In this document: piece by piece, positions 1 to 64,000 of the stretch | Layout: each line of letters begins with the position of its first letter | How positions within the stretch are numbered: position 1 is the stretch's first letter | Notes under the pieces: model-generated | Told to the model about the DNA's origin: nothing | The model's database searches: none | What the model saw: the letters and a program-made list of their open reading frames with translations, nothing else | Made by a program: the position numbers and the translations under genes | Source of the DNA: Clostridia bacterium | Lineage (GTDB): Bacteria; Bacillota; Clostridia; Oscillospirales; CAG-382 | Direction: 5' to 3' | Assembly (NCBI GenBank): GCA_017399965.1 | Contig: JAFQAP010000003.1 | Span: forward strand, 40,028-104,027 | Length of the DNA: 64,000 nt

Positions 1-252
1 CAGAGTCATTAACCCCGAGTTGACAAAGCCTACGACCATAACCGTGGTGGCGGAGGAAGACTGGATAATGGCGGTTACACCCAAACCGGTGAAAAAGCCT
101 GCCAGTTTGCCGGAAGTGAGCTTACCGAGCATTGCCTGCAAAGAACCGCCCGCACGGCGTTCCAAAGCGTTGCCCATAACGTTCATACCGAACAAAAACA
201 GACATAATCCGCCCAACATCGTTAGCAAACTGAAAATGTTTTCTTGTGTCAT
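1..252 (-). CDS. Na/Pi cotransporter family protein, N-terminal 84 codons (gene runs off the left edge)
   Basis: Reverse-strand translation from ATG (252-250) reads MTQENIFSLLTMLGGLCLFLFGMNVMGNALERRAGGSLQAMLGKLTS...GVTAIIQSSSATTVMVVGFVNSGLMTL. This is the conserved first Na/Pi-cotransporter repeat (IQSSSATT). It is absent from the ORF track because no stop lies in the window. Confidence 0.8.
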   Translation of the reverse strand, partial: MTQENIFSLLTMLGGLCLFLFGMNVMGNALERRAGGSLQAMLGKLTSGKLAGFFTGLGVTAIIQSSSATTVMVVGFVNSGLMTL

Positions 253-359
253 TTTGTTTTTTTCTCCTTATATATATAAATGTTTTCCAATTTCCGCCAT
301 TTTAATAATAGCACAAAGAAAAAAGCATTTCAATTGGGAAAAAAGTAAAAGATAAAAGG

Positions 360-726
360 CGTTTTTTGTTTGTTTTTGGGTTTTTATACAGACATCGGTT
401 TGGTGCGAACAGCTTGCGGGATGACGGCGGGGTTCCCCGCAAAACCGCAGGTTTTGTGGGGTGCAGGCGGGGACGTCATCCCCTACGGTCTGCAAACAGC
501 CACGGCTGTTCGATAATCGTAGGGGACGATATCCCTATCGTCCCGCTAATAATTATATTTGTTTTTTGCTCCGCAAAAAACTACCGAAATTCCTCATTTA
601 GCGATGCGAAGCGTCGCGTCGCATTCCCGGGGTTCCCCGAAAACGCTATGCGTTTTTGGGGTGGGTTGCCGGGGTTCCCCGAAAACGCTATGCGTTTTTG
701 GGGTGGGTTCCTCATTCCTCATTTTA
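360..726. repeat. Composite hairpin-repeat island
   Basis: Contains CCCC-N8-loop-N8'-GGGG hairpins at 435-461, 635-661 and 677-703. A 42-nt unit is tandemly duplicated (627-668 / 669-710). Also has the TTTTTTGC-tcc-GCAAAAAA hairpin (about 562-580) and CATTCCT heptads. An inverted homolog lies at 4400-4620. Confidence 0.85.
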
Positions 727-727
727 T

Positions 728-756
728 TTGACATTTTAAGTCTTTCGTTGTATAAT
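728..756 (+). promoter_or_regulatory. Sigma-A-type promoter for the desulfurase-thiI operon
   Basis: TTGACA (728-733), 17-nt spacer, TATAAT (751-756), about 35 nt upstream of the ATG at 789. Confidence 0.5.
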
Positions 757-788
757 ATCTTGTTATTATTTTTTGAGGAAAAACAAAA

Positions 789-1889
789 ATGGCTGTATAC
801 TTCGATTACGCGGCGACGCACCCCACGGAAAAAGAAATAATAGAAAAAAGCTTTTTGTTTTGCGGTAATCCTTCCAGCCCGCACGGGTACGGAATTGAAG
901 CCCGCAAGGCGTTGGAAAACGTGCGCCGGGATCTGGCAAAGGTTTTGGGCTGTACTGCGGACGAGGTCTTCTTTACCTCCGGTGCCACAGAATCCAACAA
1001 TACGGCGATATTCGGTGTGTGCAAGGCGAAAAAGCGGTTTTCCAACCGTATCGTTACCGATGACAGCCAGCATCCCTCTGTGTCTGAGCCTATAAAGGCT
1101 TTGGAGCAGGAGGGCTGGGAGGTCGTACGTGTTTCTACAAAAAACGGCGTTCACGACCAAAAGGAGTTAAAAAACGCTTTTTCCGTTCCCGTAGCGCTGG
1201 CGTGCTTTATGTCGGTAAACAACGAAACGGGCGCAAGGTACGATATTAAAAAAATAAAAAAGATAATAGACACAAGCGGATGCGGCGCGCACCTGCATTT
1301 GGATGCGGTGCAGGGATTTATGAAATGCGACGTTACCTCCGATTACCGTCTGTGCGACAGTATTTCCGTTTCCGCCCACAAGATCGGCGGTTTTAAGGGA
1401 ACGGGAGCTTTGGTTATAAAGAAAAACGCAAAAATAAAGCCGCTTATTGTAGGCGGCGGTCAGGAAAAAGGGTTCAGAAGCGGGACGGAGAATATAAACG
1501 GCATACTCTCCTTCGGGGAAGCCTTAAAGCTGTATAACGCGGAAATGCTGCCCGCGGTGTATGATATGACACTTTCCGCCCTGAAAGAAGTGCCTTACCT
1601 GGAATTCAACCTGCCTTTGAGCAGATGTAACCATATAATATCCTGCATCGCCCGCGGGATAAGAAGCGAAACGCTTATCAACTTCCTGTCGTCAAACGGA
1701 GTATACTGCTCCGCTTCCTCCGCCTGCTCCGCGCGGGCGAAGGGAAACACGGTTTTGGAGGCATACGGTGTTAAACAAGAGGATGTTATCTATGCTCTGC
1801 GCATAAGTGTTTCCCCCAAGACTACCAAAGAAGAAATACTCACCTTAAAAGACGCTCTTTTGCAGGGCGGAGAAAGGCTTTTGAAATGA
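789..1889 (+). CDS. Cysteine desulfurase (NifS/IscS class V aminotransferase family)
   Basis: 366 aa. PLP-lysine context SVSAHKIGGFKGTGAL and C-terminal SSACSA active-site cysteine region. GAGGA RBS 9 nt upstream. ATGA overlap with thiI. Confidence 0.85.
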   Translation: MAVYFDYAATHPTEKEIIEKSFLFCGNPSSPHGYGIEARKALENVRRDLAKVLGCTADEVFFTSGATESNNTAIFGVCKAKKRFSNRIVTDDSQHPSVSEPIKALEQEGWEVVRVSTKNGVHDQKELKNAFSVPVALACFMSVNNETGARYDIKKIKKIIDTSGCGAHLHLDAVQGFMKCDVTSDYRLCDSISVSAHKIGGFKGTGALVIKKNAKIKPLIVGGGQEKGFRSGTENINGILSFGEALKLYNAEMLPAVYDMTLSALKEVPYLEFNLPLSRCNHIISCIARGIRSETLINFLSSNGVYCSASSACSARAKGNTVLEAYGVKQEDVIYALRISVSPKTTKEEILTLKDALLQGGERLLK

Positions 1890-3052
1890 AAGAGATAATT
1901 TTACTTAAATACGGCGAGCTGGTGCTTAAAGGGCTCAACCGTTCCACCTTTGTAGCTCTTGTTGAAAAGAACGTGCGCAAAAAATTAAAAGAGGTGGACG
2001 GTGAATTTACCCTTGAATATTCCCAGTCCACAATGTGTATCACTCCTTCCGACGACGCGGATATCGACACCGCATTCGAAAAAATGCTTACGGTTTTCGG
2101 CGTAGTGTCGGTCTGCCGCGGATATAAGTGCGAAAAGGATATAAACGACGTGCTTTCGGCGGTGCGTGAGCACGCGTTTGAGCTGGCGGGGGGCAAAAAG
2201 ACCTTTAAATGCAACGCAAAACGAAGCGATAAAAAATTCCCCTTGAAATCTCCCGAAATTGCCGCACTCTGCGGTGAGGTCATTTTGGATGAGGTGGGAG
2301 GAATTAAGGTTGACGTAAACCATCCCGAAGTTATCGTGACAGCGGAAATCCGCGATACCGCCGCATACGTTCACGGCAACGGCACCCGCGGCGCAGGGGG
2401 AATGCCTACGGGCAGCAGCGGAAGAGCGCTTCTGCTCCTTTCCGGCGGTATTGACAGCCCCGTTGCCGGATATATGATCGCAAAGAGGGGCGTAACTGTG
2501 GACGGGCTGTATTTCGATTCCCCGCCCTATACCTCGGATCTGGCTATGGAAAAGGTGACCACCCTTGCAAGACGGATAAAGGATTACACGGGCAGTATGT
2601 TTTTGAACGCCATAAGCGTTACGGAAATTCAGGAAGAGATTATGAAAAACTGCGAAGACAGAATGCTTACTCTCCTTCTCCGCCGTTTTATGATGCGCAT
2701 TTCCGATAGAATTGCCCACGAGTTCGGTCAGCAGGCGCTTATCACGGGTGAATCTCTCGGTCAGGTGGCTTCCCAGACCTTGGAAGCCCTTGCCGTTACC
2801 AATGCGGTGCCCACCCTCCCCGTGCTCCGTCCCTGTATCGGTATGGATAAGGTGGAGATAACCGATATCGCCCGCAAGATCGGCACTTTTGAAACTTCTA
2901 TCCTCCCCTACGAGGATTGCTGTACCGTATTCACACCCAAACATCCCCTCACCCGCCCCACCCTGGAGCAGATAGAGGAAGAAGAAAAGAAGCTGGATGT
3001 GGAAGGGCTTATACAGCGCGCCATAGAAACGAGAAGAGTAATAAAAATATAA
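1886..3052 (+). CDS. thiI: tRNA 4-thiouridine(8) synthase ThiI
   Basis: 388 aa. THUMP-like N-terminus and PP-loop motif LLSGGIDSPVAGYM. Translationally coupled to the desulfurase. Confidence 0.9.
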   Translation: MKEIILLKYGELVLKGLNRSTFVALVEKNVRKKLKEVDGEFTLEYSQSTMCITPSDDADIDTAFEKMLTVFGVVSVCRGYKCEKDINDVLSAVREHAFELAGGKKTFKCNAKRSDKKFPLKSPEIAALCGEVILDEVGGIKVDVNHPEVIVTAEIRDTAAYVHGNGTRGAGGMPTGSSGRALLLLSGGIDSPVAGYMIAKRGVTVDGLYFDSPPYTSDLAMEKVTTLARRIKDYTGSMFLNAISVTEIQEEIMKNCEDRMLTLLLRRFMMRISDRIAHEFGQQALITGESLGQVASQTLEALAVTNAVPTLPVLRPCIGMDKVEITDIARKIGTFETSILPYEDCCTVFTPKHPLTRPTLEQIEEEEKKLDVEGLIQRAIETRRVIKI

Positions 3053-3071
3053 AAAAACGGTAAAATAAGTA

Positions 3072-3101
3072 TTGACAAACCCTGCCCGAGTGTGATACAA
3101 T
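3072..3101 (+). promoter_or_regulatory. Promoter for tRNA-Gln
   Basis: TTGACA (3072-3077), 18-nt spacer, TACAAT (3096-3101). It is embedded in the inverted repeat cccgagt...actcggg. Confidence 0.5.
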
Positions 3102-3119
3102 ACTCGGGCACGGAAATAT

Positions 3120-3193
3120 AGCGGTATTGTGTAAAGGTAGCACAGCAGACTCTGACTCTGTATGTCTGGGTTCGAATCCTAGTACCGCTGCCA
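3120..3193 (+). tRNA. tRNA-Gln (anticodon CUG), CCA encoded
   Basis: Hand-folded cloverleaf. Acceptor AGCGGTA/TACCGCT, D stem GTGT/GCAC, anticodon stem GCAGA/TCTGT with loop CU-CUG-AC, T arm CTGGG-TTCGAAT-CCTAG, discriminator G, then CCA. Confidence 0.8.
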
Positions 3194-3194
3194 G

Positions 3195-3226
3195 AAAAAA
3201 CGACAAGTTTCGACTTGTCGTTTTTT
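3195..3226 (+). terminator. Rho-independent terminator after tRNA-Gln
   Basis: CGACAAGT-TTCG-ACTTGTCG stem-loop followed by TTTTTT. Confidence 0.8.
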
Positions 3227-3230
3227 CAAT

Positions 3231-3397
3231 TAAATCCGCCTTCTGCGGAATAAATCCACCTGTGGTGGATGAAATCGCTTTGCGATGAAATCTGCCTTGC
3301 GGCAGAAGATGGGCGGATTTGATTTCATCTGAAGCCGAAGGCTGAAGATTTCATCCGAGCTAAGCGAGGATTTCATCGTGCAACGCACGATTTCATT
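3231..3397. repeat. Repeat island with ATGAAAT / ATTTCAT words and small hairpins
   Basis: The left half uses (A/G)TGAAAT linkers and the right half uses GATTTCAT linkers. Hairpins between them include CCACC-tgt-GGTGG, CTGCC-ttgc-GGCAG and CGTGC-aac-GCACG. An outer pairing joins AAATCCGCC (about 3232) with GGCGGATTT (about 3312). Confidence 0.8.
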
Positions 3398-3441
3398 AAC
3401 ATTACTCGGGTTCGAAACCGTATTGCAAAACGCAAAAAATC

Positions 3442-3475
3442 TTTTTTATCCAAGCCAATCGGCTTGGATTTTTTC
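3442..3475. terminator. Bidirectional-looking terminator hairpin
   Basis: ATCCAAGCC-aatc-GGCTTGGAT flanked by an A-run and a T-run. Confidence 0.5.
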
Positions 3476-3587
3476 ATTTTCTGTAATAACCCAAACTCCC
3501 CGCGAAACCGACATCTTCAATTTCCTGCAAGTGAGTTGACTTTAAGTAAAAAATGTTATACACTTATAAAAAGGCGGTGAAGTGTAA

Positions 3588-4334
3588 TTGAAGATAGTAT
3601 TCTTTAAAAACGAGGAGCATTTTCATCCCCGTATCTCCTATACCTGGGATAACGCAGAGGGGATTGGCTTGAAAACAAAGCTTACAAAATATAAAAGCCT
3701 TTTGGTGTTTGCTTTTGCTGTTCCGTTACTTGTCTTCGTTGTTGTTAATTACGAAACGTTTAAAAGTAATCGGCTGTTGTTGCTCGCTGTTGCCTTTTTA
3801 ACCTTGCCCGTACACGAGATCTGCCACGCTCTTTTTTGTTGGGTAGCCGGTAAAAAGGTAGAAAGAATGTGCTTTTTTCCGTATAAACAGTTTATTACAA
3901 AGCCCACCGCCTACGTAAGACCTGCTTTTGACGTTTGGAAAAAGTATCAGGTAGTTCTGTTTAATTTGTTTCCGTTTATTATATTATCTGCGGTTCCTTC
4001 GGTTTTGGCAATTTTTTGCCCGCCTTTAAGAATGTGGCTTTTGTTGATCTCTTTGCTTAACCTCAGCACTTCGGTTTTCGACATTGTTTCTGTAATTCAT
4101 TATTTGCGTTTTCCCAAGGGGCTTCTTTACTTTTTGCATTTTACCCTGAAGGTTACAGATGCAAAAAAGCCCGTGACCATACATCGGATAGCGGTTACTC
4201 CGAAATTGGATAAGATTTATCATACCTGCTTTGTGTATTCCGAAAACGTTCTTACCGAAACGAAGAACGTTTACGACACCCCCGAAACCATTGCGATAAA
4301 ACAGGAGTTCAAAGAGCAATTTAATATGGAATAA
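3588..4334 (+). CDS. DUF3267-like membrane protein (putative zincin, HExxH)
   Basis: 248 aa with a TTG start and several TM helices. HEICH (HExxH) lies at a TM boundary, as in the DUF3267 family. The assignment is by motif only. Confidence 0.55.
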   Translation: MKIVFFKNEEHFHPRISYTWDNAEGIGLKTKLTKYKSLLVFAFAVPLLVFVVVNYETFKSNRLLLLAVAFLTLPVHEICHALFCWVAGKKVERMCFFPYKQFITKPTAYVRPAFDVWKKYQVVLFNLFPFIILSAVPSVLAIFCPPLRMWLLLISLLNLSTSVFDIVSVIHYLRFPKGLLYFLHFTLKVTDAKKPVTIHRIAVTPKLDKIYHTCFVYSENVLTETKNVYDTPETIAIKQEFKEQFNME

Positions 4335-4860
4335 TATATGTCGCTTGCGCGACGTGATATATTGCGTTCCGCAACGTGATATGCCTTCTCACGAATGCGT
4401 GATAATTATTAGCGGGATGACAAGGATTTACCCCACGAATGCTGTTCGCATTCGCAGGGACCCCAAATCGGACGTCATCCCCTACGATTATCGAACAGCC
4501 GTGGCAACTGCGTAGGGGACGTCGTCCCCGCCTGCACCCCACAAAACCTGCGGTTTTGCGGGGAACCCCGCCTGCACCCCACAAAACCTGCGGTTTTGCG
4601 GGGAACCCCGCCGACGTCCCGTAAACTGTATGCACAAACTGCCGTCCATGAGAACCCAAAGTCCGCACAGACAAGCGATGGTAAAAAATCACCACGAAGG
4701 GGTTATATAAATGAACGAGGTTGCGACAAATCGCAAATGATGTGGGCTATCACCCAACGATGTTACGCCTGCGGCGTAAACGATGTTGCGCTTCGCGCAA
4801 ACGGAATCGTAACCATTTGTTAGGTTCGATGATTTATAGTTGATTATTAACCGAAAGTAT
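4335..4860. repeat. Composite repeat island
   Basis: 4340-4412 has GTGATAT words plus hairpins (GTCGC-ttgc-GCGAC, TTGCG-ttc-CGCAA). 4400-4620 is an inverted homolog of 418-556, including a 40-nt tandem duplication (4528-4567 / 4568-4607). 4690-4850 has AACGATG words plus hairpins (TTACGCC-tgc-GGCGTAA, TTGCGC-ttc-GCGCAA). Confidence 0.85.
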
Positions 4861-4892
4861 GGTAAAATTGGATTTGAAAGGCGGTGTTTTCT

Positions 4893-5441
4893 ATGGAAAA
4901 AGTGATTATTACAAAAGCGGAAATAGAAAAGGATATTATCCACGCCATAAAGCATCCTGCCCGCACTCCCCGATGGTTGTATTTTGTGGGATATGCGGCA
5001 GTGTTCGTTGTGATGCTGGGAATAGCATTTTTGGAGAGTTACATAGGAAAAGCGGCGTTTTTTCTGCCCGCGGTGGTTTTGTTTGCCATCCTTTTACTGC
5101 CCTTAGTGAAATATGGTTTAAGGGACAGAAAAGCCGCCAAAGTTTCCATAGATAATTACGTTGTTAAAAAATCCGTGGTAAAGAAGAAAAAGCACGAAAA
5201 ATACGTTAAAATTTCAAAACGCAGAATTACCGTGGTGAATAACTACAATATTTTCTTTGAAAAAGAGCGTGTTTGGCGTATTCCCGATGAGCTTTATTGG
5301 TGGAGCGAAAAATGCTCTATGTCCGATATTTCGGTTTTTGAAAAGACCGAGCAGGGCGACGTTTTTTATACGGTCTGCGAAAAGAAAAGCGGTAAGATAG
5401 TTATGGCGTATAACACCGAAGTTTTTGAATACGAAGCATAA
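4893..5441 (+). CDS. Hypothetical membrane protein (2 predicted TM helices)
   Basis: 182 aa counted from the ATG at 4893, which has GAAAGGCGG about 10 nt upstream. The track start at 4884 is a GTG inside the RBS. No recognisable family. Confidence 0.5.
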   Translation: MEKVIITKAEIEKDIIHAIKHPARTPRWLYFVGYAAVFVVMLGIAFLESYIGKAAFFLPAVVLFAILLLPLVKYGLRDRKAAKVSIDNYVVKKSVVKKKKHEKYVKISKRRITVVNNYNIFFEKERVWRIPDELYWWSEKCSMSDISVFEKTEQGDVFYTVCEKKSGKIVMAYNTEVFEYEA

Positions 5442-5485
5442 ACCAAAGTCTGCGCTAAAAACGCAATAAAAAAAGAAGGAATCCG

Positions 5486-5692
5486 TTTGGCGTGATACTC
5501 TTAACGGAGTATCACGCCAGTTCTATTCGCCTTTGGCGAGTGATATTGCTACGCAGTGATATTCGGCTTGCGCCGAGTGTTATTCTCTTCGCGAGTTTAT
5601 GGGCGAATAGAATATCACTGTGAGGCGTAGACGAACAATATCACTGCTCGCAAGGGCAATATCACTCTTTGCGAAAGCAAAGAATATCACTC
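5486..5692. repeat. Repeat island with GTGATAT / ATATCAC words and hairpins
   Basis: The left half has GTGATAT(T) words and the right half has (A)ATATCAC words. Hairpins include GGCGTGATACTC...GAGTATCACGCC, TCGGC-ttgc-GCCGA and CTTTGC-gaaa-GCAAAG. A long-range pair joins TTCTATTCGCC with GGCGAATAGAA. Confidence 0.8.
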
Positions 5693-5696
5693 ATAG

Positions 5697-5760
5697 ACAG
5701 CAGAAAAAAGAGAGAGTCTTACGGAATTTTGCTTCCGAAGCACTCTCTCTTCTGTTTTTA
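5697..5760. terminator. Large bidirectional terminator-like hairpin
   Basis: CAGAAAAAAGAGAGAG...CTCTCTCTTCTG stem followed by TTTTT on the + strand and by a T-run on the - strand. It lies between convergent genes. Confidence 0.55.
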
Positions 5761-5854
5761 TTGCAAGTTTCGCATTTGTTTTACAAATGCATCGGGCTGC
5801 GCCCATACCCCTATCTTATTTCTCCGATAAGAACATCACGCTTTTTTGACATTT

Positions 5855-7372
5855 TTATTCCGATACGGTTGATTTTTTGGTTACGTAATCCTTTACAAGC
5901 TGGCGGAACTCCTCTTTATAGGGGTCTTGAGAAAGGTCCAATTTCTCCAATCCGGCGATAAGCTCGTCGAAATTTGCATCGCCCTTGTATTCGGATTCGC
6001 GGAGCAACAGCGCAAATTCCACAACGCCCGCCACAAAGGAATCGGTTTCGGTGGGAATTTCGTGGTATGCCGACGTCTTTATATCCAGAGTGAGTGTTTC
6101 GTCGGTATTTTCACTGCTTACGTTTTCGGTGGGCTTGTATTTTATAACCACCTGGGCAAGATTTTCCTGTGCCTTATGCGCTTTTTCTGTCAGCTTTATC
6201 TCGTACACCACGGTGACGGTGTGACCGCTGCCCAATTCCCCTGCATCTGTGGATTCGTCGTTAAACTGTTCCTCGGTAAGCAGTTTGTTTTCGTAGCCTA
6301 TCAGACGGTAACTTTCCACGTATTCGGGATTAAAGGTGATACCGGCTTTTACGTCCTTCGCCACGGTGACCATACTGCCGCCGATCTGTGTGACCAGCGC
6401 ACGGCGCGCTTCGGTCTGGGAATCAATGTAGCTGTAGGTACCGTTTCCGTTGAGAGCGAGAGTTTCCATGGTTTCGGATTTAAGATTGCCTCTGCCTACT
6501 CCGAACACCGAAAAATACACGCCGGATTCTCTTTTTTCGGATATAAGCTCTTTGAGCGCATCTACGTTGGTGATACCTACGTTAAAATCACCGTCGGTAG
6601 CTAAAATCACACGGTTGTTGCCGCCTTCGATAAAATATTTTTCCGCAAGGGAATAGGCGGCTCTTATTCCCTTACTGCCAGCGGTGCTTCCGCTTGCGGC
6701 AAGGTCTTCGATAATTGCGGTTATTTTTTGCTTTTCGTAACCGAAAGCGCCCTCCAAAACGATCCCTTCCTTGCCCGCATAAGTGACAATGGAAACACGG
6801 TCTTCGGGGTTAAGGTTTTCCGCAAGCATCATAAACGCGGATTGTACCAAGCCCAGCTTATCGGCAGAAAACATAGAGCCGCTTACATCAATAAGAAAGA
6901 CAAGGTTGTTTTTAACCGAGGTAAACTCCACCGCCTGCGCCGCCAAGCCTATGGTGAGAAGCTTGGTTTGGCTGTTGTAGGGTGTATCAAACACCGAAGA
7001 TGTGAGCGCAAGCACCGAACCGTCCTCGGGGGTGGCGTAATCGTAATCAAAATAATTGAGCATTTCCTCTACGCGCACAGCATCCTTGGGAATACTGTAT
7101 CCGTTTTTGATAAGACTGCGCAGATTGGGATAAGCCGCTGTGTTTGCATCAATGGAAAAATAACTGCTGTCCTGTTCGGTGGTTAAAACAAACTTGTTTT
7201 CAATAATTTCGGTGTAGGTCTCGCCGTTTTCGCCAAGCATTTCGTCTGCCAACGGGCTTCCGTTGGTGTAGTAACCGTCCATCGCATCGTAAGCCGGACT
7301 GCACGCCGCCGAAACCAACATAGCTGATAAAAGAACAAAAGCGAAAATAATTTTTGTTGCTTGTTTTTTCAT
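5855..7372 (-). CDS. von Willebrand factor type A domain lipoprotein (YfbK-like)
   Basis: 505 aa. Lipobox LVSAAC and MIDAS motif LIDVSGSM. The N- and C-terminal regions are typical of vWA/DUF3520 architecture. GGAGGG RBS. Confidence 0.75.
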   Translation of the reverse strand: MKKQATKIIFAFVLLSAMLVSAACSPAYDAMDGYYTNGSPLADEMLGENGETYTEIIENKFVLTTEQDSSYFSIDANTAAYPNLRSLIKNGYSIPKDAVRVEEMLNYFDYDYATPEDGSVLALTSSVFDTPYNSQTKLLTIGLAAQAVEFTSVKNNLVFLIDVSGSMFSADKLGLVQSAFMMLAENLNPEDRVSIVTYAGKEGIVLEGAFGYEKQKITAIIEDLAASGSTAGSKGIRAAYSLAEKYFIEGGNNRVILATDGDFNVGITNVDALKELISEKRESGVYFSVFGVGRGNLKSETMETLALNGNGTYSYIDSQTEARRALVTQIGGSMVTVAKDVKAGITFNPEYVESYRLIGYENKLLTEEQFNDESTDAGELGSGHTVTVVYEIKLTEKAHKAQENLAQVVIKYKPTENVSSENTDETLTLDIKTSAYHEIPTETDSFVAGVVEFALLLRESEYKGDANFDELIAGLEKLDLSQDPYKEEFRQLVKDYVTKKSTVSE

Positions 7373-7469
7373 TGTTTATCCCTCCTTGCCCTTATTTTAC
7401 CATTATAAATATATGTATGTCAATATTAATGCATAAAAATTTACATATATGAAAACTTATCGTAAAAAC

Positions 7470-7812
7470 TGCCGTCTGTAATAACCCAAAATCTGCATAG
7501 ACTATCGTCTATAGAACTCAAAGTTCGCACAAACAAGCGTCTGTAGAACTCAAAGTCTGCACAAACAAGCGATGGTAAAACGCTGGAGAAAAGGTCTTTC
7601 GCGAGCGGTAGCTGTAGTAATCTACAGCCAGCGAAGCGAAAGCCTTTAAAAAACGCAAAATAAAGATAAAAGAACTTCCGTAGATTTTTCTACGGAAGTT
7701 TTCCTTTAATTATGGGTGTTCGGCAGGAGCAAGCCCCTGCCCTACATTTGGAAACGCACTGAACAGAACGATTTATTTCTTGCGTTTTTGGTCTACAGTG
7801 CTTTTACCGAGC
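7470..7812 (-). repeat. Family-B composite repeat (about 300 nt), inverted orientation
   Basis: Reverse complement aligns with 37812-38070, 27013-27325 and 39005-39310. Shared modules are tgtaGGGC.GG...CC.GCC, CCGTAGA-aaaa-TCTACGG, GCTGTAGnnnnCTACAGC and cagcgttttaccatcgct. Confidence 0.85.
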
Positions 7813-7816
7813 GCAA

Positions 7817-8593
7817 TTATTTCTGCGCTGCAGAAATAATTGCATAGAAGTCGGGTGCTTTGAGAGACGCCCCGCCAATAAGTCCGCCGTCTACGTTGAC
7901 CTTGCCGAGAAGCTCGTCTGCATTCTTTGCGTTCATAGATCCGCCGTACTGAATGGTGGTAGCCTCTGCAACTGCGGAAGAATAGAGAGCAGCAACTACG
8001 TTTCTGATCACGTCGCAAACCTCGTCTGCCTGGTCGGATGTAGCGGTTTTGCCGGTACCGATCGCCCAAACGGGTTCGTAAGCGATGATAACGTTTTTCA
8101 TCTGTTCTTCGGTAACGCCGAGAAGTGCTACCTTGGTCTGGAGAGAAACGGTTTCATCGGTAATGCCCTGCTCGCGCTGTTCGAGAGTTTCGCCAACGCA
8201 GAGGATAACCTTAAGACCTGCTTCGAGAGCAGCCTTTGTGCGAAGATTTACGGTAACGTCAGTTTCGCCGAAGTACTGTCTTCTTTCGGAGTGGCCGATA
8301 ATAACGTATTCAACACCGATAGCGGTGAGCATGGAAGCAGAAATTTCGCCGGTATATGCGCCGCTTGCCGCAAAATGCACGTTTTCTGCGCCAACCTTGA
8401 TGGGAGAGCCCTTTGCAGCTTCCATAACGGGAACGAGATCTACGTAAGGAACGCAGGTAACGATCTCGCAACCGGATACGTCCTTGCCTTCGATCTCTGC
8501 TTTGATAGCGTTTATAAGTTCAACTGCTTCTGCAGGAGTTTTGTTCATTTTCCAGTTTCCTGCGATAACAGCTTTACGGGTAGCTTTGTTCAT
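7817..8593 (-). CDS. tpiA: Triose-phosphate isomerase
   Basis: 258 aa with the motifs AGNWKMN, IIGHSERR, YEPVWAIGTG and GGASL. Confidence 0.95.
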   Translation of the reverse strand: MNKATRKAVIAGNWKMNKTPAEAVELINAIKAEIEGKDVSGCEIVTCVPYVDLVPVMEAAKGSPIKVGAENVHFAASGAYTGEISASMLTAIGVEYVIIGHSERRQYFGETDVTVNLRTKAALEAGLKVILCVGETLEQREQGITDETVSLQTKVALLGVTEEQMKNVIIAYEPVWAIGTGKTATSDQADEVCDVIRNVVAALYSSAVAEATTIQYGGSMNAKNADELLGKVNVDGGLIGGASLKAPDFYAIISAAQK

Positions 8594-8628
8594 TGTAAAT
8601 ACTCCTAAATTATTTTACTTCGTAAGTT

Positions 8629-8770
8629 AATGAGGAATGAGGAACGAGGAACCCACCCCAAAAACGCATAGCGTTTTCGGGGAACCCCGGGAATGAGAAA
8701 CGAGAAACTATGGTTGATTTTTGCCCCAAGGGGCAAAAATCTTCCTTTTCTTTTCACTCTTCACTCTTCA
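8629..8770. repeat. Family-A island inside the pgk-tpiA intergenic space
   Basis: In order: AATGAGG heptads, the CCCC..GGGG hairpin (8656-8682, reverse form), GATTTTTG-CCCCaaGGGG-CAAAAATC (8716-8741), then TCACTCT heptads. The pgk stop codon (8768-8770) lies in the last heptad. Confidence 0.85.
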
Positions 8771-9973
8771 CTGCTTGTCGTTAAGACAAGCTATGCCGGG
8801 CAGTTCCAAACCTTCAAGAAATTCGAGGGATGCTCCGCCGCCGGTGGAAATGTGGGTGATCTTATCGCCGAAGCCGAGAGTCTGGCAAGCTGCTGCGGAA
8901 TCGCCGCCGCCTACGATAGTGATAGCGTCGGAATCTGCAAGCGCCTGTGCAACTGCCTTGGTGCCTACTGCGAGAGTGGGATTTTCAAATACGCCCATAG
9001 GTCCGTTCCAGATAACGGTCTTTGCGCTCATAACAGCGTTTGCAAACAGCTCTCTGGTTGCGGGACCGATATCAAGACCCTGCATATCCTCGGGGATAGC
9101 GTCTGCGGAAACGGTAACGGTTTCGATCTCTGCATCAATAGGATCGGGGAAGGATTTTGCGCAAACGGTGTCTACGGGGAGAAGAAGCTTTACGCCCTTT
9201 TCCTCTGCTTTTTTCATCATTTCTACGCAGTAATCGAGCTTGCTTTCGTCGAGCAGGGACTTACCGATACCCTTACCCTGAGCCTTGAGGAAGGTATATG
9301 CCATACCGCCGCCGATGATGAGAGTATCGACCTTTTCAAGCAGGTTGTTTATAACGTTAAGCTTATCGGAAACCTTTGCGCCGCCGAGAATAGCTACCAA
9401 AGGTCTGTCGGGATCGGCAAGAGCCTTACCCATAACGGTAATCTCTTTGTTTATAAGATATCCGCATACTGCAGGGAGGTAATCAGCTACACCTGCGGTG
9501 GAAGCGTGTGCTCTGTGTGCGGTACCAAAAGCATCGTTTACATAGATATCTGCCAAAGAAGCCAGCTTTTTGGCAAATTCGGGATTGTTCTTTTCCTCTT
9601 CTGCGTGGAAGCGAACATTCTCAAGCAGCATACATTCGCCTGCTTTGAGAGCTGCAGCCTTTGCAACTGCGTCTTCGCCTACAACGTCCTTTGCCAGAGC
9701 AACTTCGATACCGAGGCACTCGGAAAGGCGGGCTGCAACGGGAGCGAGAGTGTACTTCATGTTGAATTCACCCTTGGGTCTGCCAAGGTGGGAGCAAAGA
9801 ATTACTGCCGCGCCGTTTGCAAGGAGGTATTTGATGGTGGGAAGTGCGCCCTGAATACGGTTATCGTCTGTGATAACGCCGTCCTTAAGGGGTACGTTGA
9901 AATCGCAGCGAACAAGAACTTTTTTGCCCTGAACGCTGATATCCTCTACGGATTTCTTATTTACGTTGGTCAT
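8768..9973 (-). CDS. pgk: Phosphoglycerate kinase
   Basis: 401 aa from the ATG at 9973, with GAGGTG 7 nt upstream. The track start at 9982 is a GTG inside that RBS. Contains the motifs [10 protein letters not shown] and STGGGASLE. Confidence 0.95.
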
Positions 9974-10043
9974 TTTATTCACCTCATAAATTTATTTCTT
10001 TTCAATTAATTATCTTACCATATTATGCCGATAAATGCAAGAG

Positions 10044-11444
10044 TTATTTGAACTTTTCGGCTGTTTGTTCCATTTGCGCGTCCTGCCAGCGGATATATTT
10101 GCCCAGGTCTATATTATCCGTTACGGAAGTGGCAATAAGCTCTCTTCCCACGCTGTTTATATTGTACACGGATGAATACAGCTCGGTAAGGGGATAGTGA
10201 ACTGTGTTGAACACCTCATACATCATCACGGTGTTTGCGTTATCGGAGGAATTGTGGGTGATATAATATCTGTGCAGGGTGGGTTCTATCTCACGGGAGG
10301 CGAGGAGCCAGGCGGAAAGGACAAGTCCTGCGCTGTAGCTGTCTTCGTTTGCCTTGGGTACGGCGATGCAAAGCGCTTCTGTGACGGGGCTATAGTAGTT
10401 TTCCTGCTCGGCAGAGGTTTTGGGCATAGGGAGTATCTCCCAATCGAAGCCGTCTATTTTGTTTTCGCCTAAAAATTGGTTGAAATAGGTTACGCAAAAC
10501 AGCACCTTTTGGTCCAAAAATGCCTGTTTTGAATTTACGCCCGAGGATTCCGTAAGCTTTGTACTGCTTTCCATAAGCTTTTTGGCGGCGGCGGTGGCTT
10601 GCTTGCCCAGCTCGTAATCGAACTCCGCCTTCAACGGCTTGCCCATGGTTTCCCCAAAGTATTTAATTCCGGAACCGTTCCAGAATACGTTGGTAAGGCT
10701 CTTTGTGTCCAGCCCGATAGCTGTATAGCCGAATATATCTGTTTCTATATCTCCCGTAGGTTTGCCTGCCACGGTGGATACCGCATTTATATATTCAAAC
10801 ATCTTTTCAACGGTCCAGGTGCCGTCGTCAACGCAGTATGCGGGGTCACGCATACCTTTTGCCTTTATCAGATCTCGGTTTGCGTAAACCACAAGGGAGT
10901 TTTGCTGGGTAAAGTTAAAAGCGCCCGTAAGCATAAACAGAGAATTGTTTATAGTCTGCTCCTCGGCTTCGCCGTTCAGCGCCTTTGCCGCTTCGGAAAA
11001 ATAGGGCAGCGACCACATATTTGTAAACAGCCCGTTGACAGATGCCGTCGCACCGTCCTTGGAGGGCATAATTACGATATCGGGGCAGTTTTCCCCGCCA
11101 TCCATAGCTTTCTTTATTTCCGCAGCCGTCTTTTTTTCGATAACTATTGTGGTATCAAACTTATTTTCGATAGAATCTATACGTTCCTGCATAATTTTCT
11201 TTAATGCGGTGTCGTATGCATATGCGGGGTCTGCAACGGAAAGGTCGGTGGTCCATATAACCGTTTCGGCACCTTCAAACTGACCGTCAGGTAACACAGC
11301 CAGCGGATCTGCGGGCAACGACGATTCTTCTTTTTGCACGGTCGATGTTTCTTCGGATATATCTCCGCTTGTGTTTTGCGTTTCTCCTCCCGCGCAGGAC
11401 ACCAAAAGAATGCAGGAGAGAAGTATGGTAAATAGTTTCTTCAT
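10044..11444 (-). CDS. Putative extracellular solute-binding lipoprotein (orphan; no adjacent permease genes)
   Basis: 466 aa from MKKLFTILLSCILLVSCAGG (lipobox). The 35 upstream codons of the track ORF are translated repeat sequence. General resemblance to family-1 sugar-binding proteins only. Confidence 0.45.
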   Translation of the reverse strand: MKKLFTILLSCILLVSCAGGETQNTSGDISEETSTVQKEESSLPADPLAVLPDGQFEGAETVIWTTDLSVADPAYAYDTALKKIMQERIDSIENKFDTTIVIEKKTAAEIKKAMDGGENCPDIVIMPSKDGATASVNGLFTNMWSLPYFSEAAKALNGEAEEQTINNSLFMLTGAFNFTQQNSLVVYANRDLIKAKGMRDPAYCVDDGTWTVEKMFEYINAVSTVAGKPTGDIETDIFGYTAIGLDTKSLTNVFWNGSGIKYFGETMGKPLKAEFDYELGKQATAAAKKLMESSTKLTESSGVNSKQAFLDQKVLFCVTYFNQFLGENKIDGFDWEILPMPKTSAEQENYYSPVTEALCIAVPKANEDSYSAGLVLSAWLLASREIEPTLHRYYITHNSSDNANTVMMYEVFNTVHYPLTELYSSVYNINSVGRELIATSVTDNIDLGKYIRWQDAQMEQTAEKFK

Positions 11445-11460
11445 ATACACTCCGGTAATT

Positions 11461-11620
11461 GTTTCACGTGAAACAAAAAGAAGAGAAGAGAGAAGAGAGA
11501 AAAGAGAAAAGAAACGGAAGATTTTTGCCCGAAAGGCAAAAATCAACATTCATTCCTCGTTCCTCGTTCCTCATTCCTCATTCGTTTGCGCGAAGCGCAA
11601 ACGCTGTTTCACGTGAAACA
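11461..11620. repeat. Family-A island
   Basis: A GTTTCACGTGAAAC palindrome sits at both ends. Between them are a GA-rich arm, GATTTTTGCCcgaaaGGCAAAAATC (11520-11544), CATTCCT/CGTTCCT heptads and TTTGCGC-gaa-GCGCAAA. Confidence 0.85.
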
Positions 11621-11723
11621 TTGATTTTCTACCTATATAATATATTATAGTTGCTTCATAGTCAATGGCAAAAATGTAAACAAAAAGCCTTCCGCTAAGG
11701 AAGGCTGTGTTTGTATGGGGTGA

Positions 11724-12104
11724 TTATTCGGAAACGGTTTCGGAAACTGCGTCGGAAGCTTCTTTCTCGGTTTCGGAAACGTCCTTGGATTCATCAACTA
11801 CGGAAGTATCGGAAACTTCAACCTTGGAAGTTTCGTTTTTGGAAGTCTCGTCCTTGGGCTCGTACTGAGCAAAGAAGAGAGCGAGAACAGAAAGAGCGAA
11901 AACAACGCAAGCGATTATGGTGAGCTTGTTTATAAATGCTTCTTTGGAAGAAGACTTGTTGCGTTCATAATAAGAACCGCCGTTGCCGCCGGTGATAACA
12001 CCGGACATACCCTTTTTGCCGTTGTTGAAAAATGCGATAAGTACGATAACTGCCAGTGCGGCTACAAAAGCTATGATGCCGAGAGTCCAAGTAAGTGCGT
12101 TCAT
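11724..12104 (-). CDS. secG: Preprotein translocase subunit SecG with an acidic C-terminal extension
   Basis: 126 aa. Two TM helices are separated by a Gly-rich loop (GKKGMSGVITGGNGGSYY), as is typical of SecG. GGAGG RBS. Confidence 0.6.
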   Translation of the reverse strand: MNALTWTLGIIAFVAALAVIVLIAFFNNGKKGMSGVITGGNGGSYYERNKSSSKEAFINKLTIIACVVFALSVLALFFAQYEPKDETSKNETSKVEVSDTSVVDESKDVSETEKEASDAVSETVSE

Positions 12105-12279
12105 TTATATTTTCCTCCGAAAAGCCGTGAATTTACGGCTTGTTTTTCTTTTTTTATCTTGCCCTGCGTCCCTTTTCGGTGCGCAAACGGGCACTTTGGT
12201 ATCATAGCACAAACCCGAAGATTATGCAATACCTATGTAAAAAATTAATAAAATGTTCACAAATTATTAATATTTACCC

Positions 12280-13758
12280 TTATTCCTTTTTCTCTCTGCG
12301 GGCTTTAAGCTCTTTAAGTTTTTGCTCGTTCTTTGTATCGGAAACGTCTTTTTTAACCTTTTTGATAACTCTTACGGTAAATGCCGCCACGCAGTACAAA
12401 ACGTAAAGACCGATAAGCACCGCCACAACGGTGAGAATTGTTTTTGCCGTTTGGCTGAACAGCATTTTTTCTATTGTTTCAAAGAATTTTATTACGGTGT
12501 CGGTATCCACGTTGTCTGCTGCCAAAAGAGGCGTGGAGCCGATAACTATTCCGTTAAGTATATATTCCGCCATTCCCAAAGTTTCTCCTTTCGTAACCGG
12601 CGCTTTTACTGCGTAATGCTCTTTCCCGTCTTTACCTTGAATGGTGTAAACACGGTCTGTATCATAGGTGATCTTTACTTCCATTCCCGAAAGATCGTCT
12701 CCTATGTGGGTGATAGTCTGTATTTGCTTTTGTGCGCACACCACCAGATGGTCGGTGTTTCTGCCTTGCTCCAATAGAATTTCGTCCACCGCGTCCCCCG
12801 CGAGGCAGAGATTGACGTATGAATATCGGTTTTTTGCCCAGTTTACCAAGGTTTTTACGTCCGTATACGGGTTTTTTCCTTCATCGAAATACCGCACGCC
12901 TTCTTCGTCGTAAAGGTACATACAGCCGTCAAGCACCACTACTATGTAGGTAAGAGGTCCGTCCTCCACGCTGGTGGCAACGCAATAGTTTCCGGAAGCG
13001 AAAGCCTGCCCCGCAAAAAATCCTCTTGCGCCCTTCAGGGAGTTGCCGGGCATAATACGCTCGGAAAGCAGGTAATTACGGGTGTGAATGGTGCTTCCCT
13101 GCAAAACGTAATAGCCTGCGGCGGAGGAAATAAACAAATCGTATCTGTTATAAAACTGGGCGCAGATAAGCGCTACGTCCTTCGCCGTGGTGGCGTTGCC
13201 CATATCCCCTCTGCCCAAAGGCTCCTTGTAGCGTGTGTCTGTACAGCCGATAGATTCGGCGTATGCCGTCATTTCCTTGGCAAAATCGGCGTATTCTATC
13301 CCCTTTTTTTCGCAGTATGCGTAAATGAGAGGATTTATCGCATCGTTTGCCCAGGAAACACACGCCGCTTTTATAAGCTCTTCCACCTTAAAGGTGTTGC
13401 CCGCCTTAATGCCGATCATAGGTGTTGCGGGGTTTGTGGCTGCGCCGATATCCGTAAGATGCTCTTTTTTTACCGTGACCACCGTGTCAAGCCGGGTGGA
13501 AAACAGATCGTATATGAGTATAAGTGCGGTCATTTTTGCGCTGGTCGCCGCTTCCGCACGGGCATCGCCCTTGTAATCATAAACAAAAGTACCCGTCTGG
13601 GGGTTATATATTACCGCTTTGCAGTTTTCGTAAATAACCGGCTCGTCGCTTTCGGGCGCGGAAATATCGGATATTTCACCGCTTTCCTCCCCGAACACGG
13701 AAAAAGAGCAAAACAGCATGGCGGATATTAAAAATAAACATAAAAATATTTTTTTCAA
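12280..13758 (-). CDS. D-alanyl-D-alanine carboxypeptidase family (peptidase S11) with a C-terminal TM anchor
   Basis: 492 aa from the TTG at 13758 (AAGGAAG RBS 8 nt upstream; signal peptide LKKIFLCLFLISAMLF). SxxK motif SAKMTA. The other PBP5 motifs are less clear. Confidence 0.65.
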   Translation of the reverse strand: MKKIFLCLFLISAMLFCSFSVFGEESGEISDISAPESDEPVIYENCKAVIYNPQTGTFVYDYKGDARAEAATSAKMTALILIYDLFSTRLDTVVTVKKEHLTDIGAATNPATPMIGIKAGNTFKVEELIKAACVSWANDAINPLIYAYCEKKGIEYADFAKEMTAYAESIGCTDTRYKEPLGRGDMGNATTAKDVALICAQFYNRYDLFISSAAGYYVLQGSTIHTRNYLLSERIMPGNSLKGARGFFAGQAFASGNYCVATSVEDGPLTYIVVVLDGCMYLYDEEGVRYFDEGKNPYTDVKTLVNWAKNRYSYVNLCLAGDAVDEILLEQGRNTDHLVVCAQKQIQTITHIGDDLSGMEVKITYDTDRVYTIQGKDGKEHYAVKAPVTKGETLGMAEYILNGIVIGSTPLLAADNVDTDTVIKFFETIEKMLFSQTAKTILTVVAVLIGLYVLYCVAAFTVRVIKKVKKDVSDTKNEQKLKELKARREKKE

Positions 13759-13835
13759 GGTGTTTGCTTCCTTATAGTTATATATGTTCATTATACAAAA
13801 CCCAAGAGGAATTGTCAATATACAAAAGTATACAC

Positions 13836-13871
13836 AAGAAAACACCTTCGGTACTTGGTAACCGAAGGTGT
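13836..13871 (-). terminator. Rho-independent terminator
   Basis: ACACCTTCGGT...ACCGAAGGTGT stem followed by a T-run on the - strand, directly after the stop at 13878. Confidence 0.7.
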
Positions 13872-13877
13872 AACGCT

Positions 13878-14726
13878 TTATTCAATTATATTTTCAACAC
13901 CGAAGAGGGCGAGAAGCTCTGTTATACGGCCGCGGGTGGCAAGGGCATCGTTTTCGGGAGAAGATTCGTCGGGAATAAGGTTTGAATACATGTAGTTTCC
14001 GAAATCAAAATCATCGGGGTTGCCGAAATAGCCCATATAATACTTGTTTTTGTTGGGGTTTTCTTCTTTTCCGTCGGTAACAAGCAGGTCGGTTTTATCT
14101 TGGGCGCGTAAAACACCCAGATATCTTGCGTGGAATGCGGTTACGTTAAAATCCGCAATAACCTCGGCAGTAAAGGGCTGTTCCTCAAACACGGTGTTAT
14201 AAAAATTTTCTGACGTGCCGAAATCTGTTTCCAGCACCAAAACCAAGGAATTATCCGAAATACCGCCGTCGTATGAGATAAGCACCAGCGTTTCCTTGCC
14301 GCTTTCGTCTATGGCGAGAAAATACATCACATAAGGCTCTTTAGTGGAAAAAGACAAGGTGATATCGGTGTTTTTTATGTTTCTTTCGTCCTGCGCGACG
14401 CTGTCTGCGGGCGGGAGATCCCCCGGCACGGGCTCACCGGATGGCTCGGTCTGTGAGGGAACGCGCTTCCCCTCGAAGTTGTTTTCCGTAAGAAAACGGT
14501 ATATGCTGTTTTCGGGGCACACCCAGTCCTTGCTTACCCCGCCGTCCTCGGCAAAATAATCTATGGCGGGAACGGTAACGGAATTTTCATTCACGCTTTC
14601 TTCGGGTAAAGAAGTGCCCGAGCCGTTGTTGCCCGCATCGGGCAGCTTTGCGGGTTTGTTTGCCTGACAGGCGCAAAAGGTCAAAGTAAATGCAAAAATC
14701 AAAACCAAAATAACCGTTTTTTTCAT
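13878..14726 (-). CDS. Hypothetical lipoprotein
   Basis: 282 aa. Signal peptide plus lipobox FTLTFCAC. AAGGAG RBS. Confidence 0.7.
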   Translation of the reverse strand: MKKTVILVLIFAFTLTFCACQANKPAKLPDAGNNGSGTSLPEESVNENSVTVPAIDYFAEDGGVSKDWVCPENSIYRFLTENNFEGKRVPSQTEPSGEPVPGDLPPADSVAQDERNIKNTDITLSFSTKEPYVMYFLAIDESGKETLVLISYDGGISDNSLVLVLETDFGTSENFYNTVFEEQPFTAEVIADFNVTAFHARYLGVLRAQDKTDLLVTDGKEENPNKNKYYMGYFGNPDDFDFGNYMYSNLIPDESSPENDALATRGRITELLALFGVENIIE

Positions 14727-14821
14727 ATGTAAAACTCCTTTTCCGTCTTTTTCGGCTCGTCTGTGCCTACATTATATATACCGTCAAAAAAACCGTTTGG
14801 TTTCAAAAAAAGAAAAAGTTT

Positions 14822-14856
14822 TTTAAAAACAAAGCAGACACGAAGCCTGCTTTGTT
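14822..14856 (-). terminator. Rho-independent terminator
   Basis: CAAAGCAG...CTGCTTTG stem followed by TTTTT on the - strand. Confidence 0.65.
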
Positions 14857-14903
14857 GGTCGGGCAAATTTTAATACAAATAATGTTTAACCGACAATTGT
14901 TGC

Positions 14904-15560
14904 TTAGAAGTTTTTGCAAAGCGGACAATCGAACAGTCCTTCCTCTTCCATAGCGCTGTGGTCGCAGGGGATAAGTTCGAATTTTACATAGTATCCGCTT
15001 TTTTCTGCGTATTCGATCAACTTTTCTACGTCTGCGCCGGATAGATAACCGCAAAAAACTCTTACCCCGTCTTCGGCTCCTCTGACAGAAAAGGTTTGGA
15101 TCTCTAAAGGAATATTGCCTGCTTCGAGCCAATTACGGATCTCGTCCTCGTCTGCGAAATCGAATTTTGTTTCGACGGTTATTGTTGATTCATCGTACTT
15201 ATCAGCATAATATGCATACATTATCACGTGAATTAAAACTTCATACTTGCTGTGAGCATCGACAATGTCTTTAAAAACCGGACTGTAATTCGGATATTCG
15301 GGCCATTCGTTTGAATATGCGCCGCCTATACTATCACTGTGGAGAGGCCATCCTTTAAGAAAATCCCAATCTTCATCCATTCCCCAAGGCTCTATTGTTA
15401 TCAACACTTCGCTTTCCTGCGTAGAAACTTCTTCGGAAACATCGCTTATATTGCTTTCGCTTATATCCGCTTTACTCTCTTCGGGAGTATCACAGCCTGC
15501 AAACATAGCCGCAACCATAAGAAAACAAAGTAAAATGCTTGTAAATTTAATTAGTTTCAT
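14904..15560 (-). CDS. Lipoprotein paralog 1 (C-terminal CPLC)
   Basis: 218 aa starting MKLIKFTSILLCFLMVAAMFAGCDTPEESKADISE. Mature domain is homologous to 15611-16246. Ends FDCPLCKNF. Confidence 0.75.
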   Translation of the reverse strand: MKLIKFTSILLCFLMVAAMFAGCDTPEESKADISESNISDVSEEVSTQESEVLITIEPWGMDEDWDFLKGWPLHSDSIGGAYSNEWPEYPNYSPVFKDIVDAHSKYEVLIHVIMYAYYADKYDESTITVETKFDFADEDEIRNWLEAGNIPLEIQTFSVRGAEDGVRVFCGYLSGADVEKLIEYAEKSGYYVKFELIPCDHSAMEEEGLFDCPLCKNF

Positions 15561-15610
15561 ATAAACACTCCTTTCTAATTACGGTTTGTCCACAGGGCAA
15601 GACCGAAAAC

Positions 15611-16246
15611 TTAACACTTAGGGCAATCGAAGCTATTATCGTCTTCAACGCACCAAGATTCGGTGACATGGGAAAAATACAGATGATACCCGTACTCATT
15701 TCCGTACTCAATAAGTTTTTCTAAATCTTCAAAGGAAATGTAACCCAAAAAGCCGCTTACCTCTTTTTTATTGCCGTTAATATCTTTGATTTCGAAAGTT
15801 TGGTATTCAAACGGAATACCGCCTGCTTTCAACCAGCTTTGTATCTCTTCTATATCGCAGGGATCTTTTTCATTATCCGACCGGTACGGAATGTTATTTG
15901 GATCGGGGTAATAAGCCTGCAGAGCAACGTGAACCAACACGTCAACACCTTCATGTGATTCTATCGTATTATAAAAGGTGTTGCTGTAATTCTGATAAGG
16001 TTCCCACGTGTCGCCGTAACCGTCTGCAATATTGTTGTTGTGCCGCGGCCAGTCTTTAAGAAAATCCCAGTCGTAATCGGTTCCCCAAGGCTCGATTTTT
16101 TCCAACACTTCGCTTTCCTGCGCAGAAACTTCTTCGGAAACTTCGCTTATATCCGCTTTACTCTCTTCGGGAGTATCACAGCCTGCAAACATAGCCGTAA
16201 TCATAAGAAAACAAAGTAAAATGCTTGTGAATTTAATTAGTTTCAT
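15611..16246 (-). CDS. Lipoprotein paralog 2 (C-terminal CPKC)
   Basis: 211 aa. The signal/lipobox cassette is nearly identical to paralog 1. Shares IEPWG.D.DWDFLK.WP.H and LIEY...GY. Ends FDCPKC. Confidence 0.75.
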   Translation of the reverse strand: MKLIKFTSILLCFLMITAMFAGCDTPEESKADISEVSEEVSAQESEVLEKIEPWGTDYDWDFLKDWPRHNNNIADGYGDTWEPYQNYSNTFYNTIESHEGVDVLVHVALQAYYPDPNNIPYRSDNEKDPCDIEEIQSWLKAGGIPFEYQTFEIKDINGNKKEVSGFLGYISFEDLEKLIEYGNEYGYHLYFSHVTESWCVEDDNSFDCPKC

Positions 16247-16294
16247 ACATATTCACCTCTCTAATTACGGTCATCCCATCGGGTAGGATTGAGC

Positions 16295-16735
16295 TTATTG
16301 CGGTGCGGGCAACACATAATATTCGATATTGAATCTGTCAAGATCGGCGATAGTGACTTTTCCGTCTGCCATAGCTTCTTTTACGTTCTGGCTGGTTCCG
16401 TCCTCATATTCCACAATAATATATTTATGCATAGATGTATTTGAAAACGCATACTCATAGTTTTCATCTATATAAAATGTATCGAGCCCTTCGTCCCACA
16501 TAGTCTTCTCACCTCGTTTGTCGACAATAACAAACCCTAAACCCTCCGAAACTTCTACGGAACCTTCTTCAGATGTTTCTTCAGAAACGGTTTCGGATAC
16601 ATCTTCGGAGTTTTGCAAAAGAGAATCCTTTGAGGTTACGTCTGCTTTGCTTTCTTCGGGAGTATCGCATCCTGCAAAAACGGCAACAAGAAGAATAATG
16701 CAAAGCAAAATGCTTGTAAATTTAATTAGTTTCAT
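16295..16735 (-). CDS. Lipoprotein with the same signal cassette but an unrelated mature domain
   Basis: 146 aa starting MKLIKFTSILLCIILLVAVFAGCDTPEESKAD, followed by an acidic linker and a different C-terminal domain. Confidence 0.7.
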   Translation of the reverse strand: MKLIKFTSILLCIILLVAVFAGCDTPEESKADVTSKDSLLQNSEDVSETVSEETSEEGSVEVSEGLGFVIVDKRGEKTMWDEGLDTFYIDENYEYAFSNTSMHKYIIVEYEDGTSQNVKEAMADGKVTIADLDRFNIEYYVLPAPQ

Positions 16736-16967
16736 TTAAATACTCCTTTCCGGTTGCATATATAATACTTTTGAAACGGCAAAAAGGTTACATAAAAAAT
16801 TTTTTAAAAAACTTGGCACATTTATTTTACCATATTATTCCTACATTTTCAATTATGCAAAATTGCCGAATATACCGCGCCTTTTTTGTCGGGGTCCCCA
16901 AGAAGTCGCAGACTTCTTGGGGTGATTATGCAGGGAAAACAAAGGGCATTTTTATTTGTGTAAAAAT

Positions 16968-16996
16968 TTGACAAATGGGCGTTTACGTGGTATACT
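16968..16996 (+). promoter_or_regulatory. Strong sigma-A-type promoter
   Basis: TTGACA (16968-16973), 17-nt spacer, TGgTATACT extended -10 (16988-16996). Confidence 0.6.
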
Positions 16997-17031
16997 GTAT
17001 TCAAAAGAACAAATGTTCGGAAAGGAAAAGT

Positions 17032-17466
17032 ATGATAAAAGTAAACGTAAAAGTGTTTAAAGACCGTCTGGAAGCAGAAAAAACCCCCGTGATGCGGCTG
17101 TGCGGGGGAGAGGACGTATGTCTTGTTTTCTACGTGCCCGAGTTTTTGCGGGGGGAACACAAGTATTATCTGCGGTTTTCCACGGCGCAGCAGGCAAAAC
17201 GCGGGGGAATGTCGGTAACGGGAGAGATAGAATGTAAAAACGGTGTGATACTTTACTGTTTGCCCAAATCCCTTACGGAAACGGAAAATCTGGGAATACA
17301 GCTTTTGGCGGTAAACAAAAAAGAGCGGGTGTTTTCCCCGGTTTTAAAGGAAGGGCTTACTTTTTCGGAGGATCGCCCCTGCGGGCAAAGAAACGGAACA
17401 AAGACACTTTTTAATTTTTACGATATAAACGATTACGCGGCGAGGAAAGGGGAACTGCCGTTTTGA
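17032..17466 (+). CDS. Hypothetical protein (possibly phage-derived)
   Basis: 144 aa from MIKVNVKVF, with a GGAAAGGAAAAG RBS. No recognisable motif. The neighbours look prophage-like. Confidence 0.5.
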   Translation: MIKVNVKVFKDRLEAEKTPVMRLCGGEDVCLVFYVPEFLRGEHKYYLRFSTAQQAKRGGMSVTGEIECKNGVILYCLPKSLTETENLGIQLLAVNKKERVFSPVLKEGLTFSEDRPCGQRNGTKTLFNFYDINDYAARKGELPF

Positions 17467-17700
17467 ATGATGAATGAGGAAACACCGTCTGTAGCAGTAA
17501 AATCTAAAGGACGCGGAGCATTTGGATGCAGAAGCCTTTTTCGCGAGCGGGGAGCTGTAGTAACCTACTGCCTCCCGAGCGAAAATGGCTACAAAAACGC
17601 AAATAAAATAAAATTTTGAAGACGATTTTCGTCGGAAAAATTTTCACCTATTTTCTGTAATTAAAGCGGCGGAGGCAAGCCATCCGCCCTACAAACGGAA
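17467..17700 (-). repeat. Family-B composite repeat, inverted orientation, preceded by ATGATGAATGAGG words
   Basis: Reverse complement aligns with 39060-39300. Carries the GGCGGA...TCCGCC variant of the tgtaGGGCGG hairpin, plus GACGA-ttt-TCGTC. Confidence 0.85.
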
Positions 17701-17788
17701 GATAACTGCACGAAAATATTTATATGTTTTTGCGTTTTTGGTTCTGCGCCGAATGAACGCGTACATACAAAGAAAGGAAATTAATAAT

Positions 17789-18526
17789 ATGAACAACGAA
17801 ACATTTTGCGATACTCTGTGGGACATAGCAGAGGAATACAACACGGTATATATGAAGGGCGTTTTCGGCTCACCGGTAACGGAAGGGCTTATTTCCGCCA
17901 AGGCAAAGCAATACCCAAAGTGGTACACCAGTGAAAAACAAAAGTTTTTGCGTACTCTTATAGGCAAAAACTACTTCGGGTTCGATTGCGTGTGTCTGGT
18001 AAAGGGCATTGTCTGGGGCTGGGAAGGCAGGTCGGATAAAATCTACGGCGGTGCCGTTTACCGTTCCAACGGCCTGGAGGATCTTACCGTGGAGGGAATG
18101 CAGAGTATTTGCGGAGTTACAAAGAATTTTAACTCCCTGCAAAAAGGCGAGCTTTTATTTATGCCCGGCCACGTGGGAGTTTATCTGGGCGGAGGTCTGG
18201 CTTGCGAATGTACGCCCATTTGGGAAAACGGCGTGCAGATAACCGGCGTTAAAAACGTAGGCGCGCCTGCGGGCTATAATTCACGCACCTGGGTAAGCCA
18301 CGGAAAACTGCCCTATATCGCTTACGAGGAATCGAATATACTCGGGGATATCGACGGGGACGGGGAAGTGACCGCAAACGATTACAATATGGCGCGCAAC
18401 GCGGTCTTGGGAAAGATAACCCTTACTCAAGCCCAAATAAAACGAGGGGATATCGACGGTAACGGCAGGGTCGACGCCCGTGATTATCTGCTTATCCGCC
18501 GTATCTATTTAGGCACTTACTTTTAA
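17789..18526 (+). CDS. NlpC/P60 (C40) cell-wall hydrolase with a C-terminal type-I dockerin; no signal peptide
   Basis: 245 aa from MNNETF. Cys motif GFDCVCLVKG and His motif GHVGVYLGGG. Two dockerin repeats: DIDGDGEVTANDYNMARNAVLG and DIDGNGRVDARDYLLIRRIYLG. Confidence 0.75.
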   Translation: MNNETFCDTLWDIAEEYNTVYMKGVFGSPVTEGLISAKAKQYPKWYTSEKQKFLRTLIGKNYFGFDCVCLVKGIVWGWEGRSDKIYGGAVYRSNGLEDLTVEGMQSICGVTKNFNSLQKGELLFMPGHVGVYLGGGLACECTPIWENGVQITGVKNVGAPAGYNSRTWVSHGKLPYIAYEESNILGDIDGDGEVTANDYNMARNAVLGKITLTQAQIKRGDIDGNGRVDARDYLLIRRIYLGTYF

Positions 18527-18643
18527 TAAAAGAACATTTGTTCTAAAAACAGACGGAAAAATATGGTAGGGAAGAGGTTTCCCGATGGTAAAAGGTGTTT
18601 TTCTTTTACTATGAGCTGAAATTCGGAGGAAAACAGGCAAAAA

Positions 18644-19051
18644 TTGAACAAAAATTCGCACGCAAAGAATTTATTGCAAAAATACGCCGCAAACAAGGCG
18701 GCGCAGGAAAATTATAAATACGAAATGGATATGATAAACAGCAGGCTGTATTCGGGAGGGAGCGAAAAAACGGTAGTAGATATGATCGATGCAAAAGACC
18801 GCCTTATTGCCCGCACGCATAAGGCGGTAAAAGAAATAAAGCAGACCGAGGCGGCTATGCGCACTCTTTCGGAGTATCAAAGAGACCTGCTCACCGCCTT
18901 TTATATTTCCGGCGCCCACTCCTGCGCGGAATCTCTGGCAGAAAGATATAACGTGGAAAGGAGCACAATCTACAGGGACAAGGATAAAGCCCTCGCCCGC
19001 TTCGAATCCGCCCTCGCCGCAAGTAAAAAATGCAAAGCGGAGTTTTTCTAA
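18644..19051 (+). CDS. Sigma-70 region-4-like HTH protein (ArpU/RinA-type phage late regulator-like)
   Basis: 135 aa. The segment LSEYQRDLLTAFYISG...AESLAERYNVERSTIYRDKDKALARF is a region-4 HTH. The start (TTG, 14 nt after GGAGG) is uncertain. Confidence 0.45.
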   Translation: MNKNSHAKNLLQKYAANKAAQENYKYEMDMINSRLYSGGSEKTVVDMIDAKDRLIARTHKAVKEIKQTEAAMRTLSEYQRDLLTAFYISGAHSCAESLAERYNVERSTIYRDKDKALARFESALAASKKCKAEFF

Positions 19052-19111
19052 ACAAACCACAAAACTCGTGATATGTTCACGGGTTTTTAACAATTTGTGC
19101 CATTTTGCGTA

Positions 19112-19140
19112 TTGACAAGGTGTCTTTTGTGTGTTAGAAT
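19112..19140 (+). promoter_or_regulatory. Promoter preceding a roughly 340-nt structured leader
   Basis: TTGACA (19112-19117), 17-nt spacer, TGtTAGAAT (19132-19140). Confidence 0.5.
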
Positions 19141-19479
19141 GTGGATAGAAGAATCGTTCCTTCCGCACCAAAGAAATATTTTTTCAAAAAATATCATAAA
19201 ATTTTTAGAGGTTTTGCTTTTAAAGTTCATTAGTTAAATGAGAGGCAAAACCGATATAAAAATTTTTCAAACTTTTTTATAGACGTTTTGCCTGTTTTAA
19301 ACACTATATAGTGAAAGGGCAAAGAATAACCCTTTACTATATAAACGGGAGGAAACGTCTATGAAAAACAAACTGTCGGTTATTTTCCCCTTTGAATTTC
19401 CTCTGCTCTTGCGTTTTTAATGCCCCATACGGGGCAAAACAGTGAGTATTGTACGAAATTTTTAAAAGGAGAAATTGAC

Positions 19480-21885
19480 ATGAAAAGAAATATAAAAATA
19501 TTGTCCCTTTTGATGGCTGTCCTTTTGGCTTTTTCCATATTCCCCTTCAGTACCGCTTATGCTGTTGAAGGTACAGAAACGGTTGAAACGCGGCAGACCG
19601 AAGAATTTGCTTTACCCGATATTGTTCCCGAAGAAGAAGCAGTAGGACGTGGATATATCGGCAGAGTAAAGGAAGAAGAAAAAGATAATTACACATTTGT
19701 GTTTAAAGATTCGGAAAATATGCGCACAATGCGCGTATATTCTCACCCTGTAAAATATACGGATAAGGACGGAAACACAAAGGATATAACCCTTGATATA
19801 CAGTCCCGTCCGGGCGGCGGTTTTGAAACAAAGGATAACAGCATTAAGACTACCTTCGGCGCCAAGCTTTCCGACGGTATACGCCTTCAAAGCGAGGACG
19901 TGGATGTTAAGCTGATACCTGCAAATTCTCTTAACCAAGCCACCTTGTCCGAGGATAATAAAACCGTTTCTTATACACTGGATGAAAAGACTACCCTCGA
20001 ATATTCACTTACCTATACCGGATTTAAAGAGGATATAGTGGTAAACGAATATACGGGGCAAACGGAATATGAGTTTCTGCTGTATACAAACGGACTTACC
20101 GTAAAGGAAGAAATGGGTTCATACTACCTTGCGGATGAGCAAGGCAACAGAAAAGCGAATATAGGCGATATAATAATCTTTACCGCAGACGAGAGAAATA
20201 ATACTCTTGGTGAACTTTCCTGCATAGAGATTAAAGAAAACCAAATATACGGGCTCACCATTCACGTGGATGCGGAATATCTTAAAGACGAGAAAACAGT
20301 TTATCCCATAAGAATAGACCCGACATTGGAAGTAACAGGTACGGGAGCTATCGAGGATGTAACGGTTTATACGGGAACATCGTATTATTCGGGTGCTTTG
20401 GGAATATTGTATGTGGGAACTGCGGACGGAATGGCATATAGAGCTCTTATGCGGTTTCCTAACCTGAACATTTCTCATTTGCACGAAGACTATATAGCAA
20501 TTGCAACCATTGAATTACGTGATGTTATGTGTCAAGGTATACAAGTTCCCCTTCAATGCCATAGATACACCGCTTTGCCGGGAATGTGGTACGAAAGCGG
20601 GACTACTACATGGAACAGCGTGGGCGGTGATGCCTACGTAGGAGAGTTGTTAGACGAGCAAACAGTTTATTACGGAAATGGAAATGTGGCCGGTATATCG
20701 CAAAGGTACTCGTTTAATATAACTTCGTTGGCAAAAAAATGGGCGGAAAATACGCTGCATCCTGGAATGGGCGTTATTTTCAAGACTAGTGATGCTTTTG
20801 AAGACGCTGCGCCTACAAACACCGAAGACCGTCTTAAATATTTCGGTTCGTACAACAGAAGCGATTACCAACCAAGCTTGACTATTATATATTCAAATCC
20901 TTTTTCTGCAAGTAAATCGCACGTGCAGTATTATGATTCAAGCAGTGATCTGAAGAACAGAGCAAATTGTTACGGATTTGCGCTCAAAATGTTCTACGCA
21001 CCGGAAAATTATCCTTCATACTGGGGCAACTGTTACAAGCAACAACCCGGAGAGTTTTATGATAAAACCGGATCGACAACACTTTCAAACTATGATTATA
21101 CTTTTTCGATGATTTTGCCTTGTTCTGTACAATCTGTTCTAAATGCAGTAGTTCTTGATTTACAACAATTAGGCTATAGCGTTTTGTCATCAGCAAAATA
21201 CGATGATGCTTCAGAAATACCAAACGCAACCGAATATGCCGACAGAAGATTGATTCTGCTTGTTGTAGGCAGTGCAGATTATCATTTCTATATGCAAAAT
21301 GGTGATAACACATGGTCGCACAAACCGGGTAGCTCAAATGCTCGTTATACTTGTCGTGGCTTGTGCGGAAATGAAACCGAACTCACCAACAATAACATTT
21401 TAAGCCATATGACAGAAGGCGGGTATACCAACGATTATATATTTTTCTATGTAGATAAACCTGTGACATTGGATTACGCGCATCAAAATGGGACACACGA
21501 AACTTGCAAAAAGACAAGCACGTATTTGTTTGATGTTGCGGCTTCTTCTGAAGATGCTTTCAAACCTATAAACGGTTCTTCTATATCCGGACGAATTGAT
21601 TATCCCGGTGATCAGGATTGGTTTGGTTTGGTGATACTTGAGGAGAGAACCGTTACGGTCAATATAACAACTATTTCGGGTTCCGGAACCCCCGACCCGT
21701 ATACGTTAAAAGTGTTTTTGAAGAATCCCAGCGGAGTTTATGTGCTTGAGAAAACAATCACTACCGGAAGCGGAAGTTTTACATTTACAACAACCGGAGA
21801 CCATCAAGTGTATCGGTTATTAATAAGATCAGAGGGTCAAACTTCATATGAAGTGGTACGACGGTATTCCGTAACTATTTCATAA
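19480..21885 (+). CDS. Secreted multidomain protein: DNRLRE-like domain, putative Cys/His hydrolase module, C-terminal PPC (pre-peptidase C-terminal) domain
   Basis: 801 aa from MKRNIKILSLLMAVLLAFSIFPFSTAYA, with an AAAGGAG RBS. The segment YRALMRFPNLNISHL...ATIELRDV is DNRLRE-like. NCYGFAL with ADYHFYMQNGDNTWSHKPG gives a candidate Cys/His pair. GRIDYPGDQDWFGL is PPC-like. Confidence 0.6.
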   Translation: MKRNIKILSLLMAVLLAFSIFPFSTAYAVEGTETVETRQTEEFALPDIVPEEEAVGRGYIGRVKEEEKDNYTFVFKDSENMRTMRVYSHPVKYTDKDGNTKDITLDIQSRPGGGFETKDNSIKTTFGAKLSDGIRLQSEDVDVKLIPANSLNQATLSEDNKTVSYTLDEKTTLEYSLTYTGFKEDIVVNEYTGQTEYEFLLYTNGLTVKEEMGSYYLADEQGNRKANIGDIIIFTADERNNTLGELSCIEIKENQIYGLTIHVDAEYLKDEKTVYPIRIDPTLEVTGTGAIEDVTVYTGTSYYSGALGILYVGTADGMAYRALMRFPNLNISHLHEDYIAIATIELRDVMCQGIQVPLQCHRYTALPGMWYESGTTTWNSVGGDAYVGELLDEQTVYYGNGNVAGISQRYSFNITSLAKKWAENTLHPGMGVIFKTSDAFEDAAPTNTEDRLKYFGSYNRSDYQPSLTIIYSNPFSASKSHVQYYDSSSDLKNRANCYGFALKMFYAPENYPSYWGNCYKQQPGEFYDKTGSTTLSNYDYTFSMILPCSVQSVLNAVVLDLQQLGYSVLSSAKYDDASEIPNATEYADRRLILLVVGSADYHFYMQNGDNTWSHKPGSSNARYTCRGLCGNETELTNNNILSHMTEGGYTNDYIFFYVDKPVTLDYAHQNGTHETCKKTSTYLFDVAASSEDAFKPINGSSISGRIDYPGDQDWFGLVILEERTVTVNITTISGSGTPDPYTLKVFLKNPSGVYVLEKTITTGSGSFTFTTTGDHQVYRLLIRSEGQTSYEVVRRYSVTIS

Positions 21886-21915
21886 CGACAAACATCAATG
21901 AAAGGAGTCATTATA

Positions 21916-22587
21916 ATGAAGAAAAAAACGTTAATTATTATTGCTTTAATCCTTGCGGGCTGTATATTCCTTATGGGCGCGGGGTTGATTGTTGAAAATG
22001 AATTGAGCGAACCGGAAATGGTTTCCGGCACGCTTGATGAATTTAAACCTGAAAACGGAGTTCTTACGGTTGAAGATTTTTATGCTGCGGTGGAAAAAGC
22101 GGAAGCTATGTACAGAAGCGGTGATATGTATTTTGCAGATAAGAACGTTACCGTAAACAAAAATATTGTAAACAAAAACTGGAGCAACGTAACTGAAGAA
22201 GAATACGCGCAGTACAGACGCGATATCCTCTCTTGCGTGCTTAATATGTTTGTTTCTGATATGCCGGAAACACGATATCTTAATACAAGAGAGTTTTTCG
22301 GTGATGAATGGGAATATTTGAATACCGGTTATTGGGATTATTTGACCATTGTGCTCGCCAACGAAGACAACGGTAAATATGCGTCAGCCGAAGCGTGGTT
22401 TGAAGCGTACATTTCCGGAGAGATCGAAGGATGGATAACCGAGACCGAATATTCATTGTTTTTGTTCCAATACAACTTTGTTTCCGTTACAGATGGAAAC
22501 GGCAACGAATCCATTATATATCCTACTGCAGAGCAGACGGAAAACATCGAGGCAATACGCACAGCTAACGGACTTGTAACCGAATAA
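21916..22587 (+). CDS. N-terminally membrane-anchored hypothetical protein
   Basis: 223 aa from MKKKTLIIIALILAGCIFLMGAG, with AAAGGAG 8 nt upstream. Begins 30 nt after the preceding stop. Confidence 0.6.
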   Translation: MKKKTLIIIALILAGCIFLMGAGLIVENELSEPEMVSGTLDEFKPENGVLTVEDFYAAVEKAEAMYRSGDMYFADKNVTVNKNIVNKNWSNVTEEEYAQYRRDILSCVLNMFVSDMPETRYLNTREFFGDEWEYLNTGYWDYLTIVLANEDNGKYASAEAWFEAYISGEIEGWITETEYSLFLFQYNFVSVTDGNGNESIIYPTAEQTENIEAIRTANGLVTE

Positions 22588-22665
22588 ATAACACCCCGAC
22601 ACCTGTACACACGCGATAGTAAAAAACGAGTCTGTTTTTTGGTGACGGCATCAACTATATACAAG

Positions 22666-22697
22666 AAAATCTCCCCGAAATATCGGGGAGATTTTTA
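22666..22697. terminator. Bidirectional rho-independent terminator
   Basis: AAATCTCCCCGA-aata-TCGGGGAGATTT with flanking A and T runs, between convergent genes. Confidence 0.8.
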
Positions 22698-22705
22698 ATG
22701 TGTTA

Positions 22706-23107
22706 TTATTTCTTATCTTTGAATATCCAGAATTTTTGCAGGAAATAGGACACGACGAAGAAGGCGATATCCACGGGGACGCGGACGACGATAGGGGTGA
22801 GCACTTCGCCGATATCCACCACCTCGGAAAGAAAGTGGGTGGCTTCCGCAGATGCGATCATCAAAGCTAATTGAAGCACGAAAAATTTTATTACAGCATT
22901 CGTAACCTTTTCGTTTTTGCTGAACACCATCTGGCGGTTAATAATGAAGTTTGGTATGCAGATTATAAGACGGGCTACGTAGTAAAGAGCGCGCACCGCC
23001 GCATCGTCCACCCAGATAAGAATGAGCAGATCGTACAGCAAAAACTCCGCAAGCCACGCAATGAATGAGGAAAGGGAGAAACGCAGAATTTGTAAAAATT
23101 GCTTCAT
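22706..23107 (-). CDS. GtrA family membrane protein
   Basis: 133 aa with four TM helices and a GtrA-like N-terminus (FSLSSFIAWLAEFLLY). GGGAGGAA RBS. Confidence 0.7.
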   Translation of the reverse strand: MKQFLQILRFSLSSFIAWLAEFLLYDLLILIWVDDAAVRALYYVARLIICIPNFIINRQMVFSKNEKVTNAVIKFFVLQLALMIASAEATHFLSEVVDIGEVLTPIVVRVPVDIAFFVVSYFLQKFWIFKDKK

Positions 23108-23124
23108 GGTTCCTCCCTTTGGTA

Positions 23125-23244
23125 TTGATGAATGAGAAATGATGAATGTTGAATGATGAAAGATGAATGATGAATGATGGTTGATTTTTGTTCTGCGAAC
23201 AAAAATCTTCCGAAATTTCTCATTCCTCGTTCCTCATTCCTCAT
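23125..23244. repeat. Family-A island
   Basis: In order: ATGAATG/AATGAGA heptads, GATTTTTG-TTCtgcGAA-CAAAAATC (23183-23207), then CATTCCT heptads that end directly against the glyQS stop (23245-23247). Confidence 0.85.
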
Positions 23245-24642
23245 TTAAAACTTAAGTCTTTCGGAAATGTAATTTTTAACTTCACCGATAGGCATTCTCA
23301 CGCTTTCCATAGTATCGCGGTCGCGTACGGTCACGCAGCCGTCCTCAACGGATTCGAAATCGTATACCACGCAGAAGGGAGTACCGATCTCGTCCTGTCT
23401 GCGGTAACGCTTGCCGATACTGCCGGCTTCGTCATATTCGCACATAAAATCGGAGCAAAGGTCATAGTATATCTCTTTTGCCTGCTCGCCCAGCTTCTTG
23501 GAAAGGGGAAGCACCGCGCACTTATAGGGTGCGAGAGCAGGGTGGAGACGGAGTACGTAACGGATATCTTCTTTTCCGTCTTTAGAAAGATCTTCCTCGT
23601 CGTAAGCATCAACAAGGAAAGCAAGCAGAACTCTGTCTGCGCCCAGAGAGGGTTCGATAACGTAAGGCACGTATTTTTCGCCATTTTCGGGGTCGAAATA
23701 CGAAAGATCCTCGCCGGAATGGGCAGAATGTGCCTTAAGGTCGAAATCCGTTCTGGAAGCAACGCCCCACAGCTCGCCCCATCCGAAGGGGAACATAAAC
23801 TCAAAGTCGGTGGTAGCGTTGGAATAGTGAGCCAGTTCCTTGGGGTCGTGGTCACGCATACGGATATTTTCGGGGTTTATGCCCAGATTTACAAGCCAGT
23901 TATAGCAATAATCCTTCCAGTATACGAACCAATCAAGCTCGGTGCCGGGCTTGCAGAAGAATTCCAATTCCATCTGCTCGAATTCACGGATACGGAAAAT
24001 AAAGTTGCCGGGGGTGATCTCGTTTCTGAAGGATTTGCCGACCTGCGCAACACCGAAGGGAACCTTGCGGCGGGTGGTACGCTGAATGTTCTTGAAGTTT
24101 ACAAAGATGCCCTGCGCGGTTTCGGGACGGAGGTATACCTCTGCCTGGCTGTCCTCGGTAACGCCCTGGAAGGTCTTGAACATCATATTAAACTTGCGGA
24201 TGGGAGTAAAATCGCACTTGCCGCAGGTGCAGGTAACGCCCTTTTCAACGATATAATTGTACATTTCGTCGTTGGACATACCGTCAACGTGCATTTCGAT
24301 ACCGTTTTCTTTGTTCCATTTTTCAATAAGCTGGTCTGCACGGTGGCGCATTTTACAGCTCTTGCAGTCGATAAGAGGATCGTTGAAGTTAACAACGTGT
24401 CCCGATGCAACCCAGGTCTCTCTGTTCATAAGAATAGCGGAATCCAAGCCTACGTTGTATCTGCTTTCCTGCACGAACTTTTTCATCCAGGCGCGCTTGA
24501 TGTTGTTTTTAAGCTCTACGCCCAAAGGGCCGTAGTCCCAGGCGTTTGCCAGACCGCCGTATATTTCGCTGCCGCTGTAAACAAATCCTCTGTTTTTACA
24601 AAAGGCAACGATCTTTTCCATTGTTTTTTCGTTGTTGTTCAT
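23245..24642 (-). CDS. glyQS: Glycine--tRNA ligase (dimeric class II, GlyQS)
   Basis: 465 aa from [20 protein letters not shown], with a GGGAGAAAG RBS. Class II motifs and a C-terminal anticodon-binding domain. The track N-terminus (24714) runs through the promoter. Confidence 0.95.
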
Positions 24643-24685
24643 ATATCTTTCTCCCGATAAAAAGATGTTTTTCATATTCCAACAT

Positions 24686-24714
24686 ATAGTATCACAAATT
24701 AAAACGGATGTCAA
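24686..24714 (-). promoter_or_regulatory. glyQS promoter (leader too short for a T-box)
   Basis: On the - strand: TTGACA (24714-24709), 17-nt spacer, TACTAT (24691-24686). It lies about 45 nt from the ATG. Confidence 0.55.
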
Positions 24715-24720
24715 GAAAAA

Positions 24721-24842
24721 CGATGAACTAAAGAAAACGATGAACTATAAACTATGAACTATGAACTTCGGTAGCTTTTTTCGCGTTTTACGCGAAAAAA
24801 GGTTTCCATTAGTTCCTCGTTCCTCGTTCCTCGTTCATAGTT
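24721..24842. repeat. Repeat island with ATGAACT / GTTCAT and CGTTCCT words
   Basis: In order: ATGAACT heptads x4, the hairpin TTTTTTCGCG-tttta-CGCGAAAAAA, CCTCGTT heptads, then GTTCATAG. Confidence 0.8.
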
Positions 24843-24871
24843 AAAAAAGCTCCGATATTTCGGAGCTTTTT
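24843..24871 (-). terminator. Rho-independent terminator after the ABC gene
   Basis: AGCTCCG-aaatat-CGGAGCT stem followed by TTTTTT on the - strand. Confidence 0.8.
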
Positions 24872-24874
24872 GTG

Positions 24875-27004
24875 TTATTGCATTTTTGACATCTTTCGCT
24901 GGGCGAGGACGAGCTTTGAATACCGTCCGCCGGATTTCATCAGCTCTTCGTGGGTGCCGATCTCCTCCACTGTGCCTTTTTCCAGCACCACCAGCTTTGT
25001 GGAGTTTCGCAAAGTGGAAAGGCGGTGGGCTATGGCTATTGTGGTGCGGTTTTTGGAAAGTGCCTGCACCGCATCCTGCACCATTTTTTCCGTTTCCGTA
25101 TCCAGAGAAGCGGTGGCTTCGTCAAGAATAAGTATCTTCGGGTCACGGAGCACGGCGCGGGCAATGGCGATACGCTGTTTTTCGCCGCCGGAGAGGGAGG
25201 AGCCCCGCTCGCTTATATAGGTGTTATACCCATCGGGCAGGCGCATAATGAAATTGTGTGCGTTTGCCAGCTTTGCGGCGTTTATAACCTCTTCTGCCGT
25301 ACAGTCCGGCTTTGCGTATGCGATATTATCGTACACCGTGCCGCGGAACAGATAGGTTTCCTGCAGTACCACGCCGATATGGGAACGGAGTGAATGCTGG
25401 GAATAATCTTTTATATCCTTTCCGTCTATGGTAAGAGTTCCTCCCGTAAGATCGTAAAGGCGCATTATAAGGTTTATCATAGTGGACTTACCTACGCCGG
25501 ACCTGCCGACAATACCCACCATTTCACCCTTGCTTATATCCACGGAAACGTCCTTAAGCACGTTTTCGTAGGAATTATAGCCGAAATAAGCGTTTTTAAA
25601 GGAAATATTACCTTCTATATCCCCTTCGATACAGTCCTCTTTATCTGCGATCTCCGGCTCTTCGTCGATGATCTCGAACACCTTTGACATACTTGTAAAA
25701 GCTCTTGTAAGTCTGCGGGGCATATTGGACATCCAGCGTAAAGGACCGTAGATCATAGAAACGTAGGAAAGCACCAACGCCATATCGCCCAGTCCTATCT
25801 CGTTGCCCAAAAGCATACTGCCCAGAATATATATGGCGGCGTAGTTGCCCAAAGAAAGCACAAAATCCGCCACGGGCATTGTAAGGTTCCAGATAAGCTC
25901 GTTGCGCACGGAAATATCCCTGAACTTGCGCGCCGCTTTTTCAAACCGTTTTTTCTCGTATTCCTCGGCGCCGAACACCTTTACCACACGGATACCCGAA
26001 AAGATATCGTGCAAAGCGGTGCCGCCCTCGGAGTTTGCCTGCCATTGTGCGCCGTACAGACGGTGGGTGTACTTCATAAGCACACGGAACACGATAAGCA
26101 TAAAAGGCACGGGCAAAAGGATAACCAAAGCAAGCATAGGGTTCATAACAAGCAGTATTACCGTAACTGCCGCAAATATGAGCACCTGCTGTACAAGTGC
26201 GGGCAGATCGTTTACCAGCACGTCGCGGAGCACCTGAGTGTCCTCGGTGACACGGTTTATAAGCTCACCTGCGGTACGGCGGGAAACCCCTGCAAGAGAA
26301 AGCTTTTGTATGGCTTGGTACACGGTCTTACGCAGGTCGGTAAGCAGTCCCGTAGATGCCTTTACCACCAAGGCACTGCGCAGCACGGATAAAAGAGCGC
26401 TTAAGATTCCCGTTCCCGCCATAGCGAGAACAAGGGTAATAAAGCCGTAAAACACCTTGCTTTCCGAGGTGTTGATGCCCTCTGCGGTAATATAATCGTT
26501 TATAAGGGTACGGCTTATGCCGGGTGCGATCATAGAAACCGCGGAAATGGCAAAAACCGCAAGCAGAGAAAGCAGTATGGGCAGGATATAGGGCTTTACA
26601 AAAGGCAGCAGTCTGCGAAGCAGCAGAGTTTTATCTACGCAATGGGGGCAGGAAACAGACCCCGGCGCAAACCGTCTGCCGCATTTTTCGCAGTAACGCT
26701 TTGAATAGGGGTCGGCTTCGCCCACGCCTCTGCCCTCTATAAAAGAGGTAAGACGCTTTGCCGCAGATTGCAGCTCCGCAGAAACGGACATATCCCCGCG
26801 GCATATTTCCGTTACGCCGTCACGGGAAGTTCCCTCAATGGCGCAGCAGCCGAAATAGGGGATATAGCGTATCTCCGTGAACTCTGTCATATCATAGAAG
26901 GTATCGCCCTTTTCGCTGTGCAGACAAAGGGTGTTTCCCTCCATGGTTCCGATGCCGTTTATTCGATTGTTGTTAAAGTCAAGGTTGAATTTTAGTAAAG
27001 TCAT
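24875..27004 (-). CDS. ABC transporter, fused permease/ATPase, with an N-terminal extra domain plus zinc ribbon
   Basis: About 709 aa if the start is MTLLKF (27004). The start is uncertain because the track start at 27031 lies in a repeat copy. Contains CEKCGRRF...CPHC, six TM helices, Walker A GRSGVGKST, signature LSGGEKQR and Walker B ILILDEAT. Confidence 0.85.
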   Translation of the reverse strand: MTLLKFNLDFNNNRINGIGTMEGNTLCLHSEKGDTFYDMTEFTEIRYIPYFGCCAIEGTSRDGVTEICRGDMSVSAELQSAAKRLTSFIEGRGVGEADPYSKRYCEKCGRRFAPGSVSCPHCVDKTLLLRRLLPFVKPYILPILLSLLAVFAISAVSMIAPGISRTLINDYITAEGINTSESKVFYGFITLVLAMAGTGILSALLSVLRSALVVKASTGLLTDLRKTVYQAIQKLSLAGVSRRTAGELINRVTEDTQVLRDVLVNDLPALVQQVLIFAAVTVILLVMNPMLALVILLPVPFMLIVFRVLMKYTHRLYGAQWQANSEGGTALHDIFSGIRVVKVFGAEEYEKKRFEKAARKFRDISVRNELIWNLTMPVADFVLSLGNYAAIYILGSMLLGNEIGLGDMALVLSYVSMIYGPLRWMSNMPRRLTRAFTSMSKVFEIIDEEPEIADKEDCIEGDIEGNISFKNAYFGYNSYENVLKDVSVDISKGEMVGIVGRSGVGKSTMINLIMRLYDLTGGTLTIDGKDIKDYSQHSLRSHIGVVLQETYLFRGTVYDNIAYAKPDCTAEEVINAAKLANAHNFIMRLPDGYNTYISERGSSLSGGEKQRIAIARAVLRDPKILILDEATASLDTETEKMVQDAVQALSKNRTTIAIAHRLSTLRNSTKLVVLEKGTVEEIGTHEELMKSGGRYSKLVLAQRKMSKMQ

Positions 27005-27426
27005 AAAAAATACCAATGGGAGCGCGTTCATTCGGCGCAGAACTAAAAACGCAAAAATTATAAATAGTTCTGTTTAGCGAATCTCCACAATGTAGGGCGG
27101 GGGTTTACTCCCGCCGCTCTAATAACACATTAATAGGTAAAAAATTTTCCGACGAAAATCGTCTTTAAAATTTTATTTTATTTGCGTTTTTATAGAAGCT
27201 TTTACTTCGCTAGCTGTAGATTACTACAGCACGCTCGTAAAAGACTTCTTCTGCATCCAAATGCTCCGCGTCCTTCAGATTTTGAGAACTACAGCCGGTA
27301 GATTTCGAAGAAATTAATCAATAGTTTTTTGCATTTTTGCAAAAAACTTACCGAAATTTCTCATTCCCGGGGTTCCCCGAAAACGCTATGCGTTTTTGGG
27401 GTGGGTTCCTCATTCCTCATTCATCA
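27005..27426 (+). repeat. Family-B composite repeat (27013-27325) followed by a family-A island (27325-27426), inside the ABC cluster
   Basis: Aligns with 39005-39310. Followed by TTTTTTGCA-ttt-TGCAAAAAA, the CCCC..GGGG hairpin (27375-27401) and CATTCCT/CATTCAT heptads that abut the stop at 27427. Confidence 0.85.
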
Positions 27427-27993
27427 TTACAAATATAATTCCAGTTTCCTGAAGCTCTTACGGTCAAGTGCCAGATAATCCTTGATCTCATACCTATTAC
27501 CGTCCACGTCGGTGAGGATAAGTCGGTTCCCGCCCACCTTGGCGATATTTCTGTATGTATCGTGCATAGAAAAGGACAATTTTCCCATATCGCTGTCTGT
27601 TTCCCAATATGTATAGCCGAACTTTGCGGAAACCGTGTTTATTTTTGATATAACGGGGCAAAAATACTTGCGCTTTAATTCTGCCCGTATAATTTCCGCC
27701 GCTTCTTCGGGCAGGGCGGAAATATCCTTTATCATACCGTATTCCTTGCCGTCTTTATCCAGAACGGAAATAAATTTATCGGGCATATCGTAGGGGAAGG
27801 CGCGGTGCAAAAACACTCTGCCCAGATCCTGCCAGACAGGTGTGTTATCCGCTTCGCCTTCTTCGGAAAGATCGTCCTTTCCAACGGGGGGCATAAACGC
27901 CTTTAAGCCGATAAGCCCGCCTTTGGTTAAGTAAAACTCCGCATTTTCTGCGGTAAAATATGTGGTTTCGGTTATTCCGTTCAAATTTTTCAC
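27427..27993 (-). CDS. DUF1854-like protein (ABC-transporter-associated)
   Basis: 188 aa. Overlaps the upstream ABC gene by 4 nt. The pattern RAFPYD...ISVLDKDGKEYGMI...DVDGNRYEI...LDRKSFRKLE resembles my recollection of DUF1854. Confidence 0.55.
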   Translation of the reverse strand: MKNLNGITETTYFTAENAEFYLTKGGLIGLKAFMPPVGKDDLSEEGEADNTPVWQDLGRVFLHRAFPYDMPDKFISVLDKDGKEYGMIKDISALPEEAAEIIRAELKRKYFCPVISKINTVSAKFGYTYWETDSDMGKLSFSMHDTYRNIAKVGGNRLILTDVDGNRYEIKDYLALDRKSFRKLELYL

Positions 27994-30272
27994 TCCTCTA
28001 TACCGATAGTTTTGAGTGCTTCCGCCTGCATCTTGTAAAGCTTGTAATAAACTCCCTTTGCCTTAAGCAGTTCGGTAGCCGTGCCTTTTTCCGGCATTTT
28101 TCCGTTTTCCACCACTACAAGGAAATCCGCATCTCTGAGTGTGGAAAGTCTGTGTGCTATCATTATGGTGGTGCGTCCCTTGGCAAGACGGGTGAGGGAT
28201 GCCTGTATCTGTCTTTCCGTCTGGGTGTCCATGGCGGCGGTGGCTTCGTCAAGAATAAGTATCTTCGGATCTCTCAGCACAGCGCGGGCGATGGATATTC
28301 TTTGCTTTTCGCCGCCGGAAAGGTCTTTTCCGCCCAAGCCCACCATAGTTTCGTACCCTTCGGGGTATTTTATGATAAACTGATGTGCGGACGCTATCCG
28401 CGCCGCTTCCATAACCTCTTCGTCGGTAGCGTCGGGACGGGCATAGCGTATGTTTTCCTTAATGGTGCCGCGGAACAGATATGTTTCCTGAGAAACTATA
28501 GCCACGTTTTCACGCAGGGACTTAAAGGAGATATCCTTTACGTTTATTCCGTCTATGTATATTCCGCCTTCGTTAACGTCATAAAGACGGGTGAGCAGGT
28601 TTACCAGAGTGGATTTGCCCGCACCTGTTTTACCTACTATACCTACCGTCTTTCCCGCAGGGACATCGAAGGAAATTTTATCGATAACAACACGGTTTTC
28701 TTCGTATGAGAACACCACGTTATCAAACTTGACGTCCCCCTTTACGTCGGTAAGGGAAACGGCATTTTCCGCTTCGCGCACCTCGGGCACGGAATCTTTA
28801 ATTTCAAAAAGTCTTTGCATTGCGTTAAGACATTCGCTCCACCAGTTGGAAACGTCGGCAAAAAACTGCAAAGGTCCGGTAATAAGCCCGAAATATGCGA
28901 TAAAAGCAGAAAGCGCGGCGTAATCCATATTACCGGTCCGGTTCATTACCTGCCATCCGCCTACGCCCCATACCACGTAAAGCCCTGCCTGAAGCAAAAA
29001 GCCTATTAAAGGATAGGACTTTGCGGAAAGCATACCTGCCTCCGCCACAGTTTCCGCATGGGCGCGGTTGCGTTTATCAAACCGCTTGCTCTCCTCGTTT
29101 TCACGGGAGAAGGATTTTACCACACGCATACCGTTAAGAACGTCGGATATAAGGGAATTGAGCGCTCTTCTTCTCGCCCAGTTCCGCGCCCATAGCTTAT
29201 CAAAGGCGAGGAACAGATATTTATATGCAAAAAAGAATACGGGAACCGTTATAAACGAAAACAAAGTAAGCAGAGGGTTTGCCGCCAGCATTACACCCAT
29301 TACGCAAAGCAGGGTAAGGATGTTTGTTACAAGATAGGGGAACCCATCGCAGAAAAACCAATAAAGTGTTGTGGCGTCCCCGTTTACCTGTGTCATAAGT
29401 CCGCCTGTCTGGCGGGAGGTAAAGAAGGAAAGGGAAAGCTTGTTTATGTTTTCGAAAATAAGCATTTTAAGGTCATAAGTGACCTGCGCCGCCGTGCGGG
29501 AGGATAGCGTGCCCACAACAAGGTTTACTATAAGGAAAGCGATGCGCACACCGATGATAAGCAGTACCACGGTGCCGATCATTCCGTACATACTGCCCCC
29601 TTCTTCCAAAACCTCTCCGTAAAGGAGCTGGTTGGAAACGTAGGGCACCGCCACGGAAAGAGCAGAGGACGCCAAAAACGCCACCATAAGCAAAAGCACA
29701 AAGCCCTTGTATCTTGAGAAAAGAGATACCATTTTTTTAATAAGCTTGGTTTTTTCAAGACATTTCGGGCATACTTTTCTTTGCTGGTCGGGGTATCGCA
29801 TACCGCACTTGGGGCAGAATTTTTCTTTGCTGCGCTCGTCGGCGTGCTTTTCTTCGTCTATCTTTCCGTCTTTTTTAAGTTCCTTTATGCAGGCGCAGAT
29901 AACGTTTGCTTCGTGCTTGCAGGCAGAGGAAACGTCAAAAAGAGGAACGGTATCGTTTCCGAACACCGCGGTAACGCGGGCTGTGGATATAAGCAGTTCT
30001 GTTTGGGGATCACTCATATCCGCGATCGTATATTCCCGTTTATCAAAGCAATCAAACCGCTGAACTCTTTTTCTTCCCTGCTTTTGCAGTATAAGTACTC
30101 CTTCGGCAACGTAAAGCTTTTCGGCGGTAAGCACCACAAAGGTGTCCGCCTTTATGCCGGGAAACGCCATATCGGAACGCATTACCGCCAAAGCAGAGGA
30201 AATATCTATATCGTTTTGTTCAAAAAATGCCAAAGCGGAAGATGGCAGTTCGCATAATTTAAGCATTTGCAA
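27990..30272 (-). CDS. ABC transporter, fused permease/ATPase, with an N-terminal extra domain plus zinc ribbon
   Basis: 760 aa. N-terminal roughly 150-aa domain, then CPKCGMRY...CPKC, a TM domain, Walker A GKTGAGKST, signature LSGGEKQR and ILILDEAT. Confidence 0.9.
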   Translation of the reverse strand: MQMLKLCELPSSALAFFEQNDIDISSALAVMRSDMAFPGIKADTFVVLTAEKLYVAEGVLILQKQGRKRVQRFDCFDKREYTIADMSDPQTELLISTARVTAVFGNDTVPLFDVSSACKHEANVICACIKELKKDGKIDEEKHADERSKEKFCPKCGMRYPDQQRKVCPKCLEKTKLIKKMVSLFSRYKGFVLLLMVAFLASSALSVAVPYVSNQLLYGEVLEEGGSMYGMIGTVVLLIIGVRIAFLIVNLVVGTLSSRTAAQVTYDLKMLIFENINKLSLSFFTSRQTGGLMTQVNGDATTLYWFFCDGFPYLVTNILTLLCVMGVMLAANPLLTLFSFITVPVFFFAYKYLFLAFDKLWARNWARRRALNSLISDVLNGMRVVKSFSRENEESKRFDKRNRAHAETVAEAGMLSAKSYPLIGFLLQAGLYVVWGVGGWQVMNRTGNMDYAALSAFIAYFGLITGPLQFFADVSNWWSECLNAMQRLFEIKDSVPEVREAENAVSLTDVKGDVKFDNVVFSYEENRVVIDKISFDVPAGKTVGIVGKTGAGKSTLVNLLTRLYDVNEGGIYIDGINVKDISFKSLRENVAIVSQETYLFRGTIKENIRYARPDATDEEVMEAARIASAHQFIIKYPEGYETMVGLGGKDLSGGEKQRISIARAVLRDPKILILDEATAAMDTQTERQIQASLTRLAKGRTTIMIAHRLSTLRDADFLVVVENGKMPEKGTATELLKAKGVYYKLYKMQAEALKTIGIEE

Positions 30273-30535
30273 ATAAATCCTTCCGGAAAAAAATCATCTG
30301 TTTCAAGATACCACAAATATGCGGAAAATACAATAGTTTTTACACATTTTTACGGTAAACTTAAGGTTGAAAACAATTAACGCGCAGAGTGAAAAACCGT
30401 TGACGTATCAACAAAAACCGAAAAAAACGAAAAAATTATTACAAAGTTGTAATATTTGAATAGCGATACACAATTTGTTCTTGATTTTCCCCTTTTGGTG
30501 TGATAAACTAATTTAATCAACGGAGGTGTTTCCAA

Positions 30536-31657
30536 ATGGCAAAAATCGCAATACTCGGCTTCGGCGTGGTAGGTCAGGGCGTATACGAGGTTTTAAATAC
30601 CAATTCCCGTCTTATAACCGCCCGCACGGGAGAAGAGTTTATTATAAAACGCATACTGGATAAAAGAGTTTTCCCCAACCATCCTTTGGGGGACAGAGTA
30701 ACGGCAGATCTTAACGATATACTTAACGATACGGAAATTTCCGTAGTTGCGGAGACTATGGGCGGCACTTCCCCCGCTTATGAATTTTCCCTTGCTCTTA
30801 TCCGCGCAGGCAAAAGCGTGGTCACCTCCAACAAAGCGGTGGTTGAAAAGCACGGAAAAGAGCTTTGCGCAGAGGCGGCAAAACACGGCGTGGCATATCT
30901 TTACGAAGCTTCCGCAGGCGGCGGAATTCCCGTAATACATCCTATTCTCCACTGTCTTGCAGGTAACGATATTCAAAAGGTGTGCGGTATACTTAACGGC
31001 ACCACCAATTATATACTCACAAAAATGCGGGACGAGGGCCTTTCCTTTGATACCGCTTTAAAGCAGGCGCAGGCACTCGGCTATGCGGAGGCGGACCCTA
31101 CGGCAGACGTTTCCGGCGCAGATGCGGCGCGTAAAATATGCATATTGGCGTCCCTTGCCTTTAATACCCATATCGCACTGGAAAACGTATCCGTTATGCA
31201 GGGTATCGAGGACGTGACGGAAGAAGACGTTATCAAAGCGGAAAAGCGGGGATACGCCGTAAAGCTTATCGGCTTCGGTGAAAAAACGGGAGATACCGCG
31301 CGGCTGTTCGTTGCCCCCTGTCTTGTAAGCAAAAAGACGGTGCTGGGCATAACCGATGACGTTATCAACGCCGTTTCCGTTTACGGCGATTGCGTGGGCG
31401 GAGTGACCTTCCGCGGCAGAGGCGCAGGCGGAAAAGCCACCGCGTCCGCCGTTGTTTCGGATATTCTTGAAGCACACAGCGGCAAATATGTTAAAGAATA
31501 TAAAAACGAAAAAGTATCCTTCCTCAACGTGAACGAAGGAAAGGATATGCTGTATATACCCGAAACCGACGAATTTATACAGCCCGATACGCTGGAAAAT
31601 CAGTTGAAGGCTGTAGGAAGTAAGAAGTATTATAGGGTAGTTGAGATAGCGGAATGA
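30536..31657 (+). CDS. hom: Homoserine dehydrogenase (no obvious C-terminal ACT domain)
   Basis: 373 aa with the motifs ILGFGVVGQG, VVTSNKA, EASAGGGIP, GILNGTTNYIL and GYAEADPTADVSGADAARK. Confidence 0.9.
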   Translation: MAKIAILGFGVVGQGVYEVLNTNSRLITARTGEEFIIKRILDKRVFPNHPLGDRVTADLNDILNDTEISVVAETMGGTSPAYEFSLALIRAGKSVVTSNKAVVEKHGKELCAEAAKHGVAYLYEASAGGGIPVIHPILHCLAGNDIQKVCGILNGTTNYILTKMRDEGLSFDTALKQAQALGYAEADPTADVSGADAARKICILASLAFNTHIALENVSVMQGIEDVTEEDVIKAEKRGYAVKLIGFGEKTGDTARLFVAPCLVSKKTVLGITDDVINAVSVYGDCVGGVTFRGRGAGGKATASAVVSDILEAHSGKYVKEYKNEKVSFLNVNEGKDMLYIPETDEFIQPDTLENQLKAVGSKKYYRVVEIAE

Positions 31658-31775
31658 GGAAGGAGGAATGAGGAATGAGGAATTACGGAAGATTTTTGTT
31701 CTGTGAACAAAAATCAACCATCATTCATCATTTAGCATCGCGTTCGCGATGCGTCGCATTCATCATTTCTCATTG
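31652..31775. repeat. Family-A island
   Basis: The hom stop TGA (31655-31657) lies inside the first AATGAGG word. Followed by GATTTTTG-TTCtgtGAA-CAAAAATC (31691-31715), CATTCAT heptads and GCATCGC-gttc-GCGATGC. Confidence 0.85.
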
Positions 31776-31798
31776 TTTTTTGTTTTTCCCTTGAAAAA

Positions 31799-31828
31799 CA
31801 AAAAACCGAATGCAAAATGCATTCGGTT
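31799..31828 (-). terminator. Rho-independent terminator after tRNA-Glu
   Basis: AACCGAATGCA-tttt-GCATTCGGTT stem followed by a T-run on the - strand. Confidence 0.75.
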
Positions 31829-31903
31829 TGGTGACCCGTAGGGGAGTCGAACCCCTGCCTTCGCCGTGAGAGGGCGACGTCTTGACCACTTGACTAACAG
31901 GCC
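31829..31903 (-). tRNA. tRNA-Glu (anticodon CUC), CCA encoded
   Basis: The - strand reads GGCCTGTTAGTCAAGTGGTCAAGACGTCGCCCTCTCACGGCGAAGGCAGGGGTTCGACTCCCCTACGGGTCACCA, close to Firmicute tRNA-Glu. Anticodon loop CT-CTC-AC. An upstream TTGACA-17-TAATAT promoter lies at about 31910-31945. Confidence 0.85.
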
Positions 31904-31980
31904 TCGCAAAGCATATATTACCACAGCCTGCTTTGAATGTCAATAGTTTTTTAATTATGGAAGGGAGGAAAATTTAAAGA

Positions 31981-33111
31981 ATGCTTCCTAAGGAACCGTA
32001 TAAAAAAATACTTGTTGCCGCAGCGTACGTGCTTATCGGCGCGGCGCTTGCTTTCGTGTTTGTAAAATATCTGGCAGGGGTATTGCTTCCCTTTATTATC
32101 GCATACGTACTTGCCGTGCTTTTACATCCTTTGGTAAATCTGGTTTGTAAAAAAACAAAAATTCCCCGTATAATAACCGTAATACTCACGGTCGTAGTCA
32201 CTGTGGGAGTTGTGGGCGTATTGCTTTATCTGGTCGTCCACCGCGTTTACAACGAAATCACCTCCCTTTACCAGACCGTAAGCAATATACTTACGGAAAT
32301 GAAAAACAACCCCGATTACGCTGTAGAGATAATAGATACGATAAACGGCTACGTTCCTTTTGTGGATTTCCGCGAACAGCTTATGGAGATATGGGAGAAT
32401 ATCGACGTATACGTAACCACGTTTGCAACCACTCTGGTGACCGACCTTAACGGCATTATTATCCCTGCCATAAACGCTATAATGAACACCGTGCCTCCCG
32501 TGCTTGTGGGCACCATAATCACCATAGTTGCTTTCTATTATTTTCTTGCCCAGTATCACCGGATAAACAATGCGGTGGTAAGCGTGTTCCCCAAAGTGGT
32601 GGGCGAGCATCTTGTGGCTATTAAAAGACAGCTTGTAAGCGCCGTGTTTATGTTTATAAAGGCTTACGGCGTTATAATGATGATAACCTTTATGGAAGCC
32701 TTTGTGGGATTCACCATCCTGGGTGTAGAGTATGCGTTCTTGATGGCTGTTCTCACCGCCGTAGTTGATATTATGCCTATTCTTGGCACAGGTGCCGTGG
32801 TTATTCCCTGGGGCGTATTCGAGATCATACGCGGTAATTATTTTATCGGTATCGGTCTTTTGGTGCTGTATGCCATCATCACCGTGGTGCGCCAGTTCCT
32901 TGAGCCCAAGATCGTGGGAAAGAGCGTGGGTCTTCACCCCCTGCTTGCGCTGGTATCAATGTACGTCGGCTTAAAATTATTGGGCGTTGTGGGACTTTTC
33001 GGGTTCCCCATAGCTTTGGTTATCTACAACAGATTGCGCGAAGAAGGATTTTTCAAATTCAAGCCCCATCCTTCTGAGCCCGCACAGGAAACAGCAAATA
33101 CGGACAAATAA
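31981..33111 (+). CDS. ytvI: AI-2E/PerM family membrane protein, YtvI-like (sporulation integral membrane protein)
   Basis: 376 aa with a polytopic membrane profile. The C-terminal motifs PILGTGAVVIPW and EPKIVGKSVGLHPL are typical of AI-2E/YtvI. Confidence 0.55.
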   Translation: MLPKEPYKKILVAAAYVLIGAALAFVFVKYLAGVLLPFIIAYVLAVLLHPLVNLVCKKTKIPRIITVILTVVVTVGVVGVLLYLVVHRVYNEITSLYQTVSNILTEMKNNPDYAVEIIDTINGYVPFVDFREQLMEIWENIDVYVTTFATTLVTDLNGIIIPAINAIMNTVPPVLVGTIITIVAFYYFLAQYHRINNAVVSVFPKVVGEHLVAIKRQLVSAVFMFIKAYGVIMMITFMEAFVGFTILGVEYAFLMAVLTAVVDIMPILGTGAVVIPWGVFEIIRGNYFIGIGLLVLYAIITVVRQFLEPKIVGKSVGLHPLLALVSMYVGLKLLGVVGLFGFPIALVIYNRLREEGFFKFKPHPSEPAQETANTDK

Positions 33112-33151
33112 TTGCCCGCAAATATAAAAACGAAATATAAGGAGAAAAAAC

Positions 33152-34474
33152 ATGAAAAAGTTTATTTCCGTAAGTCTGGTGCTTATGCTGGTTCTCACAA
33201 GCCTGCTTGTTATCAGCACCTCCGCCGCAGAGGCTGACAGTATAGTTCATTCTCTGCTTCCCGCCGAAGACGATACAAACGGCAAGGTTACGGTTAACAA
33301 CTGCGAGTACACCTGCAATGCAGACGGCTCTGTTACCTTTACCGTTACCGGCGCAGGCGCAAGCGTTAATGTTGTATATGCAGAAGGCGCTACCGTTTGG
33401 GCAGGCGATGCGTTTAACGTAAGAGAAGGCGCATACGTTGTATTCGATTACGGCTCTGCAGACGGCGCAACTCTCGGTCAGTCCACTCAGGCTCACTACA
33501 CCCGTAAGGATAAAGAAGCAAACGGCACTGTAGCAGACCTCTGGCTTACCTCCATGCAGACTATGACCAATTATCAGAAGGCATCCGGCGATGGATACGG
33601 CATCTGGTCTTTGGGCGATTACCTTGTAACCGAAAAGGGCGATGCAGGCATTTTCGAGGATAATATGCACCGCTTTACCTCTCTTGAGCTTTACATAGAA
33701 GGTCCCGTAGGTTCTTCCGTAACCGTATACCGCTTCTACGTTGGTACCGCAGACGCTGTTGAAGGTCTGGGCTCCGTACGTCCCGAAGCAAAGGAACCCG
33801 AAGTAAGCGAACCCGAAGAAAGCGAACCCGCAGTAGAGGTTGAAATTCCCGAAGGCGCGATCAACCTGGGCAGAGTTCCCGTTAACACCAGCATCAGTAC
33901 CGGCTCTACCACCGTTGTTTCCGACCCTGCAATTATGCACAATTATAACGTAAAGTGGACCTCCTGCGCACTGCTCAGACCCACCGAAAACGAAAACGAA
34001 TATTCCGTTGTTGCTACCAAGTGGCTTGACGGCGTTGATACCTTCCTCTTTGAGGAAGCTAAAGAAGGCGATATCGTTCTTTCCGTTCACGGTGACGATA
34101 CCGTTGCAGGCTCTCAGGCAAACAAAGATGCTCTTACCGCACTTCCCGCAGGAAGCATTGTTACCCTTATCGGTTATGATTTTGAAAAGCTTACCGCCGC
34201 AGACGATGCAGTAGTATTCTTTGTTCCCGGCACCGCAGGCACCGATGAATCCGAACCCGAAGCAAGCGAAGAGCCCTCCGAAGAACCCTCCGAAGAGCCC
34301 TCCAAGGATGAGTCTGCTCCCGTTGCAAACAACTCCGAAGATGAATCTACCCCCGCCTCCGGCGAAGAGACCAATGTTATCGGCACCGGTCTTATTATCG
34401 GTATAGTTGCAGGCGTAGTTGCAGTTGCTGTAATAGTAGTTGTAGTTATCGTTGTCGTTAAAAAGAAGAAATAA
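33152..34474 (+). CDS. Secreted hypothetical protein with an acidic Pro/Glu linker and a C-terminal TM anchor
   Basis: 440 aa. Signal peptide MKKFISVSLVLMLVLTSLLVISTSAAEA, AAGGAG RBS, SEPEASEEPSEEPSEEPS linker and a C-terminal hydrophobic helix plus KKKK. The 508-aa antisense ORF was rejected. Confidence 0.7.
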   Translation: MKKFISVSLVLMLVLTSLLVISTSAAEADSIVHSLLPAEDDTNGKVTVNNCEYTCNADGSVTFTVTGAGASVNVVYAEGATVWAGDAFNVREGAYVVFDYGSADGATLGQSTQAHYTRKDKEANGTVADLWLTSMQTMTNYQKASGDGYGIWSLGDYLVTEKGDAGIFEDNMHRFTSLELYIEGPVGSSVTVYRFYVGTADAVEGLGSVRPEAKEPEVSEPEESEPAVEVEIPEGAINLGRVPVNTSISTGSTTVVSDPAIMHNYNVKWTSCALLRPTENENEYSVVATKWLDGVDTFLFEEAKEGDIVLSVHGDDTVAGSQANKDALTALPAGSIVTLIGYDFEKLTAADDAVVFFVPGTAGTDESEPEASEEPSEEPSEEPSKDESAPVANNSEDESTPASGEETNVIGTGLIIGIVAGVVAVAVIVVVVIVVVKKKK

Positions 34475-34484
34475 CAAATAACAT

Positions 34485-34514
34485 AAAAAGCTCCGAGTGA
34501 TCGGAGCTTTTTTA
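34485..34514 (+). terminator. Rho-independent terminator
   Basis: AAAAAGCTCCGA-gtga-TCGGAGCTTTTT followed by a T-run. Confidence 0.8.
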
Positions 34515-34516
34515 TT

Positions 34517-34667
34517 AGTGAAGAGAGACGAGAGAAAAGAGAAGAGAAACGGAAGATTTTTGCAAAGCGTTGCAAAAATCAACATTCATTCCTCATTCCT
34601 CATTCCTCATTCCCGGGGTTCCCCGAAAACGCCATGCGTTTTTGGGGTGGGTTCCTCATTCCTCATT
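34517..34667 (+). repeat. Family-A island
   Basis: In order: a GA-rich arm, GATTTTTG-CAAagcgTTG-CAAAAATC (34555-34580), CATTCCT heptads, the CCCC..GGGG hairpin with a CAT loop (34621-34647), then CCTCATT. The stop of the - strand gene (34663-34665) lies in the last heptad. Confidence 0.85.
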
Positions 34668-35415
34668 TGCTTTTCTTCTTATCCATAAAATACCATGGTA
34701 GATATGCGAGCACAAACAGCGTGGTCACCGCCGCCATCATCACGGCGAAGCGGAGCGCGAAATTGGGAGGAAGGATATCGAGTATCGAGGGGGTATCCTC
34801 GGGGCGCGCCATAAACAGATAGTTTGCGCCGGGGCCTATAATACGGTTTGCCGCAAAGGCAACGGCGGTAAGCACTCCCAACAGCCCGTAGGCTTTAAAA
34901 GCGCCTTTTACCGTGGGGCGCATCTTATGTACGAACACCATATAGAATACGGAAACGTAACCCAGCGTGTGCTCCAGCCAGAACTGGTAGTATCTGAAGC
35001 GGGTGGGACCGGTAAACGAAATTACCGTGGGAGTTATGAGAGCGAATACAGACCCTGCAAACAGCCAGAAATATACTATATCAAAAAGGCTTTGGCTTTT
35101 GCCGATAACCATAAAGCTGCAAAAAACGACCGCCCAGCCGCACACGGTGATGGGGAGATGGTCCACGGGGTTGGGATCCAGCGAAGGAATGCCCACAAGC
35201 CGCCAGTAATAGGACATTTCGGAAATTATAAGCATAAACGCAAGGGTATAGCGGAATGCTTTTTCATGCTTGCACGCCTGTATTTTATCCTTAAACCGCC
35301 ATATAAGCAAAATTACTCCCACGGCGATAAGTATGGGAAGAAAATGGGCAAGAGAAAAGTTTGCAAATTCCTCTGTTTCCCCTTTTCCGAAAAAGTAATT
35401 AAAAAATTCCTTCAT
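34663..35415 (-). CDS. Integral membrane protein, TIGR02206/YwaF-like
   Basis: 250 aa with about 7 TM helices. The N-terminus FSLAHFLPILIAVGVILLIW resembles the YwaF family. GGAGGA RBS. Confidence 0.5.
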   Translation of the reverse strand: MKEFFNYFFGKGETEEFANFSLAHFLPILIAVGVILLIWRFKDKIQACKHEKAFRYTLAFMLIISEMSYYWRLVGIPSLDPNPVDHLPITVCGWAVVFCSFMVIGKSQSLFDIVYFWLFAGSVFALITPTVISFTGPTRFRYYQFWLEHTLGYVSVFYMVFVHKMRPTVKGAFKAYGLLGVLTAVAFAANRIIGPGANYLFMARPEDTPSILDILPPNFALRFAVMMAAVTTLFVLAYLPWYFMDKKKSK

Positions 35416-35485
35416 ATTCAGGCTTCCTCCACCGTTTATATATAAACTATATCACATACAAAGGGGAAAAGCAATATTTTGTTGA

Positions 35486-35606
35486 AAATGAGGAACCCGT
35501 TTCGGGAGAGAAGAGATAAGAGAGAAAAGAGAAAAGATTTTTGCAAAGCGTTGCAAAAATCAACCATCATTCCTCATTCATCATTCCTCATTCATCATTC
35601 CTCATT
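35486..35606 (+). repeat. Family-A island (same hairpin core as 34555-34580)
   Basis: In order: an AATGAGG word, a GA-rich arm, GATTTTTG-CAAagcgTTG-CAAAAATC (35536-35561), then CATTCCT/CATTCAT heptads abutting the stop at 35606-35608. Confidence 0.85.
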
Positions 35607-36037
35607 TATCTTTTCTTTGCCGCTTTCTTTATTATATCCGCTTTTGTCTGCTTTTTTCCTGCGGCGATGTATCCTCCCAGCAAAGGGGCAAGCGCCGCCG
35701 CAAGGGGAGGGAGCACACGGGCGAGCAGGTTTTCGCTTTCGGGGAAAAAGGCGCATAATACCCCCAGCAAAACAAGGGTAGTCACTGCGGCGTAAACTCC
35801 GCTTATTAATGCGCCCCCCAGCTTTACCGCCAAAAATCCCCCTGCCATACCGCCCAAACCTATGGCTATACACGCTGCGGTAAGGATATGGGAAGCGGGG
35901 TCTGCACTTCCCGCAAACGCCGCCGCAAGACACAGCATTAACAAAACAGATACAAAGGGCACGGCAACACCGCCGATAAGTCCGCCCAACAGAGGGTTTA
36001 AGGTGAGTTTATTTTCTTTTTTCATCTTTGCGCACAT
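35606..36037 (-). CDS. Small Gly-rich membrane protein (TIGR04086/YrzE-like)
   Basis: 143 aa (or 139 aa from MKKENK at 36025). Three to four Gly/Ala-rich TM helices. Confidence 0.4.
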   Translation of the reverse strand: MCAKMKKENKLTLNPLLGGLIGGVAVPFVSVLLMLCLAAAFAGSADPASHILTAACIAIGLGGMAGGFLAVKLGGALISGVYAAVTTLVLLGVLCAFFPESENLLARVLPPLAAALAPLLGGYIAAGKKQTKADIIKKAAKKR

Positions 36038-36074
36038 CTCCTTTTTTAATATAGATATGCGCGCACTCTTTTAA

Positions 36075-36995
36075 TTATTCCGTAAGCCCCCGCAAAAGAG
36101 AAGAGTATTCTCCGTAAAGCGCGGTAAAATCCATAGCGGAAGAATATATTTTTTCCAAATCTCTGTGGTATTCCGCCGCTTCCCTAAAGGCTTTCCGCGC
36201 CAAAGCATATGCCTGCGACGCCGCTTCAAGCCCTTCGGGGTCTCCGTTTTCTCTTTCTGCGGAAATATAAATATTTTTTCCGTGGAAATACACACCGTTA
36301 AAGCGGTCGCTGTGAGTCGGGTGGGGGGAAAGCGTCATCCTCTCGTTTTGCTTTGTGCCCAAAAGAACGATCTCCTCAAGCACATCCTCCTCTACACATA
36401 CCGTGCTTTCCGCTTGGGGAAATGCGTTGCACAGCACGGTTCCTTTTCCCGTAAATGCGGCGGAAACACGGTAATCCGCCGTGCCCTTTAAGGATGATAA
36501 AATGCGGGCATTAAAAAGCTCCTCCGCTTTTTCCCCGCCTTTTTGCATAATTTTACCTGCCCGTTCCGCCGATACGGCGGAGCTTATATATCCGTACCCC
36601 CGTTTATAGCACTCCGATTTTTTGCGGGAAAGTGAAATTATCCCCTCTCTGTCAAGCTTTTTTGTGTCTATAAACCTGCCCGTATCAAAAAGTATCTCCT
36701 TTGCCAAGGGGTATTTCGGCTCCAGCACGTGGGGGGAAGTGCCGTCCGCAATACCTGTTTTTAACTCAGGCAGATATATTCCGTCAAGGGATGCGGGGTC
36801 GGAAGAGCAGAGTATCCGCCACACCTGGTACCCCAAGTTTTCGCAATCGGATGCAAGTTTTTTCATCAAAGTGGATTTTCCGCTTCCCGGCGTGCCTTTA
36901 ATAATATACAGCCGCTTCGCATCGGAAAAATATCTCTCCAGATACCCGATAAATCCTTTCTCCGTGTTTACTCCCGCAAAAAATTCTGTGTTCAT
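36075..36995 (-). CDS. Uncharacterised P-loop NTPase (PRK06851-like family)
   Basis: 306 aa with FFAGVNTEKGF, Walker A IIKGTPGSGKSTLMKK and CSSDPASLDGIYLPELKTGIADGTSPHVLEP. GGGAGGAA RBS. Confidence 0.6.
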   Translation of the reverse strand: MNTEFFAGVNTEKGFIGYLERYFSDAKRLYIIKGTPGSGKSTLMKKLASDCENLGYQVWRILCSSDPASLDGIYLPELKTGIADGTSPHVLEPKYPLAKEILFDTGRFIDTKKLDREGIISLSRKKSECYKRGYGYISSAVSAERAGKIMQKGGEKAEELFNARILSSLKGTADYRVSAAFTGKGTVLCNAFPQAESTVCVEEDVLEEIVLLGTKQNERMTLSPHPTHSDRFNGVYFHGKNIYISAERENGDPEGLEAASQAYALARKAFREAAEYHRDLEKIYSSAMDFTALYGEYSSLLRGLTE

Positions 36996-37079
36996 ATATT
37001 CCTCCCGTGGTTGACATTATTAAAAACCCGTTATATACTGTTATTAATAATATGTTTCTGAAAGGTAGTTTGCCAAAAA

Positions 37080-37811
37080 ATGAAAGCTTTAATACTTGCA
37101 GGCGGTAAAGGAAAACGTCTGGGCAGCGATATAACCCATATTCCCAAGGTAATGCGCAAGGCTTTGGGCAAGCCTCTGCTGGGCTACGTGCTGGAATATA
37201 CGGATTTTATCCCCGAAAAAGATAAGGTCATTCTGGTCGGCTACGAAAAACAGGCGGTTATGGATGCGTTCCCCTCATATTCCTTCGCCGTTCAGGAGGA
37301 GCAAAAGGGCACGGGCCACGCGGTTATGTGCGCCGCACCGCATTTTGAGGGATACGACGGGGATATTCTTGTCATAAACGGAGATATGCCCTTGCTTAAA
37401 AGAGAAAGCGTGCTTGCTCTTTTGGATCACCACAAGGAAACGGGTGCGGATTGTACCATACTCACCTTCGTGGCAAAGGGTAATATCCCTCCCTTCGGGC
37501 ATATAATACGTACCGTTTCCGGTTCCGTGGCGGGAATTGTGGAGCACAAGGACGCAAGCGATACTCAAAAGCTCATTCCCGAACTTAACGGCGGTATATA
37601 TATGTTTGACAGCAAAAAGCTGTTCTCCGTCCTTTCCCGCATAACTCCCAGCCCCGTAACGGGTGAATATTATCTTACCGATGTGCCCAAGCTTATGCTC
37701 GCCGAAGGATATAAGGTGGAGGGCTTTATCCTCCCCGATGAAACCGAGCTGGCGGGAGTAAATACGGAAGAGGATCTGAGAGAAGTAGAAAGAATATTAG
37801 GCGCTCGGTAA
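37080..37811 (+). CDS. Sugar-phosphate nucleotidyltransferase (GlmU N-terminal-domain-like)
   Basis: 243 aa with MKALILAGGKGKRL, QEEQKGTGHAV and VINGDMPL. A TTGACA-17-TATACT promoter lies at 37012-37039. Confidence 0.75.
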   Translation: MKALILAGGKGKRLGSDITHIPKVMRKALGKPLLGYVLEYTDFIPEKDKVILVGYEKQAVMDAFPSYSFAVQEEQKGTGHAVMCAAPHFEGYDGDILVINGDMPLLKRESVLALLDHHKETGADCTILTFVAKGNIPPFGHIIRTVSGSVAGIVEHKDASDTQKLIPELNGGIYMFDSKKLFSVLSRITPSPVTGEYYLTDVPKLMLAEGYKVEGFILPDETELAGVNTEEDLREVERILGAR

Positions 37812-38195
37812 AACACTGTAGATCGAAACGCAACGTGTTTAGAAGTTTTACTGCAGCAATTTCCCAAATGTAGGGCGGGTGGCTTGCCCCCGCCGTACCA
37901 TTTACCAAATAAGGTAAAAATTCCGTAGAAAAATCTACGGAATTTTCTTTTTTATTGCGTTTCTACGCATTTTCGCTTCGCTGGCTGTAGAATACTACAG
38001 CTCCCGCTTGCGAAAAAGCGTTCTACAGCGTTTTACCATCGCTTTCGCTCGGTTTTCTGCAGACATTACGTATCAAAAACAATTACACGGTTTTTTGCAC
38101 CGCAAAAAACTACCGAAGTTTCTTGTTTCTCGTTTCTCGTTCCTCGTTGCGGGGTCCCCAAAAATGCGGATGCATTTTTCGGGGTGCCCCTTGCT
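37812..38195 (+). repeat. Family-B composite repeat (37812-38070) followed by a family-A-type island (38070-38195)
   Basis: Contains tgtaGGGCGGG...CCCGCC, CCGTAGA-aaaa-TCTACGG and GCTGTAGaatACTACAGC. Followed by TTTTTTGC-acc-GCAAAAAA, GTTTCTC/GTTCCTC heptads and the CCCC-AAAAATGC..GCATTTTT-GGGG variant (38156-38184). Confidence 0.85.
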
Positions 38196-38265
38196 CCCGC
38201 CGCGAACTGTTTGCGCCAAATTACCGTCTTTTGCGTTTATTCTTTGTTTATACTTGCTGCACAAA

Positions 38266-38299
38266 CAATTCTCCCCGAGTGTTCGGGGAGAATATTTTT
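38266..38299 (+). terminator. Rho-independent terminator upstream of the OLE promoter
   Basis: ATTCTCCCCGA-gtgt-TCGGGGAGAAT stem followed by ATTTTT. Confidence 0.75.
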
Positions 38300-38341
38300 G
38301 CATTTGTTGAATAAAAACATGCATAAAAACCAAAAAACCCC

Positions 38342-38369
38342 TTGAATTTATGCAAAACTGTGTTATAAT
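38342..38369 (+). promoter_or_regulatory. Promoter of the large ncRNA
   Basis: TTGAAT (38342-38347), 16-nt spacer, TGtTATAAT (38361-38369). Confidence 0.55.
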
Positions 38370-38375
38370 GAATAG

Positions 38376-38995
38376 GCGATGGCGCAGTATTCTAGTTAGC
38401 GCGGCGTTTTTGAAGGCGTGCCTAAAAATACGTCAAACGGCAGATCGATGAAGCTCCTGGTGTTTGCTTTGTACGCCCAGTTCAGGGTGGATGCTGGGAG
38501 AGTGGACTGTGGGCGCACCCCAACGGCATGGGGCGGCTAACCCACTTTCCTTTGAGGCTTTTTCTTCGTGGCGGACCTTAACACATGGAAAAGGGGGCTA
38601 CGGGATTAAGATTAAACCTATCACGCGGTACGACCATTACAGATGCTGTGGATAGATGTAGCCGGCTTTGAGTGGGTCATGGCGGATAACGTTCATGTCG
38701 GGATGAGATTAGCTACCGAACCTCGAATAAATCGCGTTTGAAATCATGCCTGCAAAAGAAGATAAGAAAACGTTTTGCGCTATGGCGGAAAACGCCTAGA
38801 CTGTTATCGTGGCAGATAAACACGTATGGGCACGGTGCGGATTACAGTGCGGACTCATAGGCAATCAAGTCGCGGAACCGGTAACGCTCCGCCTCGGTCT
38901 TTAATGGGGAACCCCTTCATCGGCGACGAGAAGGAGACCGCGGGGAAATCCTACTTGACCGTAAGCCGCAAGGTCTACGTACCGTGCCGCCATTA
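38376..38995 (+). ncRNA. ole: OLE (ornate, large, extremophilic) RNA candidate
   Basis: About 620 nt with no credible ORF and no repeat-family content. It is richer in G+C than the surrounding spacers and has many local helices. It has its own promoter and lies upstream of a 4-TM oapA-like gene followed by dxs-tlyA-nadK-argR-recN, which is the classic OLE synteny. The ends are approximate. Confidence 0.65.
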
Positions 38996-38996
38996 T

Positions 38997-39310
38997 TCAA
39001 AAAGCCATTGGGAGCGCGTTCATTCGGCGCAGAACCAAAAACGCAAAAAATAATATATAGTTCTGTTTAGTTATTTTCCGAATGTAGGGCGGGTGGCTTG
39101 CCCCCGCCGTTTTAATAGTAGATTATAAGGTAAAAATTTTTCCGACGAAAATCGTCTACAAAATTTTATTTTATTTGCGTTTTTGTAGCCGTTTTCGCTC
39201 GGGAGGCAGTAGATTACTACAGCTCCCCGCTCGCGAAAAAGGCTTCTGCTTCCAAATGCTCCGCGCCCTTCAGACTTTTTGTTCTACAGCCATTACATAT
39301 CAAAAACACT
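38997..39310 (+). repeat. Family-B composite repeat between OLE and oapA
   Basis: Aligns nearly end to end with 27013-27325. Confidence 0.85.
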
Positions 39311-39332
39311 TATTTAAATTTTAGGATATAAA

Positions 39333-39899
39333 ATGAAAAACATTAAAGAAAAATCCAAACGCCGTGCGCGGCGGATATGGATCACCTTTGCATTTATATT
39401 CAGCTTTTTTATGACCGCCCTCCTCTCCCTTATGTCGGGCGAGGCGTTGGAGGATCTTCCCGTTTGGGCAGCGCTGGCGGTGCTGCTTATCTTTATTTTG
39501 CTGGGCATTGTGTTCGATATGATCGGACTTGCGGTCACCACGGCGGATATTTCCGCTTTTAACGCAATGGCGGCAAAAAAAGACCCCGTGGGAAAGCGGG
39601 CTGTATGGCTTATCGCCAATGCGGAAAAGGTGTCCTCCTTTTGCAACGATATAGTGGGTGATATTTGCGGTGTCGTTTCCGGTGCTTCGGCGGCTTCCAT
39701 TGCGGTGGTGCTGTTTTCCCGGCTTGATTACGAGCTGTCGTTTTGGCTTACGCTGTCTCTCACGGCGCTGGTTTCCTCCATCACTGTGGGAGGAAAGGCG
39801 CTGGGCAAGCGTATAGGTATGGATAAAAGCAGGGAAATAACCCTTTTTGTTGCAAAGGTGCTTTGCATATTCACAAAAAAAGAGAGAAAGAAACAGTAA
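39333..39899 (+). CDS. oapA: OLE-associated membrane protein OapA-like (4 TM helices)
   Basis: 188 aa with a basic N-terminus, four predicted TM helices and DIVGD in TM3. Located between the ncRNA and dxs. Confidence 0.6.
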   Translation: MKNIKEKSKRRARRIWITFAFIFSFFMTALLSLMSGEALEDLPVWAALAVLLIFILLGIVFDMIGLAVTTADISAFNAMAAKKDPVGKRAVWLIANAEKVSSFCNDIVGDICGVVSGASAASIAVVLFSRLDYELSFWLTLSLTALVSSITVGGKALGKRIGMDKSREITLFVAKVLCIFTKKERKKQ

Positions 39900-39900
39900 A

Positions 39901-41730
39901 ATGATACTTGAAACGGTTTTTTCACCGGCAGACGTAAAAAAACTGCCCCCCGAACAATTAAAGATACTGGCGGCGGAGATCCGTTCCGAGCTTATTAACG
40001 TAACTGCGGCAAACGGCGGGCATCTTGCCTCCAATCTGGGTGCGGTAGAGCTTACTATCGCCCTTCACCGTGTTTTCGATTGCCCCGAGGACAGGATCAT
40101 TTTTGACGTAAGCCACCAGAGCTACGTTCACAAAATGCTTACGGGCAGACGGCAGTTTATGCATACTCTCCGCAAATACGGAGGACTTTCCGGCTTCCAG
40201 AAACGGTCGGAGAGCAAAGCCGACCCCTTCGGCTCCGGTCACTCTTCCACCTCTATCTCTGCGGCGGCAGGCTTTGCGGCGGCAGATAAGATCGCAGGAA
40301 GAAAAAATATTACCGTTGCCGTTATAGGCGACGGAGCCTTAACGGGCGGTATGGCTTACGAAGCGTTAAACAACTGCGCTTTGTACGATAATATGGTAAT
40401 TATTCTTAACGATAACGGGATGTCCATATCTCCCAACGTGGGAGCCACATCCAAGCTCCTTTCCCGTATCCGTGTAAGTAAAAAATATTTCGGCTTCAAG
40501 CGGTTTGTTTACAAAGCCTTTATGGCTGTACCCGGTATCGGCAAAGGCTTGGTAAATATGGCTGTCGGCTTTAAAAACTGGGCAAAGCGCCATCTTGTTC
40601 ACGAAAATCTTTTCGAGCAAATGGGAATGCACTATTTCGGCCCTCTTGACGGACACAATATCTCCGCTATGGAGGACGTGCTGCGCGAAGCCAGGGAGGA
40701 CGGAAAATGCTCTGTTGTCCACGTTTGCACCAAAAAGGGCAACGGATACGCCCCTTCAGAGAAAAATCCCGCATTTTTCCACGGCGTTTCGGGGTTTGAC
40801 AGAGAGACGGGCACGGTTAAAGAGGGCGGAAAAAGCTATTCAAGCGTGTTCGGGGATACTCTTACACGCCTCGCATATATGGACAAGCGTATATGCGCAG
40901 TCACCGCCGCGATGGAATACGGCACGGGACTTGCACCCTTTGCAAAAGCCTTTCCGGAAAGATTTTTTGACGTGGGCATAGCCGAAGAACACGCAATGAC
41001 CTTTTCCGCAGGTCTGGCGGCAGGGGGAATGAAGCCTGTTTTTGCGGTTTATTCCACCTTTTCACAAAGAGCGTACGACCAGCTTATACACGACGTAGCC
41101 CTGCAAAACCTTCCCGTTGTCATAGCGCTTGACAGAGCGGGCATCGTAGGGTCGGACGGACCTACCCACCACGGTATGTTCGATATGGCGTACCTTAATT
41201 CCATCCCCAACGTAACGGTATGGTCCCCTTATACCGAAACCGAATTAAAGGTGTGCTTAAAGCGGGCGCTGGATCTTGATTCTCCTTCCGTGGTGCGCTA
41301 CCCCAGAGGAAACGTGCCCGAGGGAAAATCCGTTTCCGATATAGATTATGCCGTAACGGATTTCGGACAGAGCGAATTTATATACACTGTCCTCATAACT
41401 ACGGGCAGTGAAACGGCAGAGGCGTACCGCGCTTGCGAGATCGCCCACGCCAACGGAACAAACGTCCGTCTTATCCGTCTTATTCGGGTAAAGCCTTTGC
41501 CCGATATTACCCACCTTATTAAAAACGCCCGTGTTATCGTAACGGCGGAGGAGGGTATGAAAAAAGGCGGCTTGGGTGAAAGTATTGCCGCTATGTGTGC
41601 GCAAAAACAGCTCCGTGCCCGTGTTACCGTGTGCGGTGCGGATGACTTCCTGCCCCACGGAGATACGGATGTGCTCCGCTCCATAGCGGGGATAGATTCC
41701 ACCTCCCTTGCACAGAAATTATGCGAATAG
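39901..41730 (+). CDS. dxs: 1-deoxy-D-xylulose-5-phosphate synthase
   Basis: 609 aa from MILETVFSPADVKKL (ATG 2 nt after the oapA stop). Contains GHLASNLG, the ThDP motif GDGALTGGMAYEALNN, and DRAG(I)VG.DGPTHHG. Confidence 0.95.
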   Translation: MILETVFSPADVKKLPPEQLKILAAEIRSELINVTAANGGHLASNLGAVELTIALHRVFDCPEDRIIFDVSHQSYVHKMLTGRRQFMHTLRKYGGLSGFQKRSESKADPFGSGHSSTSISAAAGFAAADKIAGRKNITVAVIGDGALTGGMAYEALNNCALYDNMVIILNDNGMSISPNVGATSKLLSRIRVSKKYFGFKRFVYKAFMAVPGIGKGLVNMAVGFKNWAKRHLVHENLFEQMGMHYFGPLDGHNISAMEDVLREAREDGKCSVVHVCTKKGNGYAPSEKNPAFFHGVSGFDRETGTVKEGGKSYSSVFGDTLTRLAYMDKRICAVTAAMEYGTGLAPFAKAFPERFFDVGIAEEHAMTFSAGLAAGGMKPVFAVYSTFSQRAYDQLIHDVALQNLPVVIALDRAGIVGSDGPTHHGMFDMAYLNSIPNVTVWSPYTETELKVCLKRALDLDSPSVVRYPRGNVPEGKSVSDIDYAVTDFGQSEFIYTVLITTGSETAEAYRACEIAHANGTNVRLIRLIRVKPLPDITHLIKNARVIVTAEEGMKKGGLGESIAAMCAQKQLRARVTVCGADDFLPHGDTDVLRSIAGIDSTSLAQKLCE

Positions 41731-42449
41731 ACCTTTATTTAGTGGAAAAGGGCTTGGCGCCCAGCCGCAGTAAAGCAAAAGAATATATAGATTCCGGCAG
41801 AGTTTTTTTAAACGGTGCACCCGTTAAAAAAGCGGGTGCGGAGGTTACGGGATGTGAGGAAATTAAGGTTTCCGACCCGGATAAATTCGTGTCCCGCGCA
41901 GGCAGAAAATTAGAAGCCGCTTTGGATATCTTCGGTATCGACGTTACCGGCTTGACCGCTCTTGACCTTGGTGCGTCCACAGGGGGATTTACAGATTGCC
42001 TCCTGCAGAGAGGGGCGTGCCGTGTTATCGCTCTGGACGTGGGAAGAGATCAGCTTGATGAACGTCTGCGGAAAGACACACGTGTTTTTGTAATGGAAAA
42101 CACAAACGCACGGGATATTCACCCCGAGCACCTGCCCTTTTTACCGGATATCGTTACCACAGACCTTTCTTTTATTTCCCAGACTCTTGTTTATCCCGCA
42201 GTTGCGCGGGTGCTTGAAAAGGGGTACTTTATATCCCTTGTAAAGCCCCAGTTTGAAGCGGGGAGAGAGAATATCGGCAAGGGCGGTATCGTAAAGGACA
42301 AAGACGGAAAGATAAAAGAAGCGGTGTTTGAAAAAATAAAAAACGAAGCGTTAAAAAACGGATTTTCTTTAATAAAAACCGCCCCTTCACCCATAGTGGG
42401 AGGGGACGGAAACACAGAATATCTGGCACTTTTTGAAAGGAGTGTTTAA
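41721..42449 (+). CDS. tlyA: TlyA family rRNA 2'-O-methyltransferase
   Basis: 242 aa. S4-like N-terminus (RIDLYLVEKGLAPSRSKAKEYI) and an FtsJ-type SAM motif DLGASTGGFTD. Confidence 0.85.
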   Translation: MRIDLYLVEKGLAPSRSKAKEYIDSGRVFLNGAPVKKAGAEVTGCEEIKVSDPDKFVSRAGRKLEAALDIFGIDVTGLTALDLGASTGGFTDCLLQRGACRVIALDVGRDQLDERLRKDTRVFVMENTNARDIHPEHLPFLPDIVTTDLSFISQTLVYPAVARVLEKGYFISLVKPQFEAGRENIGKGGIVKDKDGKIKEAVFEKIKNEALKNGFSLIKTAPSPIVGGDGNTEYLALFERSV

Positions 42450-43238
42450 ATGAAACGGGTTCAGCTCCTTGTAAATACGTTAAAGCCGGAAGCCCAGTAT
42501 ACCGCCATGAAGGCGGGGGACGTTCTGGCGCAATGCGGTATGACGGTTACCGAAAAAAATCCCGAAGCCATTATTTCTATCGGCGGGGACGGAACCGTGC
42601 TCCGTGCCGCGTCCATCGCCGCAAGAGCCGATATTCCCATTGTGGGCATAAACTGCGGCACGCTGGGATATCTGAACGATATCGAAGCGGACGAAACCGA
42701 GCTTTTGCGGAAATTAAAGACCGATGATTACACCGTGGATGAGCTTATGCTCCTTGCCGTCACCCTTCACAGAAAGGACGGAAGCCAGGAAGAATTTTTG
42801 GTGCTTAACGAGGTGCTGTTCTCCCGCGGGGCATCTCCCCGTATAGCAGACATACATTTGTATTCCGACGGTGTTCACGTTTCCGATTATTCGGCAGACG
42901 GGCTCATCTTTTCCACCCCTACGGGAAGCACGGCATATTCCCTTTCCGCAGGAGGACCTATTATACATCCCAGCCTTGAATCCATTACCGTTACTCCCGT
43001 TTGCCCCCATCCCACCGCATCTACAAGAGCAATAGTTTTCCCCGCCGACAGTATGCTTATGGTGGCGGCAGAGGTAAGAGGCGGCGAAAATGCCTGCATT
43101 ACCGTGGATTCCGCACCTCCCGTGGCGTTTTGTGCGGGAGATTACGCAGTCATCCGCAAGAGCGAGCGGCATACAAAAATAGCCCGTATCAAGAACCGAA
43201 ACTTCTATTCGGTCGTCCATAAAAAATTCAACGTTTGA
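42450..43238 (+). CDS. nadK: NAD kinase
   Basis: 262 aa with the motifs GGDGTVLRA, NCGTLGYL and STPTGSTAYSLSAGGPI. Confidence 0.9.
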   Translation: MKRVQLLVNTLKPEAQYTAMKAGDVLAQCGMTVTEKNPEAIISIGGDGTVLRAASIAARADIPIVGINCGTLGYLNDIEADETELLRKLKTDDYTVDELMLLAVTLHRKDGSQEEFLVLNEVLFSRGASPRIADIHLYSDGVHVSDYSADGLIFSTPTGSTAYSLSAGGPIIHPSLESITVTPVCPHPTASTRAIVFPADSMLMVAAEVRGGENACITVDSAPPVAFCAGDYAVIRKSERHTKIARIKNRNFYSVVHKKFNV

Positions 43239-43253
43239 AAGGAAGCGGCGTAA

Positions 43254-43712
43254 ATGAAGATAAAAAGACAAACAAAAATAATGGAGCTTATAAAAACTCG
43301 GGACGTAGACACCCAAGAGGAGCTGTTGTTGCTGCTTCGCGCTGCCGGATTTGAATGTACCCAAGCCACCGTATCCAGAGATATACGTGAGCTTAAAATA
43401 GTAAAGGCTTCCAACGGAAAGGGCGGATACCGCTACGTTTCCGCAACCCTGCCCACCTCCGAGCATATTGCCACCAAGTTTGCAAAAATACTTGCAGACA
43501 CGGTAAAGAGCGTGGATCAGGCAATGAATCTGGTGGTGCTCCGCACCTATATGGCAATGGCATCTGCCGCCTGCATCACTATAGACGCTATGAATTTCGA
43601 AGGAATTCTGGGCTCTATCGCAGGGGACGATACCATAGTTTTAATTACCAAAAACGAGGAAGATGCCCACCGTATCTGCGTAAAATTAAAGGAACAGATC
43701 GGCGCGGCGTAA
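43254..43712 (+). CDS. argR: Arginine repressor
   Basis: 152 aa. Winged-helix N-terminus (QEELLLLLRAAGFECTQATVSRDIREL) and C-terminal GSIAGDDTI. Confidence 0.9.
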   Translation: MKIKRQTKIMELIKTRDVDTQEELLLLLRAAGFECTQATVSRDIRELKIVKASNGKGGYRYVSATLPTSEHIATKFAKILADTVKSVDQAMNLVVLRTYMAMASAACITIDAMNFEGILGSIAGDDTIVLITKNEEDAHRICVKLKEQIGAA

Positions 43713-43721
43713 AAAACAGAT

Positions 43722-45386
43722 ATGCTTTTTTCACTACATATCCGCTGCGTTGCACTTATTAAGGAATTGGATATAGACCTTTCCGAAGGGCTTACCGTCT
43801 TTACGGGTGAAACGGGCGCAGGCAAAAGTATTATCATAGATTCAATAGCCCTGCTTTGCGGCGCACGGAGCGATAAAAGTATTATCCGCACCGGAGAAGA
43901 CAGCGCCGAGGTGGAGGGTGTTTTCGGTATGCTTTCTTCCGATGTGGTAAAGGCGCTGGAAAAAGAAGAGGTGTACCCCGATGAAGAGGGAAACCTGTTC
44001 CTTACCCGCCGTATCACCGCCGACGGCAGAAGTGTTTCCCGCATAAACGGCAGAGTTGTGCCCGTGGGCAAGCTCCGTGCCGTTTCAGCGTATCTTTTGG
44101 ATATTCACGGTCAGCAGGATACCACCCGTCTTGCAGACGAGAGCATACATCCCGCCCTTTTGGATCTGTATGCGGATAATAAGGCGGAAAAGGAAGAGTA
44201 TTTAAAAGCCTACCGCGTTTACACCGCTTTGCGCAAGGAAAAGCAGGCGCTTCTGGAGGATATGGAAAACACGGAGGAAAAGAAGGATTTTCTTTCCTAC
44301 CGTCTTAAAGAGCTCCGCCGCGCAAAGCTTAAAGCGGGGGAGGAAGAAGAGCTTACCGCAAAGCGGAATATGCTTGTAAACCGCGAAAAGATAGTGGTTT
44401 CCGCAAGAAACGCATATTATGCGCTGTATGAAAAAGACGAATCCGCCGCATATCTTATCTCGATGGCGGAAAACGCTCTCTCCGCCCTTTCGGATTATGC
44501 GGAGGAAGCAAAAGAGCTTTCCCAAAGGCTTGAAAGCGTGCGGTTGGAAATAGAAGATATTGCAGATACCGTGGTGTCTTATGCAGACGACCCCGAAGGC
44601 GACCCTCAGTCCGCTTTGGACAATATAGAAGCCCGCCTTTCTCTTATATCCTCTCTCCGACGTAAATACCGCACGGATGAATCGGGGCTTATTGCTCTGC
44701 TTGAAGAAACCGAAAACGAGCTTAACAGTATAGAAAACAGCGTCTTCCGTAAGGAGGATATAGAAAAAGAGCTTATTAAAGCGGAAAAAGAGGCTTCCGA
44801 AAAGGCATACGCCTTGTATACCACCCGCGCACGCGCCGCAAAGGAAATGGAAAAACAGATAAAGGATATCCTTTCCGCTCTGGATATGCCCGGAGTGACC
44901 TTTGTGACCGAGTTTGAAAAAACGCCTCTTTCCCCTTTGGGTACGGAAAAAGCAAGGTTTTTAATATCCGCCAACCCGGGAGAAGAGCCTCGTCCCGTGG
45001 CAAAAATAGCATCGGGCGGGGAATGTGCCCGTATAATGCTGGCGGTAAAGAGCGTCCTTGCAAACGCAGAGAATATCGGTACAATGATATTCGACGAGGT
45101 GGATACGGGTATTTCGGGCGCAACCAGCTCCCGTATCGGTATGCGTCTTAAGGCTCTGGCGGGAACGGACAAGCAGGTCATCTGCGTTACCCACTCCGCC
45201 CAGATAGCCGCTTTGGCAAAAAATCATTTACTCATTTCAAAAAGCGCATCCTTCGGCAGAACAGAGACCCACGTCCGCCCTCTTCACGGCGAAAGCCGCG
45301 TAAAAGAGGTGGCGCGTATTATGGGAGGCATAGAGCCCGGGGAAGAAATAATAAACGCAGCAAGAACAATGATAAAAAACCCGTGA
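43722..45386 (+). CDS. recN: DNA repair protein RecN
   Basis: 554 aa with Walker A TGETGAGKSIIIDS, coiled-coil middle, and C-terminal SGGECARIMLA and IFDEVDTGISG. Confidence 0.95.
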   Translation: MLFSLHIRCVALIKELDIDLSEGLTVFTGETGAGKSIIIDSIALLCGARSDKSIIRTGEDSAEVEGVFGMLSSDVVKALEKEEVYPDEEGNLFLTRRITADGRSVSRINGRVVPVGKLRAVSAYLLDIHGQQDTTRLADESIHPALLDLYADNKAEKEEYLKAYRVYTALRKEKQALLEDMENTEEKKDFLSYRLKELRRAKLKAGEEEELTAKRNMLVNREKIVVSARNAYYALYEKDESAAYLISMAENALSALSDYAEEAKELSQRLESVRLEIEDIADTVVSYADDPEGDPQSALDNIEARLSLISSLRRKYRTDESGLIALLEETENELNSIENSVFRKEDIEKELIKAEKEASEKAYALYTTRARAAKEMEKQIKDILSALDMPGVTFVTEFEKTPLSPLGTEKARFLISANPGEEPRPVAKIASGGECARIMLAVKSVLANAENIGTMIFDEVDTGISGATSSRIGMRLKALAGTDKQVICVTHSAQIAALAKNHLLISKSASFGRTETHVRPLHGESRVKEVARIMGGIEPGEEIINAARTMIKNP

Positions 45387-45404
45387 TACAATCACGGGTT
45401 TTTT
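45374..45404 (+). terminator. Rho-independent terminator overlapping the recN stop
   Basis: ACCCGTGA-tacaa-TCACGGGT stem followed by TTTTTT. Confidence 0.8.
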
Positions 45405-45528
45405 GAATGAGGAATGAGGAATGCGCCGCGTTGCTTCGCACCGCTAAATGAGGAATTTCGGAAGATTTTTGTTCGTTACGAACAAAAATCAACCATCATT
45501 TCTCATTCATCATTCATCATTCCTCATT
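45405..45528 (+). repeat. Family-A island
   Basis: In order: AATGAGG heptads, the aatgCGCCGC...GCTAAATGA module, GATTTTTG-TTCGttaCGAA-CAAAAATC (45464-45490), then CATTTCT/CATTCAT/CATTCCT heptads. Confidence 0.85.
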
Positions 45529-45559
45529 AAAAAATGCCGCCAAAAAGGCGGCGTTTTTT
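45529..45559. terminator. Bidirectional terminator hairpin
   Basis: AAAAAATGCCGCC-aaaaa-GGCGGCGTTTTTT. Confidence 0.75.
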
Positions 45560-46682
45560 ATTCCGGAATACTGAAGTCACTATGCGTCATCATATCGTAC
45601 AGCTTATACTGACCGTCAACTTCGTGGAAATAGAGGGAAAGGTCTATATATTCGTACTGTTCGCGGGCGTTGCCTCTTATGGCGTGCCAGGTATATTTTA
45701 CTCTGCAGGAGAACACGCCGTCGGCGTATTCGTAAAATTCAAAGGTCTGTTCATCTAAAAATTCACATTCGTTGTGTGCGTGAACGTAGAAGTTTTCCAG
45801 AGTTCTTATTTTTTCGTAAAGGTCGCTTTTGGGGTCGATATAAGGCTTAACACCGTTAAATGTACCGCACGCCTGCGCAAACTTTGCGTAATTTACGGAA
45901 AACGCAAGGGCAATTTCGGAATAAAGCTCCTTTAATTCCTCGTTGTAGTTTACGGTTGCCCGGAACACTCCGTTTTCGTCCTTTGTTACGGTGCAGGGTG
46001 CGCCGTATTTATCGGTCACGGTAATATTTTCGGTTTTATACAACAGACCGTCCAGAACGTATGTGGAATATTTTATTCCTTGGGTCGGGTCGCCGTTGTG
46101 GAAAACTCTGTCCGGCATATGGGCGCAGGATTCTGTTTCCGTAACCTCGGTAACGCAGCTTTTGTCAAGGGTGTATCCGTTAACAGTAACCGTCGCATCG
46201 GAGGGCGCGATTATCTTTACGGAAACCGTTTCCACCTTGTAAAAGAATTCGTATCCCCCCATAGTGTATATAGAGTTGCCGTATTCCGTTTTTTCGCCTG
46301 AATTCACCACGGTAAACTGGGCAAACTTGTATTTACCTGCGCTTACCACGTATTTAAACACGTCACCGGTAATAGAACCGCTTGCCGCTTCGTTATAGGT
46401 TATTTCACCGCCGCCGATCTGGTCGGTAACGTATTTTATAAGGTCTTCCTTCGTTTCCGCGGGAGAAACGTTAAAAGGGTTGGTTTCTATAAGCGCCTCT
46501 ATATCGAGGTTTTTGAAATATGTGTCAAACACCTGCTCAGCCACGTACTTGGGACGGGTGGATTCATAATCCGCCATCCAGCTTTTTAAAAGTCCCAGTC
46601 CGTATGCCACACAGCATACGCCTACCAGCACAAGCAAAGCAAGAATGGTATAAAAATACGGGAAACGCTTTGTTTTTTCCAT
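45558..46682 (-). CDS. N-terminally membrane-anchored hypothetical extracellular protein
   Basis: 374 aa with one TM helix (FYTILALLVLVGVCCVAYGLGLL). GGGGGA RBS. Starts 4 nt after the upstream stop. Confidence 0.65.
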   Translation of the reverse strand: MEKTKRFPYFYTILALLVLVGVCCVAYGLGLLKSWMADYESTRPKYVAEQVFDTYFKNLDIEALIETNPFNVSPAETKEDLIKYVTDQIGGGEITYNEAASGSITGDVFKYVVSAGKYKFAQFTVVNSGEKTEYGNSIYTMGGYEFFYKVETVSVKIIAPSDATVTVNGYTLDKSCVTEVTETESCAHMPDRVFHNGDPTQGIKYSTYVLDGLLYKTENITVTDKYGAPCTVTKDENGVFRATVNYNEELKELYSEIALAFSVNYAKFAQACGTFNGVKPYIDPKSDLYEKIRTLENFYVHAHNECEFLDEQTFEFYEYADGVFSCRVKYTWHAIRGNAREQYEYIDLSLYFHEVDGQYKLYDMMTHSDFSIPE

Positions 46683-46685
46683 TTT

Positions 46686-47825
46686 TTATTCCCCCTTGTC
46701 CTTTGCTACCACAAAATAGGTGGGCATTGTTCTGGGCGGTATAAACGCCTTGTATTTGTTTACTATACCCTGAAGCTGGTATTGGTCCAGAGCGGATTCG
46801 TCTATATGATAACGGGATATGTAGTTATCGAAATACATAAGCGAAGACGTACCGCCGTCCAGCATACCCGCAACAACTGCGCCTTGGGAAACCAGCAGAT
46901 CTATAATATCGTTTCTGGAAGCGCCTATACTTGCGGCGCTGCGTCCGTCCGTAACCACCAAAAGCATGGTTCCGTCCGCCCGCTGACCGATAGCCGTTCT
47001 CTGTGCCGCGCCTACGTTGCCTTCGCTGTAATGCAGCTGAACCTTGCCGTTTTCGTTGGTTATAAGCACGTTTCCGTTCTGGAAGCAAACGCCGTCCCGT
47101 ATCTTAAGCTCTTCCGCTTCTTTTTTGGTCATACCTTCTTTAACGATAAGACGGTCGTTTTCGTCAATACCGATAAACGTCAGGCGTATGCCGTCATCCC
47201 ACACGCACTGGTTTTGGGAATATGTTATTCCCAAAGGGATATTTCCGGGGCTGGAGCCGTTATCGGGAAATCCGCCTGCGTTGATAACCACGTGGGCATC
47301 GTATTTTTGGGCTATTTTAAATATAGTCATGCCTTGGGGCGCAACTCCCATATTATCGCATACACCCACAAACACGCGGGAAGGGTCTTTTACCACGGTC
47401 AGATATGCGCGGTAGGTAGAGCCCTGCAAAAACTCAAGCCGCACTCCTTCGGGGTAATCTGCCCATTCGTCGTATTCCTCGCCGCCGCCGATATCCGTGC
47501 CTTCGGGGGGCTTGGGCTTGAAATCGTTAATGTCTATTTCGGTAACGGTTACTTTTTCGCTGTTTGCCATTATTTCGTTAATGGTATCATCATCCAAAAA
47601 CAGACCGGGAAGCCATTTTGTGGCAGACGCCTGCTTTGCGGAAAGAACCAGCATATCTCTCAAAGAAGGGCTGGGACCGTTGGCAAGGGTAAGTCCCAGC
47701 GCGTACACGCTTCCCACAAGGAAAAGCAGTATGACCAGCAGGGTTATAAGGGTTCGGCGCACCACCAGCCAAAAGGTCTTGACCGCCTTGGAACGCTCTT
47801 TTTTCTCTTTGTTTCTTTTTATCAT
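46686..47825 (-). CDS. Phosphodiester glycosidase family protein (DUF2233/NAGPA-like), membrane-anchored
   Basis: 379 aa from MIKRNKE, with an ATGA overlap with the upstream stop. Contains INAGGF, RTAIGQRADGTMLLVVTDGR and GMLDGGTSS. Confidence 0.7.
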   Translation of the reverse strand: MIKRNKEKKERSKAVKTFWLVVRRTLITLLVILLFLVGSVYALGLTLANGPSPSLRDMLVLSAKQASATKWLPGLFLDDDTINEIMANSEKVTVTEIDINDFKPKPPEGTDIGGGEEYDEWADYPEGVRLEFLQGSTYRAYLTVVKDPSRVFVGVCDNMGVAPQGMTIFKIAQKYDAHVVINAGGFPDNGSSPGNIPLGITYSQNQCVWDDGIRLTFIGIDENDRLIVKEGMTKKEAEELKIRDGVCFQNGNVLITNENGKVQLHYSEGNVGAAQRTAIGQRADGTMLLVVTDGRSAASIGASRNDIIDLLVSQGAVVAGMLDGGTSSLMYFDNYISRYHIDESALDQYQLQGIVNKYKAFIPPRTMPTYFVVAKDKGE

Positions 47826-48919
47826 TTTTTCTTTTTTCCTCCGAACACCCACTCACGCTGCAGAGTAAAGCTGAGTATAAACAGCACGGTATCCACCGCC
47901 GCTTTTATAAGGGTGATAACGATCTCTTTTGTGCCGTTGGGCAGTAATATGGTTATTCCGCCTACGGATGCGCCGGAAATAAGCATTATAAGTATTACCA
48001 GCACGTAATATTTAAGCATTGTGTGCTTTGCGCCCGTCTTCTTTGCAAAAACAAGACGGCTGTTTACAAAATAGTTGTAAAGGGAAGATATAATTCTTGC
48101 CGCTGCGGTACAGCAGGCGGTGCATATAAACTTTGCCTCTGCCGTTTCTGAAAACTTGGATAAAAACAAAAAAGAAAACAGAGTAAACAAGGCAAGGTCA
48201 ATAGCCGTTGCGGAAAGGGAAGAAAACGCATATCCGAATATCTGCTTATAGATCATAAAAGAATCTTTTAAAGGGTTAAAATGGGATGTTTTGTTTTCTT
48301 CTATGTAAACCGTTTCAATGGAATTTTCTGCAAAGGGTATGCCGTTATCCTTCAAGGCAAGCAGCATATTCGTTTCGTATTCAAATCTGTCCCCCTTAAC
48401 AGCCATAAGAATGTCTAAAAATTCTATGGGGATAGCGCGGAGTCCCGTCTGGGTATCGGTTATCCGTATTCCGCACAGATATTTGAATACAAAAGCGGTC
48501 ATCTTGTTGCCGAAAACGCTTCTTGCGGGGATACCGGGCAGGTTGAAATTACGTGCGCCCAAAATAATTTTGTTTTCCCCCAGCATACGCATTGCGCAGG
48601 AAAGCACGTCTTCGGGGCGGTGCTGTCCGTCCCCGTCCACCGTCACCACGCCCAAAGCCTCGGGGCGTGTTTTTTTAACGTATGCAAAGGCGGTTTTAAG
48701 TCCCGCGCCCTTGCCGCGGTTTATCCAATGGTTTATTACGGTACAGCAGGGGTACTCTTCGGGGGAAGGGAAGTTTTGCTCGCACTCCGTTTTGCTTCCG
48801 TCGTTTATTATAACAATATCTGTAAATCCCGCATCCATAAGCCCCTGAACCGTCTTTTTCAGTTTTTCATCAGGGTTGAGAGAGGGTATAATTACGGTTA
48901 TCTTTGAGATAGAAGACAT
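47822..48919 (-). CDS. Glycosyltransferase family 2 fused to a C-terminal GtrA-like membrane domain
   Basis: 365 aa with VIIPSLNPDEKL, IVIINDGS and TVDGDGQH (DxD). The C-terminal four TM helices resemble GtrA. Confidence 0.8.
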   Translation of the reverse strand: MSSISKITVIIPSLNPDEKLKKTVQGLMDAGFTDIVIINDGSKTECEQNFPSPEEYPCCTVINHWINRGKGAGLKTAFAYVKKTRPEALGVVTVDGDGQHRPEDVLSCAMRMLGENKIILGARNFNLPGIPARSVFGNKMTAFVFKYLCGIRITDTQTGLRAIPIEFLDILMAVKGDRFEYETNMLLALKDNGIPFAENSIETVYIEENKTSHFNPLKDSFMIYKQIFGYAFSSLSATAIDLALFTLFSFLFLSKFSETAEAKFICTACCTAAARIISSLYNYFVNSRLVFAKKTGAKHTMLKYYVLVILIMLISGASVGGITILLPNGTKEIVITLIKAAVDTVLFILSFTLQREWVFGGKKKK

Positions 48920-48937
48920 AAGTTTTCTCCTTTATTT

Positions 48938-49070
48938 AATGAGGAATGATGAATGCGACGCGATGCAAAGCATCGCTAAATGATGAATGATGGAAACCTT
49001 TTTCACGCTTCGCGTGAAAAAGCTACCGAAATTCCTCATTCCTCATTCCTCATTCCTCATTTTCATCATT
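48938..49070. repeat. Family-A island
   Basis: In order: AATGAGG/AATGATG heptads, GCGATGC-aaa-GCATCGC, CTTTTTCACGC-ttc-GCGTGAAAAAG, then CATTCCT heptads. The pyrR stop (49066-49068) lies in the last word. Confidence 0.85.
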
Positions 49071-49608
49071 CCAGCCCTGCGGGCTCTAATATTGCTACTT
49101 CCGTTTTTCCGTCCAATTCTTTGACACGCACCGCAATTTTTTCTTTGCGGGAGGTGGGCACGTTTTTACCCACGTAATCGGCACGTATGGGCAACTCTCT
49201 GTGGCCTCTGTCAATAAGGGCGGCAAGGCGTATGGCGGCAGGTCTTCCGCAAAGCATTACCGCCTCAATGGCGGCGCGTACCGTTCTGCCGGTGTATAAA
49301 ACGTCGTCCACCAGCACCACCGTCTTTCCTTCCACCGCAGTCTTTAAAGGGGTTTTTTCGGTCTTGCGTATGTTTCCGTTATCATCCCGGAAGGGGGAAA
49401 CGTCCAGCTCCTCCACGGAAACCTCTACCCCGTAGGAGTTTTTTATACGCATGGCTATTCGGTTTGCAAGGGGAAGCCCTCTGCGGCGTATACCCACAAG
49501 GCATATGGAGGATATGTCCTCGTTTTTTTCCACTATCTCGTGGCTTATGCGGGTGAGCGAGCGTTCCAGTGCCTGCTCGTCCAGCAGTATGGTCTTTTCT
49601 CTGTACAT
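49066..49608 (-). CDS. pyrR: Bifunctional pyr operon regulator / uracil phosphoribosyltransferase PyrR
   Basis: 180 aa. PRPP motif VVLVDDVLYTGRTVRAA and IDRGHRELPI. Confidence 0.9.
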   Translation of the reverse strand: MYREKTILLDEQALERSLTRISHEIVEKNEDISSICLVGIRRRGLPLANRIAMRIKNSYGVEVSVEELDVSPFRDDNGNIRKTEKTPLKTAVEGKTVVLVDDVLYTGRTVRAAIEAVMLCGRPAAIRLAALIDRGHRELPIRADYVGKNVPTSRKEKIAVRVKELDGKTEVAILEPAGLE

Positions 49609-49786
49609 ATATTCCGCCTTTAAGGTATATAATTTTACTTCATAACAGATATTATACTGTTTTTTTAATATAAGTCAACACATTTCTTACATATTAATAA
49701 TTAATTAACAGCTATTTTCGTTGACAAACGAGGGCTTTTGTAATATAATATTATATCTGTAAAATGCGGAAGGAGGCGTTTTCGTT

Positions 49787-50575
49787 TTGGGCAGATGTGT
49801 TTTTGTAACATCCTTTAAAGGCGGTGTGGGAAAAAGCTTTGTTTCCGCCAATCTTGCGGGTGCATTAACAAATCTGGGCAAAAAAGTTCTTGTTGCGGAC
49901 GGGGACTTAGGTATGCGCAGTATGGATATCCTGCTGGGCTGTGAAAACGCTTCGCTTTTTGATATCAAGGACGTTATATCCGGCGCTTGTCCCGTGGAAA
50001 AAGCGATAATTAAAGCAGAAAAAGCCGGCTTTCCCGATTTCATTCCCGCACCCCAGACCTATGACGGATCTACGCTGGATAAAGAGCGCACCCACGCATT
50101 GTTTACATACCTTAAAAGCGTGTACGATTACGTGCTTATAGATTCCTCTGCGGAATATTCGCCCTATTATTCGCTTCTTGCATCCTGCGCGGATACGGCG
50201 GTCATCGTTACCGCCCATCAGTCCACGGCGGTGCGTGCGGCAGAAAAAACCGCATCGCTTCTTGCAAAGGAAGGGTTAAAGGAGCAATATCTGGTAATAA
50301 ATATGTTCCGCAAAAAAGAAGCGGAAAAAGGCTTGCTGCCCGACCCTGCGGATATTATCCTGAATTCCGCCGTACCTCTTTTGGGAATTGTCCCTTGGGA
50401 TAAAAATGCGGCGACAGAGGCGGAAAAGGGCGGAATTGCTTTTTGCAGCCGCAAAGGCAAAGCATATTCCTTTGAAGCGGCGGCAATAAATATAGCCTAC
50501 CGTCTGTGCGGAAACGAGGTTCCCTTGTTTAAAGGGGTTTACCGCACCTTAAGAAGAAAATTCTATCTTAAATAA
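49787..50575 (+). CDS. MinD/ParA-family P-loop ATPase (MinD-like; no minC or minE nearby)
   Basis: 262 aa with a TTG start 9 nt after GGAAGGAGG. Deviant Walker A SFKGGVGKS and DGDLGMRSMD. Confidence 0.7.
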   Translation: MGRCVFVTSFKGGVGKSFVSANLAGALTNLGKKVLVADGDLGMRSMDILLGCENASLFDIKDVISGACPVEKAIIKAEKAGFPDFIPAPQTYDGSTLDKERTHALFTYLKSVYDYVLIDSSAEYSPYYSLLASCADTAVIVTAHQSTAVRAAEKTASLLAKEGLKEQYLVINMFRKKEAEKGLLPDPADIILNSAVPLLGIVPWDKNAATEAEKGGIAFCSRKGKAYSFEAAAINIAYRLCGNEVPLFKGVYRTLRRKFYLK

Positions 50576-50610
50576 TAAAATATTAAAGGCAAGAAAGGAC
50601 GATTATTATT

Positions 50611-51009
50611 ATGGAAATAGCAATTATCGCCAACGATAAGAAAAAAGAGCTTATCACCGAATTCTGCATAGCATATTGCGGAGTGCTTGCCAAGCACAAC
50701 ATCTGTGCAACAGCTACGACAGGAAAATACATAAGCGAAGCAACGGGACTCAAAGTTACCCGTATGCTTGCAGGCTCTCACGGCGGAGCAGAGCAGATCG
50801 CTGCCCGTATAGCGTATAACGAGATCGACCTGGTTATCTTCCTGCGCGACCCCAATACGGATGCAGAGTATATAGATACCACGCTTCAGGTCATCCGTCT
50901 GTGCGATAGCCATAACATCCCCGTTGCAACCAATATCGCAACTGCGGAGGCGCTTATTCTGGCGCTCGGCAGAGGAGACCTTGATTGGAGAGAGATTCAG
51001 AGAAAATGA
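50611..51009 (+). CDS. mgsA: Methylglyoxal synthase
   Basis: 132 aa. Contains IAIIANDKKKEL, ATATTGKYI and GSHGGAEQIAA. The stop TGA lies inside the first AATGAGG word of the next island. Confidence 0.85.
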   Translation: MEIAIIANDKKKELITEFCIAYCGVLAKHNICATATTGKYISEATGLKVTRMLAGSHGGAEQIAARIAYNEIDLVIFLRDPNTDAEYIDTTLQVIRLCDSHNIPVATNIATAEALILALGRGDLDWREIQRK

Positions 51010-51105
51010 GGAATGATAAATGATAAATGATGAATGATGGTTGATTTTTGTTCGCAGAACAAAAATCTTCCGTAATTTCTCATTCCTCATTCCTCATTCA
51101 TCATT
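51004..51105 (-). repeat. Family-A island (inverted relative to 52389-52515)
   Basis: In order: AATGAGG/AATGATA/AATGATG heptads, ATGGTT, GATTTTTG-TTCgcaGAA-CAAAAATC (51043-51067), CTTCCG, then CATTCCT/CATTCAT heptads. Confidence 0.85.
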
Positions 51106-51128
51106 AATTTTTACGGAGTAAAAATTCT

Positions 51129-52388
51129 ATGGAACAAATAAAAAAACCTCGGGGAACACTTGATATTCTTCCCGAGCAGACTGCCGCCTGGCAGTATATC
51201 GAAAAAATAATACGCAAAAAGTGTCTTGAATACGGCTTCGGCGAGATACGCTTCCCCACCTTTGAAGCTACCGAGCTGTTCTCCCGCGGTGTGGGCGATA
51301 CTACCGACGTGGTGCAAAAGGAAATGTACACCTTTAAGGATAGGGACGACCGCAGTCTGTCCTTGCGTCCGGAGGGAACGGCGTGCGTTGTCCGCAGTAT
51401 GCTGGAAAACGGTCTTTACGCAGGCGCAATGCCCTTAAAGCTGTATTATCTTACCAATTTCTTCCGCTACGAAAAGCCCCAGGCAGGCAGAAGCAGAGAG
51501 TTTTTCCAGTTCGGAACAGAGCTGTTCGGCTCCGAATCCCCTGCGGCGGATGCAACGGTCATCTCCCTTGCATACAGCGTGTTCAAGGAATTGGGACTTA
51601 ATAATGTGGTGCTTCACATAAATTCCGTGGGCTGTCCCGGCTGCCGTCCCAAATACAGAGAAGCACTTGTTGAATATCTTGGCGGATACACGGAGGGTCT
51701 TTGCCCCACCTGTCTTGAAAGACTGGGCAAAAATCCCCTTCGCGTGCTGGATTGCAAATCTCCCGTATGCTCGGAAATAGCAAAAAACGCACCCAAGACC
51801 ACACAGCACCTTTGCGAGGATTGCGAACAGCATCTTAAAGCGCTTACGGATATTCTTGATGCATCGGGAATTCCTTACGTTATAGATTCGGGTATCGTAA
51901 GAGGCTTGGATTATTACACCGGCACGGTGTTTGAGTTTATAGATGAACGTATCGGCGCCCAGTCCACCGTTTGCGGCGGCGGCAGATACGACGGACTCGT
52001 TTCCCAGCTTGGCGGACCGCAGATGTCGGGCGTAGGCTTTGGTATGGGTATTACCCGTCTTATCGCCTGCCTTGAAACGGAGAATTTGTTAAAGAGCGTG
52101 GATACCGCACCGGATATCTATCTTGCTCCCGCGGAAAAGAGCGTGTATGCAAAAGTATTTACTCTTTGCGAACAGCTCCGCGCTATGGGTATAAAGGCGG
52201 AAACCGACCTTTGCTCCCGCAGTATAAAAGCGCAAATGAAATATGCGGATAAAATTCACGCCCGCTTTACAGCCGTTATCGGCGGAACAGAGACGGAAAC
52301 CGGCGTAGTTACGGTCAAGAATATGCAAGACGGCGGCAGGGCGGAAGTCGCACTTACGGCGGCAGACATTGCTAACGCAATAAAATAA
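51129..52388 (+). CDS. hisS: Histidine--tRNA ligase
   Basis: 419 aa. Class II motifs (RFPTFE, FRYEKPQAGRSREF, GGGRYDGL) and a C-terminal anticodon-binding domain. Confidence 0.95.
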   Translation: MEQIKKPRGTLDILPEQTAAWQYIEKIIRKKCLEYGFGEIRFPTFEATELFSRGVGDTTDVVQKEMYTFKDRDDRSLSLRPEGTACVVRSMLENGLYAGAMPLKLYYLTNFFRYEKPQAGRSREFFQFGTELFGSESPAADATVISLAYSVFKELGLNNVVLHINSVGCPGCRPKYREALVEYLGGYTEGLCPTCLERLGKNPLRVLDCKSPVCSEIAKNAPKTTQHLCEDCEQHLKALTDILDASGIPYVIDSGIVRGLDYYTGTVFEFIDERIGAQSTVCGGGRYDGLVSQLGGPQMSGVGFGMGITRLIACLETENLLKSVDTAPDIYLAPAEKSVYAKVFTLCEQLRAMGIKAETDLCSRSIKAQMKYADKIHARFTAVIGGTETETGVVTVKNMQDGGRAEVALTAADIANAIK

Positions 52389-52515
52389 ATGAGGAATGAG
52401 GAATGCGACGCTCTTGCAAGCAAGAGCTAAATGAGGAATTTCGGAAGATTTTTGTTCGCAGAACAAAAATCAACCATCATTCATCATTCATCATTCATCA
52501 TTTCTCATTCCTAAT
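52389..52515 (+). repeat. Family-A island between hisS and aspS
   Basis: In order: AATGAGG heptads, GCTCTTGC-aa-GCAAGAGC, CGGAAG, GATTTTTG-TTCgcaGAA-CAAAAATC (52447-52471), AACCAT, then CATTCAT heptads. Confidence 0.85.
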
Positions 52516-52552
52516 TCTTCACTATACTTTGAAAGAAGGCAAAATTAAAACC

Positions 52553-54334
52553 ATGGCAGAATTACTTGGAAATTCAAAAAGAACTCACTATTGCGGTGAG
52601 TTTACTATACAAAACGCAGGCGAACGCGCATGCGTAATGGGCTGGTGTCAAAGACAGCGTGACCTTGGCTCGCTTATATTTATCGACTTGCGTGACAGAA
52701 GCGGCATCGTTCAGCTGGCTTTTGACGAAAACACCGAAAAGGATATTTTTGATAAAGCTTTCGGTATAAGAAGCGAATACGTGCTCTGCGCATCCGGCGT
52801 GGTAAGAGAGCGCTCCTCCAAAAATCCCCAGATACCTACGGGTGATATCGAAATAGCGGTAGACGAATTAAAGGTTCTCTCCGTATCCCAGACAACACCC
52901 TTTGAAATAACCGAAAACTCCCGCGCTAACGAGGAGCTCCGCTTAAAGCACCGTTATCTCGACCTGCGCCGTCCCGATCTGATGCAAAATCTGCTGTTCA
53001 GACACAAGGTTGCCAAGGTCACCAGAGATTATTTCGATGAAAACGGCTTTGTGGAAATAGAAACTCCCATTCTTATCCGCTCCACTCCCGAAGGTGCGCG
53101 TGACTATCTCGTTCCCAGCCGTATCAGAAAAGGCTCCTTCTACGCTCTGCCCCAATCCCCCCAGCTGTATAAGCAGCTTTCCATGGTTGCGGGCTTTGAC
53201 AGATATATGCAGATCGCCCGCTGCTTCCGTGATGAAGACCTGCGCGCAGACAGACAGCCCGAATTCACCCAGATCGACTTTGAAATGTCCTTCGTTCAGA
53301 TGGAGGACGTGCTTAACGTCGGCGAAGGATATATCCGCCGTGTATTCAAGGAGACCTTGGACGTGGACGTGCCCGAGATACCCCGTTATACCTACCGTGA
53401 ATGTATGAACCGTTACGGCAGCGATAAGCCGGATATGCGCTTCGGTATGGAGATCGTCGATATTTCCGATATAGTTAAGGGCTGTGATTTTTCCGTGTTC
53501 ACCTCTGCGGTAGCTGCAGGCGGCAGCGTCAGAGGTATAAACTGCAAGGGCTATGCGGAAAAGCTTACCCGTAAAGAGATAGACAAGCTTACCGAGTACG
53601 CAAAGGGATGCGGCGCAAAGGGACTTGCTTGGATAAAGAGAGTCGGCGGAAACGTAACCTGCTCTTTCGGCAAGTTTATGACAGAGGACGAGCTTAACTG
53701 CATCTGCACCCGCCTTGATTGTACCGACGGCGACGTGGCATTTATTATAGCAGATACCAACGATAACGCGGTTCTTACCCAGCTTGGCCAGCTCCGTGTA
53801 GAGGCGGCAAACAGACTGGACGTTCCCAGAGAGGGCTACAGCTTCCTTTGGGTAGTGGAATTCCCCTTCTTTGAAAAGGATGCGGAAACCGGCGAATGGA
53901 TGGCAATGCACCACCCCTTTACCGCGCCGCTTGACGAATGTCTGCCTTATCTTGAAACGGATAAAGGCTCGGTCCGCGCAAAGGCGTACGACCTTGTGCT
54001 TAACGGTATCGAACTTTCCTCCGGCTCTATCCGTATAACCGACCCCGCTTTGCAGGCGACGATCTTCCGTCTGCTGGGTCTTTCCGACGAAGAGGCACAG
54101 CAAAAGTTCGGCTATCTGCTGGACGCATTCAAATACGGCGCACCTCCCCACGGCGGTATGGCGCTGGGTCTGGACAGACTTGTAATGCAAATGCTGGGCG
54201 CTCCCACCTTGCGTGACGTTGTGGCGTTCCCCAAGGTATCCAACGCATCCGAGCTTATGACAGACTGCCCTGCCGAAGTACCTGCACAGGCACTTGCGGA
54301 TCTGGGTATAAGTATAGACAAACAGGAGAAATAA
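52553..54334 (+). CDS. aspS: Aspartate--tRNA ligase
   Basis: 593 aa from MAELLGNSKRTHYCGEF. The 50 upstream track codons are translated repeat sequence. Contains an OB fold, FRDEDLRADRQPEFTQ, and GGMALGLDR. Confidence 0.95.
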   Translation: MAELLGNSKRTHYCGEFTIQNAGERACVMGWCQRQRDLGSLIFIDLRDRSGIVQLAFDENTEKDIFDKAFGIRSEYVLCASGVVRERSSKNPQIPTGDIEIAVDELKVLSVSQTTPFEITENSRANEELRLKHRYLDLRRPDLMQNLLFRHKVAKVTRDYFDENGFVEIETPILIRSTPEGARDYLVPSRIRKGSFYALPQSPQLYKQLSMVAGFDRYMQIARCFRDEDLRADRQPEFTQIDFEMSFVQMEDVLNVGEGYIRRVFKETLDVDVPEIPRYTYRECMNRYGSDKPDMRFGMEIVDISDIVKGCDFSVFTSAVAAGGSVRGINCKGYAEKLTRKEIDKLTEYAKGCGAKGLAWIKRVGGNVTCSFGKFMTEDELNCICTRLDCTDGDVAFIIADTNDNAVLTQLGQLRVEAANRLDVPREGYSFLWVVEFPFFEKDAETGEWMAMHHPFTAPLDECLPYLETDKGSVRAKAYDLVLNGIELSSGSIRITDPALQATIFRLLGLSDEEAQQKFGYLLDAFKYGAPPHGGMALGLDRLVMQMLGAPTLRDVVAFPKVSNASELMTDCPAEVPAQALADLGISIDKQEK

Positions 54335-54337
54335 CCG

Positions 54338-55324
54338 ATGATCGAGATAATCGACGTTTACAAGAATTTTGGCGATAAGCAGGCGGTAAAGGGCGTTACC
54401 TTTAACGTAGAAGAAGGGGAGATAATGGGCTTCCTGGGCCCCAACGGCGCGGGAAAGACTACTACCCTTAATATACTTACCGGCTATCTTTCCGCATCCT
54501 CCGGCACCTGCCGTATCGACGGGGTGGATATACTTGAAAACCCCGTGGAAGCAAAGAGAAAGATAGGCTTCCTTCCCGAACAGCCTCCTCTTTACGTGGA
54601 TATGACGGTAAAGGAATACCTTTCCTTTGTGTACCAGCTTAAAAAATGCTCACTTCCCAAGGATGCACACCTTAAAGAGGTTTGCGAGGTCGTAAAGATA
54701 ACCGATGTATTCAACCGCAAAATAAAGAACCTTTCCAAAGGCTACCGTCAGCGTGTGGGCATTGCTCAGGCGCTTATCGGAAACCCCAAGGTGCTTATAT
54801 TTGACGAACCTACCGTCGGTCTTGACCCCAAGCAGATAATAGAGATCCGTAACCTTATCCGAGTTCTGGGTAAACAGCATACGGTTATCCTTTCCACCCA
54901 CATACTTCCCGAAGTTCAGGCGGTGTGCGACCGCATAGTTGTTATCAACAAGGGCGAAATAGTGGCAAACGAGCGCACTCAGGACCTTATCAACGCGGTA
55001 GACGGCTCCCGTAAGCTGGTTGCAAAAATTGTCGGTCCCGAAAACGACGTGCTTAAAGCGGTTAAAGCTCTTCCCGGCGTAAAATACGCAGAGGTTTTGG
55101 GCAAACGGGATACCGATTCCACCAGTTATCTTATCGAATCCGAGGATAAAATAGATATCCGCAAGCCTTTGTTTGCGCTTATAGCAAGAAACGGCTGGTA
55201 TCTTATCGGACTTGAAGGAATGGAATTAAACCTTGAGGATATCTTTATCCGTCTTACGGAAAAGAGAAAAGAAAAAGAAATACGCAAGACTGTAAAAAGA
55301 GTAAGAAAGGCAGGGGAAGAATAA
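54338..55324 (+). CDS. ABC transporter ATP-binding protein (GldA-like)
   Basis: 328 aa with Walker A GPNGAGKTT, signature LSKGYRQR and LIFDEPTVGLD. Confidence 0.9.
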   Translation: MIEIIDVYKNFGDKQAVKGVTFNVEEGEIMGFLGPNGAGKTTTLNILTGYLSASSGTCRIDGVDILENPVEAKRKIGFLPEQPPLYVDMTVKEYLSFVYQLKKCSLPKDAHLKEVCEVVKITDVFNRKIKNLSKGYRQRVGIAQALIGNPKVLIFDEPTVGLDPKQIIEIRNLIRVLGKQHTVILSTHILPEVQAVCDRIVVINKGEIVANERTQDLINAVDGSRKLVAKIVGPENDVLKAVKALPGVKYAEVLGKRDTDSTSYLIESEDKIDIRKPLFALIARNGWYLIGLEGMELNLEDIFIRLTEKRKEKEIRKTVKRVRKAGEE

Positions 55325-56031
55325 TGTGGGCTATATATTGCCGTGAGCTCCGCTCATATTTCACAACGCCGATAGGCTATGTGTTTGCGGGAATGTTCCT
55401 TGCCGTTTCCGGCGCGCTGTTCTCCGCAACAGTACTGCTTCAGGCGGACACTTCTATGATGTCTATGTACTTTTTAAGCCTGATGTTCGTTTTTGCAATA
55501 CTCATTCCCTTGCTTACAATGAAGCTTTTTGCAGACGAGCGCCGCACCAAGTCCGAGCAGATACTTCTTACCGCCCCCATTTCTCTGGGCGCAATGGTAA
55601 TTGCAAAGTTCCTTTCCGCGCTTACCGTTTTTGCCGCAGTTCTGGGCGTAAATTCCTTTAACTTCTATTTGCTTTATATATACGGCAATCCTTCTTTGTC
55701 TTATATATTCCTTAATGTGCTCACTCTGTTCCTTATCGGCGCAGCGTTTATCGCAGTGGGCGTGTTCATTTCCTCCCTTACCGAAAGCCAGCTCAACGCC
55801 GCTATCGGTTCTATGGGACTTATAGTAGTAATTCTTTTGCTGGGCGTACTTGTAAACTCCATTCCCGTTGAATGGATGCGCAGTATCATACGTTGGTTTT
55901 CCTTTATAGACAGATACGCCACCATGTCCTCCGGCATACTGGATCTCAGCGCAGTAGTATACTTTATAAGCTTTACGGCAGTATTCCTTTTCCTTACTGT
56001 CCGCGTATACGAAAAGCGCCGTTGGTCATAA
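55324..56031 (+). CDS. ABC-2 type permease (GldF-like)
   Basis: 235 aa with six TM helices. TAATG overlap with the ATPase gene. Confidence 0.8.
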   Translation: MWAIYCRELRSYFTTPIGYVFAGMFLAVSGALFSATVLLQADTSMMSMYFLSLMFVFAILIPLLTMKLFADERRTKSEQILLTAPISLGAMVIAKFLSALTVFAAVLGVNSFNFYLLYIYGNPSLSYIFLNVLTLFLIGAAFIAVGVFISSLTESQLNAAIGSMGLIVVILLLGVLVNSIPVEWMRSIIRWFSFIDRYATMSSGILDLSAVVYFISFTAVFLFLTVRVYEKRRWS

Positions 56032-56045
56032 GGAGGTAATACACA

Positions 56046-57566
56046 ATGGCAAACAACAATAAAAAGAAAATGTCCTTCGGTGAAGTGATAAAGAGCAAAA
56101 AGTTCAGATACGGTTCTCTTTCCGTAGTGTTCACCGCAGTAACTCTGGCGTTTATTATCGGTATAAACCTTATTATCACCGCCCTTAACGCAACCCACAT
56201 TTTTTCTATAGATATGACAGCGGAAGAGTTTTATTCTATCGGTGATGAAACCGTGGAATATCTTGAAGGCTTGGGCGATGATTTTGAGATCACCGTTCAC
56301 TTCTGCACCGCCCGCGACAGACTTGAAGAATACGAGCAGACGGGCTACAACTATTTCCGTATGGTACACGAAACGGTGCTTGCCTTTGCGGAAAAATTCC
56401 CCGATAATATCGAAGTTGCGTATTTCGACGTAACTACAGACCCCAAATACGTAAACGATATAAAGCATTATACCCAGACCACACTTACCGCAAGCAATAT
56501 TATCGTAGAAGGCAAATACCATACCCGTGTCCTTAATTTTGACGCATTCTTTATGGTAGCCGAATCCGATGGCTCCCTTTACGCTTACAACGGCGAATCC
56601 AGAATGGTTTCCGCTATAACACAATGCTCTATCAAGGAGCCTTATACCGTTCTGTTTACTCAGGGACACGGAGAGACCGTATCCAAAAATCTGGTTTCTC
56701 TGTTCCAGGATGCAGGCTTTGCCACACAGAGCATAGATCTTTCCTCCGCAACCGACGAGGAGCTGGAGGAAGCCTTCAAAAACGCACGTATAATGGTTAT
56801 GTGCGATCCTCAGAAGGACTTGGCGGGCTACGATAAAAACAACCCCAACAAAGACGACGAAACAGATATTATAAACAAATTTTTAGGCGGCAACCGCGCA
56901 CTTATGGTGTTTGTGGATGCTTCTACGCCCGATCTTCCCAACCTGCGTGAATATTTGAGCGAGGTTTGGGGCTTGGATTACGAGCCGAACAATATCCTTG
57001 CAGACCAGACCCATTCTCTTATGCTCAACAAGAATAATATTCTTGCCCGTCCTGCAGGAGAAACGGGCACTATCGCCGCACAGCTTCACATCTCCTTTGC
57101 AGACGATACGGATATAAAAACGGTGTTTGACGATACCGTAAAGCTGGTAACCGGCAAGGCGGCAAACGGCGCGTCCGTAGCCACCTCCTTTACCTCCTTC
57201 AACACCGCCACGGATAAAAACGGCGTTTCGGGAGAGTTCCCCATATTCAGCATATCCACCGTTATGGAATATGACGATACCAACGCCGCACAATATCAGT
57301 ACGTAACCCTTTGCGGAAGTACGGAATTTGTATCCGATGCAAGCCTTTCCGCCCAGTACGGCAACCGCGAGGTTATCGAAGCGGCGGCAAGAATGATGTC
57401 CACCGAGCGTATTTCCCCCGATATCGATTATAAGGTATTTGCGGATACAGCCCTTTCCCTTGAGACCGGCGAAGCAAAAACACTTTCCGTTATAGTTATC
57501 GCCGTAGCTCCCCTTATAATTCTGGTACTGGGTGTCGGTGTTTATATTAAGAGGAGACACCTGTAA
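56046..57566 (+). CDS. GldG-like ABC-associated protein (N- and C-terminal TM anchors)
   Basis: 506 aa. TM helices at both ends around a large extracytoplasmic domain. Position and size fit the GldG family. Confidence 0.6.
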   Translation: MANNNKKKMSFGEVIKSKKFRYGSLSVVFTAVTLAFIIGINLIITALNATHIFSIDMTAEEFYSIGDETVEYLEGLGDDFEITVHFCTARDRLEEYEQTGYNYFRMVHETVLAFAEKFPDNIEVAYFDVTTDPKYVNDIKHYTQTTLTASNIIVEGKYHTRVLNFDAFFMVAESDGSLYAYNGESRMVSAITQCSIKEPYTVLFTQGHGETVSKNLVSLFQDAGFATQSIDLSSATDEELEEAFKNARIMVMCDPQKDLAGYDKNNPNKDDETDIINKFLGGNRALMVFVDASTPDLPNLREYLSEVWGLDYEPNNILADQTHSLMLNKNNILARPAGETGTIAAQLHISFADDTDIKTVFDDTVKLVTGKAANGASVATSFTSFNTATDKNGVSGEFPIFSISTVMEYDDTNAAQYQYVTLCGSTEFVSDASLSAQYGNREVIEAAARMMSTERISPDIDYKVFADTALSLETGEAKTLSVIVIAVAPLIILVLGVGVYIKRRHL

Positions 57567-60032
57567 ATGAAGCGCAACGAAATTATTTATACAGATGCCG
57601 AAACCTTTACTCCCGAAGAGGAAAAGGATGAAGGTATAACTGCGGAAAGATCCACCTTTGCATCTGCGGGGGCGGAAAACCGTAAAGCCAAAAAAACAAC
57701 AAACAAGCAGACCGTAACGGTCGTCGTGTGCCTGCTTGTTGCCGCCGCCCTGCTTATCGGAGGATATTTTATATTCCTTCACGAACCTGCAACGGATGTG
57801 GAGGAAGATCCTTTTTATCTTCTTTCCGCAGAGGGAAAAGACGCTTTGGAGGATATCTCCGGCACCATCTCCTTTAAGGATAAAGAAGATGCACTCCTCG
57901 CAGATAAAACCGCAAGCGTGGTATATAAATTCGCCGTTAAGGTTGCGGATTGCGGCAAGATAAAGATAAAAACGGGCACGGGCAGCGAATTTTGCACCGT
58001 TTCCGCAAACGGCAACACCGTTTCCTTTAAAAAGGAAGAGTTTTTCCGCTTCCTTGAGGATGAAATTCCCTACGCTTTTGACGGGGAGAATATGTTTGTA
58101 AACTCTTTCCTTTCCCTTTGCGGCAAAGAAAAGATAGAAATTTCTCTCCGTGCCATGAACGGATACGATACCGACGGCGACGTGGTAACCACCACTGGTA
58201 AGCCCTTTATGTATCCTTCCATTACCAGAAGCGACGTTTCTTCCATTACCGTTAAAAACAAAAACACCACCTTTAAGGTTTACAGAGAAAGCAAATCTTC
58301 TTCCAATTTCTTTATCGAAGGTGCGGAGGGCGTTCAGCTCAACGCAGAAGCTTTCTCATATCTGGTGGTAAACGCCACCTATACCTGCGCGGAAGGCAAG
58401 CTTGCAAACCCCAAGGATTTCTCCCAGTACGGACTTGATGGGGACGGCTCCACCGCAAAGGTGACAGTCAAGACCAATCAAGGGGATACTCACGTGCTTA
58501 TAATAGGGGATAAGGATTCCTCCGGCGCATACAATTACGCACGCTACGAGGGCAAGCCCCACGTATATCTCCTTCTCGCTTCCGATATTGAATCCACCTT
58601 TGCCGCAGGAGGCGAAACCTTCCTTACCGCAAATCTGGTTTATTCTATTCCGGATACAAACGCTATCTATTCCATAGATAAAATGTCTATGTACTTCCGC
58701 GATCTGGACCAGACACTTACCATCCGTCTGCGCCGCGCTATGTCCGCTTCCTCCAATCTGGTGCTTTCCAATACGGAAGCAGACGTGGCAACTCTCCTTT
58801 CCGACCTTAAGCGTGCTCCCGCACCTTATTCGGACTGGACAAATCAAGCCGCGTTTATCGGCATCGGCTCCAAGGACGAAGAGGCTATACAGATAGCGAT
58901 CTCTCTTAACCGTGTTGCGGAAAACGGCAAGTACAGCATAAAGCTTCCTTTGGTAAGAGACGAAAGCAAGGGCGCATACCTGCCCGAAGATATTAAGATA
59001 TGGATATATACCGACGGTGAAAACTTCAACGAAGTAGACGCGGTTATGCCCGAAAGCTTAAGCACCCAAAAGGACGGCTCGTACGTTATCCACACCATTT
59101 CCTTTGAAAGCGAAAAGCCCATTCAGTACGTGCGTATTGATTTTGAGGGATACGATTCCAAAAAGATGCTGGTTACCGATGAGATACGTGTAATGGCAGA
59201 TAAATTGGATGCCAACCCCGCAGATGCGTTTATCGGACTCTGGATGATCACTACCGATGAATTTATCCCCGAAAACCGTAACTACGCCTACGTAAACACC
59301 ACCGCATACGTTGAATATCTTATGTCCGTATGTACCTTGGTGGGTGATGAGGTGGTCAAGTTCGGTATAGAGGAAATGGACCTTACCGAATACGGTCTCG
59401 GCAAGAACGAAAAGGGCGAAGGAACCGACCCTGCTTTGACTATCCACTACGTTTACGGCGCATACACTATGGATATCCTTCTTTCCGACCCGTTGGAGGA
59501 TGGATCCCGTTACGCCGCTTCTATGATAACCACTCTGGATTCTGACGGAGAAGAAGTTAAGTTTGTCAATCCCTATATCGCAAAGGTGCATCTTGAAACT
59601 GCGCCCTGGATGGAATGGGAACCTCTGGATTTCGTAAGCTCCTCTCTGCTGTATATGTATATTGACGACGTTAATGAAATGAAGTTCACCTATGACGGCG
59701 AAAGCTATAATTTCATTATCGGCAAGGACGAAGCAGGTATCGCACAGTCTGTAACCTGCAACGGCAAAGAAATTAATATGGACGAGTTCAGACAGTTCTA
59801 TATTAAGGTTATCAACGTATCCCGCGAGGGAGAATTTAAGCAAGGCGATGAAACGGGCAGCGAAATGCTGCGTATCAACCTTGTGAGCGAAACCAAAACA
59901 GACGAGATAGTGTTCTACCGTGTAACCTCCACCAAGGCTTACTATACCATAGACGGTGCAGGCGGTTATTACACACTCACCTACGAAGTTTCACAGCTTT
60001 TGGATAAGCTGGAAGAAATTATAGGTAAATAA
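57567..60032 (+). CDS. Large N-terminally anchored protein, DUF4340-like
   Basis: 821 aa. One TM helix (VVVCLLVAAALLIGGYFIF) followed by a beta-rich extracytoplasmic region. DUF4340 proteins typically follow gldG-like genes. The assignment is by context. Confidence 0.5.
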   Translation: MKRNEIIYTDAETFTPEEEKDEGITAERSTFASAGAENRKAKKTTNKQTVTVVVCLLVAAALLIGGYFIFLHEPATDVEEDPFYLLSAEGKDALEDISGTISFKDKEDALLADKTASVVYKFAVKVADCGKIKIKTGTGSEFCTVSANGNTVSFKKEEFFRFLEDEIPYAFDGENMFVNSFLSLCGKEKIEISLRAMNGYDTDGDVVTTTGKPFMYPSITRSDVSSITVKNKNTTFKVYRESKSSSNFFIEGAEGVQLNAEAFSYLVVNATYTCAEGKLANPKDFSQYGLDGDGSTAKVTVKTNQGDTHVLIIGDKDSSGAYNYARYEGKPHVYLLLASDIESTFAAGGETFLTANLVYSIPDTNAIYSIDKMSMYFRDLDQTLTIRLRRAMSASSNLVLSNTEADVATLLSDLKRAPAPYSDWTNQAAFIGIGSKDEEAIQIAISLNRVAENGKYSIKLPLVRDESKGAYLPEDIKIWIYTDGENFNEVDAVMPESLSTQKDGSYVIHTISFESEKPIQYVRIDFEGYDSKKMLVTDEIRVMADKLDANPADAFIGLWMITTDEFIPENRNYAYVNTTAYVEYLMSVCTLVGDEVVKFGIEEMDLTEYGLGKNEKGEGTDPALTIHYVYGAYTMDILLSDPLEDGSRYAASMITTLDSDGEEVKFVNPYIAKVHLETAPWMEWEPLDFVSSSLLYMYIDDVNEMKFTYDGESYNFIIGKDEAGIAQSVTCNGKEINMDEFRQFYIKVINVSREGEFKQGDETGSEMLRINLVSETKTDEIVFYRVTSTKAYYTIDGAGGYYTLTYEVSQLLDKLEEIIGK

Positions 60033-60034
60033 AT

Positions 60035-60745
60035 ATGAAAAAGAGTTTACTTTGTCTTGTTTTGGCTCTTTCTCTGTTGCTTTGCGCCTGCTCCGGCGCA
60101 GACGAAACGCTTATCACCCCCGTTACCCAAAGCTTTAAGGATTTCGGCACCGCAGACTACGGCTTTTCTTTAAGAATAGAGCTGGGCGGAAGAACCTGTG
60201 TCCTGCTTGCTTCCGGAAACATCTCTATGGACGAAAACTCAAAGCAAATGACGGGTGAGATAGAAGAAACCCTTATGGGCGATAATATCGGTATAATGCA
60301 GGTAGAGTGGAAAAACGGCACCATGAAAACCGACGGGATCGAAGAAAAGCTTACTTGGGAAGAGATGAGAAGCTCTCTCATATATGCACATCCTTTGGTG
60401 TTTGATTCGGAGCAGGTGAAATCCGCAGAAAAAACCACTACCATTGCAGGAACTTTGTACCGCCACTATGTTAAGGATAATTCCCAAAACAAACTGCTTT
60501 ACTCCCTGCTGGGCTCCGCTTTGCCGGAGGTTTGCGGTGTGGTAAGCGTTGTGGAGGATGAAACCGAATTTAAGGATATAGTGTGCGAATACACCTTGGA
60601 TAAAGAAGGAAACCCTGCAGGATACTCTGTTTCCTTTACCGTTATTTATCAGGATACTCCTCCGTACGTGCCCGGTGTTAACCAGGATAAGGATAAATAC
60701 ACCGTGGAAGTTGACGTGGAGTTCCGCGCAAATTATAATAACTGA
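60035..60745 (+). CDS. Hypothetical lipoprotein
   Basis: 236 aa with lipobox LLLCACSG. Starts 2 nt after the preceding stop. Confidence 0.7.
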   Translation: MKKSLLCLVLALSLLLCACSGADETLITPVTQSFKDFGTADYGFSLRIELGGRTCVLLASGNISMDENSKQMTGEIEETLMGDNIGIMQVEWKNGTMKTDGIEEKLTWEEMRSSLIYAHPLVFDSEQVKSAEKTTTIAGTLYRHYVKDNSQNKLLYSLLGSALPEVCGVVSVVEDETEFKDIVCEYTLDKEGNPAGYSVSFTVIYQDTPPYVPGVNQDKDKYTVEVDVEFRANYNN

Positions 60746-60749
60746 ATAT

Positions 60750-60845
60750 CATTTTACGGGGTGCTGTATAATATATATACGGCTGAGAATATACCCGATG
60801 AACCTGTCAGATAATACTGTTGAAGGGAGAAGACGTGTAAAAAAC
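60750..60845 (+). promoter_or_regulatory. TPP (THI-box) riboswitch aptamer
   Basis: Reads acGGGGTGC...GCTGAGA..ACCCgaTGAACCTGtcaGATAATACtgttGAAGGGA, which matches the THI-box consensus blocks. Upstream of thiT. Confidence 0.85.
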
Positions 60846-60866
60846 GTCAAAATGGTAAAAAATTAT

Positions 60867-60904
60867 CGGCTTGTTCTGCAAAAATATAGAACAAGCCGTT
60901 TTTT
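60867..60904 (+). terminator. Riboswitch expression-platform terminator
   Basis: CGGCTTGTTCT...AGAACAAGCCG stem followed by TTTTTT. Confidence 0.8.
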
Positions 60905-60977
60905 ATCGGGGTCCCCGAGAAGCCGTTAGGCTTCTTGGGGTGATTTGACGAGATAAATCCACGTCGTAATTTTAAAA

Positions 60978-61523
60978 ATGAACAAAAAACTTAAAGAACG
61001 CTTATTGATCGTTTGCGAGTGCGGTATAACCGTAGCTCTCGCTCTGGCGCTTTGTCCGCTGGAATTGGATTTCGCTTGGCTTCAGGGCGGCGGAATCGAC
61101 ATACTTATGGTGCCTCTGGTAATCCTTGCTTTGCGCCGCGGCGCAGGATGGGGTATCGCCACGGGAGCCACCTTCGGTATTTTAAAATATCTGCTTTGGT
61201 CTTCCGGCGGATACGGAATACCCTCAATTTTACTGGATTACGTTTTGGCATACGCCGCTGTTGGAACAGCAGGTTTCTTTAAAAAAGGCATCACAGGCAC
61301 AGCCGTTGCAACGGGAGTGCGCTTTATCGTGCACTTTATAAGCGGTGTAACCATATACGCTATCACAGCTTCGGAAACGGTGTACGGTATCACCACCGCT
61401 TCCCCCTTTATATACTCTATTGTATATAACGCGCCCTACGTTTTGGCAAACGGTATAATTTGCGCGGTAATAGTTGTATTGCTCGAAAAACCTATGAGCA
61501 AAATACCAAAGAATTTCAAGTAA
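60978..61523 (+). CDS. thiT: ECF transporter S component for thiamine (ThiT)
   Basis: 181 aa with six TM helices, directly downstream of the TPP riboswitch. Confidence 0.75.
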   Translation: MNKKLKERLLIVCECGITVALALALCPLELDFAWLQGGGIDILMVPLVILALRRGAGWGIATGATFGILKYLLWSSGGYGIPSILLDYVLAYAAVGTAGFFKKGITGTAVATGVRFIVHFISGVTIYAITASETVYGITTASPFIYSIVYNAPYVLANGIICAVIVVLLEKPMSKIPKNFK

Positions 61524-61544
61524 AGATTCTTTAGCAAGCAGGAT

Positions 61545-61578
61545 ACAAAAAACTCCCGAAAACATCGGGAGTTTTTTA
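61545..61578. terminator. Bidirectional rho-independent terminator
   Basis: AAAAAACTCCCGA-aaaca-TCGGGAGTTTTTT between convergent genes. Confidence 0.8.
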
Positions 61579-61616
61579 ATGATAAATGATGAATGATGAA
61601 TGAGGAATTTCTCATT

Positions 61617-62246
61617 CTATTCAGCTTTAGGTAATGACCATTTAAACCTTGCCGCAAGAAAGCGTATTACGATAATAACCACTGCGGAAACCGACATCGC
61701 CGCGGTTGCGCCCAGAGGTTTCCAAAGCAAAGCACAAAGAACTGCTCCCGCAAGGGATGCGGATGCGTATATGTGCTTTACGAATATGTAAGGCGTGTTG
61801 CCTGCCATCATATCACGGAGCAGACCGCCGCCCACACCGGTAACAACGCCCACAAACACCAGCAGAAACAGGTTTTCACCGTGTCCCGTGCCGATAGCGG
61901 TGCGTATACCCATTACCGTAAAGATGCCCAGCCCCACAGAATCGGTTATAAGCAAAAATATATCAAAAACTCTTGGATTTTTGCCTGCCAGCCTTCGTAC
62001 CGCGGGGATAAAGGTAAGTATTCCCGTGGCAACGGCAACCAGAGCGTAAACGGGGTTTCTGAACGTCATCGGCGGTGTATTGCCCAACACGATATCCCGT
62101 ATCGCCCCGCCGCCCACGGCTGTCACAACGGCGAGTATCACCACGCCGAAAATATCCATTTTCTTTTTGAGCCCGGTAATTGCGCCGGAAATGGCGAAAG
62201 CCACCGTGCCGAAAAGCTCAAAAACAAAGGCGAGCGTTTCTATCAT
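61617..62246 (-). CDS. TRIC/UPF0126 family membrane protein (YadS-like)
   Basis: 209 aa. Two UPF0126 repeats with GTVAFAISGA..G and GGG.IRD / GGGLLRD motifs. Confidence 0.8.
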   Translation of the reverse strand: MIETLAFVFELFGTVAFAISGAITGLKKKMDIFGVVILAVVTAVGGGAIRDIVLGNTPPMTFRNPVYALVAVATGILTFIPAVRRLAGKNPRVFDIFLLITDSVGLGIFTVMGIRTAIGTGHGENLFLLVFVGVVTGVGGGLLRDMMAGNTPYIFVKHIYASASLAGAVLCALLWKPLGATAAMSVSAVVIIVIRFLAARFKWSLPKAE

Positions 62247-63451
62247 TATTTGTTAAGTCCTTCAACTACCTCTGCGGTATCACGGGCGATAACCAGCTCT
62301 TCGTTGGTGGCGATAACCAGAATTTTCACCTTGCTGTCAGCAGCGGAAACGTCTGCGGGAACGGGAAGATCACGGTAGTTAAGGTTCTTGTCCTCGTCCA
62401 TCTTCACGCCCAAAAATTCCATATCCGCACAAACTTCGCTTCTTACTCTCGCGTCGTTTTCGCCGATACCAGCGGTGAAGACAAGGCAATCCAGACCGTT
62501 CATAGCAGCCGCATAAGAACCGATAAACTTCTTTATCTCGTAAGTGAGAATATCGGAAGCAAGATTTGCTCTCTCGTTGCCCTCAGCCTGCGCTTTGCGG
62601 AGGTTACGCATATCGGAGGATACGCCGGAAACGCCCAGCAGACCGCACTTTTTGTTCATCCAGTTGCCCATTTCGTTAGCGGGAATGTTCTCTGCTTCCA
62701 TAATATAGGGAACGATAGCGGGGTCGATGGCGCCGCAGCGAGAGCCCATAATAATACCGTCAAGAGGAGTAAAGCCCATGCTGGTATCCATACATTTGCC
62801 GCCTCTTACCGCGGAAATGGAAGAACCGTTACCGATATGGCAGGTGACTATCTTGCTGTCTTCCTTGCCCAGATACTCGTTTGCGATAGCGGAAACGTAT
62901 CTGTGGGAGGTGCCGTGGAAACCGTAACGGCGGATATTATATTTTTCTGCTACTTCGTATGCGATAGGATAAGTATATGCCTTGGCGGGCATAGTGGAAT
63001 GGAAAGCGGTGTCGATAACCAGCACCTGAGGAACGGTGGGCATAACCTCTTCACAGCCCTGAATACCCTCAAGATGTCCCTTGGTGTGAAGGGGAGCGAT
63101 GGTAAGACACTTGCGCAGGTCTGCCTTGGATTGCTCGGTAACCAAGGTGGGCTTGGTGAGCCAAGGACCGCCGTGCACTACGCGGTGACCTACAGCGCCG
63201 ATCATATCGATACTCTCGATACATCCTGCTTCTTTATCCACAAGCGTTTCAAGTACTTTTTTAATAGCGTCCGCGTGGGTGGGGAAGGGAGTGGGAGTGG
63301 CGGTCTTTTCTTTTCCGATCACCTGATGCTCCAGCACACCGTCGATACCGATACGGTCCGCATTACCTTTTGCCAAAAGTTTTTCGCCCTCCATATCAAA
63401 AAGCTGATACTTGAGGGAAGAGCTTCCTGCGTTTACGACAAGAATATACAT
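62246..63451 (-). CDS. ackA: Acetate kinase
   Basis: 401 aa with ILVVNAGSSSLKYQLF, HRVVHGG and GFHGTSH. TAATG overlap with the downstream gene. Confidence 0.95.
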   Translation of the reverse strand: MYILVVNAGSSSLKYQLFDMEGEKLLAKGNADRIGIDGVLEHQVIGKEKTATPTPFPTHADAIKKVLETLVDKEAGCIESIDMIGAVGHRVVHGGPWLTKPTLVTEQSKADLRKCLTIAPLHTKGHLEGIQGCEEVMPTVPQVLVIDTAFHSTMPAKAYTYPIAYEVAEKYNIRRYGFHGTSHRYVSAIANEYLGKEDSKIVTCHIGNGSSISAVRGGKCMDTSMGFTPLDGIIMGSRCGAIDPAIVPYIMEAENIPANEMGNWMNKKCGLLGVSGVSSDMRNLRKAQAEGNERANLASDILTYEIKKFIGSYAAAMNGLDCLVFTAGIGENDARVRSEVCADMEFLGVKMDEDKNLNYRDLPVPADVSAADSKVKILVIATNEELVIARDTAEVVEGLNK

Positions 63452-63468
63452 TGTTCATTTCTCCTTGC

Positions 63469-63497
63469 TTGACATTTTGATTATTTTTCATTATACT
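63469..63497 (+). promoter_or_regulatory. Promoter for tmcAL
   Basis: TTGACA (63469-63474), 17-nt spacer, TATACT (63492-63497). Confidence 0.55.
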
Positions 63498-63527
63498 ACC
63501 GTTAGAAAATAAATGCAAGGGATTTTT

Positions 63528-64000
63528 ATGGAAAGATTAAAAGGAACTGCCGCTATTATATGCGAATTCAACCCCTTTCACTTCGGCCACAAGCATTTGG
63601 CGCAAGAATCACATAAATTATACCCCGTGGTTTTCGGAATTATGAGCGGAAATCTGGTCCAGCGGGGCATAAACGCCTGCGCGGATAAATATTTCCGTGC
63701 CGCCGCCGCTGTGGAATGCGGGTTTGACGGAGTGCTGGAACTGCCTTTTCCTTTCTCCTCTCTTTCTGCCCGTGATTTCGCCCGTGCGGGCGTGCATATA
63801 GCGGAAGAAGCGGGGTTTGAAGCGCTTATCTTCGGCGCAGAGGATAAAGACGCCGTGCTGGAGGCAAAGGAAATCGTCTGCTCCGCGGATTTTGAGGAAA
63901 GAATAACCGCCCGTATAAAAGAGCAAAAAAATCTTTCCTATCCAAAAGCGGCAGAGCAGGTGCTGGCAGAGGACATGGGAGGGGAAACCGCCCGCCTTCT
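63528..64000 (+). CDS. tmcAL: tRNA(Met) cytidine acetate ligase TmcAL (YlbM/UPF0348 family), N-terminal part; runs off the right edge
   Basis: Translation reads MERLKGTAAIICEFNPFHFGHKHLAQES...IMSGNLVQRG. The EFNPFH.GH nucleotidyltransferase motif is present. No stop lies in the window. Confidence 0.75.
   Translation, partial: MERLKGTAAIICEFNPFHFGHKHLAQESHKLYPVVFGIMSGNLVQRGINACADKYFRAAAAVECGFDGVLELPFPFSSLSARDFARAGVHIAEEAGFEALIFGAEDKDAVLEAKEIVCSADFEERITARIKEQKNLSYPKAAEQVLAEDMGGETARL

Follow-up and report, generated by a model that had tools for sequence, protein, structure and literature searches.

Mosaic intergenic repeats with seven-nucleotide arms and their adjacency to stop codons in an uncultured gut Clostridia genome

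The islands of seven-nucleotide repeats found between genes in the window (the whole 64,000-nt stretch of the metagenomic Oscillospiraceae/Clostridia contig JAFQAP010000003.1 analyzed here) are members of a lineage-specific family of mosaic intergenic repeats that can be compared with the REP/BIME elements and the intergenic heptamer repeats of other bacteria. Their frequent contact with stop codons is best explained, with a probability that we put at about 55%, by mosaic repeats that fill dispensable spacer; the adjacency to stops would follow from arms that are free of C and have a period of seven, and a REP/BIME-like effect at the RNA level would be expected.

Anatomy and distribution of the islands

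The core of an island is a small AT-rich hairpin with a head of the G(A/T)AG type, either GGAAGA-TTTTTG-variable apex-CAAAAA-TCAACC (core1) or a GGTAG-headed variant, GGTAGC (core2); nine core1 and five core2 hairpins occur in the window. Tandem arrays of 7-nt units stand on both sides of the core, inverted relative to each other. On either strand the 5' arm contains G and is nearly devoid of C, and the 3' arm is its pyrimidine partner (G exceeds C in 20/20 periodic 5' arms, and C exceeds G in 25/25 periodic 3' arms). This G-first chirality is common to all arms and all heptad dialects. Small palindromes (a 42-mer and a GC-hairpin module) are often nested within the arms, and the apical stem co-varies between copies, in that the 30 armed cores carry 24 different inserts and 29 of these cores have at least two extra base pairs. 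An island contains one core, rarely two in the same orientation (island R), flanked by heptad arrays rather than by another core in inverted orientation. The inverted-arm rule is broken by islands R and S in locus L115, both outside the window, and in island R it is the core, not an arm, that follows the stop.

The original prediction reasoned from the word AATGAGG, which is indeed present, but it is only one of several heptad words in the window: AATGAGG/AATGATG, AACTATG/AACGAGG, AGAGTGA, and the purine-only GAGAGAA. We considered and rejected the view that arm words are species-specific dialects, since two dialects coexist in one genome (island F versus the rest) and strains differ at one site. 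With TRF and our own scan, about 25 period-7 arrays were found in the 64 kb, compared to 8 in about 75 loci of distant relatives combined; every island array lies between genes or reaches no further into one than its last codons (Table 1). A scan of the whole window at the Rfam gathering score retrieved only OLE, two tRNAs, TPP and Gut-1, leaving the islands unmatched, and an E-value scan over islands M-O gave a single chance match (E = 0.9). Among plasmid sequences there were only two chance-level 35-nt matches to island DNA, and the viral collection yielded one further element with heptad words of its own. The core GAAGATTTTTG...CAAAAATCAAC was found in contigs ranging from 26% to 59% G+C, with host-specific 7-nt words on both sides, in an exact-match search for which the identical halves were the search condition and only the breadth is informative. 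In contigs over this range of G+C, elements with the same core and other heptad words also start right at a stop.

Table 1. Islands of the window and their neighboring signals (positions in the window)
Feature	Position	Strand	Description
Island A	560..723		Half island between divergent genes: core2, GC-hairpin module, 42-mer in two tandem copies, CCTCATT arm
Island A, arm end			4 nt before TTGACA-17-TATAAT promoter (728-756), read directly from the sequence
Island B	8628..8775		Between tpiA and pgk (-); pgk TGA (8768-8770) within first AGTGAAG heptad
Island B, other arm			Nested 42-mer module
Island C	11479..11585		Apparent 5' leader of lipoprotein gene (true start 11444), assigned on the sole basis of a TATAAT-like box between SecG and the island; no stop touched
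Island C, arm			Purine-only GAGAGAA, stop-less
Island D	17464..17481	+	Lone short arm directly after the stop of a 144-aa gene (the 17032 gene): TGA (17464-17466), then ATGATGAATGAGGAA
Island E	23126..23247		Between gtrA and glyQS (-); glyQS TAA (23245-23247), then ATGAGGAATGAGG
Island F	24722..24842		AACTATG/AACGAGG words, core2; separate terminator between island and upstream stop
Island G	27325..27429		Half island (arm, 42-mer, core2); DUF1854 TAA (27427-27429, -), then TGATGAATGAGG
Island H	31651..31775		hom TGA (31655-31657) within first GGAATGA heptad; core1 and GC-hairpin module
Island I	34520..34667		TMEM164-like gene (-) reads AAT GAG GAA, then TGA (34663-34665)
Island I, opposite arm			Purine-only, adjoins terminator
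Island J	35506..35608		139-aa gene (-), TAA (35606-35608), then ATGAGGAATGATG
Island K	38089..38150		Half island, core2 and GTTTCTC/GTTCCTC arm; distant from stops, upstream of OLE RNA
Island L	45404..45529		Exactly between recN terminator T-run and A-run of the convergent gene's terminator; no stop touched
Island M	48938..49070		Between GT2 and pyrR (-); pyrR TGA (49066-49068) within AATGATG heptad; core2 and GC-hairpin module
Island N, 5' purine arm	51005..51039	+	AATGAGG AATGATA AATGATA AATGATG AATGATG (TRF period 7)
mgsA stop TGA	51007-51009		Within first heptad of island N; gene call MGS 50611-51009
Island N, core hairpin	51040..51070	-	core1: GTTGATTTTTGTTC-GCA-GAACAAAAATCTTC; reverse complement GAAGATTTTTG...CAAAAATCAAC
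Island N, 3' pyrimidine arm	51071..51105	+	CGTAATT TCTCATT CCTCATT CCTCATT CATCATT
Island N, 3' arm end			9 nt before hisS RBS (GGAG, 51115-51118), 23 nt before hisS ATG (51129)
Island O	52386..52521		Between hisS and aspS; native hisS TAA (52386-52388), directly then ATGAGGAATGAGG
Island O, order after ATGAGGAATGAGG			Nested GC-hairpin module, core1, CATCATT arm; real aspS start 52553
Island P	61578..61619		Core-less mini-island between terminator T-run and Gly_transporter TAG (61617-61619, -)

Stop codons, reading frames and protein tails at the island edges

The purine arm, read in the sense of the upstream gene, had been predicted to start at or inside the stop codon of ten listed genes. 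The gene calls of the source assemblies place all ten stops exactly there, and two further cases were found: the TAG of the Gly_transporter gene, followed by AATGAGA, and, just past the right end of the window, the TAA of DAGK, followed by TGATGAATG. Within the window 11/16 islands abut or overlap a stop. The proposed enrichment of island edges at stop codons is borne out against random placement: 12 of the 21 islands in 83 kb of the same contig touch a stop, versus 2.06 expected if each island is placed uniformly inside its own intergenic region (P = 8e-9). A stricter null, in which neither the ~20 nt ahead of a start codon nor a separate terminator hairpin may be occupied and which is rough, hand-set and partly circular, predicts about 8.5 abutting islands among 17, against the 12 observed (P ~1e-3). 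As an excess persists even there, much, but not all, of the effect is due to spacers so short that an island can only lie next to the stop. Islands D, G, J and B, whose intergenic regions leave ample room, drive the remaining excess, so passive filling is not the full explanation. Islands span the entire dispensable spacer, from a stop or terminator to ~18-35 nt before the next start, and occur in 4/6 convergent and 1/6 divergent intergenic regions. Their edges also adjoin the T- or A-runs of terminators (L, F, P-left, I-left, X-left, Q and S) and a -35 box (A). The insertion preference for stop-proximal sites that had been suggested is neither needed nor shown by these data, as edges adjoin whichever constrained feature comes next.

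TGA is the stop codon in 6/11 island-abutting genes versus 6/41 others (P = 0.011). In about half of the abutting genes the heptad itself is the stop, the first heptad encoding 0-5 tail residues, and the rest keep a native TAA with the arm running from the next base; every arm that touches an ORF supplies or preserves an in-frame stop. Stop-less arms exist (C-left, I-left and K), and none of them adjoins an ORF. The word arithmetic of the original prediction is right, in that three AATGAGG units give TGA in all three frames as well as the mini-ORF ATG AGG AAT GAG GAA TGA. All three frames are closed in 15/23 arms of at least 21 nt, versus 11.5 expected when letters are permuted within the heptad, and the pyrimidine sense is open in 17/23 long arms. 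We therefore do not regard all-frame stops as a strong signal, since the permutation removes most of the apparent excess. With an AACGAGG arm, PyrR of a sister species reads four codons further, and other dialects of the same element (TTATTAC, ATTATTC, GAATTCG, TTTTGAA) are devoid of ATG and/or GAGG. The presence of all-frame stops, ATG and GAGGA is for the most part incidental to words that lack C, have one T and repeat with period 7. Stops matter in a permissive sense: ORF-touching arms keep an in-frame stop, and TGA is favored.

These observations suggest how gene ends and island edges may have come to coincide. Islands extend until purifying selection begins, i.e. to the stop or terminator on one side and to ~18-35 nt before the next start on the other. 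Stop codons contain no C, so that TGA, TAA or TAG will nearly always be present in a heptad that lacks C and has one T (a stop is carried in about three-quarters of cases), and because 7 is coprime with 3 this stop appears in every frame. Such an arm could spread as far as the last, dispensable codons of an ORF, or across them, and leave the ORF no longer than before, and a stop-less arm or one of reverse chirality would be tolerated only where no ORF adjoins. As stop-bearing arms can overrun ORF ends, gene ends would snap to island edges. At the RNA level a hairpin would then lie directly behind a stop or between cistrons, and by analogy with REP/BIME it might act as a barrier to 3' exonucleases, as a segmental mRNA stabilizer, and possibly as a brake on terminating ribosomes.

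Comparison with orthologs reveals that the C-terminal tails of MgsA and PyrR co-vary with the heptad word. The end of mgsA reads QRK-TGA here and in genome L006, QRN-TAG with AACTAGG, and QKK-TGA with AGTGAAG; after the conserved ...ILE, the tail of PyrR is PAGLE* here, PEEL* in L007 and PNEER* in L008. PGK, which ends in ...LNDKQ* compared to ...NDK or ...EDK in Bacillus, gains one codon before the TGA within the heptad. The native TAA of hisS is conserved in five genomes, with unrelated heptads from the next base. In general, the interiors of islands change very rapidly and are completely different between species and even strains (in heptad number and word, core inversion, swap of the core type, insertion of modules, and replacement of the whole island between strains), and the outer boundaries are fixed to the nucleotide. 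Orthologous sites are occupied in 17/18 readable cases, plus a remnant in L009; the only island-free ortholog, at site P in L008, keeps a 16-nt spacer that may be what is left of a decayed heptad pair. Beside island O the coding DNA of aspS is 97-100% identical between the window and strain L113 (150-nt windows), and the island interiors are unrelated. The possibility that island alleles were imported from another species with their flanks was rejected: no co-imported flank is visible in the aspS windows beside island O, which are only 89-97% identical to L007, whose island that of L113 resembles.

RNA folding, alternative readings and consequences

As RNA, the islands are predicted to form long imperfect hairpins with energies from -22 to -57 kcal/mol (-8.6 for the core-less mini-island P); z is about -5 to -7 in 8/12 folds and -2.2 to -2.8 for C (+) and J (both strands), and island N folds with -39 kcal/mol (z = -5.8). 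No folding bias toward the transcribed strand was found, the sense being better in 13 islands and the antisense in 12, which gives no sign of RNA-specific selection. Strand-specific selection had been considered because the sense folds better in 8/11 islands of the window, but it does so in only 5/15 of those in sister genomes and strains, and the idea was dropped. In islands C, I and J, whose arms include purine-only ones, G-U pairs give the transcribed strand a much better fold than its complement.

The original prediction had also offered terminator or stabilizer hairpins. It is extremely improbable that the islands end the transcription of the upstream gene, even though long hairpins stand at gene 3' ends and convergent regions are enriched in islands, with divergent ones rarely occupied. 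The core stem is AT-rich rather than G+C-rich, no U-tract follows the hairpin or the 3' arm, and none of the five islands in 44000-63000 (L-P) was flagged by a terminator scan that did detect separate canonical terminators beside island L; separate hairpins are also seen by eye beside P, I and F. Moreover, neither a strong promoter-like site nor a flagged terminator was found at islands N and O between mgsA, hisS and aspS, and B, E and M have co-directional genes only 18-35 nt downstream (the promoter scan covered N and O). We therefore reject the islands as intrinsic terminators; a role as an mRNA-stabilizing hairpin is plausible by analogy with REP/BIME.

The same lack of strong promoter-like sites and flagged terminators between mgsA, hisS and aspS would suit a selected position, in which a hairpin 0-15 nt past the stop acts as a REP-like regulator that stalls or slows the terminating ribosome, protects the 3' end and tunes operon expression. 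We consider this possible but unlikely. In its favor, the hairpin base lies 0 nt from the stop in 12 islands and at a constant 18-35 nt before the next start, the folds are strong, islands are kept at nearly all orthologous sites despite complete sequence turnover, the excess over the strict null persists where there is room to spare, and there is a precedent in REPs within 15 nt of stops, which stall ribosomes (Liang et al. 2015, as cited in PMC12306157). On the other hand, the transcribed strand is not preferred, there are many islands (A, C, F, K, L, Q, S and T) to which such a role cannot apply, as they lie downstream of terminators, within a 5' leader or between divergent genes, and interiors, and therefore stabilities, differ wildly between near-identical strains, which fits poorly with tuned regulation.

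It is quite unlikely that a mobile core, with or without arms, was inserted by an enzyme at or next to stops, e.g. in A/T-rich targets that contain TAA or TGA. Arms or cores do lie directly after stops in unrelated hosts and dialects (L087, L089, L092, L100, L101, L109 and L111), a head that may be GT(A/G)G-like precedes a palindrome as in RAYT-mobilized REPs, and flanks are often rich in T...A. However, terminator T-runs, a promoter and pre-RBS positions are abutted just as precisely, the phase of the stop within the heptad varies (T before AATGAGG, AA-TGA-GG, or in the second heptad), no direct target-site duplication is visible around the islands, no transposase occurs among the called genes of the 83 kb, and orthologous sites are occupied in all species, so that no insertion event is observed. 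A broader variant deserves somewhat more credit, although it is still unlikely: the G(A/T)AG-headed AT-rich hairpin would be the recognition site of an unrecognized mobile or recombination system that builds or copies arms in 7-nt steps, flips and swaps islands between near-identical strains, and rewrites stops and C-terminal tails of housekeeping genes. The G-first chirality and built-in stops may then be adaptations for living atop gene ends.

The insulator reading of the original prediction, under which all-frame stops would catch read-through or frameshifted ribosomes and sequestered GAGGA and ATG would uncouple cistrons, is very doubtful as a selected function; its sequence facts are true, but they are mostly compositional. 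It accords with the closed purine and open pyrimidine frames of most long arms, with the universal G-first chirality, and with heptad-borne ATG and SD-like words that mislead gene callers. In an island outside the window (L115, 5220-5240) the heptads appear to act as a real SD and start codon of a gene. Against it stand the small excess over the within-heptad permutation, the existence of stop-less arms and of AACGAGG arms that permit read-through, the dialects devoid of ATG and/or GAGG, and the GGGAATC pairs of Xanthomonas, which, according to our own reading of the unit in PMC4692102, share the chirality with no stop at all. We prefer the filling of dispensable spacer by stop-bearing mosaic repeats, but the universal chirality and near-universal site occupancy may instead point to selection for a function or to a directed process.

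The islands have practical consequences. They set the true stop and last residues of housekeeping proteins, and they mislead gene callers, which extended AspRS by 50 codons and a lipoprotein by 35, as most frames of the pyrimidine arm are open and an SD-like word and ATG are available in the purine arm. The public short-read contig L004 ends inside island H, which indicates that islands may break assemblies. Being hypervariable, they can serve as markers that tell apart strains of ~98-99% nucleotide identity. They also provide a simple rule for why C-free 7-nt repeats can sit on ORF ends (no C in stops, 7 coprime with 3), and show that abundant uncultured gut Clostridia also have phenomena of the heptamer-repeat and REP/BIME kind. 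Should the hairpins influence mRNA decay or termination, they would add a widespread, fast-evolving level of expression control within operons, and if the conserved core marks a new mobile system, it would be of wider interest.

Comparison with known repeat systems

Heptamers termed STRRs are found in heterocystous cyanobacteria, and Elhai and co-workers reportedly described in 2008 small dispersed repeats nested in tandem heptamers of Nostoc; such small hairpins inside heptamer arrays resemble the 42-mer and GC-hairpin modules of the islands. BOX, RUP and Correia/NEMIS elements of Firmicutes and Neisseria are modular MITE-like repeats whose transcribed hairpins can alter the expression of neighbors. 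Their terminal inverted repeats and target-site duplications are well defined, and they lack the heptad arrays and the systematic overlap with stops that mark the islands. Of the MITE features, the islands have arms that act as long inverted repeats, with no flanking direct duplication and with a sole island-free site (P in L008) that is possibly a remnant.

The REP/BIME elements of enterobacteria and pseudomonads, associated with RAYT transposases (Nunvar 2010, PMC2817692; Bertels and Rainey 2011, PMC3116915), share with the islands a mosaic build, a short head followed by a hairpin, and a location at 3' ends or between cistrons; in both cases the elements are short, high-copy, extragenic imperfect palindromes whose pairing is kept by compensatory changes. 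The head defined for REP is GT(A/G)G (PMC2817692), compared to GGTAG(C/T) in core2 and GGAAGA in core1, with GTAGA in one copy. In contrast to the islands, REPs have G+C-rich stems, form alternating inverted pairs and lack tandem heptad arms; the alternating-orientation clusters with defined linkers that characterize BIMEs do not occur among the island cores. The REP family is defined by its associated RAYT gene, and RAYT/REP has been described as restricted to proteobacteria; the RAYT/IS200/IS605-like Y1 Pfam family is absent among the called genes of the 83 kb.

Close parallels are also provided by heptanucleotide long SSRs, a general class attributed to Mrazek 2007 (as cited in PMC4692102). 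Like these, the islands comprise tandem 7-nt arrays that are intergenic, near stops, conserved in position, and variable in length and sequence. The TAACTGA repeats of Beggiatoaceae, cyanobacteria and Bacteroidetes (MacGregor 2015, PMC4679880) are intergenic direct repeats that, in the forward orientation, carry stops in all three frames and so necessarily lie at ORF ends; in thirteen sets there is overlap with the stop of the preceding gene, and related Cyanothece strains differ by indels in 7-nt steps. Both they and the islands are tandem 7-nt intergenic units near a downstream start, but TAACTGA repeats form direct arrays of one word (with a single indirect example) and no hairpin core, whereas the islands combine inverted arms of many words with a conserved hairpin; TAACTGA repeats also lie mostly just upstream of starts and may replace the SD, whereas the islands leave the RBS free. 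In the GGGAATC and GGGGA(C/T)T heptamers of Xanthomonas and Nostoc (Rehm 2015, PMC4692102) inverted arrangements do occur: Xanthomonas has 70-75 convergent GGGAATC pairs, preferentially between co-oriented ORFs and at most 50 bp from, or overlapping, the stop of the coding strand, 83% of them beside the same genes in two species, where their length and sequence vary widely. They share with the islands the inverted heptamer arrays and the G-rich arm that comes first on each strand. They differ in forming G-quadruplexes, in having no stop codon and no described central hairpin or nested modules, and in belonging to proteobacteria and cyanobacteria rather than Clostridia. The islands do not use the units that define these two families, as TAACTGA units and GGG runs are absent from their heptads. 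Stop-overlapping 7-base repeats are already known in other bacteria, and what sets the present family apart is the arrangement of inverted arms around a hairpin core.

Stop codons and the edges of islands

In the window, TRF and a period-7 scan revealed approximately 25 period-7 arrays, which group as 16 islands (A-P) of heptad-armed hairpins. According to the gene calls of the source assemblies, which were converted, together with the Pfam labels, to window coordinates, all ten stop codons that the original prediction had placed at island edges are located there, each touching or lying inside the first heptad in the gene's own sense. We found an eleventh case in the Gly_transporter gene (TAG, 61617-61619) and a twelfth in a DAGK gene that lies immediately past the window's right end (island X), the only stop-abutting one among five more islands found when the contig was extended by 9 kb on each side. 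Stop-abutting islands thus number 11 out of 16 in the window and 12 out of 21 in 83 kb, compared to 2.06 expected (P = 8e-9) if every island took a random position in the intergenic region that it occupies, with abutting defined as lying within 3 nt of a stop. Under a rough, hand-set "strict null", in which islands are also barred from the ~20 nt before starts and from separate terminators, ~8.5 abutting islands are predicted versus the 12 observed (17 islands, P ~1e-3). The adjacency is real, and a large part of it is due to short spacers, whose sole unconstrained position adjoins the stop. Islands are present in 4 of the 6 convergent, 11 of the 29 co-directional, and one of the 6 divergent intergenic regions.

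A preference for insertion near stops, as had been proposed, is not needed: edges adjoin stops, and they also coincide with terminators, a promoter, and points preceding starts. Edges fall at the T-run or A-run of separate canonical terminators on both sides of L (beside recN), at F, on the left of P, I and X, and at Q and S (the latter two, like X, outside the window). In the stretch 724-756, island A's arm stops 4 nt short of the cysteine desulfurase/thiI operon promoter, a perfect TTGACA-17-TATAAT (728-756). Of the six co-directional pairs, five (B, E, M, N, O) have their downstream edge 18-35 nt ahead of the following start codon, immediately outside the region bound by ribosomes, the exception being J (89 nt); in island N (mgsA-hisS) the last heptad is 9 nt from the hisS ribosome-binding site and 23 nt from its ATG. 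The suggestion that the islands are terminator hairpins found no support, as terminator features are absent: none of the five islands in 44000-63000 was flagged as terminator-like, and neither a strong promoter-like site nor a flagged terminator was found between mgsA, hisS and aspS, i.e. at N and O.

Anatomy of the islands

Two types of hairpin core can be distinguished, core1, (C)GGAAGA-TTTTTG-apex-CAAAAA-TCAACC(AT), and core2, (C)GGTAGC-TTTTTT...AAAAAA-GGTTTCC, with intermediates (e.g. GGAAGC...GCAACC). The 30 cores with heptad arms carry 24 different apical inserts, and in 29 of them at least two further base pairs are formed; as the inserts vary yet remain paired, the core is a hairpin kept by compensatory change. 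Exact-pattern matches without arms and without apical pairing look like chance matches. The arms are written in several "dialects": AATGAGG/AATGATG, AACTATG/AACGATG/AACTAGG/AACGAGG, AGAGTGA, and the purine-only GAGAGAA. Beside the GGAAGA head, ..GAGG words predominate in the arm (position 6 is G in 40/49); the opposite arm is largely ..GATG (T in 33/68). Each heptad thus has about one mismatch, which makes the island polar. The orientation of cores with respect to flanking genes in the window is divided roughly half and half. Chirality is invariant, with G>C in all 20 periodic 5' arms and C>G in all 25 periodic 3' arms, foreign dialects included.

The arms hold two further small nested palindromes: a 42-mer (CCCGGGGTTCCCC...GGGGTGGG), which sits between ..GGAAC and AATGA..., and a GC-rich hairpin with AATG on both sides, which suggests a 4-nt duplication at the insertion point. 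A CCCCGC...GCGGGG element related to the 42-mer also occurs off islands. Some islands are halved (one arm and core only), mini-island P lacks a core, and R and S, which lie outside the window, consist of tandem arm-plus-core units. In island R (4704-4856 of L115, the left extension of the contig) two such units point the same way and pyrimidine arms are missing; a core rather than an arm follows 7 nt after the TAA of the upstream gene, an exception to the inverted-arm architecture. Predicted RNA folds of the full islands in the window, P excepted, range from -22 to -57 kcal/mol; with shuffle controls, z is about -5 to -7 for 8 of 12 folds and -2.2 to -2.8 for island C on the + strand and island J on both strands.

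Features of the island N region, nested modules, and other elements in the window
Feature	Position	Strand	Remarks
Island N region	50995-51108	read on +	from sequence
mgsA stop TGA	51007-51009		inside first heptad of island N
Island N purine-rich heptads (n=5)	51005-51039	+	AATGAGG AATGATA AATGATA AATGATG AATGATG
Island N hairpin	51040-51070	read on +	GTTGATTTTTGTTC-GCA-GAACAAAAATCTTC
Island N pyrimidine-rich heptads (n=5)	51071-51105	+	
42-nt palindromic module, CCCGGGGTTCCCCGAAAACGCTATGCGTTTTTGGGGTGGG	627-709 (two tandem copies), 8654-8691, 27360-27404, 34614-34651		within heptad arms
GC-rich hairpin module (CGACGC-stem-loop-stem-GCTA)	598-620, 31733-31756, 45424-45446, 48956-48978, 52407-52430		inserted within heptad
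CCCCGC...GCGGGG element	440-480, 4526-4612		off islands
~276 bp repeat	17489-17761, 39015-39289		inverted; 88.8% identity
~276 bp repeat, similar copies by eye	near 27040-27300, 37830-38060, 7560-7800		
OLE (ornate large extremophilic) RNA	38363-39009	+	full-length; Rfam RF01071, 386 bits
Gut-1 RNA match	5518-5588	+	Rfam RF01706, 51.4 bits, just over threshold

Rfam matches in the window comprise OLE RNA, two tRNAs, a TPP riboswitch and Gut-1 RNA, the last in a repeat-rich intergenic region. The OLE RNA is followed by a CNNM-like gene and then dxs, tlyA, nadK, argR and recN, and has repeat elements on both sides, including half-island K and the ~276 bp dispersed repeat; the latter is unrelated to the heptad islands but directly adjoins the heptad arm at D and G.

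Hypervariable interiors between fixed edges

Metagenomic gut contigs ENA scaffold_554 and k141_201251 are 100% identical to the window. The nearest GTDB genomes, uncultured Oscillospiraceae/Clostridia MAGs from ruminant guts, have HisRS 92-96% identical, and the next relatives follow at ~60%. Only genus-level relatives have islands with these heptad words (L006-L008; L009 has a remnant). Of the 18 readable cases at the orthologous sites L, M, N, O and P, 17 hold an island, in addition to that remnant. Outer boundaries are conserved to the nucleotide, while core type, core orientation, dialect and nested modules vary. Even one strain that is 98-99% identical over the aligned DNA has unrelated interiors at each of the three sites compared (X, P, O), although the aspS coding DNA adjoining island O is 97-100% identical (150-nt windows). 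In island M (GT2-pyrR) the window and L006 have a common left arm and GC module but a flipped core, the expected outcome of recombination between inverted arms. A public short-read contig (L004, window 28239-31680) stops within island H (hom), which is consistent with islands breaking assemblies.

A metagenome search for core1, which used an exact pattern and hence required identity of the core halves, returned 26 loci, ~15 of them with arms of entirely different words (ATTATTC, TTATTAC, ATTACCT, TTTTGAA, AGTxxxx) on contigs of 26-59% G+C; one more element is on an IMG/VR contig. The AT-rich core halves GAAGATTTTTG...CAAAAATCAAC are present both in L100 and L101 (58-59% G+C) and in L087, L088 and L108 (26-29% G+C), with arms tracking the host base composition. 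Long ORFs end directly at the arm or core in eight elements (L087, L089, L092 twice, L100, L101, L109, L111), and in a ninth, L099, at a relative's mgsA-hisS junction. Variants of their own, placed right behind a stop, occur in two of the relatives at 60% identity: TAG, TTATCAG x3, then GGAAGA-hairpin-TCAAT (L010), and TAA plus 2 nt, GAATTCG x4, GGAAGA-AAACCGCC...GGCGGTTT-TCAACC, then ATTCTGC x4 (L041).

Island-encoded stops and C-terminal tails

The end of mgsA varies with the first heptad: AATGAGG gives ...QRK-TGA, AACTAGG gives ...QRN-TAG, and AGTGAAG gives ...QKK-TGA. PyrR aligns to solved PyrR proteins through ...ILE, one residue short of their ends, followed by PAGLE* in the window, PEEL* in L007 and PNEER* in L008, where the ORF continues to a TAA because the AACGAGG heptad has no stop. 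PGK keeps the ...LNDK end of Bacillus PGKs, followed by one codon and TGA, both in heptad AGTGAAG (island B, tpiA-pgk); in MGS no conserved part is missing. The TMEM164-like gene ends with AAT GAG GAA TGA. In hisS the native TAA is conserved across five genomes, and the heptads that begin at the next base are unrelated. TGA is used by 6 of 11 island-abutting genes versus 6 of 41 others (P = 0.011), 34 of the latter using TAA.

The words do, as had been proposed, supply all-frame stops and SD/ATG signals, but these features are mostly compositional: among the 23 arms that are 21 nt or longer, 15 close all three frames, against 11.5 expected with letters permuted within the heptad. Three in four C-free heptads with a single T contain a stop (TAA, TAG or TGA), which period 7 cycles through every frame; composition also accounts for ATG and GAGG. 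None of the three stop-less arms (C-left, I-left, K) faces an ORF. In the pyrimidine sense all frames are open in 17 of 23 arms, which explains two gene-call artefacts: AspRS, called from an ATG within island O (hisS-aspS; 52403-52552) with 643 aa instead of 593, has its real start at 52553 (593 aa also in strain L113), and a lipoprotein (501-aa gene), called from 11549 within island C (11445-11549), starts at 11444, as judged by the signal peptide MKKLFTILLSCILLVSCAGG and a GGAG 7 nt upstream. The start of a 23S_rRNA_IVP-family gene (L115, 5220-5245) is in register with purine heptads AATAATG AGGAATG ATAAATG, with GAGGA 7 nt upstream; heptads appear to serve here as a real SD and start codon.

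A probable REP/BIME-like element family

The original observation thus stands, and its interpretation is partly supported. The data best support a REP/BIME-like element family of the heptamer-repeat type, which would fill all dispensable spacer at gene 3' ends, within limits set by selection on neighbouring signals. Being C-free and of period 7, the 5' arm may extend over an ORF's final codons and take the place of its stop, leading to stop adjacency. Arms would change by slippage in 7-nt steps, and their complementarity may be maintained by recombination or template switching between them. By analogy, the transcribed hairpin might act REP/BIME-like on mRNA decay or terminating ribosomes; we found no preference for folding of the transcribed strand in the islands, hence no direct support here for a role at the RNA level.

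Passive filling does not account for three points: stop-abutting islands outnumber the strict-null prediction, orthologous sites nearly all keep an island, and the G-first chirality is universal. These points leave room for selected positioning of the islands, for their targeting to stops, or for a dedicated mobile system recognising the conserved core.

Similar arrangements are known. TAACTGA heptamer repeats in forward orientation have stops in three frames, so they are necessarily ORF-terminal, and 13 sets overlap upstream stops (MacGregor 2015, PMC4679880). GGGAATC heptamers of Xanthomonas form 70-75 convergent inverted pairs between co-oriented ORFs, at most 50 bp from the stop or overlapping it, conserved in position and variable in length and sequence (Rehm et al. 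2015, PMC4692102); a general excess of heptanucleotide repeats and the idea of polymerase slippage are attributed there to Mrazek 2007. REPs consist of a GT(A/G)G head and a palindrome, and RAYT is flanked by them (PMC2817692); REPs within 15 nt of a stop stall ribosomes, according to Liang et al. 2015 as cited in PMC12306157. What is new here is the joining of inverted heptad arms to a hairpin core that is AT-rich, conserved and present in very different genomes, together with mosaic nesting, turnover between strains, and, in gut Clostridia, the documented rewriting of the stops and C-terminal tails of housekeeping genes.
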